From Candidatus Eiseniibacteriota bacterium (GTDB taxonomy: Bacteria > Eisenbacteria > RBG-16-71-46), in the NCBI GenBank assembly GCA_963744995.1, contig CAVUWA010000009.1, forward strand, positions 388,392 to 452,391: a DNA stretch of 64,000 bases, written 5' to 3'. The notes under the pieces are model-generated. The model made no database searches, had not been told where the DNA came from, and worked only from the letters and a program-made list of their open reading frames with translations. The translations under genes and the position numbers were made by a program. Shown piece after piece: positions 1 to 64,000 of this stretch. Each line of letters starts with the position of its first letter. The stretch's first letter is position 1.

Positions 1-168
1 GAGGTGCTCGAAGTCAACGCAGCGCTGGGCGACAACCCCGGGCTGGTCAATCAGGAACCGTTCGGCGAAGGCTGGCTGGTGCGCCTGAAGCCGACCACGG
101 CCGGTGAATTCGAGAAGCTGATGACCAGCGTCGACTACGAAAAGCTGGTCGAGGAGCAGCACACGTGA
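1..168 (+). CDS. gcvH: Glycine cleavage system H protein, C-terminal fragment; gene starts upstream of window
   Basis: Translation EVLEVNAALGDNPGLVNQEPFGEGWLVRLKP...EKLVEEQHT matches the conserved GcvH C-terminus (PELVNxDPYGxGW). Followed directly by gcvPA and gcvPB. Confidence 0.8.
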   Translation, partial: EVLEVNAALGDNPGLVNQEPFGEGWLVRLKPTTAGEFEKLMTSVDYEKLVEEQHT

Positions 169-1517
169 GCCACATCGGACTGACCCCGCGCGAAGAGCGC
201 CGCATGCTGGACGACATCGGGGTCGCCTCGTTCGACGAGCTGCTCGAGGCGGTGCCGCAGAAGGCGCGGCTCGCCCGGCCGCTCGCGATCGACGGCCCGC
301 TGTCCGAGATCGAGTTGCGCCGGCGCTTCGGTGCCTGGGCCGCTGCGAACGATGCCGCCACGGCGGTGTCGTTCATGGGCGGCGGCCTCTACGATCACTA
401 CATTCCGGCCGCCGTGAATGCGGTCGCGTCACGCTCCGAGTTCGTCACGGCCTATACCCCCTACCAGCCGGAGGTGGCGCAGGGCTCGCTCACCGCGATC
501 TTCGAGTTTCAGAGCATGATCGCCGAGCTCACCGGAATGGACGTGGCCAACGCCTCCATGTACGACGGTGCGACGGCTGCGGTGGAAGCCGCGCTGCTCG
601 CGCAGGGCGCCACCCGGCGGGCCCGGGTGGTGGTGGCCGGCGCGCTGCACCCGAACTACCTCGGCGTGCTGCGCACGTACCTCGATGAGGCGCAGATCAC
701 GGTGGTCGCGGAACGCGGCGGTCAGTGCGCGCCCGAGGACCTGAAGGCGGCGCTCGAAGGCGACGTGGCCTGCGTGATCTACCAGCATCCGAATTTCTTC
801 GGCCTGCTCGAGGGTCCGCGCGCGATTCACGCCCTCGCACACGAGGCGGGCGCGCTGGCGGTGGCCGTGTGCGATCCGGTGGCGCTCGCGCTGCTCGAGC
901 CGCCGGGCGCGGGCGATCCGGCTGCGGCCGCGGACATCGCGGTGGGCGAGGGCCAGTGTCTCGGCAACCCGCCGTCGTTCGGCGGTCCGCTGCTGGGCTA
1001 CTTCGCCTGCCGCAAGGCGCTGGTGCGGCGCATGCCCGGACGCATCGCCGGACAGACCGTGGACGTCCACGGCCGGCGCGGCTTCGTCCTCACCCTGCAG
1101 ACCCGCGAGCAGCACATCCGGCGCGAGAAAGCGACGTCGAACATCTGCACCAACCAGGGCCTGATGGCACTGCGCGCGACGATCTACATGGGTCTCATGG
1201 GGCGCGAGGGAATGCGCGAGATGGCGGAGCTCTGCGTGCAGAAGACCCACCATGCCGCGCATGCCGCGGCCGCCCTGCCGGGGTACGCCCTGGCGCACGG
1301 CGGCGCATTCTTCCGCGAGTTCGTGCTCGAGTGCCCCGTGGATGCCGCCCGCGTGTACGAAACCGGACGTGACATGGGCGTGCTGCCGGGCATCGATCTC
1401 GGCCGCTTCGATCCGAGCTGGAAACGCTGGCTGCTGGTGGCGGTCACCGAGCAGCGCGATGCCGCCGACATCGGGCGCTGGCTCGAGGTGCTGCGTCGCG
1501 CGGGAGGCGCCCGATGA
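165..1517 (+). CDS. gcvPA: Glycine dehydrogenase (decarboxylating) subunit 1
   Basis: 450 aa. TAYTPYQPEVAQGSL and FQSMIAELTGMDVANASMYDG motifs. ATGA overlap with gcvH stop, followed by gcvPB. Confidence 0.9.
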   Translation: MSHIGLTPREERRMLDDIGVASFDELLEAVPQKARLARPLAIDGPLSEIELRRRFGAWAAANDAATAVSFMGGGLYDHYIPAAVNAVASRSEFVTAYTPYQPEVAQGSLTAIFEFQSMIAELTGMDVANASMYDGATAAVEAALLAQGATRRARVVVAGALHPNYLGVLRTYLDEAQITVVAERGGQCAPEDLKAALEGDVACVIYQHPNFFGLLEGPRAIHALAHEAGALAVAVCDPVALALLEPPGAGDPAAAADIAVGEGQCLGNPPSFGGPLLGYFACRKALVRRMPGRIAGQTVDVHGRRGFVLTLQTREQHIRREKATSNICTNQGLMALRATIYMGLMGREGMREMAELCVQKTHHAAHAAAALPGYALAHGGAFFREFVLECPVDAARVYETGRDMGVLPGIDLGRFDPSWKRWLLVAVTEQRDAADIGRWLEVLRRAGGAR

Positions 1518-3019
1518 ATCTCGAACGCCGATTGCTGAACGAACAGGGCGGCGAGGGCCACCGGGGTCCGGCGCTGCCCGCATGCGACGTCCCGACCCGC
1601 CCGCTCGAGGAGCTGCTCCCGGGCGCGACGCTGCGCGGGGCGCTCGACTTTCCGCGCGTCAGCGAGCCCGAGGTCGTGCGGCATTTCATCGAACTGTCCA
1701 CGCTCAACCACCACATCGACCGCGGCTTCTACCCGCTCGGCTCGTGCACGATGAAGCACAATCCGAAGATCAACGACGAGCTGGCTGCGCTGCCGGGCTT
1801 CGCCCTCGCCCACCCGCTCGGCGATGACGCCTCGAATCAGGGCGCGCTCGCGGTGATCCACGAGCTGCAGAAGACGCTCGCCGAGATCACCGGCTTCCAC
1901 GCCGTGACCACACAGCCCGCCGCCGGCGCGCAGGGCGAGTTGACCGGGCTGCTGATGATCCGCGCCTGGCACCGCTCGCGCGGGGAAGGGGACCAGCGCC
2001 GGGTGGTGATCGTGCCCGACTCGGCGCACGGCACCAATCCCGCGAGCGTGCATCTGGTCGGCTACGAGACGGTCACGGTGGCATCCGGTGGACGCGGCAC
2101 GGTGGACCCGCAGGCGCTGCGCGGGGCGCTCGACGATCGCACCGCAGCCGTCATGCTCACGGTGCCCAACACGCTCGGGTTGTTCGAGTCCGGGATCCTC
2201 GACGTGACGGCGCTTGCGCACGAAGCGGGGGCGCAGGTCTACATGGACGGCGCCAACCTGAACGCCCTGGTCGGGCACGTTCGCCCGGGCGATCTCGGTT
2301 TCGACGTCATGCACATCAACGTGCACAAGACGTTCTCGACCCCGCACGGCGGCGGCGGTCCCGGCGCCGGACCGGTCGCGGTGGCGAAGCATCTCGAGCC
2401 GTTCCTGCCGATCCCGGTCGTGGAGGAGCGTGACGGGCGCCTCGCCTTCAGTGAGGACCGGCCGCAGTCGGTCGGTCGGGTGCATGCGTTTCACGGCAAC
2501 TTCGGCATCCTGGTGCGGGCGCTGGCCTACATCCTCGGCTACGGCCCCGCAGGGCTGCGCGACGTCAGCCGTGCGGCGATTCTCAATGCCAACTGGCTGA
2601 TGCGGCGCCTGGCGCGCACCTACGAGCTGCCGCACCGGCAGCATTGCATGCACGAATTCGTGCTTTCGGGACGCGGGCTGCGCAAGTACGGCATCAAGAC
2701 GCTCGACGTGGCGAAACGCTTGCTCGACTTCGGCGTTCACGCGCCGACCGTCTACTTTCCCCTGATCGTCGAGGAAGCGCTGATGATCGAGCCGACCGAG
2801 ACGGAAACGCTCGACCGACTCGAACACTTCGCCGAGGCCATGGAACAGATCGCGCGCGAGGCGGCCGCGAATCCGGAACTGCTCCACTCGGCTCCGCACA
2901 CCACGCCGTCCGGGCGACTCGACGAAGGACGTGCGGCGCGCGAGCTGGTGCTGCGCTGGTCGGGCTCCGCGTCCGCGACGGCGGCACCGTCGCCCACGCA
3001 CGAGTCGGCGACGAGGTGA
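1514..3019 (+). CDS. gcvPB: Glycine dehydrogenase (decarboxylating) subunit 2, with ~40 aa low-complexity C-terminal tail
   Basis: GFYPLGSCTMKHNPKINDE and NVHKTFSTPHGGGGPG (PLP-lysine region) motifs. ATGA overlap with gcvPA. Confidence 0.9.
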   Translation: MNLERRLLNEQGGEGHRGPALPACDVPTRPLEELLPGATLRGALDFPRVSEPEVVRHFIELSTLNHHIDRGFYPLGSCTMKHNPKINDELAALPGFALAHPLGDDASNQGALAVIHELQKTLAEITGFHAVTTQPAAGAQGELTGLLMIRAWHRSRGEGDQRRVVIVPDSAHGTNPASVHLVGYETVTVASGGRGTVDPQALRGALDDRTAAVMLTVPNTLGLFESGILDVTALAHEAGAQVYMDGANLNALVGHVRPGDLGFDVMHINVHKTFSTPHGGGGPGAGPVAVAKHLEPFLPIPVVEERDGRLAFSEDRPQSVGRVHAFHGNFGILVRALAYILGYGPAGLRDVSRAAILNANWLMRRLARTYELPHRQHCMHEFVLSGRGLRKYGIKTLDVAKRLLDFGVHAPTVYFPLIVEEALMIEPTETETLDRLEHFAEAMEQIAREAAANPELLHSAPHTTPSGRLDEGRAARELVLRWSGSASATAAPSPTHESATR

Positions 3020-3498
3020 GGACGGCGCGTGCCATTTCCTCCGCGGAAGCTCCGTCCGCTCCGGGCCCCCTCGCGGGCCGCGCTGCGGTCGAGTGGACGT
3101 GGCAACCGTGGCGGGACCGGCCCGGGCGCGCGGCGCTGGCCGTGGTCGCCGCGTTCGGGCTGTGCGTGCTGGTCCTCAGGTTGACGCTGGCCCCGCTCAC
3201 GGCCCTGCTGCTCTCGATCGTGGTGGTCTCGGCGCTAGCCTCGAGCTTCCTGCCGGCCCGCTGCCGGGTGGACGCGGAAGGGGTGGCGCTGAGGGGCGGC
3301 GGCGGCTGGAGCTCACGGCGCTGGACGGACATCCGTCGCGCCCGCGTCGGCCGGCGCGGACTCTTCGTGTCACCCTTTTCGAGCCGCCGCTGGATGGACG
3401 CGTGGCGCGCGCTGTTCCTGCCCTTTCCCGCCGACCGCGCCGACGACCTGATCCGGGTCGTACAGCGCTACCTGGACGATCGTGACCTCGCGGCCTGA
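3016..3498 (+). CDS. Hypothetical membrane protein with two TM helices, possibly bacterial PH-domain-like
   Basis: GTG at 3016 overlaps the gcvPB stop (GTGA). Hydrophobic segment AALAVVAAFGLCVLVLRLTLAPLTALLLSIVVVSALA. The listed ORF 2644-3498 extends upstream in a frame overlapping gcvPB. Confidence 0.5.
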   Translation: MRTARAISSAEAPSAPGPLAGRAAVEWTWQPWRDRPGRAALAVVAAFGLCVLVLRLTLAPLTALLLSIVVVSALASSFLPARCRVDAEGVALRGGGGWSSRRWTDIRRARVGRRGLFVSPFSSRRWMDAWRALFLPFPADRADDLIRVVQRYLDDRDLAA

Positions 3499-3820
3499 GG
3501 GGATCACCGACGCCGACGAAGCGGTGCTGCGCCGCGTGGCGGCGCGGGTCGTCGAGCTGCGGATGGAAATCCCCGCGATCCTCACGATCGAAGGCGGGCT
3601 GCCGATGTCGGTGGTCGCGGGGCAGACGCTGCACTTTCTCCAGCCCGTGGTGCAGGCGATGTTCCGCCTGCCCGACTACCAGCGCTTCGCCGCGCTGATC
3701 GAGCGTCGCGAGTCGCTCGGGTATCTCGTGTCACTGATCGAAGAGCGAGCCGACGCTGCGCACCGCGAGCGGCGCGAAGCGGACCGCGCGCGCAAGGCGG
3801 CGCGCGCGGCGAGGCACTGA
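3482..3820 (+). CDS. Hypothetical protein (112 aa)
   Basis: GTG start overlaps the previous gene end. Non-repetitive composition. No family recognised. Confidence 0.4.
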   Translation: MTSRPEGITDADEAVLRRVAARVVELRMEIPAILTIEGGLPMSVVAGQTLHFLQPVVQAMFRLPDYQRFAALIERRESLGYLVSLIEERADAAHRERREADRARKAARAARH

Positions 3821-3833
3821 CCGGAAAGGACCG

Positions 3834-5645
3834 ATGGCGATTCGACCCGAGGACATTCACTCGATTCTCGCGACCGACTGCGGCTCGACGACCACCAAGG
3901 CGATCCTGATCGAGCGGCGCGAGGACGGTTACCGGCTGATCGTGCGGGGCGAGGCGCCGACCACGGTCGAAGCGCCGTTCGAGGACGTCACCCGCGGCGT
4001 GCTGAACGCCGTGAAAGAGGTGGAGGAACTGGCCGGACGCCGTCTCCTGGACGGCGAACGCATCATCACGCCGAGAGTCGGCGACGAAGGCGTCGATCTG
4101 TTCGTCTCGACCTCGAGCGCGGGCGGCGGCCTGCAGATGATGGTCTCCGGCCTGGTGCTGCAGATGACCGGCGAGTCCGCGCAGCGCGCGGCGCTCGGCG
4201 CGGGCGCGATCGTGATGGACGTCATCGCGCTCAACGACGGCCGCCGGCCCCACGAGAAGATCCGGCGGCTGCGCCAGCTGCGGCCCGACATGATCCTGCT
4301 CTCGGGTGGCACCGACGGCGGCGACGTCAGGCGCGTCGCCGAAATGGCGGAGATCCTGCTCGCTGCCGACCCGAAGGCGCGCCTCGGCACCGGTTACGAG
4401 CTGCCGGTGATCTACGCGGGGAATTGCGAGGCCGCGGATGTCGTGACCGAAACGCTCGGCAGGAGAACCGCGCTGAGCGTCGTGCCCAATCTGCGCCCGA
4501 CCCTCGAGCGCGAGAACCTGAAGCCCGCCCGCGATGCGATCCACGATCTGTTCATGGAGCACGTGATGGCGCACGCGCCGGGCTACAAGAAGCTCATGAC
4601 GTGGTCGCCGGTGCCGATCATGCCGACGCCGGGCGCCGTCGGGATCATCATCGAGAAGGTGGCGAAGCGCGACCGGCTCGCGGTCGTGGGGGTGGACATC
4701 GGCGGCGCGACGACGGACGTGTTCTCGGTGTTCCAGGAGATCTTCAATCGCACCGTCTCGGCCAACCTGGGCATGAGCTATTCGATCTCGAACGTGATGG
4801 CCGAGGCGGGCATCGAGCGGATCCTGCGCTGGGTGCCGTTCGACGTCGACGAAGGCGAGTTGCGCAACCGGATCAAGAACAAGATGATCCGACCGACGAC
4901 GATTCCGCAGGAACTCAGCGATCTGGTGATCGAGCAGGCGATCGCGCGGGAAGCGCTGCGGCTCGCGTTCGAGCAGCACAAGGCGCTCGCGGTGGGCCTC
5001 AAGGGCGTGCAGACCGAACGCACGATCTCCGACATCATGGCGCAGACGGAATCGGGATCCTCGCTGGTCAATCTGCTGGACCTCGGCCTGCTGGTCGGCT
5101 CGGGCGGAGTCCTGTCGCACGCGCCGCGAAGGGTGCAGGCGGCGCTGATGATGATCGATGCGTTCCTGCCGGAAGGACTCACGCACCTCGCCGTCGACAG
5201 CATCTTCATGGCGCCGCAGCTCGGCGTGCTTTCGAGCGTGCACGAGGAAGCGGCGACGCAGGTGTTCGAGCGCGACTGTCTCGTGCGGCTCGGCGCGGTG
5301 CTGGCGCCGATCGGCACGAGCAGAGTCGGCCAGCCCTGCGTGCGGGTGGAGCTCACCCGCAGCGACGGACAGAAGCTGGCCCGTGAGGTGGCGTTCGGGG
5401 ACCTGCTGCTCATGCCGCTGCCCAGGGACGGCGAGGTCGAGATGACGGCCACGCCGGAGCGCGGGTTCGACCTCGGCGAGGGCAAGGGACACCCGATCCG
5501 CGCCAGCGTGCGCGGCGGCGTCGTGGGTTTCATCGTCGACGCGCGCGGGCGCCGGCCCTTCGAGATCCCGTCGGATCCCGCGATCCGCATCGAGCGTCTG
5601 GGTGCCTGGAACCGGGCCCTCGGCGTGTACCCGGAGGACGTCTAG
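3834..5645 (+). CDS. ASKHA-fold ATPase of the glutamate-mutase-L (GlmL/MutL)-like family
   Basis: N-terminal DCGSTTTKA phosphate-1 motif, a second glycine-rich segment VVGVDIGGATTDVF, and GGTDGGD. Family assignment is from memory of the motif pattern. Confidence 0.65.
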   Translation: MAIRPEDIHSILATDCGSTTTKAILIERREDGYRLIVRGEAPTTVEAPFEDVTRGVLNAVKEVEELAGRRLLDGERIITPRVGDEGVDLFVSTSSAGGGLQMMVSGLVLQMTGESAQRAALGAGAIVMDVIALNDGRRPHEKIRRLRQLRPDMILLSGGTDGGDVRRVAEMAEILLAADPKARLGTGYELPVIYAGNCEAADVVTETLGRRTALSVVPNLRPTLERENLKPARDAIHDLFMEHVMAHAPGYKKLMTWSPVPIMPTPGAVGIIIEKVAKRDRLAVVGVDIGGATTDVFSVFQEIFNRTVSANLGMSYSISNVMAEAGIERILRWVPFDVDEGELRNRIKNKMIRPTTIPQELSDLVIEQAIAREALRLAFEQHKALAVGLKGVQTERTISDIMAQTESGSSLVNLLDLGLLVGSGGVLSHAPRRVQAALMMIDAFLPEGLTHLAVDSIFMAPQLGVLSSVHEEAATQVFERDCLVRLGAVLAPIGTSRVGQPCVRVELTRSDGQKLAREVAFGDLLLMPLPRDGEVEMTATPERGFDLGEGKGHPIRASVRGGVVGFIVDARGRRPFEIPSDPAIRIERLGAWNRALGVYPEDV

Positions 5646-6770
5646 ATGGCCCACGCCTACACCCCCGGCCTGCGCGTCACCCCGTACGCGATCCTCACCC
5701 GCGAACGCCGGCTGCCGCTCAAAGGCGAGGTGCTGGTCCGTAACGGTGATGCCGTGGAAGCGGACACGGTGGTCGCGCGCTGCGAGCTGCCGGGCAACGT
5801 GCAGACGGTGAACCTCGCGTCGAAGCTGGCGCTGGACCCGGCGCGCGCCCCGCAGTCGCTGCGCATCCCGCTGGGCTCGACCTGCCGCAAGGGCGATGTG
5901 ATCGCCGCGGCCTCTTCGATGTTCGGCCTGTTTCGCAACAAGGTCACCGCGCCGGCCGACGGCACCATCGAGAGCGTCTCCAGCGTGACCGGGCAGCTGA
6001 TCCTGCGCGAACGGCCGATCCCGGTCGAGGTCGACGCCTTCGTGCACGGCGTGGTCGCGGACACGATCCCCGGTGAAGGCGTCATCGTCGAGACGCGCGG
6101 GGCCTTCCTGCAGGGGATCTTCGGCGTGGGCGGCGAGACGTTCGGCGAGATCGCGATCGCGGCCGAATCCGCCGACGACGTTCTCGAGGCCGCGGCGCTC
6201 GACGCGTCGCACCGCGGCAAGGTGGTCGTCGGCGGCGCATACGTGTCGCACGCGGTGCTCATGCGCGCGAAGGAACTGGGCGTGGCCGCGGTGGTGGTCG
6301 GCGGCTTCGACGACCGCGATCTGCGCATGCTGCTCGGGCGCGATCTGGGCGTCGCCATCACCGGTTCCGAAGAGCTCGGGCTGACGCTCATCCTCACCGA
6401 AGGGTTCGGCCACATCCGCATGGCGGAGCGCACCTGGAAGCTGCTCGGCGAGAACGCCGGGCGCAAGGCTTCGGTCAGCGGCGCGACGCAGATCCGGGCC
6501 GGGGTGATGCGGCCCGAAATCCTCATCCCTCAGGAGAAGACCGCATTCCAGCCGGCGCGCGAGGCCGGAGAGCAGGGCCTCGACATCGGCACGCAGCTGC
6601 GGGTGATCCGCCAGCCGCACTTCGGCCGCATCGGCCGTGTGCTCGAGCTGCCGCCCGAGTTGCGTGCGCTGGAGAGCGAGGCCCGAGTACGGGTGCTGGT
6701 GGTCGAGTTCGACGACGACCACAGCCACGCCACGATCCCGCGTGCCAACGTCGAGATCATCGCGCGCTGA
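5646..6770 (+). CDS. Hypothetical protein, probably co-transcribed with the upstream ASKHA ATPase
   Basis: Starts 1 nt after the upstream stop. N-terminal hybrid-barrel-like segment GEVLVRNGDAVEADTVVARCELPG, Gly/Ala/Val-rich central region, and KOW-like C-terminus QLRVIRQPHFGRIGRVLEL. No family recognised. Confidence 0.6.
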   Translation: MAHAYTPGLRVTPYAILTRERRLPLKGEVLVRNGDAVEADTVVARCELPGNVQTVNLASKLALDPARAPQSLRIPLGSTCRKGDVIAAASSMFGLFRNKVTAPADGTIESVSSVTGQLILRERPIPVEVDAFVHGVVADTIPGEGVIVETRGAFLQGIFGVGGETFGEIAIAAESADDVLEAAALDASHRGKVVVGGAYVSHAVLMRAKELGVAAVVVGGFDDRDLRMLLGRDLGVAITGSEELGLTLILTEGFGHIRMAERTWKLLGENAGRKASVSGATQIRAGVMRPEILIPQEKTAFQPAREAGEQGLDIGTQLRVIRQPHFGRIGRVLELPPELRALESEARVRVLVVEFDDDHSHATIPRANVEIIAR

Positions 6771-6806
6771 GGCGCGCGCCGCGGCGCGGGCGAGGATCCA
6801 AAGTCG

Positions 6807-6835
6807 TTGACACCCATGCGCTTCGATGGTTAGCT
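6807..6835 (+). promoter_or_regulatory. Candidate sigma70 promoter (TTGACA-N17-TGgTTAGCT) upstream of the membrane-protein cluster
   Basis: Perfect TTGACA at 6807-6812 and an extended -10 TG motif. About 65 nt upstream of the GTG 6901 start. Confidence 0.4.
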
Positions 6836-6900
6836 TCGTCGCGTCGTCACACGGACGTTGCGGCCCCTCGAAAGTCCAGCGGGGCCGAAACCCATGGGGG

Positions 6901-8124
6901 GTGTTCTTGAGCGGAAGAATCGGGCGCTCGACGGGTGCGATCTCGGCCTTGCTGCTTGCGATCCCGCTGCTCTTCACCGCTCAGGCCGCGTGCGCGCAGG
7001 ATTCCGCGACGGGCGCCGCAGCCGCCGATTCGAGTTCGCAGGAGATCGCCCCGCCGCACGGCCTGGTCTGGCACGATCAGAAGAACGACGCCGGGCGCTC
7101 GATCATCCTCGACTGGAAGCCTTCGGCCGACGACGTCAAAGACGGATCCGTGGTCCGCGGCTACCGCATCGAGCGCGCCGAATCTCCCGCCGGTCCGTGG
7201 TCCGTCGTGGATTCGGTGCAGGCCGGCGTCACCAGCCGCACCGATCAGACCGTGCACCGCAACATCGAATACTTCTACCGGGTGATCGCGCTCACCCGGA
7301 ACGGCGACGTGCCCGCTCTCAGCGTGACCGGCCCGGCGATCGCGCGTTCCGAGTGGATCAACAGCGAGCGCTGGAGCGTGCTCGTCTTCACCGTGCTGTT
7401 CTTCGCCTTCGTGCTCTATTACATCGGCAGCGCGCAGGCGGGCAAGAAGCCGTTCGTCCGCCGCATTCCCGGCATCGACGCGATCGAGGAAGCCATCGGC
7501 CGCGCGACCGAAATGGGGCGCTCGGTGCTGTACGTGCCCGGGATCAACGACATCGACGAGATCCAGACGGTTGCGGGGCTGGTGATCCTCGAGAGCGTGG
7601 CGCGCATCACCGCCCGGTACGAGACGCCGATCAAGGTGCCCGTCACCTATCCCATTCCGTTCACGATCGCCCAGGAGATGGTGAAGAGCGGGTACCTGAA
7701 CGCCGGCAAGCCCGACCAGTACGATCCGGACAGCGTGCGCTTCGTGTCACCCGAGCAGTTCGCCTACGTCGCGGCGGTCACCGGCATGATGCTGCGCGAC
7801 AAGCCCGCCGCGCACATCTTCATGGGCGCGTTCTACGCCGAATCGCTGCTGCTCGCGGAGACCGGTTTCGCCACCGGCGCCATCCAGGTCGCCGGCACCG
7901 CGAACGTGGCCCAGCTGCCGTTCTTCGTCGTCGCCTGCGACTACACGCTCATCGGTGAGGAGCTCTATGCGGCGAGCGCGTACCTGTCCGGCGAGCCGAA
8001 GCTGGTCGGCAGCCTCAAGGGCGCGGATCTGATGAAGATCCTGATCATCGTCGTCATCCTCGTGGGCTCCCTGCTCGAGCAATCGGGTGTCACCGCATTC
8101 TCGGTCTGGATGAAGGGCCAGTAG
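6901..8124 (+). CDS. Secreted/membrane protein: signal peptide, FN3-like domain, then polytopic membrane domain (module A)
   Basis: GTG 6901 gives VFLSGRIGRSTGAISALLLAIPLLFTAQAACAQ (signal-like). GYRIERAESPAGPWSVVDSV...YFYRVIALTRNG has an FN3-like pattern. Several C-terminal TM helices. Confidence 0.6.
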   Translation: MFLSGRIGRSTGAISALLLAIPLLFTAQAACAQDSATGAAAADSSSQEIAPPHGLVWHDQKNDAGRSIILDWKPSADDVKDGSVVRGYRIERAESPAGPWSVVDSVQAGVTSRTDQTVHRNIEYFYRVIALTRNGDVPALSVTGPAIARSEWINSERWSVLVFTVLFFAFVLYYIGSAQAGKKPFVRRIPGIDAIEEAIGRATEMGRSVLYVPGINDIDEIQTVAGLVILESVARITARYETPIKVPVTYPIPFTIAQEMVKSGYLNAGKPDQYDPDSVRFVSPEQFAYVAAVTGMMLRDKPAAHIFMGAFYAESLLLAETGFATGAIQVAGTANVAQLPFFVVACDYTLIGEELYAASAYLSGEPKLVGSLKGADLMKILIIVVILVGSLLEQSGVTAFSVWMKGQ

Positions 8125-8134
8125 GAGGGACCCG

Positions 8135-8785
8135 ATGAAACGCGAGCTGCCCCTGTTCATGACGGCCGTCATCGGGCTCTTCATGATCGTGTCGTTCTTC
8201 GTGCCGCATCAGTGGGTGAGCGTGCCCGCGGACTTCCTGCAGGCATCTGCGATCATCGTCGTCGCCTTCGGGTACGTGCTCGGCGGCGCCAACGTGCTGC
8301 GGGTCAACCTCGACGGCATCGCGAAGCGGCAGCGGGACTGGCCGTACAAGGTCGTTCTGCTGGTCGCGCTGATCTCGATGGTGGCGATCGGCGCGTTCGA
8401 GGGCCCGGGCTTCCTCAATCCGGGCATGAAATCGCGCTGGATGTACGATCAGCTCTATTCGCCGATGGCTGCCACGATGTTCGCGCTGCTGGCCTTCTTC
8501 ATCGCCTCGGCGGCCTTTCGCGCGTTCCGCATCCGCACCACCGAGGCTGCGCTGCTCGCGGTTGCGGCGCTGCTGGTCATGCTCGGGCGCGTCCCGATCG
8601 GCAACCTGATGTCGGACTGGCTGCCCGAGCCGATGCGCCTCGCCAGCATTCAGGACTGGATCATGAACTGGCCGCAGAACGCCTCGAAACGCGCGATCCT
8701 GATCGGCGCCGCGCTGGGCGTGATGGCCACCGGACTCCGGGTGATTCTGGGGATCGAACGCTCGTATCTGGGCGGGGAGGACTGA
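8135..8785 (+). CDS. Polytopic membrane protein (module B)
   Basis: 216 aa with 5-6 hydrophobic helices. Resembles the gene at 9615-10298 (MYDQLYSP vs IYPNLYEP). Confidence 0.6.
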   Translation: MKRELPLFMTAVIGLFMIVSFFVPHQWVSVPADFLQASAIIVVAFGYVLGGANVLRVNLDGIAKRQRDWPYKVVLLVALISMVAIGAFEGPGFLNPGMKSRWMYDQLYSPMAATMFALLAFFIASAAFRAFRIRTTEAALLAVAALLVMLGRVPIGNLMSDWLPEPMRLASIQDWIMNWPQNASKRAILIGAALGVMATGLRVILGIERSYLGGED

Positions 8786-9618
8786 TGGCGGGCCTGTGGG
8801 CGTTCCTCGAGCGGCTCGACCGGCGCTGGATCTTTCTGGTGATGGGCATTCTGGTGCTGGTGCCGCTGATCTGGCCGATCTCGCTGCCCCTGAAGGTCAC
8901 GCCGCCGGTGCAGGGGTACGTCGACGCCATCGACGCGCTGCCGGAGGGCTCCACGGTGCTGATGTCCTGCGACTACGACCCCGGCGCGATTCCCGAGCTG
9001 GTGCCGATGACCAAGACCACCTTCCGGCAGCTGCTCAGCAAGAACTGCAAGGTCGTGGTGACCGTGCTGTGGAACGGCGGCCCGGGACTCGTGGACGGCG
9101 TGCTCCAGGAGGTCGCCGCCGAGTTCCCCGACAAGAAGTACGGCGTCGACTACGTCAACCTCGGTTACAAATCGGGCAACGAGGCCGTCATGGTGCTGAT
9201 GGGGCAGGGGGTCGCCAACGCGTTCCCGCGCGACTACCGCGGCAAGGACGTGAAGGACTATCCGATCATGCGGCACGTGACGGACTACTCGTCGTTCCCT
9301 CTGCTGATCAGCCTTTCGGCCGGCTATCCCGGCACCAAGGAGTGGGTGCAGCAGGTGAACACGCGATTCAATCTGCCGATGATCGCCGGAGTCACGGCGG
9401 TGAGCGCCCCGGAGTTCTACCCCTATCTGCAGTCGCATCAGTTGCTCGGCATGCTCGGTGGCATGGCCGGCGCGGCCGAATACGAGAAGGCGCGCGGTGA
9501 GAAAGGGCTGGCCACGAAGGGCATGGACGCCCAGTCGCTCGGCCACCTGTTCGTGGCGCTGTGCATCATCCTCGGCAACCTCATCCAGTGGAACCGCAGG
9601 GGGAGGGTGACCGCGTGA
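8785..9618 (+). CDS. Membrane protein with N-terminal TM helix, a soluble domain and a C-terminal TM helix (module A')
   Basis: ATGA overlap with the previous gene. Segment GYVDAIDALPEGSTVLMSCDYDPGA resembles GIDAIEEAIGRATEMGRSVLYVPGI in the gene at 6901. Confidence 0.6.
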   Translation: MAGLWAFLERLDRRWIFLVMGILVLVPLIWPISLPLKVTPPVQGYVDAIDALPEGSTVLMSCDYDPGAIPELVPMTKTTFRQLLSKNCKVVVTVLWNGGPGLVDGVLQEVAAEFPDKKYGVDYVNLGYKSGNEAVMVLMGQGVANAFPRDYRGKDVKDYPIMRHVTDYSSFPLLISLSAGYPGTKEWVQQVNTRFNLPMIAGVTAVSAPEFYPYLQSHQLLGMLGGMAGAAEYEKARGEKGLATKGMDAQSLGHLFVALCIILGNLIQWNRRGRVTA

Positions 9619-10298
9619 ACGTGTCTCATGACTGGAGCGTGTGGATCGCGGCCCTGCTGACGCTCTTCATCCTCAGCTTCGTCTACAAGGACAACCCGTT
9701 CTACAAGTTCGCCGAGCACCTCTTCGTCGGCGTGTCGGCCGGCTACTGGATGATCCTCAACTTCTGGACGGTGATCTATCCGAACCTCTATGAGCCGCTG
9801 CGGCAGGCGCTCCACGGACACGGTGTCGACGCCTCGCGGGTGGGGATGTTCGCAGCGGAACAGGGGGACTATCGCGGTTTCCTGATTCTGCCCGGCGTCC
9901 TCGGCGTCCTGCTGTTCACGCGGCTGTTCGGGAAGATCGGCTGGATGTCGCGGCTGTCGCTGGCGATGATCATCGGGGTCTACGTGGGCATCAAGACCAC
10001 CGGCTTCGCGCAGGGCGATTTCGTGGAGCAGGTGCGCGCCAGCATGCAGCCGCTGTGGACGGGGTCGATCGGCCACAGCGTGAACGCGATCCTCTTCACG
10101 ATCGGCCTGATCTGCTCGCTGTTGTTCTTCTTCTTCAGCCGCGAGCACAAAGGCGCGCTGGGGATCGCCTCGAAGATCGGCGTCTACTTCCTGATGGTCG
10201 GTTTCGGCGCGGGCTATGGCTACACGGTGATGTCGCGCATTTCGCTGCTGATCGGACGTTTCCAGTTCCTGCTCCATGACTGGCTCGGCATCACCTGA
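9615..10298 (+). CDS. Polytopic membrane protein (module B')
   Basis: GTG overlaps the upstream stop (GTGA). Multi-TM. Paralogous to 8135-8785. Confidence 0.6.
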   Translation: MNVSHDWSVWIAALLTLFILSFVYKDNPFYKFAEHLFVGVSAGYWMILNFWTVIYPNLYEPLRQALHGHGVDASRVGMFAAEQGDYRGFLILPGVLGVLLFTRLFGKIGWMSRLSLAMIIGVYVGIKTTGFAQGDFVEQVRASMQPLWTGSIGHSVNAILFTIGLICSLLFFFFSREHKGALGIASKIGVYFLMVGFGAGYGYTVMSRISLLIGRFQFLLHDWLGIT

Positions 10299-10325
10299 TC
10301 CGCGTTCCGCCCCGGCCGTTCCGGC

Positions 10326-10358
10326 GCCCCCGGCCGCACGCCGGGGGTTTCGCGTTTC
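10326..10358 (+). terminator. Candidate intrinsic terminator after the membrane cluster
   Basis: Hairpin cccccggc/cgcac/gccggggg followed by tttcgcgtttc. Confidence 0.5.
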
Positions 10359-11141
10359 ATGGACGGGGTCCCGGTGATCCTGTGGGCCGACGGACGCCAC
10401 GGCGCAGTCGAGAACATGCGCCGCGACGGGGCGCTGCTCGACCGCCTCAAATCCGGCGCGGACGCCGAGGCCGTGCTGCGGATCTACGGCTTCGCCCCGC
10501 CGGGCATCACCCTGGGGCTCGCGCAGCGGGCCGAGCGCGAACTCGACCTCGAGGCGTGCCGTACGGACGGCGTCGAATGGGCGGTGCGGCCGACCGGAGG
10601 CCGCGCGATCTACCACGACGAGGAGTGGACCTACGCGCTGGCGGCCCGCATCGAGGATCCCTCGTGGGGGGGCACGCTGCGTGAGGCCTACGCGCGCGGC
10701 TCGGCGCTGATCGTGGCCGCGCTCAATGGGATCGGGATTCCGGCCGAGCTCGCCGCCCGTGAGCGCCGCGATCCCGCGGACGGCCCGCGGCGGCCGGGTG
10801 GGGGGGCGTCGGCGCCCTGCTTCGCGTCGACCGCCCGCCACGAGATCGTGCTCGCCGGACGCAAGCTGGTCGGCAGTGCCCAGCGGCGCACGGCGCGCGC
10901 GCTGCTCCAGCAGGGCAGCATTCTGCTCGGGCCGTCGCACCGGCGCCTGGCGCGCTACATGGCCGTCTCCAGCGCCCGCGATCGGGCCAGAGGGCAGCTC
11001 GAGGGCGGCGCGGCGGAAGCCGGGCCACCGTGGCGGGCCGGCGATCCCGCGCCGTTCGCGAACGCTCTCGCGAAGACGATCGGCGATTCAGTCCGGCGCC
11101 TGGACGGCGACGCCGGGCTGCGCCTGTTGACCATCGCGTGA
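10359..11141 (+). CDS. Lipoate-protein ligase / octanoyltransferase family protein (BPL_LplA_LipB catalytic domain)
   Basis: GRKLVGSAQRR ... QQGSILL motifs typical of LplA/LipB. The start could instead be GTG 10374, because the terminator abuts 10359. Confidence 0.7.
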   Translation: MDGVPVILWADGRHGAVENMRRDGALLDRLKSGADAEAVLRIYGFAPPGITLGLAQRAERELDLEACRTDGVEWAVRPTGGRAIYHDEEWTYALAARIEDPSWGGTLREAYARGSALIVAALNGIGIPAELAARERRDPADGPRRPGGGASAPCFASTARHEIVLAGRKLVGSAQRRTARALLQQGSILLGPSHRRLARYMAVSSARDRARGQLEGGAAEAGPPWRAGDPAPFANALAKTIGDSVRRLDGDAGLRLLTIA

Positions 11142-11157
11142 GCGGCTCCCTATGCTC
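11128..11157 (+). promoter_or_regulatory. Candidate sigma70 promoter TTGACC-N18-TATGCT for the first SBP gene
   Basis: Read directly from sequence. Resembles the promoter upstream of the second SBP. Confidence 0.4.
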
Positions 11158-11217
11158 GGCCGGCATGAACCCATCGGGACCCTTTGCGCTGTATTCGCCC
11201 TACGAGGAGACAACGTC

Positions 11218-13083
11218 ATGATGCGTCGATTCAGCCGCGCCGGCCGATTCACCGGTCTGGCGCTCACCGTGCTCGCCCTGAGCATCGCCGGCTGTTCGGG
11301 CCGGAGCGGGCAGGCCGCGCAGTCCCACGTGGACGACAAGCCCGTGCCCGAGGACGAGCTGATCCCGCGCATGAAGGAGACCGGCGCCTACGGCGGCCGT
11401 TTCGTGATCGGCACCACGTCCGCCCCCAAGACGTTCAACGCGATCATGGCGAACGAGACGTCATCGTCGGACGTGAACAATCTGATGTTCATCACGCTCG
11501 CGGACTACGACAACGGGACCCAGCAGGACATTCCGAGCCTCGCCAAGACCTGGGACATCAGCGACGACGGCCTCACCTACACATGGCACCTGCGGCACGG
11601 CGCGCGTTTCTCGGACGGTGTGCCGATCACCAGCGCCGACGTGCTGTTCTCGTTCGACGTGGCGTACGACGAAACGCTGCACCCTTCGATCCAGGACCTG
11701 CTGATCATCGGCGGCAAGAAGATGGAAGTGTCGGCGCCCGACTCCTACACGGTCGTCACGAAGATCGTGAGCCCCTACGCGCTCATGGTGCCGGCGGTCG
11801 GCTCGCTGCGCATCATGCCGAAGCACACGCTCGAGGCCGCGTTCAAGTCGGGCAATTTCGCGTCGGCCTACGCCGTGAGCGATCCTCCCGACTCGATCGT
11901 GGTGAGCGGCCCGTTCAGGGTGAAGTCGTATTCGCCCGGCGAGAAGGTCGTGCTCACCGGCAACCCCTACTGGTACGGCTTCGACGCGAAGGGCCAGCGG
12001 CTGCCGTACCTGGACGAGCTGGTCTTCCTCGTCGTTCCGGACCAGAACACGGCGTCGCTCAAGTTCCAGGCCGGCGAGCTGGACGGCCTCGACAACGTGA
12101 AGCCCGAGGACTACGCCGCGTACGAGGAGGGGCAGAAGGCCGGGAACTACACGCTCTACGACCTCGGCCCGTCCCTGAGCACCAACTTCTTCTGGTTCAA
12201 CCTCAACCGGGTGCGCGAGCCGAAGGCCGGCAAGAAGATCGGTGATCCGCAGATCGATCCGGTCAAGTACGCGTGGTTCGTCCAGCCGGACTTCCGCCGC
12301 GCGGTGTCCATGGCGATCGACCGCGACGCGATCATCCGCGGCCCGTTCTACGGGGATGCGGTCAAGAACTGGTCCGTGCTCACCGTCAGCAGCAAACTCT
12401 GGCACACCCAGGACCTCGGCAAATGGGACTACGACGTCGAGGCCGCGAAGAAGCTGCTGGATGGCCTGCAGATGATCGACCGCGACGGGGACGGGACCCG
12501 CGAGGACGCCAGCGGACACCCGATCGAGTTCTCGATCAAAACCAACGGTGACAACGTGACCCGCGTCGCGATGTGCAACTTCATCCGCGAGGACCTCGCC
12601 AAAGTCGGCATCCGCCTCACGCTGACGCCCGTGGACTTCAACACGCTGATCAGCAATCTGCGGCAGGACTTCCAGTACGAGGCCTGTCTGCTCGGCCTCG
12701 GCAGTGCGGTGCCGTCCGATCCGGGCATGGGGCAGAACGTGTGGCGCTCGAGCGGCCTCACGCATTACTGGGACATCAAGCAGCCGCGGCCCGAGACACC
12801 GGCCGAGGCACAGATCGACAAGCTGGTGGACGAGAACATCGCCACCACCGACATGGACGTGCGCAAGCGCACCTGGCACGAGATCGACCACATCCTCGAG
12901 GACCAGTGCTGGATCGAGTGGCTGCCGGTCGCGATCATCAAGCTGCCGATCAGCAACCGGTTCGGCAATCTCGAGCCGACCATCATTCCGCACCGCATCC
13001 TGTGGAACATCGACCGGGTGTTCCTGAAGAGCGCGGCGCAGCGTGCGGCGAAGGAGAATCCCGCGGAGCAGCACGGCGCCTGA
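11218..13083 (+). CDS. ABC transporter substrate-binding lipoprotein, peptide/nickel (family 5) type
   Basis: MMRRFSRAGRFTGLALTVLALSIAGCSG lipoprotein signal. YGGRFVIGTTSAPKTFNAIMANETSSSDV. RBS gaggag upstream. Confidence 0.85.
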   Translation: MMRRFSRAGRFTGLALTVLALSIAGCSGRSGQAAQSHVDDKPVPEDELIPRMKETGAYGGRFVIGTTSAPKTFNAIMANETSSSDVNNLMFITLADYDNGTQQDIPSLAKTWDISDDGLTYTWHLRHGARFSDGVPITSADVLFSFDVAYDETLHPSIQDLLIIGGKKMEVSAPDSYTVVTKIVSPYALMVPAVGSLRIMPKHTLEAAFKSGNFASAYAVSDPPDSIVVSGPFRVKSYSPGEKVVLTGNPYWYGFDAKGQRLPYLDELVFLVVPDQNTASLKFQAGELDGLDNVKPEDYAAYEEGQKAGNYTLYDLGPSLSTNFFWFNLNRVREPKAGKKIGDPQIDPVKYAWFVQPDFRRAVSMAIDRDAIIRGPFYGDAVKNWSVLTVSSKLWHTQDLGKWDYDVEAAKKLLDGLQMIDRDGDGTREDASGHPIEFSIKTNGDNVTRVAMCNFIREDLAKVGIRLTLTPVDFNTLISNLRQDFQYEACLLGLGSAVPSDPGMGQNVWRSSGLTHYWDIKQPRPETPAEAQIDKLVDENIATTDMDVRKRTWHEIDHILEDQCWIEWLPVAIIKLPISNRFGNLEPTIIPHRILWNIDRVFLKSAAQRAAKENPAEQHGA

Positions 13084-13110
13084 AACCGAGCGATCGGCGC
13101 GGATGATCGA

Positions 13111-13141
13111 GGGCGGCCCGGTGGGGCCGCCCTTGACCTTT
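13111..13141 (+). terminator. Candidate intrinsic terminator after the first SBP gene
   Basis: gggcggccc/ggtg/gggccgccc followed by ttgaccttt. Confidence 0.5.
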
Positions 13142-13210
13142 CAATGACACCCACCGCGCCACAGTGAATGAATGACGCGCCCAGGCGGGTCGAGCGTGAG
13201 CCGCTTTGTG

Positions 13211-13240
13211 TTGACCCATCCGAAGCGGGCTCCCTATACT
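13211..13240 (+). promoter_or_regulatory. Candidate sigma70 promoter TTGACC-N18-TATACT for the second SBP gene
   Basis: Strong -10 TATACT. Spacer gcgggctccc resembles the first SBP promoter spacer. Confidence 0.45.
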
Positions 13241-13289
13241 CCGGCGGGCCTGTGTAACCGCTGTTCGCACAACACCTGAGGGAGGGTGA

Positions 13290-15116
13290 ATGAAGTTCGC
13301 TCGCCGTTGGATCCGCTGCCTCGCCGCCGTACTGGCCGTTCCACTGGCCCTGACGGGGTGCGGGGGCGCGAGCAGCCGGGCGAGCGTGACCTACCAGGAC
13401 ACGCATCCGCTTCCGGCCGATACCATGATGGTCCCGGTGCGCGAGATCGGCGTCTATGGCGGCCGGTTCGTCATCGGTCAGACCAACCCGCCCAAGACCT
13501 TCAACGCGATCATGGCGAACGAGACGTCGTCCAGCGACGTCACCCAGCAGCTGTTCACCGTGCTCGCCGACTACGACAACGGCAGCCAGACGACCTACCC
13601 GGCGCTGGCGAAGTCCTGGGACGTGAGCGACGACGGGCTCACCTACACCTGGCACCTGCGCCACGGCGCCCGCTTCTCGGACGGCGTGCCGATCACCAGC
13701 GCGGACGTACTGTTCTCGTTCGAGGTCGCCTACGACGAAACGCTGCATCCCTCGATCCAGGACCTGCTGCTCGCGGGGGGCAGGAAGTTCGAGGTCACGG
13801 CGCCCGACTCGTTCACGGTGGTGATGAAGATCGCGACGCCGTACGCGCTGCTGGTGCCGGCAGTGGGGTCGCTCAGAATCATGCCGAAGCACGTGCTGGA
13901 ATCAACGTATCGGAGCGGCGACTTCGCGGCCGCCTACTCCGTCAGCATCGACCCCGACAGCCTGGTGACCAGCGGGCCGTGGCGGCTCGAGGAATACGTG
14001 CCCAACGAGAAGACGGTGCTCACCCGCAATCCCTACTGGTTCGGCGTGGACCCGGAGGGCCACCGGCTGCCCTACCTCGACGAGCTGGTGTTCCTCATCG
14101 TCCCCGACCAGAACACCGCGGCACTCAAGTTCCAGGCCGGCGATCTCGACGGCCTCGACAACGTCAAGGCCGAGGACTACCAGACCTTCGAAGAGGGCCA
14201 GAAGAAGGGCGACTACACGCTCTACGACCTCGGCCCCGCGCTCAACACCAACTTCTTCTGGTTCAACCTCAACAGGGTCCGCGAAGCCGGCAACGGCAGG
14301 CACGTCGGCGACCCCCAGGTCGGCGCGGTCAAGTACGCGTGGTTCAGCAAGCCGGAGTTCCGCCAGGCGGTCTCGATGGCGATCGACCGCCAGGCGATGA
14401 TCAACGGTCCGTTCTATGGCGAGGCCGTGCCCAACTGGTCGCAGATGACCCCGGGCAACAAGGTGTGGGGCAACAATCCCGACCTGAAGCCATGGAACTA
14501 CGACCCCGAGGCCGCGAAGGCGAAGCTCGACGCGCTCGGGTACGTGGACCGCGACGGCGATGGCATCCGCGAGGATCCGGCGGGGCACGAGATCGAATTC
14601 AGCCTGAAGACCAACAGCGACAACCTGGTGCGCATCGCGCTGTGCAACCTGATCGCCGATGATCTGCGCAAGGTCGGCATCAAGACCACGCTGACACCGG
14701 TGGACTTCAATACCCTGATTTCCAACCTGCGCCAGGACTTCCAGTACGACGCGATCCTGCTCGGGCTGCAGGCGGGCGTGCCGCCGGATCCGGCGATGGG
14801 GCAGAACGTCTGGCGCTCGAGCGGGCTCACCCACTTCTGGGATATCAAGCAGCCGCATCCCGAGACCGCGGCCGAGGCCCAGATCGACCATCTGCTCGAC
14901 ATCAACATCGGCACCGCCGACATGAAAGTGCGGCTCGCGGCGTGGCGCCAGATCGAGGCGCTCCTGACGAAGGAGTGCTTCGTCGTCTGGCTGCCGACGC
15001 TCAAGGCGAAGGTGCCCGTGCGCAACCGCTTCGGCAACGTCGAGCCGACGGTGATTCCGCACCGCATCATCTGGAACATCGACCGGGTGTTCGTCAAACC
15101 GCGCCAGCGCGCCTGA
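13290..15116 (+). CDS. ABC transporter substrate-binding lipoprotein (tandem paralog of the previous SBP)
   Basis: LALTGCGG lipobox. YGGRFVIGQTNPPKTFNAIMANETSSSDV. Collinear similarity to the preceding SBP over the whole length. Confidence 0.85.
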   Translation: MKFARRWIRCLAAVLAVPLALTGCGGASSRASVTYQDTHPLPADTMMVPVREIGVYGGRFVIGQTNPPKTFNAIMANETSSSDVTQQLFTVLADYDNGSQTTYPALAKSWDVSDDGLTYTWHLRHGARFSDGVPITSADVLFSFEVAYDETLHPSIQDLLLAGGRKFEVTAPDSFTVVMKIATPYALLVPAVGSLRIMPKHVLESTYRSGDFAAAYSVSIDPDSLVTSGPWRLEEYVPNEKTVLTRNPYWFGVDPEGHRLPYLDELVFLIVPDQNTAALKFQAGDLDGLDNVKAEDYQTFEEGQKKGDYTLYDLGPALNTNFFWFNLNRVREAGNGRHVGDPQVGAVKYAWFSKPEFRQAVSMAIDRQAMINGPFYGEAVPNWSQMTPGNKVWGNNPDLKPWNYDPEAAKAKLDALGYVDRDGDGIREDPAGHEIEFSLKTNSDNLVRIALCNLIADDLRKVGIKTTLTPVDFNTLISNLRQDFQYDAILLGLQAGVPPDPAMGQNVWRSSGLTHFWDIKQPHPETAAEAQIDHLLDINIGTADMKVRLAAWRQIEALLTKECFVVWLPTLKAKVPVRNRFGNVEPTVIPHRIIWNIDRVFVKPRQRA

Positions 15117-15125
15117 ACGGTCGAC

Positions 15126-16094
15126 GTGCGCACCTACATCATCCGCCGCCTGCTCCAGACGATTCCGCTGATGCTCGGCATCTCGGCGCTGACGTTCCTG
15201 CTGCTGCAGCTCACACCCGGCGACTTCCTCAACCAGATGGCCGAAAATCCGGCGATCTCCTCGGCGACGCTGGAGGCCATGCGCAGCCGCTTCGGGCTCG
15301 ACCAGCCCTGGTACGCGCAGTACTTCCTCTATCTCAAGAACGTCTTCCTCCATTTCGATTTCGGCCAGTCGTTCTCGCGCCATCAGCCGGTGTTCCTCGT
15401 CCTGAAGGAGGGCCTGCTCAACACGCTGCTGCTGGCCTCCTCCGCCGCCGTCGTCACCTGGGCCCTGGCGATCCCGCTGGGCGTCTGGGCCGCGGTGCGA
15501 CAGTACTCGTGGATCGACAAGGGCCTCTCGATGCTGGCGTTCGTCTGGCTGTCGATCCCGGAGGTGCTCTCCGGTCTGCTGCTGCTGCTGCTGGCGGCGC
15601 GGACCGGGTGGTTCCCGGTGGGCGGGATGCGCTCGATCGACTGGCAGGACCTCGATACCATGGGGCGCGTACTCGACCTGCTCCACCATCTGGCGTTGCC
15701 GGCGCTCGTGGTCGGACTGATTCCGCTCGCGAGCCGGATGCGACAGATGCGCGCGAACCTGCTCGACGTCCTGCGCCTCGACTACGTCACGACCGCGCGG
15801 GCCAAGGGGCTCGACGAGAACGTCGTGATCTTCAAGCACGCCCTGCGCAACGCGCTCAACCCGCTGATCACCCTGTTCGGATTCACCCTCGGCTATCTGC
15901 TCTCGGGCTCGTTCATCGCGGAGATCATCTTCTCGTGGCCCGGCCTCGGGCGGCTGACGCTCGACGCGCTGCTCACCCAGGACCAGTACCTGGTGATGGG
16001 ATCCGTGTTGATGGCGTCCGCCATGCTGGTGCTCGGCAACCTGATCGCCGACCTGCTGCTGGCGATCGCCGATCCAAGGATCGCGTATGACTGA
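15126..16094 (+). CDS. ABC transporter permease (DppB/OppB-like)
   Basis: 322 aa, multi-TM, binding-protein-dependent transport motif region. Confidence 0.9.
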   Translation: MRTYIIRRLLQTIPLMLGISALTFLLLQLTPGDFLNQMAENPAISSATLEAMRSRFGLDQPWYAQYFLYLKNVFLHFDFGQSFSRHQPVFLVLKEGLLNTLLLASSAAVVTWALAIPLGVWAAVRQYSWIDKGLSMLAFVWLSIPEVLSGLLLLLLAARTGWFPVGGMRSIDWQDLDTMGRVLDLLHHLALPALVVGLIPLASRMRQMRANLLDVLRLDYVTTARAKGLDENVVIFKHALRNALNPLITLFGFTLGYLLSGSFIAEIIFSWPGLGRLTLDALLTQDQYLVMGSVLMASAMLVLGNLIADLLLAIADPRIAYD

Positions 16095-17213
16095 GACGCT
16101 CGACCGGACCGCCGACGAGCTGCTCGACGAGGCGCCGCCGCAGTCGCCGACCCAGATGTTCTGGCGTTCGATCCGGCGCACGCCGATCGCCATCGTGTCC
16201 GGCATCATGCTGGGGGTGTTCTACCTGATGGCGCTGCTGGCGCCGTTCCTCGCCCCGTATTCGCAGGAGGTCATGGATCGCGAACGGTTCTTCCACCCGC
16301 CGCATCACCTGCACTGGGTGGACGCGGGCGGACACTTCCATGCCCTGCCGTTCATCCATCCGATGACCCAGAAGGCCGGCTTCCACTACACCGAGGATCG
16401 ATCCGTGGTGGTGCCGGTGCGCTTCTTCGTGAAGGGCGAGCCCTACCGGCTGTTCGGACTGATCCCGACGGACCGCCACCTGTACGGGGTGGACCCGCCA
16501 TACCGCATCTACCTGCTGGGCACCGATCCGTTCGGGCGCGACGAGCTGTCGCGGCTGCTGTTCGGCGCGCAGATCTCGCTCACGGTGGGCCTCGTGGGCA
16601 TCGCCATCACCTTCACGTTCGGCATGCTGCTCGGCGGCATTTCCGGCTACTTCGGCGGCTGGATCGACACCGGCATCATGCGCTTCACCGAGCTGCTGCT
16701 GAGCATTCCCGGACTCTACCTGCTGATCGCGCTGCGCCAGGTGTTCCCCTCGGACATGCCGAGCACCCAGGTCTACCTGGGGATCATCGCCATCCTGTCG
16801 TTCATCGGCTGGGCCGCGCTCGCCCGCATCATCCGCGGCATGGTCCTGTCGATCCGTCGCCAGGAGTACGTCACGGCCGCCGAGGCGCTCGGCGTGGGCC
16901 GCCTCCGCATCATTTCCCGTCACATCCTGCCCAACACCATGTCGTTCGTCCTCGTCGCCGCGACGATCTCCGTTCCCGCGTACATCCTCGGTGAAGTGGT
17001 GCTGTCGTTCCTCGGTGTGGGGGTGCAGGAGCCGGCCGCCTCGTGGGGCAACATGCTCAATCAGGCGCGCAGCCTGCGGGTGCTCAGTTCGTTCCCGTGG
17101 CTGCTCTGGGCGCCGGGCATCGCCATCTTTCTCACGGTGCTGGCCTACAACTTCCTGGGCGACGGCCTCCGTGACGCCCTCGACCCCCGCAAGGTGCAGG
17201 GAGGAAAGACCGG

Positions 17214-17217
<4 letters not shown>
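16087..17217 (+). CDS. ABC transporter permease (DppC/OppC-like)
   Basis: 376 aa, multi-TM. Overlaps the upstream gene by 8 nt. Confidence 0.9.
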
Positions 17218-19245
<2,028 letters not shown>

Positions 19246-19526
19246 GCCGGCCCCGCGCCGGGTGATTCCCGCGCGTGCCGTGCCGGCACGAACATCCCTG
19301 ACGCAACGTCCAGCCTGCCGGCGCCGGCCGCGCGCGCGCCGGATCGGCTTCCGTGCCGCTCCAGCGCCGGATTCCCCAGCCGCGCCGGGTCGGACGGGGG
19401 AATCGCCCCATCCCGAGCGGCGCAGCGGTCCCGGCGCGCCCCGTGCGGGCGCCCGGGCCCCGTTCCCAATCCCCTGCGGCGCAGTCGCATACGCCCCGCA
19501 CTTCAGGCCCGGGCCGATCCCGGCAC

Positions 19527-19541
19527 CCCGATTGCGTTGAC
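19527..19541 (+). promoter_or_regulatory. Weak sigma54-like -24/-12 element (cGGCAC-N5-TTGCg)
   Basis: GG and GC dinucleotides spaced as in TGGCAC-N5-TTGC. Lies about 400 nt upstream of the BMC operon. Confidence 0.2.
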
Positions 19542-19859
19542 CTTCCGTTGTCGGCCGGACGCCAGCGGCGCCCCGCCGACGCGGACGCGAAGCCCGCCGG
19601 GCCTGCCTCCGCCGCAGCGAAAAAACCGAATGTGTTCCCTGGACGATTCGTGCTTGGCCGGCTGTGGGCTGATCCCCCTATCGCGAGCGAAGGAGTCTTA
19701 CGGTCGCGCACACGGTCGAATCGGGGAACATCTTAGGGCCCCGCGCTCGCCGACCTGCAGCTTGCCAGACATCCCCGAGGCGACCGGGGCCCATCATCTT
19801 CTTCGCTGCCGCGTGATCCCGCCACCGCCCGCCGGAACCCGCTGCGTTGACCCCTTCCG
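19528..19859 (+). repeat. Two direct copies of CCCGnTGCGTTGACC(CC)TTCCG about 310 bp apart in the non-coding leader
   Basis: Copies at 19528-19547 and 19838-19859, read from sequence. Confidence 0.5.
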
Positions 19860-19876
19860 GCAAGCTTGCTAGCGTG
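19848..19876 (+). promoter_or_regulatory. Candidate promoter TTGACC-N17-TAGCGT for the BMC operon
   Basis: The -35 lies within the second repeat copy. Transcript would start about 60 nt upstream of the BMC-H GTG. Confidence 0.3.
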
Positions 19877-19945
19877 CGTCCGCTGACCTGCGGCCGTTCA
19901 CCGTGCCGCGCGAACGTGACGACGTGACCCGGGAGGCGATGCCAG

Positions 19946-20248
19946 GTGGCGGTCGAGTCGCTCGGACTCGTCGAGACGCGAGGCTGGGTGGGGGCGGTGG
20001 AGGCGGCCGACGCCATGTGCAAGGCGGCGTCCGTGCGCCTCGTCCGCTACGAAGTCGTGACCGATGCGTGGGTCACCGTGGTGGTGCGCGGGCCGCTGGC
20101 GGACGTCGAGGCTGCCGTCGCTGCGGGCGCTGCGGCCGCCGGGCGGGTCGGCGAGTGCGTCGTCAGACACGTGATTCCGCGTCCGGATGAACAGCTGGAA
20201 GCACCCATGGGAGGCGCCGCCGCCGCCGGTGGCGCGCCTTCGCCGTGA
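19946..20248 (+). CDS. Bacterial microcompartment shell protein, BMC-H (PduA/EutM/CcmK-like hexamer)
   Basis: GTG start with gggagg RBS 10 nt upstream. [30 protein letters not shown]...VIPRP is a canonical Pfam00936 BMC-domain pattern. Confidence 0.85.
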
Positions 20249-20270
20249 ACCTTCGCCCAAGGAGTCGTCC

Positions 20271-20570
20271 ATGCAGGAAGAAGCGCTGGGCCTGATCGAA
20301 ACACGTGGCTTCGTGGCCATGGTCGAGGCGTCGGACGCGATGGTGAAGGCCGCGCGTGTGGCACTCGTCCACTACGAGAAGATCGGCGGCGGTTACGTGA
20401 CGACCGTGGTGCGCGGCGACGTCGCCGCGGTGCGCGCCGCCACCGAAGCCGGCGCCGCCGCCGCGGCGAAGGTCGGCGAAGTGGTGTCGGTGCACGTGAT
20501 CCCGCGTCCGCACGGCCAGCTCGAGGACGTGCTGCCGATCCGTCGCCCCGAGCCCGCCGGCAAGAAGTAG
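20271..20570 (+). CDS. Bacterial microcompartment shell protein, BMC-H (second paralog)
   Basis: aaggag [61 protein letters not shown]...VHVIPRPH. Confidence 0.85.
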
Positions 20571-20579
20571 CGCCGGGAC

Positions 20580-20888
20580 ATGCTGCTCGCGCGGGTCGTG
20601 GGCACCGTGGTGTCCACGCGCAAGGACACCGGCCTCACCGGCCTCAAGCTGCTGCTCGTGCGCGAAGTCGACGCCTCGTTCGAGGCGTCGGGCGCGTTCG
20701 TGGTGGCGGCGGATGCGGTGGGCGCCGGCACCGGTGAGGTGGTGATGATCGCGCAGGGTTCCTCCGCGCGCATGACGGAGGTCTCGCGTGAGAAGCCGGT
20801 GGATGCGGTGATCACCGGCATCGTGGACGCGGTGGAGATCGACGGGCAGGACGTCTACCTCAAGCGTGACACCAGGGCGGCACGCTGA
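20580..20888 (+). CDS. BMC vertex protein, BMC-P (EutN/CcmL/PduN family)
   Basis: MLLARVVGTVVSTRKDTGLTGLKLLLV...AADAVGAGTGEVVMIAQGSSAR has the typical EutN_CcmL signature. Confidence 0.85.
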   Translation: MLLARVVGTVVSTRKDTGLTGLKLLLVREVDASFEASGAFVVAADAVGAGTGEVVMIAQGSSARMTEVSREKPVDAVITGIVDAVEIDGQDVYLKRDTRAAR

Positions 20889-22303
20889 TGGCCGTCGACG
20901 CACGCCGGGTCGAAGCGATCGTCTCGCAGGTGCTGGAGCGCCTCGGGCAGGGCCCGGGCGCGGCGGGCGGCGCGAAACCGCTCGGCGTCCACGCTACGCT
21001 CGATGCCGCCGTGGCGGGCGCCCGCGCCGCCTACGAGGCGTTCGACCGGGTACCGCTCGCGACACGCCAGGCGATCATCGCCTCGATCCGCGAGGCGCTC
21101 TCGACCCAGTACCGCACGCTCGCCGAGATCGCGGTCCAGGAGACGGGGCTCGGGCGCGTCGAGGACAAGATCCTCAAGAATCGCCTGGTCACCGAGAAGA
21201 CCCCGGGCACCGAGGATCTCGAGCCGCTCGCATGGACCGGCGACCACGGGATGACGCTGCGCGAGCTCGCCCCGTACGGTCCGATCGCGGTGATCACTCC
21301 GGTCACCAACCCGAGCGAGACCGTCATCAACAACGGGATCTCGATGATCGCGGGCGGGAATACGGTCGTGCTCTGCCCGCATCCGAACGCGAAGCGGGTG
21401 TCGAACGTCACGGTGGATCTCATGAACCGTGCCGCCCTGCGCGCGGGGGCGGCGCTGCCTCTGCTGCACGCCGTCGAAGAGCCCTCGATCGAGGTGGCGA
21501 AGAAGCTGCTGCACTACCCGGGCATCCGGCTCAACGTGGTCACCGGCGGCCCGGCGGTGGTCAAGGAGGCGCTGTCGGCGCAGAAGAAGTCCATCACCGC
21601 CGGTCCCGGCAATCCGCCGGCGGTGGTCGACGAGACCGCGGACATCGAGAAGGCGGCGCGCGACATCGTCAACGGCGGCTCGCTCGACAACAACATCATC
21701 TGCACCGACGAGAAGGAAGTGATCGCCGTGGGTCTGATCGCCGACCGGCTGAAGGAGGCGTTCTCGCGCTCGGGCGCGATCGTCCTGCAGCCGCACCAGA
21801 TCGAGAAGCTGCGGCGCCTGATCCTCGAGAAGGAAAACGGCCCGCGCAAATACGCGGTCATCCAGCGCCGCTTCGTCGGCAAGAACGCCGACGTGATCCT
21901 GGCGGAGGCGGGCATCCCCTGCGATCCGGGGAAGCGCCTCGCCGTGTGCGAGGTCGATCACGATCACCCGTTCCTGTGGACCGAGCTGATGATGCCGGTG
22001 ATGGCGATGACCCGCGTGCGCACGGTCGACGAGGCGATCGACCTGGCGATCGAGGTCGAGCACGGCTTCCGTCACACCGCGTCGATGCACTCGCGCAACA
22101 TCGAGAAGCTGTCGAAGATGGCGCGGCTCTGCAACGCTTCGATCTTCGTGAAGAACGGCCCGAACTACGCCGGTCTCGGCTACGGCGGCGAGGGGCCGAC
22201 CAGTTTCACGATCGCGAGCCCCACCGGCGAAGGCATGACGACCGCCCGCAGCTTCACGCGCGTGCGTCGCTGCACGCTCGTCGACGCGTTCCGGATCGTG
22301 TGA
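20888..22303 (+). CDS. Aldehyde dehydrogenase, CoA-acylating EutE/PduP-like, with N-terminal encapsulation-peptide-like helix
   Basis: Predicted N-terminal amphipathic helix RRVEAIVSQVLERL followed by a G/P/A-rich linker. The catalytic core carries the NNIICTDEKEV catalytic-Cys region. ATGA overlap with the upstream BMC-P. Confidence 0.85.
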   Translation: MAVDARRVEAIVSQVLERLGQGPGAAGGAKPLGVHATLDAAVAGARAAYEAFDRVPLATRQAIIASIREALSTQYRTLAEIAVQETGLGRVEDKILKNRLVTEKTPGTEDLEPLAWTGDHGMTLRELAPYGPIAVITPVTNPSETVINNGISMIAGGNTVVLCPHPNAKRVSNVTVDLMNRAALRAGAALPLLHAVEEPSIEVAKKLLHYPGIRLNVVTGGPAVVKEALSAQKKSITAGPGNPPAVVDETADIEKAARDIVNGGSLDNNIICTDEKEVIAVGLIADRLKEAFSRSGAIVLQPHQIEKLRRLILEKENGPRKYAVIQRRFVGKNADVILAEAGIPCDPGKRLAVCEVDHDHPFLWTELMMPVMAMTRVRTVDEAIDLAIEVEHGFRHTASMHSRNIEKLSKMARLCNASIFVKNGPNYAGLGYGGEGPTSFTIASPTGEGMTTARSFTRVRRCTLVDAFRIV

Positions 22304-22854
22304 TGCACGTCGCCATTGCTGCCGTCGAGACCAGCAGCATCGCCCAGGGCGCCGTCGTGGGCGACGCCATGGTGAAGATGGCCGAGGTCGAGATCGTCGA
22401 GGCGAGCGTGCTCTCGCCCGGCAAGTACTGGGTGGTGATCGGCGGCGGTGTGGCGGAGGTGCGGGCCTCGCACGCGCGCGGCGTAGAGGTCGCCGCCGAC
22501 ACGCTCCTCGATTCGCTGCTGATTCCGCAGATCCACCCGATGGTGCTCGCGGCGGCGCGCGGCACGGTGCCGCGCGGCGACGCCGACGATGCGCTCGGCG
22601 TGATCGAGACGCTCAGCGCTTCGGCGGCGATCGTCGCCGCGGACGCTGCCGCCAAGGCGGCGCAGGTGACGTTGCGCGACCTGCGGCTCGCCAACGGGAT
22701 CGGCGGCAAAGGGGTCCTGTACCTGACCGGCGAGGTCAGCGAGGTACAGGCGGCGGTGGACGCCGGCCGCGAGGAAGCGCAACGCCGCGGGCTGCTGGCC
22801 CGCGCCGTTGTGATTCCGCGTCTGCACGGGCAGATGAAGGCGCGGATCCGCTAG
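22303..22854 (+). CDS. Tandem-domain BMC shell protein, BMC-T (PduT-like)
   Basis: Two BMC-like halves: IAAVETSSIAQGAVVGDAMVKMAEVEIV...LSPGKYWVVIGGGVAEV, and GVIETLSASAAIVAADAAAKAAQVTLRDLRLANGIGGKGVLYLTGEVSEVQAAV...VIPRLH. Collinear with PduT as recalled from memory. Confidence 0.75.
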   Translation: MHVAIAAVETSSIAQGAVVGDAMVKMAEVEIVEASVLSPGKYWVVIGGGVAEVRASHARGVEVAADTLLDSLLIPQIHPMVLAAARGTVPRGDADDALGVIETLSASAAIVAADAAAKAAQVTLRDLRLANGIGGKGVLYLTGEVSEVQAAVDAGREEAQRRGLLARAVVIPRLHGQMKARIR

Positions 22855-23129
22855 TGCAGTTCGCACGCGTCATCGGCACCGTGGTCTGCACGGTCCGGGT
22901 GCCCGCCTGGCGCGGCCATCGGATGCTGCTGGTCGAACCGACCGATTCGAGCGGCGCGGCCACCGGCGGACGTCCGCTCGTCGCGATCGACCTGGTCTCG
23001 GCGGCCCGGGGGCAGCGGGTGTTCTACGTGCGCGGCCGTGAGGCGGCCAACGCGCTGCCGGATCCGGACAACCCCGCCGACGCGGCCATCGTCGGCATCG
23101 TCGACGACGTGCTGGCGGAGAAACCCTGA
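22854..23129 (+). CDS. BMC vertex protein, BMC-P (second EutN/CcmL paralog)
   Basis: GTG overlaps the TAG stop. MQFARVIGTVVCTVRVPAWRGHRMLLVEP...VAIDLVSAARGQRVFYVRG. Confidence 0.8.
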   Translation: MQFARVIGTVVCTVRVPAWRGHRMLLVEPTDSSGAATGGRPLVAIDLVSAARGQRVFYVRGREAANALPDPDNPADAAIVGIVDDVLAEKP

Positions 23130-23410
23130 TGTTCCTCGCGCGCGTGGTCGGTCACGTCGTGGCGACGGTGAAGCACGCGGATCTCGACGCGCGGAAGCTC
23201 CTGCTGGTGCATCCGCTCCTCCCGGACGGGACGCCGACCGGGAGAGCGGTGATCGCCGTCGACGCGGTGGATGCGGGGCCGGGCGATCATGTCCTGGTCG
23301 CCGACGAGGGCAACTCCGCGGCGCAGGTGCTCAGGCGCCCGCGCGGCCCGATCCGCACGGTCGTGGTGGGCGTCGTGGACGCCGTGGAGACCGCTGCGGA
23401 CGGGGTCTGA
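23129..23410 (+). CDS. BMC vertex protein, BMC-P (third EutN/CcmL paralog)
   Basis: ATGA overlap. MFLARVVGHVVATVKHADLDARKLLLVHPL...AVDAVDAGPGDHVLVADEGNSA. Confidence 0.8.
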   Translation: MFLARVVGHVVATVKHADLDARKLLLVHPLLPDGTPTGRAVIAVDAVDAGPGDHVLVADEGNSAAQVLRRPRGPIRTVVVGVVDAVETAADGV

Positions 23411-23472
23411 GGGCGGGTTGCCCTCCATCCGGTAAAACGTGCTAGATTGTGCATTCGATCGAGGGTCTGGAC

Positions 23473-23679
23473 TTGCCGATCTACGAATACCGCTGCCGGG
23501 CCTGTTCCCGGCGCTACGAAAGCCTCGTCTCGCGAGCGGAAGCGGCCGCGCCGGAGTGTCCGTCTTGTCGTTCGACCGACGTGGAGCGGCTGCTGTCTGC
23601 GTTCTCCGTCGTCGGGTCCCATGCGAATCCGGCGCCGGGTCCGTGCGGCTCGCCTGATTGCGCCTGCCGCTCGAACTGA
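23473..23679 (+). CDS. FmdB family zinc-ribbon protein
   Basis: LPIYEYRCRACSRRYE...PECPSCRSTD has the CxxC...CxxC pattern typical of FmdB putative regulatory proteins. TTG start is uncertain; the ORF is open from 23449. Confidence 0.65.
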   Translation: MPIYEYRCRACSRRYESLVSRAEAAAPECPSCRSTDVERLLSAFSVVGSHANPAPGPCGSPDCACRSN

Positions 23680-23711
23680 AAACCGGGGGTCGACATCACA
23701 GGAGGTTCACC

Positions 23712-24017
23712 GTGACCAAAGCGGATTTGGTGGAGGAGATTTCGAGCAAGACGAGCATCTCCAGGAACCACACGGCGACCATCGTAGACCATCTGCTCGA
23801 GGCCATCGGTCTCGCGCTGACGGAAGGCAAGCATCTGGAGATCCGCGGATTCGGAACGTTCAAGGTGCGTGAGCGCCGGGCGCGCCGCGCCCGCAATCCG
23901 CGCAGCGGAACCGAAGTGCTCGTTCCCGCCAAGCTCGTGCCGGTGTTCAAGCCGAGCCGCGAGCTGAAGGCGCTGGTTCTGGATGGCGCGGAAACGCACG
24001 AAACGATCACTGGCTGA
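23712..24017 (+). CDS. HU/IHF family DNA-binding protein
   Basis: aggagg RBS. TKADLVEEISSKTSISRNHTATIVDHLLEAIGLALTEGKHLEIRGFGTFKVRERRARRARNPRSGTEVLVPAKLVPVFKPS. Confidence 0.85.
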   Translation: MTKADLVEEISSKTSISRNHTATIVDHLLEAIGLALTEGKHLEIRGFGTFKVRERRARRARNPRSGTEVLVPAKLVPVFKPSRELKALVLDGAETHETITG

Positions 24018-24040
24018 TTCACCACGAGCAGGGAGAACGA

Positions 24041-24136
24041 ATGGGTTCGGGAAAGAAGCGGAAGCGCAAGAAGATCGCCACCCACAAGCGGAAGAAGCGT
24101 CTTCGCAAGAACAGACACAAGAAGCGCATCCGTTAG
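24041..24136 (+). CDS. Small basic protein, probably ribosomal protein bS22 (31 aa); too short for the ORF track
   Basis: MGSGKKRKRKKIATHKRKKRLRKNRHKKRIR. Lys/Arg-rich 31-mer with an MGS N-terminus, as in actinobacterial and Bacteroidota bS22. gggaga RBS. Confidence 0.55.
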   Translation: MGSGKKRKRKKIATHKRKKRLRKNRHKKRIR

Positions 24137-24175
24137 GCCGCGCTTTCCGGAACGGGACCCCGCTCCCCGCATCAT

Positions 24176-24200
24176 CGGCCGCGCACTCCGTGTGCGCGGC
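24176..24200 (+). other. GC-rich hairpin (10 bp stem) between the bS22 ORF and the RNase gene, enclosing the predicted RNase GTG start
   Basis: ggccgcgcac/tccgt/gtgcgcggcc, read from sequence. Could be a terminator or a translational control hairpin. Confidence 0.4.
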
Positions 24201-25880
24201 CGATGGGTGTTTGATCCCGCGCGGCGCTGGCGCGGCGGTGTGGTGGAGCTGGAATGGCACGGTCGCCATTCCCCCGAGCACGGCGACTGGTGCGTTGCCG
24301 AGGTCGAGCCGGGCGGCACGGCGCAGCTCGTCGAGCTGCTCGGGGCCGAAGACCGGCCGGAGTGGGACGAGGCCGCGATCGTCTCGCAGTTCCGCCTGCG
24401 CAGCCGGTTCCCGAGGGCCGTGCTCGAGGAGACCGCGGCCCGGCACGAACCCACGGCGGCCGAAATCGCGCGTCGCGAGGACCTGCGTGACCGGCTGATC
24501 TTCACGATCGATCCGCACGACGCCCGCGATCACGACGACGCTCTTTCGGTGCGGGCGGCGGCAAACGGCCGGCTCGAAGTCGGAGTCCACATCGCCGACG
24601 TCTCGCACTACGTGCGGCGCGGCTCGGCACTCGATCGCGAGGCCGTGCGGCGCGGCACGAGCTGCTATCTGCCGGGCGGAGTGGTGCCGATGCTGCCCGA
24701 GCGACTGTCGGCCGACCTGTGCTCGCTGGTCCCCGGCCGCGATCGCCACGCGCTCTCCGTGTTCGCCGAGCTCGACCCCGACGGCACGCTGCAGCGCTAC
24801 CGTTTCGCCGAGACCGTGATCCGCAGCGCCCACCGGCTCTCCTACGAGGAGGTGCAGGCCGCGTTCGACGGGGCCGGCGATCTCGACGCGGGCCTGCTCG
24901 AGGCCTTGCAGACGCTGCGCATGCTCGCGCGGCGGCTGCGCGCCCGCCGCTTCGAGCACGGCGCGCTGGCGATCGAGGGTCAGGAGACGAAGGTGGAGGT
25001 CGACGCGAACGGGTATCCGGTGCGGATCGAGCGCCGGGTGCACCTCGAGAGCCATGAGTTGATCGAAGAGTTCATGCTGCTCGCCAACCGCATCGTCGGC
25101 CAGGAGGGGGCGCGCCGTGCCGCAGGCGTGCTCTACCGCGTCCACGAAGCGCCGTCGCCGCACCGGCTGCTGGAACTCGACCTCGCGCTCAAGGCGCTCG
25201 CGCTGCCGCGGCTCGGGCCGATGCCGGATCCGGCGAAGGCGCTGCAGACCCTGCTCGCGACCCGCCTGGACCCCGCGCACCGCGCCCTGCTGCACCGCAT
25301 GGTGCTGCGCTCGCTGCCGCGCGCCCGGTACCAGGAGCGCGACTACGGCCACTTCGGCCTCGCGACCCGCGAATACTGCCACTTCACCTCGCCGATCCGG
25401 CGCTATCCCGACCTCCACAACCATCGCCGCGTGCGCGAGTGGATCCGCGGGCAGAAGCCGGGGGCCTGGGATCCGGTGGCGCTCGCCGAGCTCGGCGTGC
25501 AGTGCAGCGCCACCGAACAGACGGCTACCGACGCCGAACGCGAGGCCGTCCGGGTGAAGGGATTGCGGCATCTCGAGGGGCGACTCGGGGACCGTGCATC
25601 GGGTATGATCACCGGCCTTGTCCCGCGCGGCTTCTTCGTGGAGCTTCACGACGTTCCGGTGGAAGGCTTCGTGCGCGTAGGGCAGGATCTCGACGATGCA
25701 TTCACGCTCGACGCGAGCGGCGTCCGCATGACGGGACGCCGCAGCCGCAAACGATTCGCGCTGGGCGACACGGTCGAAGTCACGATCGCTCGCGTGGACG
25801 TGCCGGCGCGCGAATGCGATCTTGCGCTGGTTCACCCGCGGCGGAGTTCCCGCCGCCGGCACCGAGGGAGGGTGGGATGA
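24192..25880 (+). CDS. RNB-family exoribonuclease (RNase II/R-like) with C-terminal S1 domain
   Basis: LIFTIDPHDARDHDDALSV RNB active-site motif. S1-like C-terminus GMITGLVPRGFFVELHDVPVEGFVRV. Confidence 0.85.
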   Translation: MRGRWVFDPARRWRGGVVELEWHGRHSPEHGDWCVAEVEPGGTAQLVELLGAEDRPEWDEAAIVSQFRLRSRFPRAVLEETAARHEPTAAEIARREDLRDRLIFTIDPHDARDHDDALSVRAAANGRLEVGVHIADVSHYVRRGSALDREAVRRGTSCYLPGGVVPMLPERLSADLCSLVPGRDRHALSVFAELDPDGTLQRYRFAETVIRSAHRLSYEEVQAAFDGAGDLDAGLLEALQTLRMLARRLRARRFEHGALAIEGQETKVEVDANGYPVRIERRVHLESHELIEEFMLLANRIVGQEGARRAAGVLYRVHEAPSPHRLLELDLALKALALPRLGPMPDPAKALQTLLATRLDPAHRALLHRMVLRSLPRARYQERDYGHFGLATREYCHFTSPIRRYPDLHNHRRVREWIRGQKPGAWDPVALAELGVQCSATEQTATDAEREAVRVKGLRHLEGRLGDRASGMITGLVPRGFFVELHDVPVEGFVRVGQDLDDAFTLDASGVRMTGRRSRKRFALGDTVEVTIARVDVPARECDLALVHPRRSSRRRHRGRVG

Positions 25881-26398
25881 CCCCGAAGAAGACGGCCCGC
25901 CGTGGCACGGAACGCCGGGAGATGCCGCGCGCCGATGCGCGTCTCAGCATGCGCCTGGAAGGCGAGCAGGACGAAGGCGCACGCACGCAGATCGTCACCG
26001 AGAGCCAGAACATCTCCTGCAGCGGCGTCTACTGTTATTCGTCCCACTTCCTCGCGCCGCTCTCGAAGGTCGACCTGACGATCGTCCTGCCGCAGATGCC
26101 CGACCGCAAGACGCGCCAGGAGCTGGTGAAATGCGAGGGGATCGTCGTGCGCTGCGAGGCGACGGCGTCGCGCAGCCCGGTGCGCCACTACGAGCTGGCC
26201 TGTATGTTCTCGGATCTCGATCCGGCTCAGCGCGAGCGCATCGAAGCGTTCGTGACGTGGCGCAACATTCAGGCGCTGCGGGCCGCGACGCGCACGGTGG
26301 GCGGCATGCGCACGGTGACGCGCCCGCGCGGCGGCGCAGCGGCCGGCACGGCACGCAAGTCGGCGCGCAAGAAGACGCCGCGCCGGGCGGCGCGATAG
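25877..26398 (+). CDS. PilZ domain protein (putative c-di-GMP receptor)
   Basis: ATGA overlap with the RNase stop. RxxxR-like ERREMPR and NISCSGVY (D/NxSxxG-like) motifs. Confidence 0.6.
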   Translation: MTPKKTARRGTERREMPRADARLSMRLEGEQDEGARTQIVTESQNISCSGVYCYSSHFLAPLSKVDLTIVLPQMPDRKTRQELVKCEGIVVRCEATASRSPVRHYELACMFSDLDPAQRERIEAFVTWRNIQALRAATRTVGGMRTVTRPRGGAAAGTARKSARKKTPRRAAR

Positions 26399-26448
26399 CC
26401 ACGTGCCGCCAGGCGCAGGCCCCGACGCCGGGCGAGCGTGACGCGCCG

Positions 26449-27777
26449 ATGATGCCGCGCCCGATCACCGTCCGGCCCGCCGCGCGGGTGGGTGGCACGT
26501 TCGAGCCCCCGGGCGACAAGTCGATCACGCACCGCGCCTACCTGCTCGCGCTGCTCGCGCACGGCGAGAGCGTGATCGAACGGCCGAATCCGGGCGCCGA
26601 CTGCGAGGCGACGCTCGCGGCGGTCACCGCACTGGGCGGCCACGTGTCGCGCACGGACGCAACGGTGCGGATCGGCGGCCGCGGCGACGCGCGGGTGGAG
26701 CCCGAGGGCGTCATCGACTGCGGCAACTCGGGGACCTCGCTGCGGCTGCTGGCCGGAGTGCTCGCCGCGCAGCCGGGCCTCGCGGTGCTCGACGGTGACG
26801 CCTCGCTCAGGCGGCGCCCCGTGGCGCGCATCGTGACGCCGCTGGTGCGCATGGGGGCATGGCTGGCCGCACGCGCGGGCGACCGGTTTCCGCCGCTGGT
26901 GATCCGCGGCGCGGCGCTGCGCGGCATCGCGTACGAGGCGCCGGTCGCGAGCGCTCAGGTGCAGAGCTGCGTGCTGCTCGCAGGTCTCGACGCCCGCGGC
27001 CGCACCTCGGTTGCGCTGCCGGGGCCGGCACGCGACCATACGCGGCGCATGCTGTCCGCGTTCGGAGTTCAGACGGAGGCGGCGCCCGCTGGCGCCGGCG
27101 AGCGCGTCGCGGTCGAGGGCCCGGCGCGGCTCTCGGGCACGGCGCTGCGCGTTCCCGGTGACTTTTCCGCCGCCGCGTTCTTCCTCGCCGCCGCCGCGGC
27201 GACCCCCGGCGCACGGGTCACCGCGGCGGGTGTGGGGCTCAATCCCACCCGCACCGGGCTGCTCGACGTGCTGGAGGCGATGGGCGCGCGGGTCGAGCGC
27301 AGCGCCCTGCGGGATGCCGCCGGCGAGCCGGTGGGCGACGTGAGCGTCGAGGGCCCGGAGGCGCTGCGGCCGTTCGACGTTCCTGCCGAGTGGCTGCCGC
27401 GGCTGCTGGACGAGGTGCCTGCGTGGGCGCTGGCCGCCGCCGCCGCCCGCGGCATCTCGCGCGTCAGCGGGGCCGCGGAACTGCGGGTCAAGGAGAGCGA
27501 CCGCCTGGCGGGGCTCGCCAGCGGGCTCGCGCGTCTGGGCATTGCGGTCGAAGAGGCGCAGGACGGTCTCGCGATCACCGGCGGGCAGGCCGCGGGAGGC
27601 CGCGTGAGCGCCGCCGGCGACCATCGGCTGGCCATGACGTTCGCGCTGTTCGGGCTGGGCGCCGCGGCGCCGGTGACCGTGGACGATGCGGCCGCGATCA
27701 CCACGTCCTATCCGGGCTTCGAGACCGAGCTGGCCGCGCTCGCGCCCGGCGCGCTCGACGCGGGAGCGCCGGCGTGA
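26449..27777 (+). CDS. aroA: 3-phosphoshikimate 1-carboxyvinyltransferase (EPSP synthase)
   Basis: PGDKSITHRAYLLALLA and DCGNSGTSLRLLAGVLA motifs. The listed long ORF extends upstream in the same frame, but ATG 26449 fits the family N-terminus. Confidence 0.9.
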   Translation: MMPRPITVRPAARVGGTFEPPGDKSITHRAYLLALLAHGESVIERPNPGADCEATLAAVTALGGHVSRTDATVRIGGRGDARVEPEGVIDCGNSGTSLRLLAGVLAAQPGLAVLDGDASLRRRPVARIVTPLVRMGAWLAARAGDRFPPLVIRGAALRGIAYEAPVASAQVQSCVLLAGLDARGRTSVALPGPARDHTRRMLSAFGVQTEAAPAGAGERVAVEGPARLSGTALRVPGDFSAAAFFLAAAAATPGARVTAAGVGLNPTRTGLLDVLEAMGARVERSALRDAAGEPVGDVSVEGPEALRPFDVPAEWLPRLLDEVPAWALAAAAARGISRVSGAAELRVKESDRLAGLASGLARLGIAVEEAQDGLAITGGQAAGGRVSAAGDHRLAMTFALFGLGAAAPVTVDDAAAITTSYPGFETELAALAPGALDAGAPA

Positions 27778-28469
27778 GCTTCGTCGTGACCATCGACGGC
27801 CCGGCTGCGGCCGGCAAGAGCACCACCGCGCGCGCGGTCGCGGCGCGCCTCGGCTTCGTCTACATCGACACGGGGGCGCTCTACCGGGCGCTGGCACTCA
27901 AGGTCCTCGACGAGGGTGTCTCGCCGGACGATCCGGACGCCGTGGAGACCGCGCTCGACGGCACCGAGCTCGATCTCTCCGGCTCGCCCGACACTCCGCA
28001 CGTGCGGCTCGACGGACGCGAGGTCACCGAGCAGATCCGGACGCCGGAGGTGAGCGAGATGGCGTCCCGGCTCGCCGCGCAGCGCGCCGTGCGGGCGCGG
28101 CTCGTGGACGTCCAGCGTGACCTCGCCGCGCACGGTCCGCTGATCGGCGAGGGGCGCGATCTCGGCACGGTCGTGTTTCCGGACGCCGAGGTGAAGATCT
28201 ATCTCGACGCCGATGCCGAGTCGCGCGCGCGGCGCCGGTACCGGGAGCTTCAGGAGCGCGGCATCCCGGTCCCGTTCGAGGACGTGCTGGCCGAGCTCGA
28301 GCGTCGCGACCGCCGCGACCGCGAACGTGCCGACAGCCCGCTGGCGGTTCCGCCCGACGCCCAGGTGATGGACACCACCGGGATGGACGTCGAGGAGCAG
28401 ATCCGCGGCGTGATGGACATCGTGCAGTCGCATCCGGCCTTCCCGGGCGTCGGGCGCGAGCCTGCATGA
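27774..28469 (+). CDS. cmk: Cytidylate kinase
   Basis: VTIDGPAAAGKSTTARAVAARLGFVYIDTGALYRA. GTGA overlap with aroA. Confidence 0.9.
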   Translation: MSFVVTIDGPAAAGKSTTARAVAARLGFVYIDTGALYRALALKVLDEGVSPDDPDAVETALDGTELDLSGSPDTPHVRLDGREVTEQIRTPEVSEMASRLAAQRAVRARLVDVQRDLAAHGPLIGEGRDLGTVVFPDAEVKIYLDADAESRARRRYRELQERGIPVPFEDVLAELERRDRRDRERADSPLAVPPDAQVMDTTGMDVEEQIRGVMDIVQSHPAFPGVGREPA

Positions 28470-28584
28470 CATTGTGCGGCAAGCCGTTCCGGGGCCGGGG
28501 CCGGAACCCGGCGAGCGGGCGGCCCGGGGCGCGGCGCCGGACCGGCCACGCAGCGCCGCGCCCCGTTTCAGGTTAGGAGATTTC

Positions 28585-29226
28585 TTGAGCGCGTATTATA
28601 GTGCCTGCCGGTCTGCGATCTCCGGCGCCATGAAGGTGTTCAACGGATGGGAGGTGCGCGGGCGCGAACACGTTCCCCGCGAGGGCGGCGTGATCGTCGC
28701 TCCGAACCACATCTCCTTCTGGGATCCGCCGCTCGTCGGAGCCGCAGCGAAGCGCGAGTTGCATTTCCTCGCCAAGGAAGAGTTGTTCCGCACGCCGCTG
28801 CTCGGCCCGCTCATCCGCGTGTTCAACGCGATCCCGATCCGTCGGGGGATGGCGGACGTTCGTGGATTGTCGCGGGCCATCGAAGTCCTCCAGCGGGGCG
28901 ACGCGCTCCTCGTGTTTCCCGAAGGCAGCCGCATGCGGGACGGAAAGCTGCATCCGGCCCGTCCCGGCATCGGGTTCCTGGCGGTGCAGGGCGACGCGAC
29001 CATCGTTCCGGCCTGCGTGTCGGGCACGAACCGGCCGCGGCACTGGCTGCTGCGCCTGGAGAAGGTGCGGGTCCGCTTCGGCCCTGGGCGGCACTGGCGC
29101 TCCTACGCCGGTGACGACGGGGCGCAGGGGCGGGCGCTGTACCAGCGTATCGGCGACGGCGTCATGCAGGACGTCGCGGCGCTGCGCGAACTGCAGTTGA
29201 CGAGAGCATCACGCGGTGCGGCCTGA
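28585..29226 (+). CDS. plsC: 1-acyl-sn-glycerol-3-phosphate acyltransferase
   Basis: NHISFWD (HX4D) and FPEGSR motifs. TTG start with aggaga RBS; start is uncertain. Confidence 0.8.
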   Translation: MSAYYSACRSAISGAMKVFNGWEVRGREHVPREGGVIVAPNHISFWDPPLVGAAAKRELHFLAKEELFRTPLLGPLIRVFNAIPIRRGMADVRGLSRAIEVLQRGDALLVFPEGSRMRDGKLHPARPGIGFLAVQGDATIVPACVSGTNRPRHWLLRLEKVRVRFGPGRHWRSYAGDDGAQGRALYQRIGDGVMQDVAALRELQLTRASRGAA

Positions 29227-29269
29227 GCGGTCGCACCCTATTCCAATGGTTCAAGGAGGTCTTCACCCC

Positions 29270-31072
29270 ATGCTGGAAACGTCGGAAGAAACCCTCAACC
29301 CCGCATCGGAAACGCCGAAGCGGGCACCCTCACCGCCTCCATTCCCGCTCAACGCGGACGAGGACGACGAGGAACTCACCCCCGAGCTGCGGGCGCAGAT
29401 GTTCGACGTCTATGAAGAGTCGATGCGCTCGATCGCCGAGGGCGAGATCGTCAAGGGCACCGTGCTTTCGGTCGACGACAAGGACGTCCTGGTGGACGTC
29501 GGATTCAAGAGCGAAGGCATCGTCTCCCTTTCGGAATTCGCCGATCCGGCGAGCATCAAGGTCGGCGACACCATCGAAGTCTTCCTCGAGAAGATGGAGA
29601 ACCAGGACGGGCTGGTCGTCCTGTCGAAGCAGCGCGCGGATTTCGTGCGTGTATGGGATCGGGTCAAGGAAGCCCATGACACCGGTCAGGTGGTCGAAGG
29701 CCGCATGGTCCGCAAGATCAAGGGCGGGGTGGTCGTGGACCTCTACGGGGTCGAGGCCTTCCTGCCGGGATCGCAGATCGCGCTGCGTCAGGTGCAGAAC
29801 GTGGACGCGATGCTCGGCCAGACCGTGTCGGTCAAGATCATCAAGCTGAACAAGCGGCGCCGCAACATCGTCGTCTCGCGCCGCAGCGTGCTCGAGGAAG
29901 AGCGCGAGAAGATGAAGGGCAAGATCCTCAAGGATCTGGCCAAGGATCAGATCCGCGAAGGCGTGGTCAAGAACATCACCGACTTCGGCGCATTCGTGGA
30001 CCTCGGTGGCATCGACGGCCTGCTGCACATCACCGACATGTCGTGGGGCCGCGTCGGGCACCCGTCCGAGCTGGTCAAGATCGGCGACAAGGTGCGGGTG
30101 AAGGTGCTCAACTTCGATCCCGAGAAGGAGCGTATCTCGCTCGGCCTGAAGCAGCTCGAGGCCTACCCGTGGGAAGGCGTCGACGAGAAGTACAAGGTCG
30201 GCGACCGCGTGAAGGGTCGCGTCGTGTCGATCACCGACTACGGCGCATTCGTCGAGCTGGAGAAGGGCGTGGAAGGCCTCGTGCACGTCTCCGAGATGTC
30301 GTGGACGCGTCACGTGCGGCATCCGTCCAAGGTCGTCAACATCGGCGACGAGATCGAGGCGGTCGTGCTCAAGGTCGACAAGGCGAACGAGAAGATCTCG
30401 CTCGGCTTGAAGCAGACCGAGCCCGATCCGTGGCTCACGCTCGACCAGAAGTACCCCGAGGGCACCCGCGTTGAGGGCAAGGTGCGGAACCTCACGAATT
30501 TCGGCGCGTTCGTCGAGCTGGAGGAGGGCATCGACGGCCTGGTGCACGTCAGCGACATGTCGTGGACCAAGCGCGTGGCGCACCCCAGCGAGGTGCTCAA
30601 GAAGGGCGACACGGTCGAGGTCGTGATCCTGTCGATCGACAAGGAGCACCGCCGCATCAGCCTGGGCCTCAAGCAGGTCTCCGAGGATCCGTGGCCACAG
30701 CTCGCCGAGAAGTTCCCGTCGGGAATGGAAGTCAGCGGCACGGTCAACCGCCTGTTCGACCGCGGCGCGATCGTGGACCTCGGCGAAGGCATCGAAGGCT
30801 TCATTCCGCTCTCGCAGCTGGGCCAGGACGACCTCAAGCGTCCGAACGACGCCTTCGAGGTGGGCGAGACCCTCACCATGAAGGTGACCCGGGTGGACGT
30901 GCCGAATCATCGCCTGATCCTCAGCGTGAAGGCGTGGCTCTCGGACCAGGACGACATCGCTCTGGCCGAGTGGACGTCGAAGCGCAATCAGGTCAAGGCG
31001 CGCATCGCCTCGAATCCGTCGCCTGAAGAAGGCGGAGGCTCGAGCGACTCGGGCGATTCCGGCGACGAATAG
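29270..31072 (+). CDS. rpsA: 30S ribosomal protein S1 with ~50 aa acidic/Pro-rich N-terminal extension
   Basis: Repeated S1 domains (GxV.G.V..I..FGAFV.L). aaggagg RBS. Confidence 0.9.
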   Translation: MLETSEETLNPASETPKRAPSPPPFPLNADEDDEELTPELRAQMFDVYEESMRSIAEGEIVKGTVLSVDDKDVLVDVGFKSEGIVSLSEFADPASIKVGDTIEVFLEKMENQDGLVVLSKQRADFVRVWDRVKEAHDTGQVVEGRMVRKIKGGVVVDLYGVEAFLPGSQIALRQVQNVDAMLGQTVSVKIIKLNKRRRNIVVSRRSVLEEEREKMKGKILKDLAKDQIREGVVKNITDFGAFVDLGGIDGLLHITDMSWGRVGHPSELVKIGDKVRVKVLNFDPEKERISLGLKQLEAYPWEGVDEKYKVGDRVKGRVVSITDYGAFVELEKGVEGLVHVSEMSWTRHVRHPSKVVNIGDEIEAVVLKVDKANEKISLGLKQTEPDPWLTLDQKYPEGTRVEGKVRNLTNFGAFVELEEGIDGLVHVSDMSWTKRVAHPSEVLKKGDTVEVVILSIDKEHRRISLGLKQVSEDPWPQLAEKFPSGMEVSGTVNRLFDRGAIVDLGEGIEGFIPLSQLGQDDLKRPNDAFEVGETLTMKVTRVDVPNHRLILSVKAWLSDQDDIALAEWTSKRNQVKARIASNPSPEEGGGSSDSGDSGDE

Positions 31073-31092
31073 CCGCCGCGAAGATCCGTACA

Positions 31093-31140
31093 GACCGGAC
31101 GGCCGGGGGAGCGATCCCCCGGCCGTTTGCGTGTCCGGTC
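31093..31140 (+). terminator. Extended GC-rich hairpin/terminator downstream of rpsA
   Basis: gaccggac ggccggggga gcga tcccccggcc gtttgcgt gtccggtc: perfect 10 bp inner stem plus 8 bp outer stem. Confidence 0.55.
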
Positions 31141-31245
31141 CCGGAGTTCAGCCGGCTTCGCGCAGCGGCGAGCCGTGGACTCCGCCCGGCGTCCGGGCGA
31201 ACCGGCACGCGGCGGCGCGTTTGGCCGCGCCGGCCGGCCCCGCTT

Positions 31246-32118
31246 ATGCTCCCCGCCATGGTCGCCCTCCTGGCAATCGCCGCCGCGCTCGCCGCGGCCG
31301 TTCCGCCCTCTGACAGCCTCACCGCGCTCGTGCGGGGCGCGCCCGCCGACAGCGTCGCGCTGCGGCTCCATGCCTGGATCCAGGCGCACCCGGCGGGGGC
31401 CGACGGGGTGAGCGCGCTGCTGCTGCTCGGCCGCTACGAGTACGCGCGCGGCGAGTACCGGCCCGCGGCGGCGGCCTTTGCGCGGGCCGGCGCGCGGCTC
31501 GAGCCGGCGAAGAAACCCGAAGCGCGCTACTGGGCGGGGCTCAGCTGGTTCGCGCTCGGCGACCTCGAGCGCGCCCGCGGCGCCCTCGAGGAGGTGGCGC
31601 GCGCGGGTGGCGAGCGCGCGAGCGACGCGCAGCTCGCGCTGGCCCAGGTCTGGGAGGCGGGCGGGCGCAGCGACAAGGCGTTGGAAGCGCTCAATGCGCT
31701 GCTCGCCGGGGATCCGGGCGAAGCGGGGGCGACCGCGCTGGCGATGACGTTCGAAATCGCGACCGCCCAGCATCGCGAGCCCGAGGCCGAGCGTGCCGCG
31801 GGGCGCCTGCTGCGCGACTATCCGCGCAGCCTCGAAGCCGCGCGCTTCGGCCAGCGCGTGGTGACGCCGCCCTCGACGCAGGGTCACATCGCGGTGCGCC
31901 TCGGCGCGTTCAGCGAGGAGGCCCGTGCGCGCGCGCTGGCCGCAGCCGCACGCCGCGCGGGCTTCGCCGAGGTACGGGTCATTCCGCCGAGTGGCGCGGG
32001 CGCACCGCTCTACATCGTCCGCCTGGGTCCCTACGCCGACCCCGATCAGGCGCAGCAGCAGGCCGAGCGCATCGCGGAACGGCTCGGCATCATTCCCGAG
32101 CGCATCCAGACCCCGTGA
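31246..32118 (+). CDS. TPR-repeat protein with C-terminal SPOR (peptidoglycan-binding) domain
   Basis: N-terminal hydrophobic signal. TPR-like RYEYARGEYRPAAAAFARA. C-terminal IAVRLGAFSEEARARALAAAARRAGFAEVRVIP...YIVRLGPY. Confidence 0.65.
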   Translation: MLPAMVALLAIAAALAAAVPPSDSLTALVRGAPADSVALRLHAWIQAHPAGADGVSALLLLGRYEYARGEYRPAAAAFARAGARLEPAKKPEARYWAGLSWFALGDLERARGALEEVARAGGERASDAQLALAQVWEAGGRSDKALEALNALLAGDPGEAGATALAMTFEIATAQHREPEAERAAGRLLRDYPRSLEAARFGQRVVTPPSTQGHIAVRLGAFSEEARARALAAAARRAGFAEVRVIPPSGAGAPLYIVRLGPYADPDQAQQQAERIAERLGIIPERIQTP

Positions 32119-34760
32119 GCGCGACGCGGGCGAAGACGGCGGCCGGGAAACGGGCGGCGGGAAGAGGGGCGGGCGCCCGCACTCCGTTGATGGAGCAGTA
32201 TGCGCGCATCAAGCACGAGCATCCCGACGCGTTCCTGTTCTTCCGGCTCGGCGACTTCTACGAGATGTTCTTTGAGGACGCGGTGCAGGCGTCACAGCTG
32301 CTCGGCCTCACGCTGACCTCGCGCAACCGCCAGGATCCCCGCCCGATCCCGATGTGCGGCATTCCGTGGCACCAGCGGGATCCCTACGTCGCACGCCTGC
32401 TGCGCATGGGGCACAAGGTCGCGATCTGCGACCAGCTCGAAGACGCCGCGCAGGCGAAGGGGCTCGTCGAACGCGGCGTGACCGAGATCCTCACGCCCGG
32501 CTCGGTCACCGGCGAGGCCTTTCTGGATCCGGCGGCGAACAATTTCCTCGCGGCGCTGTGGCCGGCGGAAGCGGGTATCGGCCTGTGCCTCGCCGACGCC
32601 TCCACGGGGGAGGTGAAACTCGCCGAGTGGCGCTGGGAGGAAGCCGGCGGCCCGCTTTCAAGGCTCCGCGTGGCCGAGTGGGTCGTCCCGGAGCCGGGCG
32701 ACCTGCCGGAGCCGGTCGCGCACCGCCTGGCGGCGCTGCAGCGCGGGCTCGCGGGAGCGTCGAGCCCGGTGCCGGCGGTGCGCTACGCCGCGTTCGAGTC
32801 GGTGCGCTCGCGCTGGCCCGAAACGGCGGACGGCGGATTCGACGACATGCCGCTCGCGCTCGCGGCGGGGGCCGCGGCGCTCGACTACATGGACCGCGTC
32901 TCGGGCGGGAGGGCGCTCCAGCTCTCGCGCCTCGAGCGCTGGCGCGAGGACGACACGCTGCGCTACGACGCGGCGACCGCGCGGCACCTCGAGCTGTTCC
33001 GACCGGCGCCGGGGGGCGAGGCGTCCCACACCCTGTGGCATCACCTGAACCTGTGCGTGTCGGCCCCGGGCTCGAGACGCCTGCGCGGCTGGATCGAGCG
33101 GCCGCTCGCGCGGCTCGAACAGCTCGCCGCGCGCCATGCCGCCGTCGGGCGCTGGCTCGAGGCCGGCGTCGAGCGCGGCGGCTTCCGCGAGCGGCTCAAG
33201 GGGTTCCCGGATCTCGAGCGGCTCGCGGCCCGGGTGGCATGCGGCAAAGCCACCCCGCGCGATCTCGGCGCGCTGCGCGACGGGCTCGAACGCCTGCCGG
33301 AACTCTCCGCCGCGCTCCACGCGCTCGATGCGGATCATTCCGGGCTCGACGCGCTGTGCGGCGCGCCGGGCCTCGCCGCGCGCCTCAAGGCCGCGCTCAC
33401 CGACGAGCCGCCGCCGATCGCCCGTGACGGAGGCATCGTGCGGGCCGGTTACGACGCGCATCGCGACCGCCTGCACGAGCTCGCCCACTCCGGCAAGCGC
33501 TGGATCGCCGAGCTCGAGGCGGCCGAACGCGCGCGCACCGGCATACCGAGTCTCAAGGTCGGCTACAACCGCGTCTTCGGCTACTACCTCGAGGTCACCC
33601 GTCCGCACCTCGACAAGGTGCCGTCCGAATGGGAGCGGCGGCAGACGCTCACCACGGCCGAGCGCTTCATCACGCCGGAACTCAAGGTCAAGGAGCAGGA
33701 GGTGCTCACCGCGGAGGACAAGCTCAAGGCGCGCGAACACGAGCTGTTCGTCGAGCTGCGCGAAGCCGCGGCACGGGAGGTCCCCGTGCTGCAGCGCGCG
33801 GCGGAGGGGCTGGGCGTGCTCGACGCCGAGGCCGCCCTGGCCGAGGCCGCGGCCCGCTTCGGGTGGACGCGCCCCGAGCTCTCCGGGTCCGACCGGCTCG
33901 ACCTCACCGGCGCCCGGCATCCGGTGGTCGAGCGGCTGCTCGCCCGCGGCGAGTTCGTGCCGAACGACGTGCGGCTCGACGGCCGCACGCGGCAGATCCT
34001 GCTGCTCACCGGGCCCAACATGGGCGGCAAGAGCACCTACCTCAGGCAGACCGCACTGATCGTGCTGCTCGCCCAGGCCGGTTCGTTCGTGCCGGCGGAG
34101 CACGCGGCGATCGGACTCGTGGACCGGCTATTCACACGCGTCGGCGCCGCGGACCGTCTCGGCGCCGGACAGAGCACGTTCATGGTCGAGATGCAGGAGA
34201 CCGCGGACATCCTGGCCTCGGCCACGCCGCGCTCGCTGGTGCTGCTCGACGAGATCGGCCGCGGCACGGCCACCTACGACGGTCTGGCCCTGGCCTGGGC
34301 GGTCACCGAGTTCCTGCATGCGGCCGGCGGCCCCAGGCCGCGCACGATCTTCGCGACCCACTACCACGAGCTGACCCAGCTCGCCGGCGAGCTGCCGCGA
34401 CTCGCCAACGTGCACGTCACCGTGCGCGAGTGGCAGGATCAGGTCGTGTTTCTGCACCGCATCGTCGACGGCGCCGCCGATCGTTCCTACGGCATCCACG
34501 TGGCGCGGCTCGCCGGGATCCCGGAACCGGTGATCGCGCGCGCGGCGGAGGTGCTGCACGAGCTGGAGAGCGAGCGCACGGCCGACCATCTGTCGTCGGC
34601 CCGGCCGCGGCAGGACGCCGCACAGGCGGAGCTGCCGCTCGGGCCCGCGCCCGCGCATCCGCTCGCCGCCGCGCTCGCGGCGCTCTCGCCCGAGGCGCTC
34701 ACGCCGCTCGAAGCGCTGAACCTTCTCGCCGAATGGAAGAAGAAGTGGGGCGGGGGGTGA
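32115..34760 (+). CDS. mutS: DNA mismatch repair protein MutS
   Basis: 881 aa. LLTGPNMGGKSTYLRQ Walker A, STFMVEM, and DEIGRGTATYDGLALAWAV. Confidence 0.9.
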   Translation: MSATRAKTAAGKRAAGRGAGARTPLMEQYARIKHEHPDAFLFFRLGDFYEMFFEDAVQASQLLGLTLTSRNRQDPRPIPMCGIPWHQRDPYVARLLRMGHKVAICDQLEDAAQAKGLVERGVTEILTPGSVTGEAFLDPAANNFLAALWPAEAGIGLCLADASTGEVKLAEWRWEEAGGPLSRLRVAEWVVPEPGDLPEPVAHRLAALQRGLAGASSPVPAVRYAAFESVRSRWPETADGGFDDMPLALAAGAAALDYMDRVSGGRALQLSRLERWREDDTLRYDAATARHLELFRPAPGGEASHTLWHHLNLCVSAPGSRRLRGWIERPLARLEQLAARHAAVGRWLEAGVERGGFRERLKGFPDLERLAARVACGKATPRDLGALRDGLERLPELSAALHALDADHSGLDALCGAPGLAARLKAALTDEPPPIARDGGIVRAGYDAHRDRLHELAHSGKRWIAELEAAERARTGIPSLKVGYNRVFGYYLEVTRPHLDKVPSEWERRQTLTTAERFITPELKVKEQEVLTAEDKLKAREHELFVELREAAAREVPVLQRAAEGLGVLDAEAALAEAAARFGWTRPELSGSDRLDLTGARHPVVERLLARGEFVPNDVRLDGRTRQILLLTGPNMGGKSTYLRQTALIVLLAQAGSFVPAEHAAIGLVDRLFTRVGAADRLGAGQSTFMVEMQETADILASATPRSLVLLDEIGRGTATYDGLALAWAVTEFLHAAGGPRPRTIFATHYHELTQLAGELPRLANVHVTVREWQDQVVFLHRIVDGAADRSYGIHVARLAGIPEPVIARAAEVLHELESERTADHLSSARPRQDAAQAELPLGPAPAHPLAAALAALSPEALTPLEALNLLAEWKKKWGGG

Positions 34761-34818
34761 GAGCGCAAGTCACGGCGTGAGGGCGGCAGCCGGCCCGCAC
34801 CGGGGCCTCGCAGGGAGC

Positions 34819-35403
34819 CTAGCTTCTCCGCGGGCGTCCGCCGTTGCCGCGGGCCGCGACCGTGGCGGACCGCTTCGCGCGGCCGTTGGTGCTCGCAGGC
34901 AGGATCTGCACGAGCGCGGTGGGCGCCGCGCCGCCCACCGGGTGCGCCTCGCGGAAGCGGATCAGATTCCGGTAGTGCCCCGGACGCCGCTCGCGGATCC
35001 ACGCCTCCAGCTCCTCGCCGGTACTGAACACGTACTGGATGTCGAGGAGTGGATAGCGGCGCTCGCAGGAACGCGGATCGTACTGGCGACACAGCACCGG
35101 ATGGCGGCCGTAGATCGAGCAGCGGCCCTTCGAGTCGAGCTTGCCGCACTGCGTGTCGACCTGCAGGTACCACTTCTCCGGCTTCTCCACGAAAATGCTG
35201 ATGTGCTCGTGGTAGAGCGCCCAGATCCACTGATCGTAGTCCTCGGCCGCGCGCGGCGAGTCGATTTCGACCGTGATGTAGGTGCAGCACTTCTGGCAGC
35301 CGGCGCACAGATCCGCGTTCTCCTCGGGACTGAGTTCATGGGAGTCGCGTTTGTCGTCGGTCTCGGGAAGATCGTCGGTCGTCAGCACTTTGGAATCGCT
35401 CAT
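34819..35403 (-). CDS. YkgJ-family cysteine-cluster protein
   Basis: CAGCQKCCTY (CxxCxxCC) motif. Confidence 0.7.
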   Translation of the reverse strand: MSDSKVLTTDDLPETDDKRDSHELSPEENADLCAGCQKCCTYITVEIDSPRAAEDYDQWIWALYHEHISIFVEKPEKWYLQVDTQCGKLDSKGRCSIYGRHPVLCRQYDPRSCERRYPLLDIQYVFSTGEELEAWIRERRPGHYRNLIRFREAHPVGGAAPTALVQILPASTNGRAKRSATVAARGNGGRPRRS

Positions 35404-35473
35404 GACCCGCGTTTATAACCGAAAGGTGCAGGACATGCCAGCCCGCCCGCATGAAAGCGGCGCAGCCCACGGC

Positions 35474-36352
35474 TCAGCGTCCGGCGGCCGGGGCCGCCAG
35501 CACCTCACCCGCGATCCGCGCGAGCGCGGTGTCCGGAGAGACGGCGGCGAAGTCACGCACCGCGCGCACGAGCGCGGTGTCGCGCGCGCCCGCCGCAGCG
35601 TCCAGCGCGAGCCAGGCCTCGCGGCCCGCATCGGCGTGGTGCGCGCGACGCTCGAGCACCGCCGCTAGCGTCTCGGCGGCCGCCGGGCGACGCCCGAACG
35701 TGCGCGGCGCCTTCCACAGCGCGCGGGCCGCCTCGCAGCGCACCTCCTCGACCGGATCGCCGAGCAGCGTCACGAGCCGGACCCGCAGGCTGTCGCGCAG
35801 CGGATCGTCGAGGTGCCGCGCGGGGAACGCCGGGCGATCGTGCTCGATGTCGGTGACGATCAGATTGACGCCCAGGGCGAGGGCGGCGCGGGCGCGCACG
35901 GCGGGATCCGCATCGCGGGAGAGCGGCAGCAGCCGCGCCACGGTCTCCGGGGAACGGTAGCTCCAGCGCCGGATCGCGCGAATCTTCCCCGCCGCGGTCG
36001 ACGGCAGCGGCGGCTCGCCGCCGGCAGGCACGAACGGGTGCCAGACGAGCGGCGAGAGGCCGAGCAGGACGGCGACGGCACGGGCGATGAAGCGGCGGCG
36101 GCCGGCCGGCATGCGTCGCCCGGCAAACCAGGCGCCGAGCGCCATGCCGTAGACGCTCGGCCAGATCCAGCCGCCGTCGGTGAGCCATGCGCGGTAGGCG
36201 TGGCCGGCACGCGGATCATGGGCCATGACGCCGATGCCGTCGATCGCGTAGCCGGCGGCAAGGGTCAGCAGACCGCCCAGCAGCGCACCGGCGATCAGTG
36301 CGCCCGCGAGCGGGGGCGCGTCGCTCAGTCCTCGCGGACGATCGCTTTCCAC
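35474..36352 (-). CDS. Membrane-anchored HEAT-repeat protein; start uncertain
   Basis: N-terminal TM segment LIAGALLGGLLTLAAGYAI. HEAT-like DADPAVRARAALALG and GDPVEEVRCEAARALW. GTG 36352 start overlaps the upstream gene by 28 nt; an alternative start is ATG 36226. Confidence 0.5.
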   Translation of the reverse strand: MESDRPRGLSDAPPLAGALIAGALLGGLLTLAAGYAIDGIGVMAHDPRAGHAYRAWLTDGGWIWPSVYGMALGAWFAGRRMPAGRRRFIARAVAVLLGLSPLVWHPFVPAGGEPPLPSTAAGKIRAIRRWSYRSPETVARLLPLSRDADPAVRARAALALGVNLIVTDIEHDRPAFPARHLDDPLRDSLRVRLVTLLGDPVEEVRCEAARALWKAPRTFGRRPAAAETLAAVLERRAHHADAGREAWLALDAAAGARDTALVRAVRDFAAVSPDTALARIAGEVLAAPAAGR

Positions 36353-36666
36353 ACCATGCCCACGATCGCCAGCAGCAACGAGCCCAGCAGCAGCGCACCG
36401 AAACCGCGGACGTGGAACCCGGGCACCACCAGATCCGTGAGCCACAGCATCACCGCGTTGAGGATCAGCAGGAAGAAGCCGAGGGTCACGATCGTCAGCG
36501 GCAGAGTGAGCAGGAACAGCACGGGCTTGATGACGGTGTTGGCCAGGCCGAGGACGAGGGCCGCCAGGATCGCGGGCCCCCAGCCGCTCACGAAGAACCC
36601 CGGGATCACGTGGGACAGCGACATGAACGCACAGGCCATGACGAGGAAATAGAGGACGTGTTTCAC
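36325..36666 (-). CDS. Small membrane protein, phage-holin-family (YvlD/DUF360-like)
   Basis: VKHVLYFLVMACAFMSLSHVIPGFFVSGWGPAILAALVLGLANTVIKPVLFLLTLPLTIVTLGFFLLILNAVMLWL. GTG start with ggaggg RBS. Overlaps the stop of the upstream MetH/MetF gene. Confidence 0.6.
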   Translation of the reverse strand: MKHVLYFLVMACAFMSLSHVIPGFFVSGWGPAILAALVLGLANTVIKPVLFLLTLPLTIVTLGFFLLILNAVMLWLTDLVVPGFHVRGFGALLLGSLLLAIVGMVWKAIVRED

Positions 36667-38513
36667 AGGGTACCCTCCAGCACCTGCAGGCAGTTCTCGT
36701 AGCGCCCGAACGACGGCATGAGGTAGACGCCGTCGGCCATGTCGTGGCACTCCGCGAGCAGGTTCTGCGCGAGCTCCACGCCGACCTTCTGGCCTTCGCC
36801 GCCCGCCGCGTGCATGCGCTCGCGGATCCACTGCGGGACGTGGATGCCCGGCACCTCGTTGTGCAGGAAGTCGGCGTGGCGGAACGACTGCAGCGGCAGG
36901 AGGCCGACCATGATCGGAATCTCCGTGAGTCCGCTCAGGCGGTCCACGAACCGTTTCCAGCAGTCGAGCTCGTACACCGGCTGCGTCATCACGAACTGCG
37001 GTCCGGCGTCGAGCTTGCGTTTCACGTATTCGAACTCCGCGTCGAGGTCTTCGGCGGTCGGGTTCACGCCGCAGCCGAACGCGAAGTTCGTGCGCGCGCC
37101 GATCGAGGTGCCGGCGAGATCGGTGCCGCTGTTCATGGTGCGCACGATGCGCATGAGCCCGGGTGCGTCGGTGTCGAATACCGCGGTCGCGTTCGGATAG
37201 TCGCCCATCGTGGGCGGATCGCCGGTCAGGCACAGGATGTTGCGGATGCCGATCGCGTGCGCGCCGAGCAGCTCGCTCTGCAACGCCATGAGGTTCCGGT
37301 CGCGGGTCGTGAAGTGCAGGATGACCTCGAGCCGGGGAAAGTGCGTGCGGATCTGATAGCCTAGCGAAGGTGCGCTCATGCGGATCCGCGCGAGCGGCGA
37401 GTCGGCGACGTTCACGCAGTCGACCCCGCGCCGCGCCATCATTTCCGCCGCGTTCATGACCTTGCGGGTGTTGATCCCGCGCGGCGGATCGATTTCGACA
37501 CTCACGACGAACTTCTGCTCGAAGAGCTGCAGGAAGCGCGGCTTCTCGGTTTCGACCGGCTCGGCGGGCGCGGGGTCGCGCTCGATCACCTGCACGTCCG
37601 CGCCGGGGGCGTGGCGTTCGGACGGCCGGTGCGACGCCATCCGCTCGCGCATCGCGCGGGTGTGCGCGGGCGTGGTGCCGCAGCAGCCGCCGACCAGGCG
37701 CACACCCATCTCGATCGCGCGCGCCGCGAAATCCGCGTAGTACTCGGGGCTCGCGAGGTAGACGAAGCGCCCGTCCACGACCTGCGGAAGCCCGGCGTTG
37801 GGCATCGCCGAGAGCGGTGTGTCTCCGGCCGCATCGAGCATCGCCTCGAGCACCTCGAGCGTGGGCTGCGGGCCGACGCCGCAGTTCACGCCGATCACGT
37901 CCACGCCGGCCTGACGGAGCGCCGAGGCGACGAGCGCCGGCGAGTGCCCGTAGCGGGTCTTCCCGTCGAGACCGAAGGTCGTCTGCGCCACGATCGGCAT
38001 GTCCACGGCGACGCGGCGCACGCTGCGCACGGCGGCCAGGATCTCGCCGAGGTCGGAGAACGTCTCGAGCAGGAAACAGTCGCAGCCGCCCTCGAGCAGG
38101 CCCTCGGCGGTGGCGCGGAAGCACTGTTCGGCCTCGGCGACGGTGATCTGGCCGAAGGGCTCGAGCGGCTTGCCGAGCGGACCGATCGAGCCGGCGACGA
38201 GCGCGTCCACGCCCACGATCTCGCGCGCGGCGCGGGCGACCTTGACGCCCTGCCGCGCGATCAGACGCACCTTCTCCTCGAGATTGTGAGCCGACAGCCG
38301 TATCGCGTTGGCGCCAAACGTGTTCGTCTCGATGAGATCGGCGCCGGCCGTGAGGTAGTCACGGTGCACCGCCTCGATCAGTTCGGGACGGGACAGGTTG
38401 AGCTCGTCGAAACTCTGCTCGAACCCGACACCGCGGGCATAGAGCTGCGTGCCCATGGCGCCGTCGGCGAGGACCGGGCCGCGGCGGATGCGTTCCATGA
38501 AGACATTGGACAT
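36663..38513 (-). CDS. Bifunctional homocysteine S-methyltransferase / 5,10-methylenetetrahydrofolate reductase (YitJ-like)
   Basis: N-terminal Hcy-binding domain (DGAMGTQL ... GGCCGTTPAH) fused to a C-terminal MetF-like domain (LHFTTRDRN, LCLTGDPP). Confidence 0.85.
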   Translation of the reverse strand: MSNVFMERIRRGPVLADGAMGTQLYARGVGFEQSFDELNLSRPELIEAVHRDYLTAGADLIETNTFGANAIRLSAHNLEEKVRLIARQGVKVARAAREIVGVDALVAGSIGPLGKPLEPFGQITVAEAEQCFRATAEGLLEGGCDCFLLETFSDLGEILAAVRSVRRVAVDMPIVAQTTFGLDGKTRYGHSPALVASALRQAGVDVIGVNCGVGPQPTLEVLEAMLDAAGDTPLSAMPNAGLPQVVDGRFVYLASPEYYADFAARAIEMGVRLVGGCCGTTPAHTRAMRERMASHRPSERHAPGADVQVIERDPAPAEPVETEKPRFLQLFEQKFVVSVEIDPPRGINTRKVMNAAEMMARRGVDCVNVADSPLARIRMSAPSLGYQIRTHFPRLEVILHFTTRDRNLMALQSELLGAHAIGIRNILCLTGDPPTMGDYPNATAVFDTDAPGLMRIVRTMNSGTDLAGTSIGARTNFAFGCGVNPTAEDLDAEFEYVKRKLDAGPQFVMTQPVYELDCWKRFVDRLSGLTEIPIMVGLLPLQSFRHADFLHNEVPGIHVPQWIRERMHAAGGEGQKVGVELAQNLLAECHDMADGVYLMPSFGRYENCLQVLEGTL

Positions 38514-38711
38514 GGGCAGCGACTGTACGGTCTCGTTCGGAGCGGTTCAAGCGCGGGCCGGGAGAGCACCGCGCGCGCCGCCCGGACGGGAGGAGTGTCG
38601 CGCGCCGCCCGGACGCACGGCGTCCCGGATTCGTCAGATCCGCGGTCGGCGCCCGGGATGCACACGCGCGGGTGTTGGAGGCCCCGCGGGCCGCTGATAT
38701 AGTCCGGCGCC

Positions 38712-40523
38712 GTGACCCTACGCTCGTCGCTCCTCGTCTCGCTTGCCGCCATGTCGTTCGCCATTCCCGCCGCCGCCGAGCGCGTTCCGACGCTCGGCCC
38801 GGACGCGCTCCTGCCGGGGCAGCAGGCCGAGGTCCGCACCGTGTTCGCCGGAGGGCGGATCGAGTCGTTCGACGCCGAGATCCTGGGTGTGCTGCGCGGC
38901 GGTCGGGCCGCGGGCGACATGATCCTCGCGCGCGCCACCTCGGAGCGGGTGGTGAAGAGCGGCATCGCCGCCGGCATGAGCGGCTCCCCCGTGTACGTGA
39001 ACGGTCGCCTGATCGGCGCGCTGTCGAGCGGCTGGCCGTTCTCGCGCGATCCGATCTTCGGGATCACGCCGATCGGCGAGATGCTCGACGTCCTCCATCA
39101 CGCCGAGGTCCCGGGCGACGGTGCGAGCGCCGGCCCGGCCGGCGTGTCGCCGTCCGCCGCGACCCCGCGCTATCGGGAGATGCGCTGGCCCGGGACGGAG
39201 GATCAGGCGCTGCCGGAGGCGCAGGTGCAGGCGCAGGCCGGCGCGGCGGATGGAGCCAGCCTGGCGCCGCTGCCCCTGCCGCTCGTCGGCGTCGGACTGC
39301 CCCCCGCCGCCCTTGCCTTCGCACGGCGTTCGCTCGCGCCCTTCCACATGGACGTCGTCCCGGGCGGCATGGGAGGCACGGGGAGCGCCGACAGTCTGCG
39401 TCCGGGGTCCGCGGTCGCCGTGGATCTCATGCGCGGGGATCTGCTGCTCTCGGCCATCGGAACGCTCACCTGGCGCGACGGCGATCGGGTGCTGATCTTC
39501 GGCCACCCGTTCTTCCAGGCCGGCGCCGTGCGGATGCCGCTCTCGACGGCCGAGATCACCACCGTCGTGGCGAGCGACCTGAATTCGTTCAAGCTCGGCG
39601 TCACCGGCCGTGAGGTCGGCGTGGTGGATCAGGACCGGCGCGCCGCGGTCGCGGGACGCATCGGCGCGCGCGCGCGGCTCCTGCCGATGCGGGTGACCGT
39701 GCGCTGGCCGGACCGCGCGCCCCAGACCTTCCACTACGAGACGGTCGAGGACCGCACGATCGCACCCACGCTGATGACGGTGGCCACGCTCACGAGCCTG
39801 CTCGAAGCGGGCGGCAACGCCGCCAACCAGACCCTGGCGTGGCGGCTGACCCTGCATCGCCACGGTCAGGGACCGTTCGTCCTCGAGGACGTGTTCGCCG
39901 GCGCGTCGCCGCCTGCGACCGTGGCACAGCGCGCCGTGCAGCCGCTCCAGTACCTGTTCGGAAACCCGTTCGAACCGCTGGCGCTCGACAGCGTGGCGCT
40001 CGAGGTGGACGTCACGCCCGGGCGCAAACGACTGACCCTCGAACGCGCGGTGCTGCTCACGCCGATCGTGCGGCCCGGAGGCACCGTGCGCGTCCGCTGC
40101 GCCCTCGACGCGTGGCGCGGCGCAGAGGCTTCGCGGACGCTCGAGCTGCACGTGCCCGATGACGCCCCGCCCGGGCGCTACGATCTCTGGGTCGGCGGCG
40201 GCCACGAGTTGTCGGCGTTCTCCGCGGAGCGGCGACCGGGCCACTTCCAGCCGGCCTCGCTCGCGGAGGCCTGGCGCCGCCTCGCCGAGCTGCCGCCCTC
40301 CGACGGCCTGCACGCCGTCCTGATCGCGTCCACTTCCGAGTGGAGCATCGCGGGGAGGGACTATCCGGGCCTGCCTGCGTCCGCACGCGCCATGCTGACC
40401 GTTCCCGGGGGCTCCGGCGCGCAGGAGGGCGCATCGTGGCTCGCCGAGACCCGGGCGCCCGTGGACGGTTCGCTCTCGGGCCAGGCCATGCTCAAGGTGA
40501 CCGTCGAAGACCGTGTTCCCTGA
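38712..40523 (+). CDS. Secreted serine peptidase, S55 (SpoIVB)-like
   Basis: Signal peptide MTLRSSLLVSLAAMSFAIPAAA. GMSGSPVYVNGRLIGAL catalytic-serine motif. Confidence 0.6.
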   Translation: MTLRSSLLVSLAAMSFAIPAAAERVPTLGPDALLPGQQAEVRTVFAGGRIESFDAEILGVLRGGRAAGDMILARATSERVVKSGIAAGMSGSPVYVNGRLIGALSSGWPFSRDPIFGITPIGEMLDVLHHAEVPGDGASAGPAGVSPSAATPRYREMRWPGTEDQALPEAQVQAQAGAADGASLAPLPLPLVGVGLPPAALAFARRSLAPFHMDVVPGGMGGTGSADSLRPGSAVAVDLMRGDLLLSAIGTLTWRDGDRVLIFGHPFFQAGAVRMPLSTAEITTVVASDLNSFKLGVTGREVGVVDQDRRAAVAGRIGARARLLPMRVTVRWPDRAPQTFHYETVEDRTIAPTLMTVATLTSLLEAGGNAANQTLAWRLTLHRHGQGPFVLEDVFAGASPPATVAQRAVQPLQYLFGNPFEPLALDSVALEVDVTPGRKRLTLERAVLLTPIVRPGGTVRVRCALDAWRGAEASRTLELHVPDDAPPGRYDLWVGGGHELSAFSAERRPGHFQPASLAEAWRRLAELPPSDGLHAVLIASTSEWSIAGRDYPGLPASARAMLTVPGGSGAQEGASWLAETRAPVDGSLSGQAMLKVTVEDRVP

Positions 40524-40542
40524 CCGACGAGGAGTCGCTACC

Positions 40543-42690
40543 GTGAAACGTTCCGCCGCCCGCTCGTTCCGCCGCGCGCCCGTGGTGCGCACTGCTGTGC
40601 TGCTCCTAGCCGCGGCCGTGGCGGCCGGAGGGGCGCCCCCGGCACGTGCGGCCACGACCCAGTGGTGGACGACGGCCGCTTCGGCCGACTACGCCGGGGC
40701 CGAGACCCACGGGCTCGTCGTGGATCCCGACGGCGTCATCACGCTGGGTCCTGCGGCCGAGTCGTTTCCGGTGGACTCGCTCGAGGTGGTGTGGTCGGCG
40801 GCGGTGCTGGCCGATGGCCGCGTCGCCCTCGGCGGCGACGGCGGTCGCATCGTGCGCTGGAGTCGCGGCCGGGGCGCGGCGCCGTGGGTCACGCTGCCCG
40901 TGGGTCAGGTGCTGTCCCTGCTCGCGGACGGCGACGATCTCATCGCCGGCACGGGCCCCGACGGGCTCGTCTACCGGATTCGCGCCAACGGCGACACCGC
41001 CATGATTGCGGCCACCGGCGAGCGCTACGTATGGGCGCTGGCACCCGCCGGAAGGGCCGGCTGGTTCGCGGGCACGGGACCGCACGGCCGCGTGCTGCGC
41101 ATCGGCCGGGACGGGAAGCGTCGCGTCCTCCTCGACACCGACGAGCAGAACATCGTGAGCCTGATCGCCGACGGCAAAGGCGGCGCGATCGCGGGCGGCG
41201 ACACCCACGGCCGCGTCATCGCGCTCACCGCGGACGGCGCGGCGCGTACGCTCTACGACGCGGAGGAGGACGAGATCCGCGGCCTCGCGCTCGGCCCCGA
41301 CGGCGCCGTCTACGCGGCCGCGCTGAGCGCGAAGGCGGTGGAGAACGCAGGCGACGACGACGACGCGCCGCCGCGACCCACCCGCCGGCCCGCGTCGCAC
41401 GAGGGCGCCCACGTCTACCGCATCGTTCCCGACAGCCTCGCGGCGCTGTGGTGGACCGCACCGGACCCGATCGTGTTCGCACTCGCCGGCACGCGTGACG
41501 GCGTCGTCGCCGCCACGGGTCATCGCGCCGGGCTGTTCGTGATCCAGGGAGCAGGGCGCGCGTCCCGCTGGCTCTCGCCCCCGGAAGCGCAGGTCACCGC
41601 GCTGGCCCGGGACGGGGCGGGCACGCTCTACGCGGCGACCTCCAATCCGGCGCGGCTCTGGGAAGTGCGTCCCGGGGCCGGTCGCAGCGGCGAGCTCCTT
41701 GCGCCGGTGCTCGACGCACAACGCATCGCCCGCTTCGGCCGGATCCGCTGGTTCGGACGCAGTGGCGGCGCACGCATCGAGCTCGACACCCGCAGCGGCA
41801 ACGCGGCGGAGCCGGACACGACGTGGAGCCCGTGGTCGGGAGGCGCCGCGACCGACGCGGGACGCATGGTCGAGGCGCCGCCCGCACGATATCTGCAGTG
41901 GCGCCTCCGGCTCACCGGGGGCGACCCGCGCATCGAGTCGGTCGAAGTGTCGTGGCGCGAGAACAACGTTCCGCCCGAGGTCGCCGGCGTGCGGATCGCC
42001 GCGCCGGCGGAAGGGTTCCGCGAGGGACGTCTTTCGCCGCGCACCGAGCCGGTGACGCAGGAGCTGCCCGGCGGCCGGCGCGTGGAGTTCTCGCTCAAGC
42101 GCCGCTCCGACGAGGCGGATCTGCAGGCGCTGCCGCTCTGGGCGCAGGGCCTGCGCAGCGTGCAGTGGAGCGCCGCCGACCCGAACGACGATCCGCTCAC
42201 CTACCGGATCGACGTGGCGCGTGAAGGCGACGACACCTGGCTCCCCGTGACCCGCGACCTCGGCGATTCGGTCTACGTGTGGGACACCCACTCGGTGCCG
42301 GACGGACGCTACCGCCTGCGGGTGACGGCGTCCGACGTGGCCGGCAACGCGGTGGGTGAGGAGCGCGAGGGGTTCGCGGTAGGGCCGGTGTTCACGGTCG
42401 ACAACACGCCGCCCGAGTTCACCTCGCTCGAGGTCACCGGCGGCGCCGGCCGCATCCTCGTGAAGGGTGCCGCAAGTGACGCGAACCCGGTGGCGCGCAT
42501 CGAGGTGGCGGTGGACCAGGACGACTGGCGCGCCGTCACGCCCGCGCGCGGGCTCGACGACGATGCGCGGCCGGCGTTCGAGGCGACGCTCCGGAGCGTC
42601 GCCCCCGGCGCGCATGCCGTGACCGTGCGGATCGTGGACCGCGCCGGGAACTTCGCCGTGCGCGCCGCGCGCGCCACGGTGACGCGCTGA
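40543..42690 (+). CDS. Secreted beta-propeller-like repeat protein with C-terminal Ig/FN3-like domain
   Basis: GTG start with gaggag RBS. Signal-like VKRSAARSFRRAPVVRTAVLLLAAAVAAGGAPPARA. Repeated GxDGxV motifs. C-terminal YRLRVTASDVAGN. Confidence 0.55.
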   Translation: MKRSAARSFRRAPVVRTAVLLLAAAVAAGGAPPARAATTQWWTTAASADYAGAETHGLVVDPDGVITLGPAAESFPVDSLEVVWSAAVLADGRVALGGDGGRIVRWSRGRGAAPWVTLPVGQVLSLLADGDDLIAGTGPDGLVYRIRANGDTAMIAATGERYVWALAPAGRAGWFAGTGPHGRVLRIGRDGKRRVLLDTDEQNIVSLIADGKGGAIAGGDTHGRVIALTADGAARTLYDAEEDEIRGLALGPDGAVYAAALSAKAVENAGDDDDAPPRPTRRPASHEGAHVYRIVPDSLAALWWTAPDPIVFALAGTRDGVVAATGHRAGLFVIQGAGRASRWLSPPEAQVTALARDGAGTLYAATSNPARLWEVRPGAGRSGELLAPVLDAQRIARFGRIRWFGRSGGARIELDTRSGNAAEPDTTWSPWSGGAATDAGRMVEAPPARYLQWRLRLTGGDPRIESVEVSWRENNVPPEVAGVRIAAPAEGFREGRLSPRTEPVTQELPGGRRVEFSLKRRSDEADLQALPLWAQGLRSVQWSAADPNDDPLTYRIDVAREGDDTWLPVTRDLGDSVYVWDTHSVPDGRYRLRVTASDVAGNAVGEEREGFAVGPVFTVDNTPPEFTSLEVTGGAGRILVKGAASDANPVARIEVAVDQDDWRAVTPARGLDDDARPAFEATLRSVAPGAHAVTVRIVDRAGNFAVRAARATVTR

Positions 42691-42700
42691 CCAGGCCACC

Positions 42701-44035
42701 GTGCCCGATCGGCGGCCGCCGCTCAGGCTGATCGAAGGGGGCGGCCGCCCGCGGCCGCCGTGGGCCGCGGCGCTCGAGCTCGCCGCGCTCGGCGCGGGAG
42801 TGACGTTCACGATGGCGCTGATCGGCGCCATGCCCGGCGCCTGGCAGCGGCTCGGCGCCGTGCAGGCGCTGGCCGCGGCCGGGTTCGCCTTCCTCGCGCT
42901 CGCGCTGCTGAGGCTCGAGCGCTACGCGCAGGTGCCGCGCGCCGGCATGATCGTGCTGGCGGTCGCGCTCGCGGCGCGGGTGCCGCTGCTGTTCGCGCCG
43001 CCGGCGCTCTCGGACGACATCTACCGCTACGTGTGGGAAGGGCGGGTGATCGCCCACGGCGGCAATCCCTACACGCAGGCGCCCGCCGACCCCGCCCTGG
43101 CCGGCCTGCGCGACCGTACGATCCATCCGCACGTCAACCACCCGGAGCTCGCCACCATCTACCCGCCGCTGGCCGAGGCCGGGTTCGCGCTCGTCGCGCG
43201 GCTGTCCCCGACGGTGAGCGCGATGAAGGTCTGGGTGGCGCTGCACGATCTGCTGCTGGTCTGCGTGCTGATCCTGCTGCTGCGCCGCGAGGGCGCGAGC
43301 GAGGTGGCCGCGATCGCCTACGCCTGGAATCCTCTGGTGATCGTGGAGTACGCCGGCAGCGGCCACAACGATCCGACCGCGATGCTGTGGCTGGCGCTCG
43401 CCTGGTTGTGGCTCAGGCGCCGCCCGGCGCTGTCGGCGGCGGCGCTGGCGGCGGGCGTGCTCGTGAAGCTCGCTCCGCTGGTGACGCTGCCGCTGTTCGT
43501 CAGACGCTGGCCGTGGCGGGCGCGACTCATCGCCTGCGGAGGGCTCACGGCGGGGCTCGGCCTGTTCTGGCGGCTCACCCGCGGCAGCGACTCGGGACTC
43601 ACGGCGTACTGGGAGCGCTGGCGCAACAACGAGTTCGTCTTCCACCTGCTCGAGCGCGGACTCGGCTTCGCGCACGCGCGGCTCGCGGCGCTCGCGCTGG
43701 TGGGCGCAGCGGTGTTCTGGGCGCTCTGGCGGCGGCGTGAAGTGATCGCCGGTTCGCGCCTCGTGCTGCGCGTGGCGACCGTGGTCGCACCGGTCGTGCA
43801 CCCCTGGTACCTGGGCTGGGTGATGATGTGCGAGCCGTTCGGGCCATCGGCGCCGTGGGGTTTGCTTTCCCTGACGGCGTTCCTAAACTACGGCGTCTTG
43901 AGCACGCCCGCGGAGGGACGTGCGTTCCACCTGCCGCTGGCCTGGCGCGCGGTCGAGTACGGTCTGCCGCTGCTGCTCGCCGCGGCGATCGCGATCGTGC
44001 GGCGCGTGCGCGCACGACCGCCGGAAGGACGCTGA
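42701..44035 (+). CDS. Integral membrane glycosyltransferase-like protein (DUF2029 / GT87 PimE-like)
   Basis: Polytopic. SDDIYRYVWEGRVIAHGGNPY hallmark of DUF2029 mannosyltransferase-like proteins. Confidence 0.65.
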   Translation: MPDRRPPLRLIEGGGRPRPPWAAALELAALGAGVTFTMALIGAMPGAWQRLGAVQALAAAGFAFLALALLRLERYAQVPRAGMIVLAVALAARVPLLFAPPALSDDIYRYVWEGRVIAHGGNPYTQAPADPALAGLRDRTIHPHVNHPELATIYPPLAEAGFALVARLSPTVSAMKVWVALHDLLLVCVLILLLRREGASEVAAIAYAWNPLVIVEYAGSGHNDPTAMLWLALAWLWLRRRPALSAAALAAGVLVKLAPLVTLPLFVRRWPWRARLIACGGLTAGLGLFWRLTRGSDSGLTAYWERWRNNEFVFHLLERGLGFAHARLAALALVGAAVFWALWRRREVIAGSRLVLRVATVVAPVVHPWYLGWVMMCEPFGPSAPWGLLSLTAFLNYGVLSTPAEGRAFHLPLAWRAVEYGLPLLLAAAIAIVRRVRARPPEGR

Positions 44036-44038
44036 CGC

Positions 44039-46024
44039 ATGTACCGCACACTCCTCACCGCCGTGCGCGCGGAAGCGTCCGGAGCCCGGGCGCTCGAGAC
44101 CATCCGCGCGCTGGGACACTTTCATCGCATCCAGGCCAGCCCGGGCTACGACGCGGCGGCGGCGTGGATGGCCGACGCGATCGTGGATGCGGGCCTCGAG
44201 CCGGTAATCGAGCGGGTGCCGGGGGACGGCAGGACCCGCGCACTCGGCATCCTGCTGCCGCGCGGCTGGGTCCTCGAACACGGCCACGCCAGCCTGCGCG
44301 CCGCCGGCGGGCGCGAGCTTCTGTGCGACGCGGAGGCGGAGCCGCTCGCGGTCATCCAGCGCAGTGCGCCCCTCGCCGGTGTCTTTCCGCTGGTCGCAGT
44401 CCCGGCCGGCGGCGGCACTGCCGCCGACTACGCAGGGGTGGACGTGCGCGGGAAGATCGTGCTGACCGATGCCCCGGTGCATGCGGTGCTCGCCCACGCC
44501 GTGATCGAGCGCGGCGCGGCCGGAATCCTCACGTACGGACGCCGGCTGTTCCCCCCGGTCCGCGCCGCGCACGACGACGAGGACGCGCTGCCCTACACGT
44601 CGTTCTGGTGGACGCCCGCCATGCCGCGCGGCGCCGGATTCGTCGTGAGTCCGGCCACCGGCCGGCGGCTCGCCGCGCAGCTGGCGGCGGGGCAGGCGCT
44701 CGAGCTCGAGGCCGATCTCGCCTCGCGCGAATACGACACGAGGATCCCCCTGCTGTCGGCTTCGATCCCGGGCCGCGGAGCCGAGGAGATCCTGCTGCTC
44801 GCGCATCTCTGCCATCCGCAGCCCGGCGCGAACGACAACGCCTCCGGCGCGGCGGCGTTGCTCGAGGCGGCGCGCGTGCTCGAGGCGCTGCGCAGGAGCG
44901 GGGCGTGGACACCGGGCGAGCGCGGCGTGCGCTTCCTGTGGATGCCGGAACTGTGCGGCACCGCCGCGTGGCTCGGGCTGGATCGCGAGCGTGCCCGGCG
45001 CACCGTCGCGGCGCTCAATCTCGACATGGTCGGCGCGGACCAGATGCAGTGCGGGAGCACGCTGCTGGTGGAGGATCCGCCGTGCTTCAACGCCTCGTTC
45101 GCCGAGGCCCTGCTGCGCGCGATCCGTCGGGATGCGCAGGACTGGATCACGTCGTACGCGGGGCCCGGCCATTTTTCGATGATGCGGCTCGGCGAAGTGC
45201 CGTACGGCGGCGGCAGCGATCACGCGGTGCTCGGCGATCCGCTCGTCGGCGTGCCCTGCCCGATGCTGATCCAGTGGCCGGACCGCTACTACCACTCCTC
45301 CCACGACACCCCGGACCGCTGCGACCCGGACTCGCTCGCGCTCGCGGTGCGCTGCGCCGCCACCTATGCGGGGGCGCTCGCGGCACTCGATGCGGGCGGC
45401 GTCCCCGATCTCGTCGAGCGCGTCGGACGCGACGCGCGGCGCCGGGTGCTCGAGGCCGCAGGGCGCGACGCGGCGCCGCACGGCGTCACGCGTGCGATGG
45501 TCGCGGGCCGTGCCGCGCTGGCTTCGCTCGCGCGCCTCGCCGACGAGCCGGCGCGGATCGCGGCGGCGCTGGCGCGCTTCGACGAATTCTGCGCTGCCGA
45601 GGGGGCGCCGCCGCCGCCGCCGCCGCCGCGCGGCCTGCGGGCGGAAGCGACCCCGGCGGCCGCCTGCTTCAGGCGCCGCGTGGCGGGGCCGCTCGAATTC
45701 CTCAACCATCTCCTGCCCGGCTACGACGCGCTCGACGCGGAGGCACGGCCTGGTCTCGACGCGCTCATCGCGGGCCTGCCGGGCGGGCGCGCGACCCTCG
45801 ACGTCGCGTGGGCGGCCGCGGACGGCCGCCGCAATCTGGAGGAGGTCGCCGCCGCGGTGCGGGTGGAGACCGGCCTCGACGTCGCCGTGGCCGCGCCTGC
45901 GGACGGAGCGGCCACGGGGCTTCTCGAACTCTTCACGATGCTCGAGCGACTCGGCCTGGTGTCGCGCTCGCCCGAGACGGAGGTCCGGTGGAATCTCGGC
46001 GCACCCGATACGGTCACGTCCTGA
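44039..46024 (+). CDS. M28-family aminopeptidase-like protein (DUF4910-type)
   Basis: LLLAHLCHPQPGANDNASGAAALLE and HSSHDTPD motifs. Confidence 0.65.
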   Translation: MYRTLLTAVRAEASGARALETIRALGHFHRIQASPGYDAAAAWMADAIVDAGLEPVIERVPGDGRTRALGILLPRGWVLEHGHASLRAAGGRELLCDAEAEPLAVIQRSAPLAGVFPLVAVPAGGGTAADYAGVDVRGKIVLTDAPVHAVLAHAVIERGAAGILTYGRRLFPPVRAAHDDEDALPYTSFWWTPAMPRGAGFVVSPATGRRLAAQLAAGQALELEADLASREYDTRIPLLSASIPGRGAEEILLLAHLCHPQPGANDNASGAAALLEAARVLEALRRSGAWTPGERGVRFLWMPELCGTAAWLGLDRERARRTVAALNLDMVGADQMQCGSTLLVEDPPCFNASFAEALLRAIRRDAQDWITSYAGPGHFSMMRLGEVPYGGGSDHAVLGDPLVGVPCPMLIQWPDRYYHSSHDTPDRCDPDSLALAVRCAATYAGALAALDAGGVPDLVERVGRDARRRVLEAAGRDAAPHGVTRAMVAGRAALASLARLADEPARIAAALARFDEFCAAEGAPPPPPPPRGLRAEATPAAACFRRRVAGPLEFLNHLLPGYDALDAEARPGLDALIAGLPGGRATLDVAWAAADGRRNLEEVAAAVRVETGLDVAVAAPADGAATGLLELFTMLERLGLVSRSPETEVRWNLGAPDTVTS

Positions 46025-46422
46025 GGCTCGACCCCGGCGAGGACATCGTCCAGGCTCTCGCGGACTTCGCCGGACGCGAAGGCGTTCGCGGCGGCATGAT
46101 CAGCGGGATCGGCGCCGTCGGCGAGGTCGAACTGGGGTTCTTCGATCCGGCTCGCGAGGTCTACGAGCGCCGCACGTTCCGCGGCGACCACGAGATCGGC
46201 GCGCTCACCGGCAATTTCAGCATGCTCGAGGGCCGGCCGTTCCCGCACTGCCACATCGTCATCGCCGGGCCCGATTTCGTCGCGCACACGGGCCATCTGT
46301 TCCGCGGTCAGGTGTCCGTGACATGTGAAATCCACGTCACGGTCGAGCCGGACCCCATTCTGCGCGTCCGGATCGAGGGCAGCGCTTTCGCGCCGCTCAG
46401 CCCGCGACCGAGACCGGGCTGA
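45988..46422 (+). CDS. PPC (DUF296) domain protein
   Basis: RLDPGEDIVQALADFAGREGVRGGMISGIGAV...FPHCHIV pattern. GTG 45988 start is inferred and overlaps the previous gene. Confidence 0.55.
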   Translation: MESRRTRYGHVLRLDPGEDIVQALADFAGREGVRGGMISGIGAVGEVELGFFDPAREVYERRTFRGDHEIGALTGNFSMLEGRPFPHCHIVIAGPDFVAHTGHLFRGQVSVTCEIHVTVEPDPILRVRIEGSAFAPLSPRPRPG

Positions 46423-46432
46423 GCGCCGCGTG

Positions 46433-47230
46433 CTATACTGCGGCGCTTCCGCGCATGCCCTGCGTGCCGGATGATTCGGCATCGCGGCGCGCGACGACTC
46501 CCCAGTGGCGGCCCGTACGGCCCGCGTCGCGACGATGCGAGAAATACCATTCCGGAGTGCAGGCGGTGCAGGCGGAAGCCTCGTAGAGGGCGGCCGCCGC
46601 GACGCCCGCATCCATCAGCTGAACGCGAATCGCGGTGGGAAGATCCAGATGATGCCGGGAATTCACCAGAGTGACGGCGGCCGCCGGGAAGAGGCGCGCG
46701 ACTTCCGCCCCGACCTCGTAGCAGCAGCCGCCGATGCACGGTCCCACGGCGACGCGCAGGGCGCCGGCGCTCATGCCGGCGCGGCGGGCGAGCGCCCCTG
46801 CGGCGAGCGCCGGCAGCCGCAGCGCGGCGCCGCGCCAGCCGGCGTGCACGGCCGCCACCCATTCCCCCGCGACGAACACGACCGGGGCGCAGTCGGCCGC
46901 GGTCACGGCCAGCGCGAGGCCGGGCGCACGGGTCATGAGGGCGTCGCACTCCGGGACGTGGCCGGGGCCGAAGACCTCGGCGATGCGGTCCCCGTGCACC
47001 TGGCCGGCGGTCGCGACCCGCGCGGGATCGAGGGTCAGCGCACGCAACAGGCGACCGCGGTTCTTCTGAACCAGGGCGGGATCGTCCTCGGTCGAACGGC
47101 CGAGATTCAAAGTGTCGAAAGGCGGGGGGCTCACGCCACCCCGGCGGGTCGAGAAGCCGTACACGGCGTCCGGATCCGGCGTTCGCGGCCGCCAGCAGGG
47201 AACGAGCGATGCGTCATCGAGATGCAGCAT
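46433..47230 (-). CDS. pgeF: Peptidoglycan editing factor PgeF (YfiH/DUF152 laccase-domain protein)
   Basis: GGVSPPPFDTLNLG, TADCAPVVF, HAGWRG and GPCIGGCCYEVG motifs. Confidence 0.85.
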   Translation of the reverse strand: MLHLDDASLVPCWRPRTPDPDAVYGFSTRRGGVSPPPFDTLNLGRSTEDDPALVQKNRGRLLRALTLDPARVATAGQVHGDRIAEVFGPGHVPECDALMTRAPGLALAVTAADCAPVVFVAGEWVAAVHAGWRGAALRLPALAAGALARRAGMSAGALRVAVGPCIGGCCYEVGAEVARLFPAAAVTLVNSRHHLDLPTAIRVQLMDAGVAAAALYEASACTACTPEWYFSHRRDAGRTGRHWGVVARRDAESSGTQGMRGSAAV

Positions 47231-47298
47231 GGGACGCGGACGCTAGGGATCGGGCCGGTCGCGCGTCAAGGTCATCCACGATGAGGAAGGAACACCGC

Positions 47299-50253
47299 AT
47301 GCAGAAGACGAGGCGGCAGCTCGCCGCTGCCGGCGTGATGATGCTCGCGTGCGGGGTATGGAGTGCCGCGGCGCGCCCGACGTCCGCCGCCAGCTCCGAT
47401 CCCACCGTCGCCCGCGTGGGCCGGCTGGACATCAGCCGCGCGGAACTCGAAGACCGCTTCAGCCAGGCGCGCGCCGCCTACCGGGGCCGCACCGGCCAGG
47501 CCCTGCCCGAGGCGGTGGTGCCCACGTTTCGCCGCACCGTGCTCGAGCAGCTCATCCGCGCGCGCCTGCTGATGCTCGAGGCCGAGAAGGAAGGGCGCCT
47601 GGTGTCGGAGGAGGACGCCGAGGCGGAACTCAGCAAGTCGCCGTTCTTCAGCGAGGACGGGCATTTCGTTCCATCGAAACTGGCCGCGGCGAAGCGCAAC
47701 GATCCGAAGGCATTCGCGGCGGCGCTCGCGGACGCCCGCCTGCGGCTCTCCGGGGCGCGTCTGCAGGAGCGGATCGAACGGCGCTTCGCGCCCGACGAAG
47801 CGAAGCTGAGGGCTGCGATCATGCGCCAGCTCACCACCGCCTCGCTCGATGCGCTGGTGCTGTCCTACGACGACTACGACGGCCGCGGCGCGGAGCCCAG
47901 CGAGCGCGACGTTCTCGACTACTACGCCGGACACAAGGCCGAGTTCGAGCGTCCCGCGCACGCGAAGATCACGGTGCTGTCGGTCGAACCCATCCCGGCC
48001 GACGACGAGGGCGCCGCCAGCCGTCAGGCGCGCGACGCCCACGTGCGCGAGCGCGCCGACAGTCTGCTCGCCGCTGCCCGCGACGGCACGCCGCTCGCGT
48101 CCCTGGCCGGAACGGCGCGGCTGCAGGAGGGACTCGACGTCAGCCGCGGCAACTTCCCCGGTCTGTGGCGCGGCGACGACCGCGCGCGCAACGCGGTCTT
48201 TTCGAGCCGTCCGGGCGAGCTGCTGCCGGTGCTCGTGCCGGGCCGCGACGGCTGGCTGATCGTGCGCGTGGACGAGGTCTCGCAGCGTGCGCCCGCACCG
48301 CTCGTCGACGTCGCCCGCGACATCCGCGCCAGGTTGCGTGCCGCGCGTCGCTCCGGTTCGAGCGACGCGGAGCTGCGCCGCGACTACGACGACATGCGGG
48401 ACGAGCTGGCCGGTCCGGCGGTACGGGTGCGCTACGCCCTCTTCGACAGCAGTCGGATCGAGGTGGCCAGACCCTCATCCACCGATCTGGATCGCTACTA
48501 CCGCGGTCATCTGGCCGACTACTCGAGCTTCGACGCCGCACGCGGCGCCATCCGGCAGAAGCCTTTCGAAGAGGTGCGCGAGGACGTGCAGGCGCGCTGG
48601 CTGCGCGAGCGCCGGATCGTCGAGGCCCGCGCCGCAGGCGAGCGCACGCTCGATGCGTGGCGGAGCGGACGTCGCGACCGGCGTACCGAGAAGCGTGCCG
48701 CGCTGCTGCGCGAGACCGGCCCGGTCGCGGTGGGGAGCCCCGTCGATACGCTGCGGTTCGGCGCGCTGCTCGGCGACACGGTCAGCGCCCGCGGCGCGCG
48801 CGAGGGAACCGGCATGATCGCCGTGCCGGGCGGCGTGCTGGTGTTCCAGATGTTCGATCATCGCGACGGCTACGTGCCCCCGTTCGAGGCCGTGCGCCAG
48901 CGGGTCGAGGCTCGTCACGCCAGGCGACTCGCGGCGGAGGAGACGGAGGCCGCGCGGCGGATGTTCGAAGCGGACCCCATGGCGTTCGCGCACGACAGCA
49001 CGGTGCATTTCTCGCGGCTCGTCGTCCCGCAGCCGCCGCCGATCGACGTGCCGCTCACCCGCGCCGAGGTCGAGCGCTACCACGCCGAGCACATCGACAG
49101 ATACTCCGCGCCGGAGGTGGTCTCCCTGCGCCAGATCCTGGTCGTGCCCAGCGGACCGGGTCCGGGCCCGGATCAGGCGGCCCGTCTCAAGGCCGAGGGC
49201 CTGCTGCGCCGTGTCCGGGCAGGAGAGGACTTCAACGACCTCGCGCAGAAGTTCAGCGACGATCTCGCCACCCGCGAATCGGGCGGCGACCTCGGCACGT
49301 TCGGACGCGGTGTACTGGCGCCTGCGATCGAGAAGGTCGCGTTCGCGCTGCGCCCCGGCGACGTCAGCGATCTGGTCCATACTTCGCAGGGCTACCACAT
49401 CCTCAAGTGCACCGGTTACGAACCCATGCAGGCGCGTCCGCTCGTGCAGGTGTACGCCAACGTGGGCTTCGAGGCGGCGATGGAGAAAGCCGTTCCGATC
49501 GCGCGTGCGCGGGCCGACAGCCTGATGCGGCACATCCACTCGCCGGAAGACGCCATCCGGATCGCTGCGTCGCAGAAGCTGGCCCTCTATCACAACACCA
49601 AGGCGATCGGTGAGGCCGCGGGGACGCCGGAGCTCGAGGCCTATTTCGACCGTCTCGACGAGCTGCGCCCCGGCCAGTTCTACCCGACGCCGGTCCATGT
49701 GCGCGGGCAGGGTTTCGCGATCACCTGGATCGACAGCATCACCCCCCCGCGCAAGCCGCGGTTCGAGGACGTCCGGTCGCAGGTGATCGCCGAATACCGC
49801 CGGGTGAACGGCGCGCACGCGCTGGAAGCGAAGCGAAGGGAGCTCGAGCGCATGGCGGCAGCGGGGTGGTCGCTCGACAGCCTCGCGACCCTCTTCGGGG
49901 GCCTCACCCGGGTGGACGGCCTCCATGCCGGCGACGGTCTGCAGGGATTCGGCGGCGCCGCGCAGATCGACTCGCTCATCTTCGGCAACGACCAGGCGCC
50001 CGCGCTGCAGCCGGGCGAGACCTCGGGCTGGGTGGCCTGTGCGAGTGGTCTGGTGCGGGTGAGGCTGGTCGCGCGCCACGCGCCACCGCCCGGCGAGCTG
50101 GCCGCGCGGCTCGAACGCGACCGCCGCAAGGAACTCGAGCGCAGCCTCTACTACTACTACGAGGGCCTGAAGCGCGACTACAACGTGCAGATCCGGGACC
50201 CGGACCTGGCCGCGCTCGCGCTGCCGCCCCCGACCGGGGCCGATCTGAAGTAG
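47299..50253 (+). CDS. Large periplasmic chaperone / peptidyl-prolyl isomerase (PpiD/SurA-like, parvulin domain)
   Basis: Signal-anchor MQKTRRQLAAAGVMMLACGVWSAAA. Parvulin region LRQILVV...FNDLAQKFSDD...GGDLGTFGRGVLAPAIEKVAFAL...GYHILK. Alternative start ATG 47281. Confidence 0.8.
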   Translation: MQKTRRQLAAAGVMMLACGVWSAAARPTSAASSDPTVARVGRLDISRAELEDRFSQARAAYRGRTGQALPEAVVPTFRRTVLEQLIRARLLMLEAEKEGRLVSEEDAEAELSKSPFFSEDGHFVPSKLAAAKRNDPKAFAAALADARLRLSGARLQERIERRFAPDEAKLRAAIMRQLTTASLDALVLSYDDYDGRGAEPSERDVLDYYAGHKAEFERPAHAKITVLSVEPIPADDEGAASRQARDAHVRERADSLLAAARDGTPLASLAGTARLQEGLDVSRGNFPGLWRGDDRARNAVFSSRPGELLPVLVPGRDGWLIVRVDEVSQRAPAPLVDVARDIRARLRAARRSGSSDAELRRDYDDMRDELAGPAVRVRYALFDSSRIEVARPSSTDLDRYYRGHLADYSSFDAARGAIRQKPFEEVREDVQARWLRERRIVEARAAGERTLDAWRSGRRDRRTEKRAALLRETGPVAVGSPVDTLRFGALLGDTVSARGAREGTGMIAVPGGVLVFQMFDHRDGYVPPFEAVRQRVEARHARRLAAEETEAARRMFEADPMAFAHDSTVHFSRLVVPQPPPIDVPLTRAEVERYHAEHIDRYSAPEVVSLRQILVVPSGPGPGPDQAARLKAEGLLRRVRAGEDFNDLAQKFSDDLATRESGGDLGTFGRGVLAPAIEKVAFALRPGDVSDLVHTSQGYHILKCTGYEPMQARPLVQVYANVGFEAAMEKAVPIARARADSLMRHIHSPEDAIRIAASQKLALYHNTKAIGEAAGTPELEAYFDRLDELRPGQFYPTPVHVRGQGFAITWIDSITPPRKPRFEDVRSQVIAEYRRVNGAHALEAKRRELERMAAAGWSLDSLATLFGGLTRVDGLHAGDGLQGFGGAAQIDSLIFGNDQAPALQPGETSGWVACASGLVRVRLVARHAPPPGELAARLERDRRKELERSLYYYYEGLKRDYNVQIRDPDLAALALPPPTGADLK

Positions 50254-50430
50254 GGTCGCACCGCGCAGCGTCGTCGCGTTCCGCACGGGGCCTCCCGGAC
50301 CCCGTTGCGTTTCGCCCGCCCGGGCGGGCGGCGGCCGGAGCGCGTTCTGCGCATCCGGCCCGCGGATGGCGTCGGCAGGCGATGGTATGGTCCGTGCAAG
50401 CCGGGTGAGTACATTCACCCAACTCCCATG

Positions 50431-51765
50431 GCCACACACTCCTCGACCCTGACGGACGACGCGCGCAGGCGCAGGCTGGTTCTGATCGACTTCGATTGGG
50501 CCGATGCCGACCTGCTGCCCGAACTCCTGGCTCAGCCCGACGTGTCGGTGCGGCTCGTCGCAGGCGAGCGCAACGACGACGCCGGACTGCGCGTCGCCGA
50601 GTTGTGCGGTCTGCCGCGCACGATGGACCTCGCCGATCTGACCCGCGAGATCTTCGACCTCGCCCTGGTCGGCGAGCGCAGCGTGCGCCGCACCCAGATC
50701 GAAGGTCTGCTGCAGGCGCTCGGCACCCCGTGCGCGTCTCCGCAGTCGTACCTGCAGGGCAGCCCCGACGGCCAGCAGTGCGGTCCCGCCATCGAGGCGC
50801 CGCTGGCGATGCACGCGGCTGCCTTCGAGGATGCGCTGGGCGGCGACGAATTCGACGCCATCATGGAGCACACGCTGCCCGACATGGGGGAGGCGGCGCC
50901 GACGGTTCCGCAGCCCGTTCGGCCCGCGGCCAAGCCGGGTGTCGTGGTCGGCACGCTCGAGGACTTCCCGTCCCCGGACGACCGCATGCGCCTGCGCGAC
51001 GCGCTCGCCGGCATGGCGCAATCGACCGGCGCCGAACACGCGGAGCTGCACGCCGGCAGGGGCGGCGACCTCGAGCTTCTCGCGAGGGTCGGGCTGGAGG
51101 ATCCGTTGCTGCGCGGCCTGGTGGAGAAGGCGCTGAGCTCGAACATGGCGCAGGTGGTGAGCCAGCTGTCCGGGCCCGAGCAGGGCAAGGCATGGGGCGC
51201 GTGGCCGTTCCAGACCACCAACCGCAACGGCGTCGTCGCCGCAGCCGGCATCAACCCCGGCGAGGGCTGGACCGAATGGGAGCGGCTGGTCGGCGAAATC
51301 CGCACGACGTGGGATCAGCAGGATCGCGATCTCGCGAGCCCCGCGTTCCCCATGGTTCCGGACCGGGTCGCGGGCTGGCTCGAAGTGGACGCGTTCATGA
51401 CGCGGCTGAATCTCGCCGTCGAACGCAACGGTCGTGACGGGTTGCACTTCTCGGTGCACCGCCTGGAATTCTCCGACGCTCCGCATTGCGTCGAAGATCT
51501 CTGTCAGAAGCTCCCGCAGCAGCTGCGCGACACCGATTGCATCTGCCATCCGGCGCCGCGGATCGTTCTGCTGCTGACTGCAGGCGCTCATGCGTCCTTC
51601 CCGCACGTCCGGCGCAGGTTGCTGGCCCTGTGGGAACAGGCGTGGCACGACGGCCGCCAGCCGTCGCCCGCGCCGCCGATCACGGGCGAGCGCGTCGACC
51701 TGACCGGACCGGAAGACGCCGCGGCGTTCGTTTCGACCGTGGGGCGCTGGCTCGACCGGACCTGA
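50431..51765 (+). CDS. Hypothetical protein (444 aa)
   Basis: Good coding composition between ppiD-like and mutL. No family recognised. Confidence 0.5.
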   Translation, partial: ATHSSTLTDDARRRRLVLIDFDWADADLLPELLAQPDVSVRLVAGERNDDAGLRVAELCGLPRTMDLADLTREIFDLALVGERSVRRTQIEGLLQALGTPCASPQSYLQGSPDGQQCGPAIEAPLAMHAAAFEDALGGDEFDAIMEHTLPDMGEAAPTVPQPVRPAAKPGVVVGTLEDFPSPDDRMRLRDALAGMAQSTGAEHAELHAGRGGDLELLARVGLEDPLLRGLVEKALSSNMAQVVSQLSGPEQGKAWGAWPFQTTNRNGVVAAAGINPGEGWTEWERLVGEIRTTWDQQDRDLASPAFPMVPDRVAGWLEVDAFMTRLNLAVERNGRDGLHFSVHRLEFSDAPHCVEDLCQKLPQQLRDTDCICHPAPRIVLLLTAGAHASFPHVRRRLLALWEQAWHDGRQPSPAPPITGERVDLTGPEDAAAFVSTVGRWLDRT

Positions 51766-51816
51766 ACGACCGCCTGTTGCGCGGGCCCGGGGGGCGTGGC
51801 ATGGTAATCGCCCTCC

Positions 51817-53586
51817 ATGAACGTCACCGCGCACCGCTCCATCCGCCGCCTCGAGCCCGACACCGCCTCGCGCATCGCCGCGGGTGAGGTGATCGAACGG
51901 CCCCTCTCGGCGCTCAAGGAACTGATCGAGAACGCGCTGGATGCCGGCGCGCGCGCGATCGAGGTGCGTGCCGGTCGCTCGCTCGACGAGGTGTTCCAGG
52001 TCGCCGATGACGGCACGGGAATCGCCGCCGCCGAGATCGAGCTCGCGCTCGAACGGCACGCGACCAGCAAGATCGCAGCGCTCGAGGACCTGCACCGGCT
52101 GACGACGCTCGGATTCCGCGGCGAGGCGCTGCCGAGCATTGCCGCGGTCAGCCGGATGAAGATCACGACGCGGACCCGCGACGCGGAAGCCGCGACCGAG
52201 GTCGAGGTCGAGGCGGGAAAGGTGACGCGGCGCGGCCAGGCCGCCCGCGCGCCCGGCACCACCATCGTGGTGCGCGACCTGTTCCACAACCTGCCCGCGC
52301 GCCGCAAGTTCCTGAACTCGCCGGCCGGCGAGCTGCGCGCCGCGCTGCGGCTGATGGAGGCGATGGCGCTCGCCTACCCGGAAACGGCGTTCCGCATGGT
52401 GGTCGACGGCCGCCAGCGCTTCGACTGGCCGGCGGTGGCGACGCGCCGTGAGCGCGCCGCGGCGCTCTGGGGCGCGCGCCATGCGGAGCAGTGGATCGAG
52501 GCGGTGGGCGAGCGCGAGGGCCTGGTGGTCGAAGGCCTGCTGGGCCTGCCCGAGCACGCCCGCTCGACGCGGGAGGGACAGATCTTCCTCATCAACCGCC
52601 GCTGGGTGCAGGCACCGATGCTGGCCTCGGCGCTGCGCCAGGCCTACGGCGATCTGCTCCCCGGGGGCCGTTTCCCTGCCGCGGTGATCTGGCTGTCGGT
52701 GCCGCCCGAACGGCTCGACGTGAACGTGCACCCCACCAAGCGCGAGGTTCGCTTCGCACAGGAAGACCCGGTGTTCTCGCTGGTCAGCGCCGCCTGCGCC
52801 GCCCCGCTCGCCGGACTCCATCCGCCGTTCACGGTGGTGCGCGGCGGTGGGCCCGAACCGCGCTGGGCGGACCGGGTCCGCGAGCAGCCGCAGCGGGGCG
52901 GGCAGATGGGGCTCGAGCGCCTGTTCGAACGCGACCCAGCGGACCCGGCGGCGGACCCCGTGCCCCCGGTGGCGGCTCCGGTGCCGCCGGCCACGGCGAC
53001 CCGGGCGGCGGAGACCGATGCGGAGTTCTGGCAACTGCACCGCACCTATATTCTCGCGCCGGTGCGCGGCGGACTGATCATCGTGGACCAGCATGCCGCG
53101 CACGAGCGGATCCTCTACGAGGAGGCGCTGGCGCGCATGGCCGGCGGCCGCGGCAGCTCGCAGCAATTGCTGTTCCCGGCGCTCGTCGACCTCTCACGCG
53201 ATCAGTTCGAGCTGCTGCTCGAGCTCGGACCGTGGCTCGGGCAGCTGGGCTGGGACCTTTCGCCGCTCGGGCCGCCGACGGTGGTGATCCAGGGCATTCC
53301 CGCGGGGCTGCGCCACGAGCAGCCCGGACAACTGCTGCAGGACCTCCTCGACGGCCTGGGCGAGGACTCGGGGCGCAGCGCCGACGAGGACATCGCCGAA
53401 CGTCTGGCGCGCTCCTACGCGTGCCACGCGGCGACCCGTGCGGGGGACCGGCTCAGCCAGCTGGAGATGCGGACGCTCGTCGACCGTCTGTTCGCGACCA
53501 GCAAGCCGCACGGCGATCCGCACGGCCGCGCCACGTTCGTCCGCCTCGACCTCGAGGATCTGCACCGGCGCTTCGGCCGGAGCTGA
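51817..53586 (+). CDS. mutL: DNA mismatch repair protein MutL
   Basis: ASRIAAGEVIERPLSALKELIENALDAGA (GHKL ATPase N-terminus). C-terminal dimerisation region. Confidence 0.9.
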   Translation: MNVTAHRSIRRLEPDTASRIAAGEVIERPLSALKELIENALDAGARAIEVRAGRSLDEVFQVADDGTGIAAAEIELALERHATSKIAALEDLHRLTTLGFRGEALPSIAAVSRMKITTRTRDAEAATEVEVEAGKVTRRGQAARAPGTTIVVRDLFHNLPARRKFLNSPAGELRAALRLMEAMALAYPETAFRMVVDGRQRFDWPAVATRRERAAALWGARHAEQWIEAVGEREGLVVEGLLGLPEHARSTREGQIFLINRRWVQAPMLASALRQAYGDLLPGGRFPAAVIWLSVPPERLDVNVHPTKREVRFAQEDPVFSLVSAACAAPLAGLHPPFTVVRGGGPEPRWADRVREQPQRGGQMGLERLFERDPADPAADPVPPVAAPVPPATATRAAETDAEFWQLHRTYILAPVRGGLIIVDQHAAHERILYEEALARMAGGRGSSQQLLFPALVDLSRDQFELLLELGPWLGQLGWDLSPLGPPTVVIQGIPAGLRHEQPGQLLQDLLDGLGEDSGRSADEDIAERLARSYACHAATRAGDRLSQLEMRTLVDRLFATSKPHGDPHGRATFVRLDLEDLHRRFGRS

Positions 53587-53590
53587 GCCC

Positions 53591-54538
53591 GTGAGCGCGC
53601 CGCGCGCCGGGGAAGGGACGGCGCCCGTGGGTCCCCGGATCGTCGCCATCGTCGGCGAAACCGCCACGGGAAAGACCGATGTCGGCGAAGCGGTGGCCGA
53701 CGCGCTGGGCGGCGATGTGGTGTGCGCCGATTCGCGTCAGGTATTCGCGGAACTTGACGTCGGCACCGGCAAGCCGGACCGCTTCGCCCGCGCCGCGCGT
53801 GCACATCATCTGTTCGACGCACTGCACGTGGGTGAATCCGCGAGCGCGGGCTGGTACCTGGAGGCGGTGCGCGCCACGTGCGCGGCGATTCACGCCCGCG
53901 GGCGGACGCCGGTGCTGGTCGGCGGCTCGGGGCTGTATCTGGAGGCGGCACGTTCCGGCATCGCCGCGGCGCCGCCTTCGGATCCGGTGCGGCGCGCGGC
54001 ACTCGCCGAGGCGGCCGCGCGCGCAGGCCCGGAGGCACTGCACGCGCGGCTCGCGCGCGGCGATCCGGAGACCGCGGCGCGGCTCGCACCGCGCGACGCG
54101 CAGCGCATCGTGCGCGCGCTCGAGGTACTGGAGGCGAGCGGGCGCCCGCTGTCCTGGTGGCATCGCCAGCCGCATGCCGCGCCGGTCGCCGGCGACTGGC
54201 GGATCTTCCAGGTGAGCGGCCCGCTCGAATGGCTGCGTGCCCGCATCGAACGGCGCACGGCGTGGATGTTCGCGAGCGGACTCATCGAGGAAACCCGCGC
54301 GCTGCTCGCTTCCGAACGCGGGCCGGCGCTGCGCCAGCTGCGCGCCATCGGCTACGACGAAGCCATCCTGCTCCTCGAGGGCCACCTCGATCGCACCGCC
54401 GCGGAGGCGCGCACCACCCTGCGCACGATCCAGTTCGCGAAGCGCCAGCGGACCTGGTTCAGACATCGGGGGCACGCGCGGGCGATCGCGCCGGAGGGTG
54501 CCGTTGCCGCCATCCGACAGATGTTGCGCTTCCCCTGA
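53591..54538 (+). CDS. miaA: tRNA dimethylallyltransferase
   Basis: IVGETATGKTD P-loop and CADSRQVF...DVGTGKP motifs. Confidence 0.9.
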   Translation: MSAPRAGEGTAPVGPRIVAIVGETATGKTDVGEAVADALGGDVVCADSRQVFAELDVGTGKPDRFARAARAHHLFDALHVGESASAGWYLEAVRATCAAIHARGRTPVLVGGSGLYLEAARSGIAAAPPSDPVRRAALAEAAARAGPEALHARLARGDPETAARLAPRDAQRIVRALEVLEASGRPLSWWHRQPHAAPVAGDWRIFQVSGPLEWLRARIERRTAWMFASGLIEETRALLASERGPALRQLRAIGYDEAILLLEGHLDRTAAEARTTLRTIQFAKRQRTWFRHRGHARAIAPEGAVAAIRQMLRFP

Positions 54539-54666
54539 AGCGGCCACGTGCGGGCGCCGGCGCGGCCGCGGCGTGGCGCCTTTCATTTGCGTGCGGCGAG
54601 CGGTAGCATGCGGGCGGTGCCGCCCGCCATGGCGGCGAACGCCGCACCGCGGCAGGAGGATCGCGC

Positions 54667-55011
54667 ATGGCCAGAGTCACAAGAAAGGACGAGGGGGACG
54701 TCACCGTGCTCACCCTGAAGGGCAGCTTCTTCGGGGACACGGAAACCGACGAGCTCATGCAGGCATTCAACGACCTGGTGGCGAAGGACAACCGCAAGGT
54801 CGTTCTGGACTTCTCGGGCTGCGAGGCCATGAACTCGCTGGCGATCTCGGTGCTCATGCGCGCCCACGCGAACTACGCGAAGCGCTCCGGTGAGATCAAG
54901 GTCTGCGGGCTCGACAAGCGGATCAAGTCGACCTTCGTGATGACCAAACTGATCCTGGTCTTCGACCACCACGACACCGTCGCGCAGGCCATGGCCGCGT
55001 TCGCCGGCTGA
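54667..55011 (+). CDS. STAS-domain anti-sigma factor antagonist
   Basis: VTVLTLKGSFFGDTETDELMQAFNDLVAKDNRKVVLDFSGCEAMNSLAISVLM. Confidence 0.85.
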   Translation: MARVTRKDEGDVTVLTLKGSFFGDTETDELMQAFNDLVAKDNRKVVLDFSGCEAMNSLAISVLMRAHANYAKRSGEIKVCGLDKRIKSTFVMTKLILVFDHHDTVAQAMAAFAG

Positions 55012-55085
55012 GCGCCGCACGGTCGATTGACACCCCTCGGGCGGGGCCCTAGCTTAGAACGTCCTTGCCTTTCGGGCCGCTCCGG

Positions 55086-55161
55086 GCGGGCATAGCTCAG
55101 TTGGTAGAGCGCGAGCTTCCCAAGCTTGAGGTCGCGGGTTCGAACCCCGTTGCCCGCTCCA
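55086..55161 (+). tRNA. tRNA-Gly (anticodon CCC)
   Basis: Cloverleaf read by eye: acceptor GCGGGCA/TGCCCGC, anticodon loop TTCCCAA, T-loop GGTTCGAAC, 3' CCA encoded. Confidence 0.9.
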
Positions 55162-55215
55162 TGCTTCCTTCGGCGGCGCGCCGGACGCTCCCGGCGCGCC
55201 GCACTTTTCGAGACC

Positions 55216-56526
55216 ATGCCGATCCCCGTCGTCGTCATCATCGGTCGTCCCAACGTGGGCAAGTCCACGTTCTTCAACCGCGTGCTCGGCGAGCGCCGCG
55301 CGGTGGTGGACGACCGCCCCGGCATTACCCGCGATCGCAACGCGGTCCGCGCCGAGTGGACCGGACGCTCGTTCCTGCTGGTGGATACGGGCGGCTTCCT
55401 GCCCGCCGCCGCGGAGGGCCGCGACGCCGAGGTCCGCAAGCAGGCCGAAATGGCGATCGGACTGGCCCACGTGGTCGTGTTCATGGTGGACGCACACACC
55501 GGGGCCACCGACCTCGACGCGGCGATCGCTCAGAACCTGCGCCGCCGTGACCGCCCGGCGCTGCTCGTGGTGAACAAAGTCGATAAGCCCCTCGATCCGA
55601 TCGTGCACGACTTCCACCGCTTCGGGATCGGCGAGCCGATTCCGATCAGTGCCGAGGGCGGAACCGGCATCGGCGATCTGCTCGACCGGATCGTGGCGCT
55701 GCTGCCGGCGGATGACGGGGGAGCGGAGGCGCCCGCCACGCGGATCGCGATCGTCGGCCGCCCGAACGTCGGCAAGTCGTCGCTCACCAACGCGCTGCTC
55801 GGCGAGGACCGGATGATCGTCGAGGCCAGCCCGGGCACCACGCTCGATCCGATCGATACGGCGTGGAAGACGCCGGTCGGCGAATTCGTGCTCGTCGACA
55901 CGGCCGGCATCCGCAGGCAGGCGCACTTTCGCGAGCAGTCGGAGTTCTACGCGATCATGCGGGCGCTCGGCGCACTGCAGCGCGCGGACATCGCCTGCCT
56001 GGTCGTGGACAGCGTCGAAGGGTTCCATCGCCAGGAGGCGCGTCTCGCACACCATGCGCTCGAGGCCGGCTGTTCCGTGCAGCTCGTCTACAACAAGTGG
56101 GATCTGATCGAGGACCGCGAGCTGGCATGGAAGGCGGCGCTCAAAGAGCGTGCGAGCCGCTATCCGACGCTCGCCGATCTGCCGGCGATCCCGGTCTCCG
56201 CGACCGGCGGTCAGCATCTGCACCGGCTGCCGAAAGTGCTGTTCGATCGCGTCGCCGAACACCGCCGCACGATTTCGACCCGCGACCTCAACGCATGGCT
56301 CGAAGAGGTGCAGCAGAAGCGACAGGTGCCCAGCAACCGCGTCGGCAAGTCGCCGAAGATCTACTACCTCACCCAGACCGGAACCGGTCCACCTGCGTTC
56401 ACCCTGTTCGTGAATGCGCCGTCGCGGCTGAGCGAGAACTATCGCAGGTTTCTCTGGCTTCAGTTCACGAAGCACTTTAAGTTCGCCGGAACTCCGGTGC
56501 GTCTGCGCGTGAGGAAGAGCGAATGA
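55216..56526 (+). CDS. der: Ribosome biogenesis GTPase Der (EngA)
   Basis: Two GTPase domains: GRPNVGKST (twice), DTGG and DTAG, NKVD and NKWD. Confidence 0.9.
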   Translation: MPIPVVVIIGRPNVGKSTFFNRVLGERRAVVDDRPGITRDRNAVRAEWTGRSFLLVDTGGFLPAAAEGRDAEVRKQAEMAIGLAHVVVFMVDAHTGATDLDAAIAQNLRRRDRPALLVVNKVDKPLDPIVHDFHRFGIGEPIPISAEGGTGIGDLLDRIVALLPADDGGAEAPATRIAIVGRPNVGKSSLTNALLGEDRMIVEASPGTTLDPIDTAWKTPVGEFVLVDTAGIRRQAHFREQSEFYAIMRALGALQRADIACLVVDSVEGFHRQEARLAHHALEAGCSVQLVYNKWDLIEDRELAWKAALKERASRYPTLADLPAIPVSATGGQHLHRLPKVLFDRVAEHRRTISTRDLNAWLEEVQQKRQVPSNRVGKSPKIYYLTQTGTGPPAFTLFVNAPSRLSENYRRFLWLQFTKHFKFAGTPVRLRVRKSE

Positions 56527-57206
56527 CCGATTCGGCCCTCGGGGCCGCGACCAGCGTCGCGTTCTGCGTGATCCTCGGCTACGTGTGCGGCTCGCTGCCG
56601 TTCGCCCTGTGGCTCGGGCGCTGGTGGCGCGGGGTGGACGTGCGCAGCGCCGGGTCCGGCAATCTCGGCGCGACCAATGTCTACCGCACGCTGGGTCCCG
56701 CGGTCGGCATCCCGGTGCTGCTGCTCGACGTGTCGAAGGGGGCGATTCCCGTCTGGACCCTGCCGCGCCTCGCCCCGGCCGCGCACTTTCCGGGCGGCAT
56801 GGAATGGTGCGCCATTGCGGTGGGGCTGGCGGCGATCCTCGGTCACATGTTCACGTTCCTCGCCGGCTTTCGCGGCGGCAAGGGAGTCGCGACCACGGTG
56901 GGCGCGCTGCTCTCGCTGGCACCCCTCGCCTTTCTCGCGTTCGTGGTCGTGTTCTTCGCGACCCTGCTCGCGACCCGCTTCGTCTCGCTCGGCTCGATCC
57001 TCGGCGCTCTGGCATTCGCCGTGGCGCTGCCGTTCACGCGGGCGGGGGGCATCGCGAGCCCGACGTTTGTGTTCGGCGTGCTGGTCGCCGTGCTGATCAT
57101 CCTGCGCCACCGGCCGAACATCGAGCGGCTGCTCCGCGGAACCGAATCACGTCTCTCGTTCCGGCGCACCCCCGGTGCCGGCAACGGCAGGGCGGGCGCG
57201 CCGTGA
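56523..57206 (+). CDS. plsY: Glycerol-3-phosphate acyltransferase PlsY
   Basis: GSGNLGATNVYR and KGVAT motifs. Multi-TM. Confidence 0.9.
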   Translation: MTDSALGAATSVAFCVILGYVCGSLPFALWLGRWWRGVDVRSAGSGNLGATNVYRTLGPAVGIPVLLLDVSKGAIPVWTLPRLAPAAHFPGGMEWCAIAVGLAAILGHMFTFLAGFRGGKGVATTVGALLSLAPLAFLAFVVVFFATLLATRFVSLGSILGALAFAVALPFTRAGGIASPTFVFGVLVAVLIILRHRPNIERLLRGTESRLSFRRTPGAGNGRAGAP

Positions 57207-58192
57207 GCCGGGTCGCCGTCATCGGCGCGGGCTCATGGGGCACGACGCTCGCAGTGCTGCTCGCCAGCGCGGGGCACGAGGTGTCGCTGTGGGGTAACGA
57301 GGCGGCCGATCTGGCTGAGATGGAGCGGGTGCGCGAGAACCGGAAGTTTTTGCCTGGCATCGCCCTGCCCCCGGGGATTAAGGTGCAACCGGAACTGGAA
57401 CGGGTACTTGGAAGCGTGGAGTTCGGCTGGATCGTGGTGCCGTCGCACGCGGTGCGCGCGGTGACCGGGCGCATCGCCCGGCTCGGCGTCCGGACGACGT
57501 GGGTATGCGCGTCGAAGGGGCTCGAGCTGGGGACGCTCAAACGGCTGTCCGAGGTCCTCGCCGAAACACTGGACGAGGCGGATCCGGTGATCGTCACCGG
57601 CCCGAGCCACGCCGAAGAGGTGAGCCGCGGCATCCCGACGAGCGTCGTGGCCGCCGCGCACAGCGAGGCGCGGGCCCGCGCGGTCCAGCAGCTGTGCGCG
57701 ACCGACCTGTTCCGCGTGTACACGAACGACGACGTGCCCGGCTGCGAATACGGCGCCGCGCTCAAGAACGTGATCGCCATCGCCGCGGGCGTCTGCGATG
57801 GAGTGGGGTTCGGCGACAACACGAAGGGGGCACTGCTCACGCGCGGGCTCGCGGAGATGTCGCGGCTCGGCGAAGCGCTGGGTGGACGCAGGGAGACGTT
57901 CTTCGGTCTGACGGGACTCGGCGATCTGATCGCCACCGGCATGAGCCGGCACAGCCGCAATCGCCGGGTCGGTGAAGCGCTCGGGCGGGGCCAGCCGCTC
58001 ACGGAGGTGCTGGCCGGAATGGAGATGGTCGCGGAGGGCGTCAACACCGCCCGGGCCGCGCGGGAGCTTGGCCAGGCGCACGGCATCGAGTTGCCGATCA
58101 CCGAACAGGTATGTGCGCTGCTGTTCGAGGGCCGCCACCCACGTGACGCGATGCGCGCTCTGATGGCGCGCGATCTGAAACGCGAGGCGTGA
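57203..58192 (+). CDS. gpsA: NAD(P)H-dependent glycerol-3-phosphate dehydrogenase
   Basis: VAVIGAGSWGTTLA Rossmann motif and ALKNVIAIAAG. GTGA overlap with plsY. Confidence 0.9.
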   Translation: MSRVAVIGAGSWGTTLAVLLASAGHEVSLWGNEAADLAEMERVRENRKFLPGIALPPGIKVQPELERVLGSVEFGWIVVPSHAVRAVTGRIARLGVRTTWVCASKGLELGTLKRLSEVLAETLDEADPVIVTGPSHAEEVSRGIPTSVVAAAHSEARARAVQQLCATDLFRVYTNDDVPGCEYGAALKNVIAIAAGVCDGVGFGDNTKGALLTRGLAEMSRLGEALGGRRETFFGLTGLGDLIATGMSRHSRNRRVGEALGRGQPLTEVLAGMEMVAEGVNTARAARELGQAHGIELPITEQVCALLFEGRHPRDAMRALMARDLKREA

Positions 58193-58214
58193 GCCAGGCG
58201 GCAGGAGGGAATGG

Positions 58215-58589
58215 ATGACCCCGATCAGGACCGACACCGGGCTCGAAGGCAAGATGTACCGCCCGATCAGCGAAGTCAGCGAAATGGTCGGCGTGAAGCC
58301 GCACGTGCTGCGGTACTGGGAGACCCAGTTCAGCATGCTGCGGCCGCGGAAGAACCGCGCCGGGAACCGCATGTACCGGCCCGAGGAGATCAAGATGCTG
58401 CTGCGCATCAAGGATCTTCTCTACGCGCGCCGCTTCACGATCGCCGGTGCGCGGCGGCGCCTGCTGGACGAACGCAGGGACACGCCGCAGATCGACATGG
58501 GGTTCGATCACGCCGATCGTACCGTGGTGATCCACGAGGTGAAGGAAGAGCTGCGCCGCATTGCGGCGCGCCTGCGTGACGCGCGCTGA
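58215..58589 (+). CDS. MerR-family transcriptional regulator
   Basis: YRPISEVSEMVGVKPHVLRYWETQF helix-turn-helix. An alternative start is the internal Met. Confidence 0.8.
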   Translation: MTPIRTDTGLEGKMYRPISEVSEMVGVKPHVLRYWETQFSMLRPRKNRAGNRMYRPEEIKMLLRIKDLLYARRFTIAGARRRLLDERRDTPQIDMGFDHADRTVVIHEVKEELRRIAARLRDAR

Positions 58590-58712
58590 CGGCGGACGGC
58601 GCCGGGCGGCGTCGTGCGGCGCTGAGGGCGCGCGCAAGGACGTGCCCTACTTGCGGGATCCGCGCGGCTTCCCGTAAATTCTCCCGCGGCGGAACTTGCG
58701 GGTTCCCCGGGT

Positions 58713-58789
58713 CGGGGCGTAGCGCAGCCTGGTAGCGCACCTGCATGGGGGGCAGGTGGTCGCTGGTTCAAATCCAGTCGCCCCGACCA
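58713..58789 (+). tRNA. tRNA-Pro (anticodon GGG)
   Basis: Acceptor CGGGGCG/CGCCCCG, anticodon loop ATGGGGG, T-loop GGTTCAAAT, CCA encoded. Confidence 0.85.
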
Positions 58790-58849
58790 TCTTCTTCTTT
58801 CCCGCGCCCATCGCGAGCCCGTGCCGGCGCTTCCGGAGGAATCGGTTTC

Positions 58850-59557
58850 ATGCGCGTGGCCGCTCTCGTGCCCGCCTATCAGGCTGCGGCCCACCTCGGC
58901 GAAGTCCTGATGCGGCTGCAGGCGCTCGATCCGCCACCCGACGTGCTGGTCGTGGACGACGGGTCGCGCGACGCAACCGCGGAGGTGGCCCGCCAGTTCG
59001 GCGCCCGGGTGATCTCGTTCGCCGGCAACCGCGGCAAGGGCCACGCGCTGCTCGAGGGGTTCCGGGCGCTGGCCGACCACGATGCGGTGGTGACGCTCGA
59101 CGCGGACGGGCAGCATCCGCCCGAGTGTTTTCCTGATTTCGTGCGCGGCGCGGCCACAGCCGACATCGTGCTGGGGCGCCGCGAACGGACGCCCGACATG
59201 CCCGTCGGCCGCCGTTTCGCCAACTGGTTTTCATCGAGCTGGTCGTCGCAGCTCGCCGGCCAGCGCGTGGAGGACAGCCAGTGCGGCTATCGGCTGTACC
59301 GGCGTGAGGTGCTCGAGCGCACGCCGCTCACGCCCGGTCGCTACGAGCTCGAATCGGAGGTCGTGGTGCGTGCGGCGCGGCTCGGCTTCCGCCTCACCCA
59401 CGTGAGCATCCCCACCGTGTACGGAGAGGAGAAGAGCCAGCTGAGCGCGTTCCGCGACGTGCCACGCATCGTCGGGACGCTGCTCCGGCTCACCCTCGAA
59501 GGGGTCCTGCCGCCGCGCGCGATGCGCGATGCCACGCTCGGGGCCGGCCGCACGTGA
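58850..59557 (+). CDS. Family 2 glycosyltransferase
   Basis: VLVVDDGSRD and TLDADGQH (DXD) motifs, and QCGYRLYRREVL. ggagga RBS. Confidence 0.8.
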   Translation: MRVAALVPAYQAAAHLGEVLMRLQALDPPPDVLVVDDGSRDATAEVARQFGARVISFAGNRGKGHALLEGFRALADHDAVVTLDADGQHPPECFPDFVRGAATADIVLGRRERTPDMPVGRRFANWFSSSWSSQLAGQRVEDSQCGYRLYRREVLERTPLTPGRYELESEVVVRAARLGFRLTHVSIPTVYGEEKSQLSAFRDVPRIVGTLLRLTLEGVLPPRAMRDATLGAGRT

Positions 59558-60300
59558 GGATCCTGATCACCAACGACGACGGGATCTTCGCACCGGCCCT
59601 GCTCAAACTGCGCGATGTCCTCCGCCGGTTCGGCCACGTCACGGTGATCGCCCCCGACCGCAACCAGAGCGCCACCTCGCATTCGCTCACGCTGCACCGG
59701 CCGTTCCGGATCCGCGAGCACGAGCCCGGTATCTTCAGCGTCGACGGCACGCCGACGGACTGCGTGGTGGCGGCCTGGTACGGCCTGCTCGACGAGCCGC
59801 CCGACCTGGTGGTGTCGGGCATCAACCATGGTCCCAACATGGGCGAGGACGTGTTCTACTCCGGCACGGTCGCCGCGGCCATCGAGGGATCGCTGCAGGG
59901 GGCGATGGCGGTGGCCTGCTCGCTCGTCACCCGCGAGCTGTCGGACTACGTCGAGCCCGCGGCCTTCATCGAGCGACTCGTGGGACGGGTGCTCGAGGAG
60001 GGACTTCCGCACCGCACGCTGCTGAACGTGAACATCCCGTACCGGCCGTGGAGGGAAGTGCGCGGCGTGCAGATCACCCGGCTCGGCAGCCGCGTCTATC
60101 GCGACACCCTGATCCGCAAGGTGGACCCGCGCGGTCTCGACTACTACTGGATCGGCGGCGAAGATCCGGTGTGGTCGTCCGAGGAGGGCACCGACTTCCA
60201 CGCGGTCCACGAGGGCTACGTGTCCGTGACCCCGATGCGGCTCGACCTGACCGACGAAGGGGCCATCGACGGCGTGCGCGCCTGGAACCTCGAGAAGTGA
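59554..60300 (+). CDS. surE: 5'/3'-nucleotidase SurE
   Basis: MRILITNDDGIFAPAL and SGINHGPN motifs. Confidence 0.9.
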   Translation: MRILITNDDGIFAPALLKLRDVLRRFGHVTVIAPDRNQSATSHSLTLHRPFRIREHEPGIFSVDGTPTDCVVAAWYGLLDEPPDLVVSGINHGPNMGEDVFYSGTVAAAIEGSLQGAMAVACSLVTRELSDYVEPAAFIERLVGRVLEEGLPHRTLLNVNIPYRPWREVRGVQITRLGSRVYRDTLIRKVDPRGLDYYWIGGEDPVWSSEEGTDFHAVHEGYVSVTPMRLDLTDEGAIDGVRAWNLEK

Positions 60301-60353
60301 GACACGCGAACGGAAGTGCGGCGCCGGATCCGCATGCGTCCGCGCGGCGGCGC

Positions 60354-60986
60354 ATGGTGGAGAAGCAGCTGCGCGAGCGCGGCATCCGCGATGAACGTGT
60401 GCTCGAGGCGATGGCCGCCGTGCCGCGCGAACTGTTCGTGGATCCGGCGTTCGTCTCCCGCGCCTACGGCGACCACGCGCTGCCGACGGGCGAGGGCCAG
60501 ACGATCTCGCAGCCGTACATCGTCGCCCGCATGCTCGAGGTGGCACGCCTCGAGCCCGGCCACCGCGTGCTGGAGATCGGCACCGGGACCGGATACCAGA
60601 CCGCCCTGCTGGCGCGACTCTGCGAGCGGGTCTTCAGCGTCGAGCGCGTGCCGTCGCTGCTGCGTGCGGCGCAGAAGCGCCTGGACCAGCTCGGGGTACG
60701 CGGCGTCGCCCTCAGGCACGGGGACGGCAGCCTCGGTTGGCAGGAGTTTGCGCCCTATGCTAGGGTCCTCGTCGCCGCTGCGGCGCCCCGTGTTCCCGAC
60801 GCTCTGCGAAACCAGTTGGGGGAACGGGGTGTTCTTGTTATCCCGGTGGGTGACGCGTCCCGGCAGCATCTGGAAGTGTGGGAACGCGAGTCCGCGGACC
60901 GCTGGCGGCACGTCCGGCTCGGCGAGTGCCGTTTCGTCCCGCTGGTCGGACGCGACGCCTGGGCCGACAGCCCGGCGGAGGAGTAG
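60354..60986 (+). CDS. pcm: Protein-L-isoaspartate O-methyltransferase
   Basis: GEGQTISQPYIVARMLE and VLEIGTGTGYQTALLA motifs. Confidence 0.9.
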   Translation: MVEKQLRERGIRDERVLEAMAAVPRELFVDPAFVSRAYGDHALPTGEGQTISQPYIVARMLEVARLEPGHRVLEIGTGTGYQTALLARLCERVFSVERVPSLLRAAQKRLDQLGVRGVALRHGDGSLGWQEFAPYARVLVAAAAPRVPDALRNQLGERGVLVIPVGDASRQHLEVWERESADRWRHVRLGECRFVPLVGRDAWADSPAEE

Positions 60987-60991
60987 CGAGT

Positions 60992-61068
<77 letters not shown>

Positions 61069-61179
61069 TTCGATCCCGGCGCCGTACGCGGCACCCGAGG
61101 CGGAAACGTCCCGGGTGTTTTCGTTGTGCGCGCGGCGGCTTGAATGCCGCGCGCGCGTGGCGCATGCTGCGGCGTGGTC

Positions 61180-61441
61180 ATGGCATCCCTTCATCTCCGC
61201 ATCGAGGGACGCGTGCAGGGCGTCGGTTTCAGATGGTTCGTGGTCCGTGAAGCCCGCGCGCTCGGCCTCGCGGGCCACGTCCGCAATCTGCATGACGGTG
61301 CGGTCGAGCTCGACGCCGAGGGGCCGGACGACTCCCTGCGCCGACTGCTCGATTCGGTGCGCAACGGACCGCCGGGCGCCCGGGTCCTGCGCGTGATCGA
61401 CGCGTGGGGCGAGACCCGCGGCCGCTTCAGAGGATTCGAGA

Positions 61442-61452
<11 letters not shown>
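61180..61452 (+). CDS. acyP: Acylphosphatase
   Basis: [12 protein letters not shown] and [12 protein letters not shown] motifs. Confidence 0.85.
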
Positions 61453-62530
<1,078 letters not shown>

Positions 62531-62641
62531 AGTGGGCCGCAGACGCACATGGACATCGGAAAGGCCGGCGCGCCGCGGGCACGCCGCTCGAGAGCAGAAC
62601 GGACCGGGCCGCCGACGGCGGCCCCAGCGACGGGGCGACCC

Positions 62642-63181
62642 ATGATCGATCTGCGCAGCAGGATTCGCGACGTACCCGACTTCCCGAAGAAGGGCATCGT
62701 CTTCAAGGACATCACGCCGCTGCTGTCCGACCCGGACGCGTTGCGCGAGTGCGTCGCGCAGATGGCCGCCCGCGCGCCGGCGCCGGATGCGGTGGTGGCG
62801 ATCGAGTCGCGCGGATTCATCTTCGGCACCGCTCTGGCGATGCACTGGCGGGTGCCGTTCGTTCCCGCCCGCAAGTTCGGCAAGCTGCCGGGCGAGACCG
62901 TGCGCGAAATGTATTCGCTCGAGTACGGCGAGGATACGCTCGAGATCCATCGCGACGCCCTGCACGCGGGCCAGAAGGTGGTGCTCGTGGACGACCTGCT
63001 GGCGACCGGCGGAACCGCCGCCGCGACCGTGCGGCTGGTCGAACAGCTGGAAGCGAAGATCGTCGCCTGCCTGTTCGTCGTCGAGCTGAGCGGGCTCGGC
63101 GGGCGCGAACGGCTCGGCTCCTACCGCGTCGAGGCACTCATGGCGTTCGAGACCGAGGAAGCGGCGGAGGAGCGCGACTAG
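62642..63181 (+). CDS. apt: Adenine phosphoribosyltransferase
   Basis: DFPKKGIVFKDITPLL and VVLVDDLLATGGTAAA motifs. Confidence 0.9.
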   Translation: MIDLRSRIRDVPDFPKKGIVFKDITPLLSDPDALRECVAQMAARAPAPDAVVAIESRGFIFGTALAMHWRVPFVPARKFGKLPGETVREMYSLEYGEDTLEIHRDALHAGQKVVLVDDLLATGGTAAATVRLVEQLEAKIVACLFVVELSGLGGRERLGSYRVEALMAFETEEAAEERD

Positions 63182-63209
63182 GCGGGGAGCGCGACGGCCG
63201 GCATCCCGT

Positions 63210-64000
63210 TCACGCGCCCGCGGGCGCCGCCAGCGGGCCGCCCGGGCGGATCAGCGGTGCGAGCGCCTTGCGGCCGAGCAGGATGTCCGTCGGTCCCATC
63301 GCGTAGGGCGCGACCTCGTAGGCGTTGTAGTGGAAGCGCAGGCCCTCGCCGGTCACCGCCCAGTTGTCGTTGAGCTGGAACGCGCCGCCCTCGAACCAGA
63401 ACCCCGCCGCCACCAGGTCGTCGGTGGCCGCGAGGTCGTGCGCCTTGCGGAACGCGCGCTCGCCGAGCGCGGTGAGGCGCGCGCCGTACCCGGGCACGAA
63501 CAGCTCGTCCAGCGAGACCCGATGGCCGTCATGCGCATTCAGCGTCATCAGCCGCACGAGCGCGTTCGGATGGGCGCCGCCCGTGTAGCTCTCCTCGGAG
63601 AACTCGATGCTGAAGAGGCGGCCGTCGTTCCACACCGGGGTGGCCCGGCGCTGGATCGTCCAGGACGCGGGCGAATCGGGAAACTCCTCGGAGAAGTCGC
63701 GGTACTCGTCGAGGAATCGTTGCATCAACGTGTCGGCCATGGCCGCGCCGCCGCCCTCGTCGCGCTCGTCCACCGCGGCGAACACGGTCGTGTCGAGGAA
63801 CGCCGCGACGGAGTCACGCAGGGGAGGGGGCCCGCTGGTCAGCTCGAAGTAGCCGAGCGAGATGGAGGCGCAGGGCGCGAGCTGCTCAGGACAGTCCTCG
63901 AGCGTCTGGTGCTTCTCCCGCTTCTCGAACGAGAGGGGCTTCACACCGGTGGCGGTCGCCGGGGCGCGGTGCTTCGAGGTGCCCGACCTGCCGCACGAAA
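63210..64000 (-). CDS. DUF3298/DUF4163-like envelope protein, partial; N-terminus beyond window end
   Basis: The reading frame stays open upstream of the first listed start through to the window edge. Family assignment is from overall pattern only. Confidence 0.5.
   Translation of the reverse strand, partial: SCGRSGTSKHRAPATATGVKPLSFEKREKHQTLEDCPEQLAPCASISLGYFELTSGPPPLRDSVAAFLDTTVFAAVDERDEGGGAAMADTLMQRFLDEYRDFSEEFPDSPASWTIQRRATPVWNDGRLFSIEFSEESYTGGAHPNALVRLMTLNAHDGHRVSLDELFVPGYGARLTALGERAFRKAHDLAATDDLVAAGFWFEGGAFQLNDNWAVTGEGLRFHYNAYEVAPYAMGPTDILLGRKALAPLIRPGGPLAAPAGA

Follow-up and report, generated by a model that had tools for sequence, protein, structure and literature searches.

Microcompartment operons usually pair a shell with an enzyme that makes an aldehyde and enzymes that consume it, which raises the question of what to make of an operon that encodes a shell and a single aldehyde dehydrogenase. 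Such an operon occupies positions 19946-23410 (+ strand) of the 64-kb stretch of DNA analyzed here (the window). We asked what type of microcompartment it specifies, from which kind of locus it may derive, and where its aldehyde would come from.

Gene content and shell components of the operon

Pfam searches identified seven genes in the order BMC-H, BMC-H, BMC-P, AldDh, tandem BMC-T, BMC-P, BMC-P. These genes, all on the + strand, encode the specialised hexamer protein BMC-H1 (CKAAS and IPRPD motifs; 19946..20248; PF00936, E=4e-26); the standard hexamer protein BMC-H2 (KAARV and IPRPH motifs; 20271..20570; PF00936, E=4e-29); BMC-P1, a pentamer (vertex) protein (20580..20888; EutN_CcmL PF03319, E=3e-28); AldDh, a CoA-acylating aldehyde dehydrogenase (20888..22303; Aldedh PF00171, E=2e-29); BMC-T, a tandem protein of the non-permuted PduT type (22300..22854; two PF00936 domains, E=2e-37); and BMC-P2 (22854..23129; EutN_CcmL PF03319, E=4e-24) and BMC-P3 (23129..23410; EutN_CcmL PF03319, E=1e-24). 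The profile matches bear out the BMC-domain assignments of the original prediction and each of its gene calls (two BMC-H, three BMC-P, a tandem BMC-T and AldDh). The overlaps of 1-4 nt that it described are present at four of the six junctions (P1/AldDh, AldDh/T, T/P2 and P2/P3), but the other two have gaps of 22 and 9 nt. The flanking genes are also as described, with a peptide transporter upstream (two SBP_bac_5 proteins, Opp-type permeases and ATPases) and a FmdB-type Zn ribbon protein, HU/IHF and an RNB RNase downstream. No further shell or cargo genes were found across the whole 64 kb by Pfam analysis of ~45 ORFs or by six-frame tblastn. A functional tie of the operon to the glycine-cleavage, lipoate-ligase and peptide-transporter genes lying upstream, such as a threonine aldolase that supplies it with acetaldehyde, was considered and dropped because its sole support was synteny conserved within one clade.

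The two BMC-H proteins are told apart by their motifs (KAARV/PRPH in H2, CKAAS/PRPD in H1). BMC-H2 shows 94% identity within clade A and dN/dS of 0.02-0.08, and BMC-H1 has dN/dS of 0.11-0.22. The BMC-P triplet consists of three PF03319 paralogs with mutual identities of 39-48%. The pore region of BMC-T, LSPGKY, lacks the pore cysteine, and the window has no PduS; the positional ortholog in L126, one of the fuller loci described below, reads ICPGKY and adjoins PduS. The window BMC-T agrees with the Ts_drab class in the catalogue of Sutter et al. 2021. As read from these genes, the operon encodes a complete shell kit, comprising a standard and a specialised hexamer, a PduT-like pseudohexamer predicted to lack an Fe-S pore, and three distinct pentamers.

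AldDh is of the PduP/EutE type, with 5JFL as its best solved relative (E=2e-130), and its catalytic Cys272 is conserved within LDNNIICTDEKE. The first 25 residues are not part of the catalytic domain; they contain the amphipathic motif VEAIVSQVLERL (residues 8-19), followed by a Gly/Pro-rich linker. No other protein in the window carries a motif of this type. The encapsulation-peptide-like N-terminus noted in the original prediction thus takes the form of a predicted N-terminal encapsulation peptide, and AldDh appears as the single lumen enzyme encoded by the operon. The window protein is 100% identical to an NCBI/ENA entry, and relatives with 75-90% identity come from Eisenbacteria MAGs.

The locus is of the catalogued MIC7 type

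This gene content corresponds to a known locus type, metabolosome with incomplete core 7 (MIC7), catalogued in 2021, so that the operon itself is not new (Sutter et al. 2021, Nat Commun 12:3809, Supplementary Data 2). The catalogue counted six MIC7 loci, with Ca. Eisenbacteria or Latescibacteria as hosts, reported a MIC7 AldDh closest to that of SPU3 and a BMC-Tdp in a satellite locus, and assigned the Tdp of MIC7 to the CsoS1D clade and that of SPU3 to the CcmP-like proteins; its supplementary trees label as MIC7 two proteins of the Ca. Eisenbacteria RBG_16_71_46 locus, A2W00_06480 (101 aa, BMC-P) and A2W00_06470 (182 aa, Ts_drab) (Sutter et al. 2021). The window shares with MIC7 an AldDh (PF00171) with an N-terminal encapsulation peptide as the only non-shell gene of the main locus, a standard and a specialised BMC-H, the BMC-P triplet, a PduT-like BMC-T without pore Cys, the lack of PduS and the phylum Ca. 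Eisenbacteria. The locus of Ca. Eisenbacteria RBG_16_71_46, through which the window is orthologous to a catalogued MIC7 member, is a syntenic ortholog with the same gene order, the same flanks and an AldDh 77% identical to that of the window. We found no difference in the locus itself from catalogued MIC7. No BMC-Tdp was detected in the 64 kb by six-frame tblastn. The original prediction of an incomplete-core metabolosome whose signature enzyme is unknown therefore matches how the catalogue files this locus type and is not novel. Our literature search on MIC7 microcompartments or Eisenbacteria riboswitches returned nothing beyond the Sutter et al. catalogue; the sole paper found that names microcompartments and Eisenbacteria together (PMC11323493) deals with another phylum.

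The same operon occupies the same chromosomal slot in ~45 species-representative genomes, compared to six loci in the catalogue, with no added enzyme. All seven ORFs are intact in these ~45 species, with dN/dS of 0.02-0.40 over all seven genes, which indicates that the operon is under purifying selection. This conservation bears on whether the operon might be a decaying relic that stayed behind without function once aldolase, PduL and PduS had been lost. Core enzymes of sister lineages are indeed missing here, and a few metagenome contigs carry a subtilase gene in the same chromosomal slot with the operon absent. Nevertheless, given the intact reading frames, the low dN/dS, the conserved catalytic Cys and encapsulation peptide of AldDh and the conserved promoter-like element described below, we disfavor a relic and regard it as highly improbable.

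Collinear loci with additional enzymes

The absence of the usual cargo, as claimed originally, was upheld by Pfam and tblastn. DeoC, RpiB, class II aldolase, PduL, PduS and BMC-Tdp are absent from the 64 kb (Pfam on ~45 ORFs, six-frame tblastn), and neither diol dehydratase, ethanolamine ammonia-lyase nor a glycyl-radical enzyme occurs among the window-wide Pfam matches, which sets the locus apart from the PDU, EUT and GRM types. An enzyme lying just outside the window had been named as the observation that would overturn the original claim; no canonical signature enzyme was found in the window or within +/-10 kb of ~45 orthologous loci. Satellite copies were looked for as well. Among the best 120 clusters listed per search, the matches looked up for an aldolase query (L052) were in-operon copies in fuller loci or Acidobacteria ACI-type, those for a PduL query (L126) were L126-type loci, and no match to either came from a clade-A context.

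These fuller loci belong to related Eisenbacteria-type lineages and take two forms. In three of them (L126, L211 and L212) the order is PduL-H-H-P-AldDh-PduS-T-P-P-class II aldolase, supported by PTAC, PduS-like and Aldolase_II matches. In five others (L060, L205, L207, L209 and L210) it is H-P-AldDh-T-P-P-aldolase, where the aldolase gene closes the operon. The fuller loci share with the window the collinear arrangement H-(H)-P-AldDh-T-P-P, the most similar shell proteins, the same upstream RNA and the same AldDh encapsulation-peptide motif. They differ in also encoding a class II aldolase (PF00596) tagged C-terminally with an encapsulation peptide; the window lacks this enzyme along with PTAC. 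The first form differs further in having PduL, PduS and a BMC-T with a Cys pore. Six of the seven window proteins are nearer to the fuller loci than to SPU3 (e.g. 83% vs 66% for H2 and 50.5% vs 41% for P2). The fuller loci resemble the PduS-containing MIC7 variants of the catalogue and its MIC4/MUF/PVM-like aldolase types.

Because related lineages carry these collinear fuller loci, MIC7 looks like an aldolase-type metabolosome that underwent reduction, and the occurrence of full, intermediate and minimal collinear loci in one phylum-level group argues for such a descent. The direction, by parsimony, would be loss rather than gain. SPU3 AldDhs rank among the closest that the window AldDh has beyond its own clade. 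Counting against an aldolase origin, the window AldDh is marginally nearer to SPU3 (mean identity 57%, maximum 61%) than to aldolase-type loci (mean 55%), a neighbor-joining AldDh tree does not settle the sister group, and the catalogue names SPU3 as closest.

Possible function and alternative explanations

We propose that the encapsulation peptide directs AldDh to the shell interior and that the enzyme there would convert a short-chain aldehyde to acyl-CoA with NAD+, keeping the reactive aldehyde from the cytosol. PduL, PduS and aldolase would have been lost from the MIC7 locus; therefore, the aldehyde would come from an enzyme that does not belong to the operon, whether unlinked cargo or a cytosolic source, and CoA/NAD+ recycling would also rely on unlinked functions. 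Ancestrally, a fuculose/rhamnulose-phosphate-like aldolase may have supplied an aldehyde of the lactaldehyde type, which for present-day MIC7 is no more than a candidate. Counting against a working catalytic cycle, an aldehyde-producing enzyme, a phosphotransacylase and an alcohol dehydrogenase were not located for the lineage in the 64-kb window and the ~45 loci. On balance, a MIC7-type metabolosome operon reduced from the aldolase type, with AldDh oxidizing an aldehyde inside the shell, is the reading that we favor, and we hold it to be somewhat more probable than not.

The AldDh affinity to SPU3 fits another origin, in which the operon is one part of a split deoxyribose-5-phosphate metabolosome whose RpiB-DeoC and BMC-Tdp moved to a satellite, making acetaldehyde the substrate. 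SPU3 loci (RpiB-DeoC fusion, Tdp, H, P, AldDh, Ts, P, P) are collinear with the window from H on, and they share the order H-P-AldDh-Ts-P-P, the P triplet, a Ts without pore Cys and an AldDh of ~57% identity; the catalogue moreover places the MIC7 Tdp in a satellite (Sutter et al. 2021). However, SPU3 differs in having the RpiB-DeoC signature enzyme and an in-locus Tdp and in lacking the second BMC-H. The shell proteins are consistently nearer to aldolase-type loci, the upstream RNA motif is absent from all SPU3 loci compared, and the MIC7 Tdp falls in the CsoS1D clade as opposed to the CcmP-like Tdp of SPU3 (Sutter et al. 2021). DeoC and RpiB are missing from all six frames of the window and from the +/-10 kb around 45 clade-A loci; the SPU3 loci used for comparison have both. 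We consider a split SPU3 unlikely. Somewhat less doubtful, but still improbable in our estimation, is a self-sufficient aldehyde trap, the minimal aldehyde-detoxifying compartment of the original prediction, in which cytosolic aldehydes diffuse in and are oxidized with no dedicated signature enzyme. The invariance of the seven-gene set in ~45 species would be expected of such a compartment, as would the finding that aldolase- and PduL-seeded matches were in-operon copies in fuller loci or other BMC types, although that absence of satellites rests on ranked lists of the best 120 clusters. In addition, AldDh would stall without encapsulated cofactor recycling unless NAD+ and CoA cross the shell, and all characterised metabolosomes enclose their aldehyde source (Sutter et al. 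2021).

A candidate regulatory RNA upstream of the operon

Upstream of the operon, beyond the region that the original prediction covered, conservation and covariation revealed a structured RNA of ~100 nt, a rod-like hairpin with six helices (19634..19729, + strand), for which the covariance model match spans 19632-19745. The RNA is 80-95% conserved over 38 species and the DNA flanking it is not conserved. Base pairing is kept in 95% of the cells of alignment A2, compared to 36-49% for slid controls; both partners vary in 11 pairs, and in 18 of 35 pairs once diverged members are added. The + strand was assigned because of invariant G-U pairs. The support for the structure is covariation, the single-sequence fold being no more stable than shuffled sequences (z ~0). 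Rfam gave no match to the leader RNA at E<=10 and only three tRNAs in the whole window at gathering thresholds. The same motif precedes all three architectures, namely MIC7, the PduL/PduS/aldolase form and the aldolase form. Eight loci from a metagenome pattern scan (L088, L092, L095, L112, L125, L131, L142 and L152) were rejected by the covariance model as chance matches. In some genomes, the RNA precedes secreted protease genes instead.

A second hairpin (19735..19792, + strand), closed by GGGCCCCG/CGGGGCCC and followed by AUCAUCUUCUU, resembles a terminator. All relatives checked have it, and its closing stem covaries (CCCG/CGGG, CCUG/CAGG, CUCG/CGAG). Its counterpart in the lower-GC relatives L060 and L205 consists of a canonical stem with a U-tract, ~30 nt ahead of the next start codon. 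The window's own fold gives both hairpins. Further downstream, ~70 nt upstream of BMC-H1, lies a conserved element, TTGACC, 17 nt, (TGc)TAGCGT (19847..19875, + strand), which may function as a promoter and is kept directly ahead of the first BMC gene in clade-A loci, L126 and L050. A generic promoter and terminator scan called nothing; the promoter-like element, which emerged through its conservation, was missed because its -10 hexamer fits only three of six positions.

The RNA is a candidate new attenuator, riboswitch or sRNA. A known counterpart is EutX/Rli55, a riboswitch-containing sRNA at eut microcompartment loci. Both systems place a structured RNA and a terminator, here a putative one, just upstream of a microcompartment operon with its own promoter, here likewise putative, but they are not known to be similar in sequence or structure, the RNA here has no Rfam B12 riboswitch match, and it also precedes protease genes. 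It is conceivable, with the chances in our view slightly below even, that the RNA and terminator-like stem (19634-19792) represent a new class of cis-acting regulator (attenuator or riboswitch) or a riboswitch-like sRNA, coupling expression of the microcompartment in its three architectures and secreted proteases to one signal, with MIC7 lacking an encapsulated aldehyde producer.

Implications for MIC7 metabolosomes

The operon is a further example of a catalogued, functionally uncharacterised microcompartment type and, as such, will not surprise a specialist. What is new here are two leads, the kinship of MIC7 with aldolase metabolosomes and an undescribed structured RNA upstream. Minimal operons of seven genes, with a shell and one enzyme, would also be a convenient chassis for shell engineering. 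The graded series of loci supplies natural comparison strains for the question of MIC7 function, and the covariation-supported RNA that accompanies them offers a handle for probing a ligand or binding partner, which, if the regulatory reading is true, would point to the MIC7 substrate. Together, the RNA and the graded loci make the question of MIC7 function more tractable.

The operon belongs to a catalogued metabolosome type

Pfam scans assigned every shell ORF of the operon, confirming the predicted BMC gene set. The seven ORFs are consecutive on the + strand (window GC 70%): BMC-H1 (19946-20248) and BMC-H2 (20271-20570) matched BMC; BMC-P1 (20580-20888), BMC-P2 (22854-23129) and BMC-P3 (23129-23410) matched EutN_CcmL; the aldehyde dehydrogenase AldDh (20888-22303) matched Aldedh; and BMC-T (22300-22854) is a two-domain BMC protein. 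The tight packing with overlaps of 1-4 nt claimed in the original prediction holds for four junctions and fails for two, where 22 and 9 nt separate the genes.

AldDh belongs to the CoA-acylating PduP/EutE class, with 5JFL/5JFM as its best solved relatives (E=2e-130) and its catalytic Cys272 (LDNNIICTDEKE) aligned with their cysteine. Residues 1-25 lie outside the catalytic domain and comprise an amphipathic motif, VEAIVSQVLERL, and then a linker rich in Gly and Pro, as is usual for an encapsulation peptide; in a pattern search of the window genes, the motif was absent outside AldDh. The expected acylating enzyme with an encapsulation-peptide-like N-terminus is thus present. The protein is 100% identical to an NCBI/ENA entry on a 584-kb contig, and relatives 75-90% identical to it come from Candidatus Eisenbacteria MAGs.

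The same seven genes, with identical neighbours on either side, occur in Ca. Eisenbacteria RBG_16_71_46, a locus catalogued by Sutter et al. 2021 (PMC8217296), in which bmcType=MIC7 (metabolosome with incomplete core 7) was given to BMC-P A2W00_06480 (101 aa) and BMC-T A2W00_06470 (182 aa, 'Ts_drab', pduT-like). According to the catalogue, MIC7 hosts are Latescibacteria and Eisenbacteria (Supplementary Data 2), the shell combines a standard with a specialised BMC-H and a BMC-P triplet, 4 of 6 loci have a Ts_drab with neither the pore cysteine nor PduS, and a satellite holds BMC-Tdp (PMC8217296). The window agrees with MIC7 on the testable host and shell points, including the motifs of H1 (CKAAS and PRPD) and H2 (KAARV and PRPH) and the LSPGKY of BMC-T, for which a PduS-linked relative has ICPGKY at the equivalent site. 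The reading as an incomplete-core metabolosome is therefore supported, and the operon is a correct rediscovery of the known, functionally uncharacterised type MIC7, not a new type.

Genomic context

Pfam scans of the ~45 further window ORFs revealed housekeeping genes and agreed with the peptide transporter, FmdB, IHF and RNase flanks as originally described: directly upstream, two SBP_bac_5 proteins and then permeases and ATPases of the Opp type, and an FmdB-type zinc ribbon, HU/IHF, RNB RNase, PilZ, AroA, PlsC, S1, MutS and MutL downstream. A cluster at 3738-8785, flanked by the genes for the glycine-cleavage P subunits (108-3019) and a lipoate ligase (10299-11141), comprises a PF13941 'MutL'-type ASKHA ATPase of the glutamate-mutase accessory family, an ORF without a Pfam match, a DUF6754 protein and a second unassigned ORF. 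Three further sizeable ORFs with coding-like GC3 had no Pfam match (35669-36652, 50254-51765 and 9561-10298), and in 17 related loci the last of these is likewise conserved 5' of the Opp genes. Three tRNA genes (55086-55158, 58713-58786 and 60992-61065) were the sole Rfam gathering-threshold matches in the window. As predicted, PduL and class II aldolase are absent: six-frame tblastn of the window with PduL, PduS, class II aldolase, the RpiB-DeoC fusion, BMC-Tdp and the operon's own shell proteins gave nothing outside 19946-23410.

MIC7 and the aldolase metabolosomes

An AldDh-seeded scan of one genome per GTDB species returned 80 loci. About 45 of these (AldDh 69-80% identity, nearly all labelled Eisenbacteria) have the order H-H-P-AldDh-T-P-P in a common chromosomal slot, bordered by the Opp operon and the Zn-ribbon/HU/RNB genes, with no extra enzyme within ±10 kb. 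Pairwise comparison of the window with seven of them gave dN/dS values of 0.02-0.40 for every operon gene; the operon is therefore kept by selection rather than being a relic. Judged by sequence comparison, it retains a full shell gene set and an acylating AldDh that bears an encapsulation peptide and whose active site is intact, both under purifying selection.

The remaining loci (AldDh 53-61% identity) form two groups. Sugar-phosphate utilisation (SPU3) loci, found in many phyla, encode an RpiB-DeoC fusion (PF02502+PF01791), Tdp, H, P, AldDh, Ts, P and P, and in Eisenbacteria-type aldolase loci a class II aldolase (PF00596) ends the operon. The shorter aldolase form, H-P-AldDh-T-P-P-aldolase (L060, L057, L052, L075, L205, L207, L209 and L210), is preceded by a gene for a secreted 1,090-aa protein that carries a FlgD_ig domain and an HExxH motif. 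The fuller form, PduL-H-H-P-AldDh-PduS-T(Cys pore)-P-P-aldolase (L126, L211 and L212), has encapsulation-type helices at the PduL N-terminus and the aldolase C-terminus. Each window gene finds its best match in L126 at the equivalent position, and six of the seven proteins are nearer the aldolase loci than SPU3 (H2 83% vs 66%, T 44% vs 37.5%, P2 50.5% vs 41%), with AldDh alone marginally nearer SPU3 (57% vs 55%); a neighbour-joining tree of AldDh only did not resolve the branching. The most economical reading of these sequences is that MIC7 would be the group's aldolase metabolosome after its locus lost PduL, PduS and the aldolase.

Cargo genes gone from the locus could have been lost or relocated. 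Among looked-up matches to the sister-lineage aldolase, of at least 52% identity, all lay inside operons fuller than MIC7; the next tier was of the ACI type of Acidobacteria (aldolase, H, P, P, P, 2-hydroxyacid dehydrogenase). The sister-lineage PduL query returned a large block at 61-70% identity, consisting of L126-type loci. Clade-A AldDh, from the Eisenbacteria loci with the window-type operon, occupies the best 120 clusters, all at least 75% identical, so that an aldolase or PduL inherited along with it should form a comparably large block. No such block was seen among the best 120 clusters matching the sister-lineage queries, which weakly favours loss over relocation. The cargo may instead be non-orthologous, or lie at the catalogue's satellite Tdp locus (PMC8217296).

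We propose a shell whose facets would consist mainly of H2, with H1 and T as minor components, and whose vertices would be formed by the three pentamers; AldDh would be brought in via its N-terminal helix. Inside this shell, an aldehyde from no operon-encoded enzyme would be converted to acyl-CoA. The ancestral aldehyde was probably lactaldehyde-like, from a fuculose/rhamnulose-phosphate-type aldolase.

A conserved structured RNA precedes the BMC genes

The most novel item found, which lies outside the original prediction, is a structured RNA of ~100 nt (19634-19729, + strand; model match 19632-19745), for which we found no published description and, up to E<=10, no Rfam match. Conservation is poor across the 700-nt spacer that separates BMC-H1 from the Opp ATPase gene, except in a block at ~19634-19750, which shows 80-95% identity over 38 species, exceeding BMC-H coding DNA. 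The motif folds as a rod of six helices, and invariant G-U pairs place it on the + strand. In a MAFFT alignment, 95.3% of cells were paired, compared to 36-49% with slid partners; both sides change in 11 pairs, and the observed score was reached in 0 of 500 shuffles. When diverged members were added, both sides change in 18 of 35 pairs.

A covariance model of the motif (R1) detected a single copy in each clade-A locus, 200-340 nt 5' of BMC-H1, more diverged copies (29-50 bits) before both aldolase architectures, and no copy in any SPU3 locus examined. Every Eisenbacteria-type BMC locus that was examined, across three architectures, has the motif upstream. One locus, L025, carries two tandem copies (8128-8240 and 8653-8766) before a single BMC operon, and L005 has a weaker second copy (4801-4913). 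A metagenome scan with the RNA core pattern yielded 80 loci, 52 of which have BMC-H 195-460 nt after the pattern (892 nt in L126).

Other genes can also follow the motif. Four metagenome contigs (L102, L104, L129 and L159) keep the usual flanks, with the Opp ATPase on the upstream side and Zn ribbon and HU on the other, and also the RNA (13173-13286 in L102 and 3465-3578 in L129, both - strand), with a ~650-aa secreted subtilase (PF00082 + FlgD_ig) replacing the BMC operon. Among the shorter aldolase loci, L060, L205 and L207 have the motif 65-100 nt before the gene for the 1,090-aa HExxH protein, itself 5' of the BMC genes. On L098, a 2.9-kb microbial-mat contig that may be a chimeric assembly, a clade-A-type copy (265-377, 110 bits) precedes a gene for a 526-aa polytopic membrane protein, not a BMC or protease gene.

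Directly after the motif lies a terminator-like second hairpin (19735-19792). The pairs of its closing stem, GGGCCCCG/CGGGGCCC, covary, and relatives of lower GC have a canonical stem and U-tract in its place, ~30 nt ahead of the following start codon. Together, the two predicted elements are arranged as in an attenuator or riboswitch. A conserved promoter-like element, TTGACC-N17-TAGCGT (19847-19875), lies ~70 nt before BMC-H1, and BMC loci share TTGAC(C/A)-N17-TGcTAGCGT between the second stem and the first BMC gene, so the RNA could alternatively be a separate small transcript (sRNA) and not an operon leader.

Part of the scientific value of these results is that the reduction series ties MIC7 to the aldolase metabolosomes. 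The RNA motif provides a handle on regulation of these operons, and possibly on their substrate.
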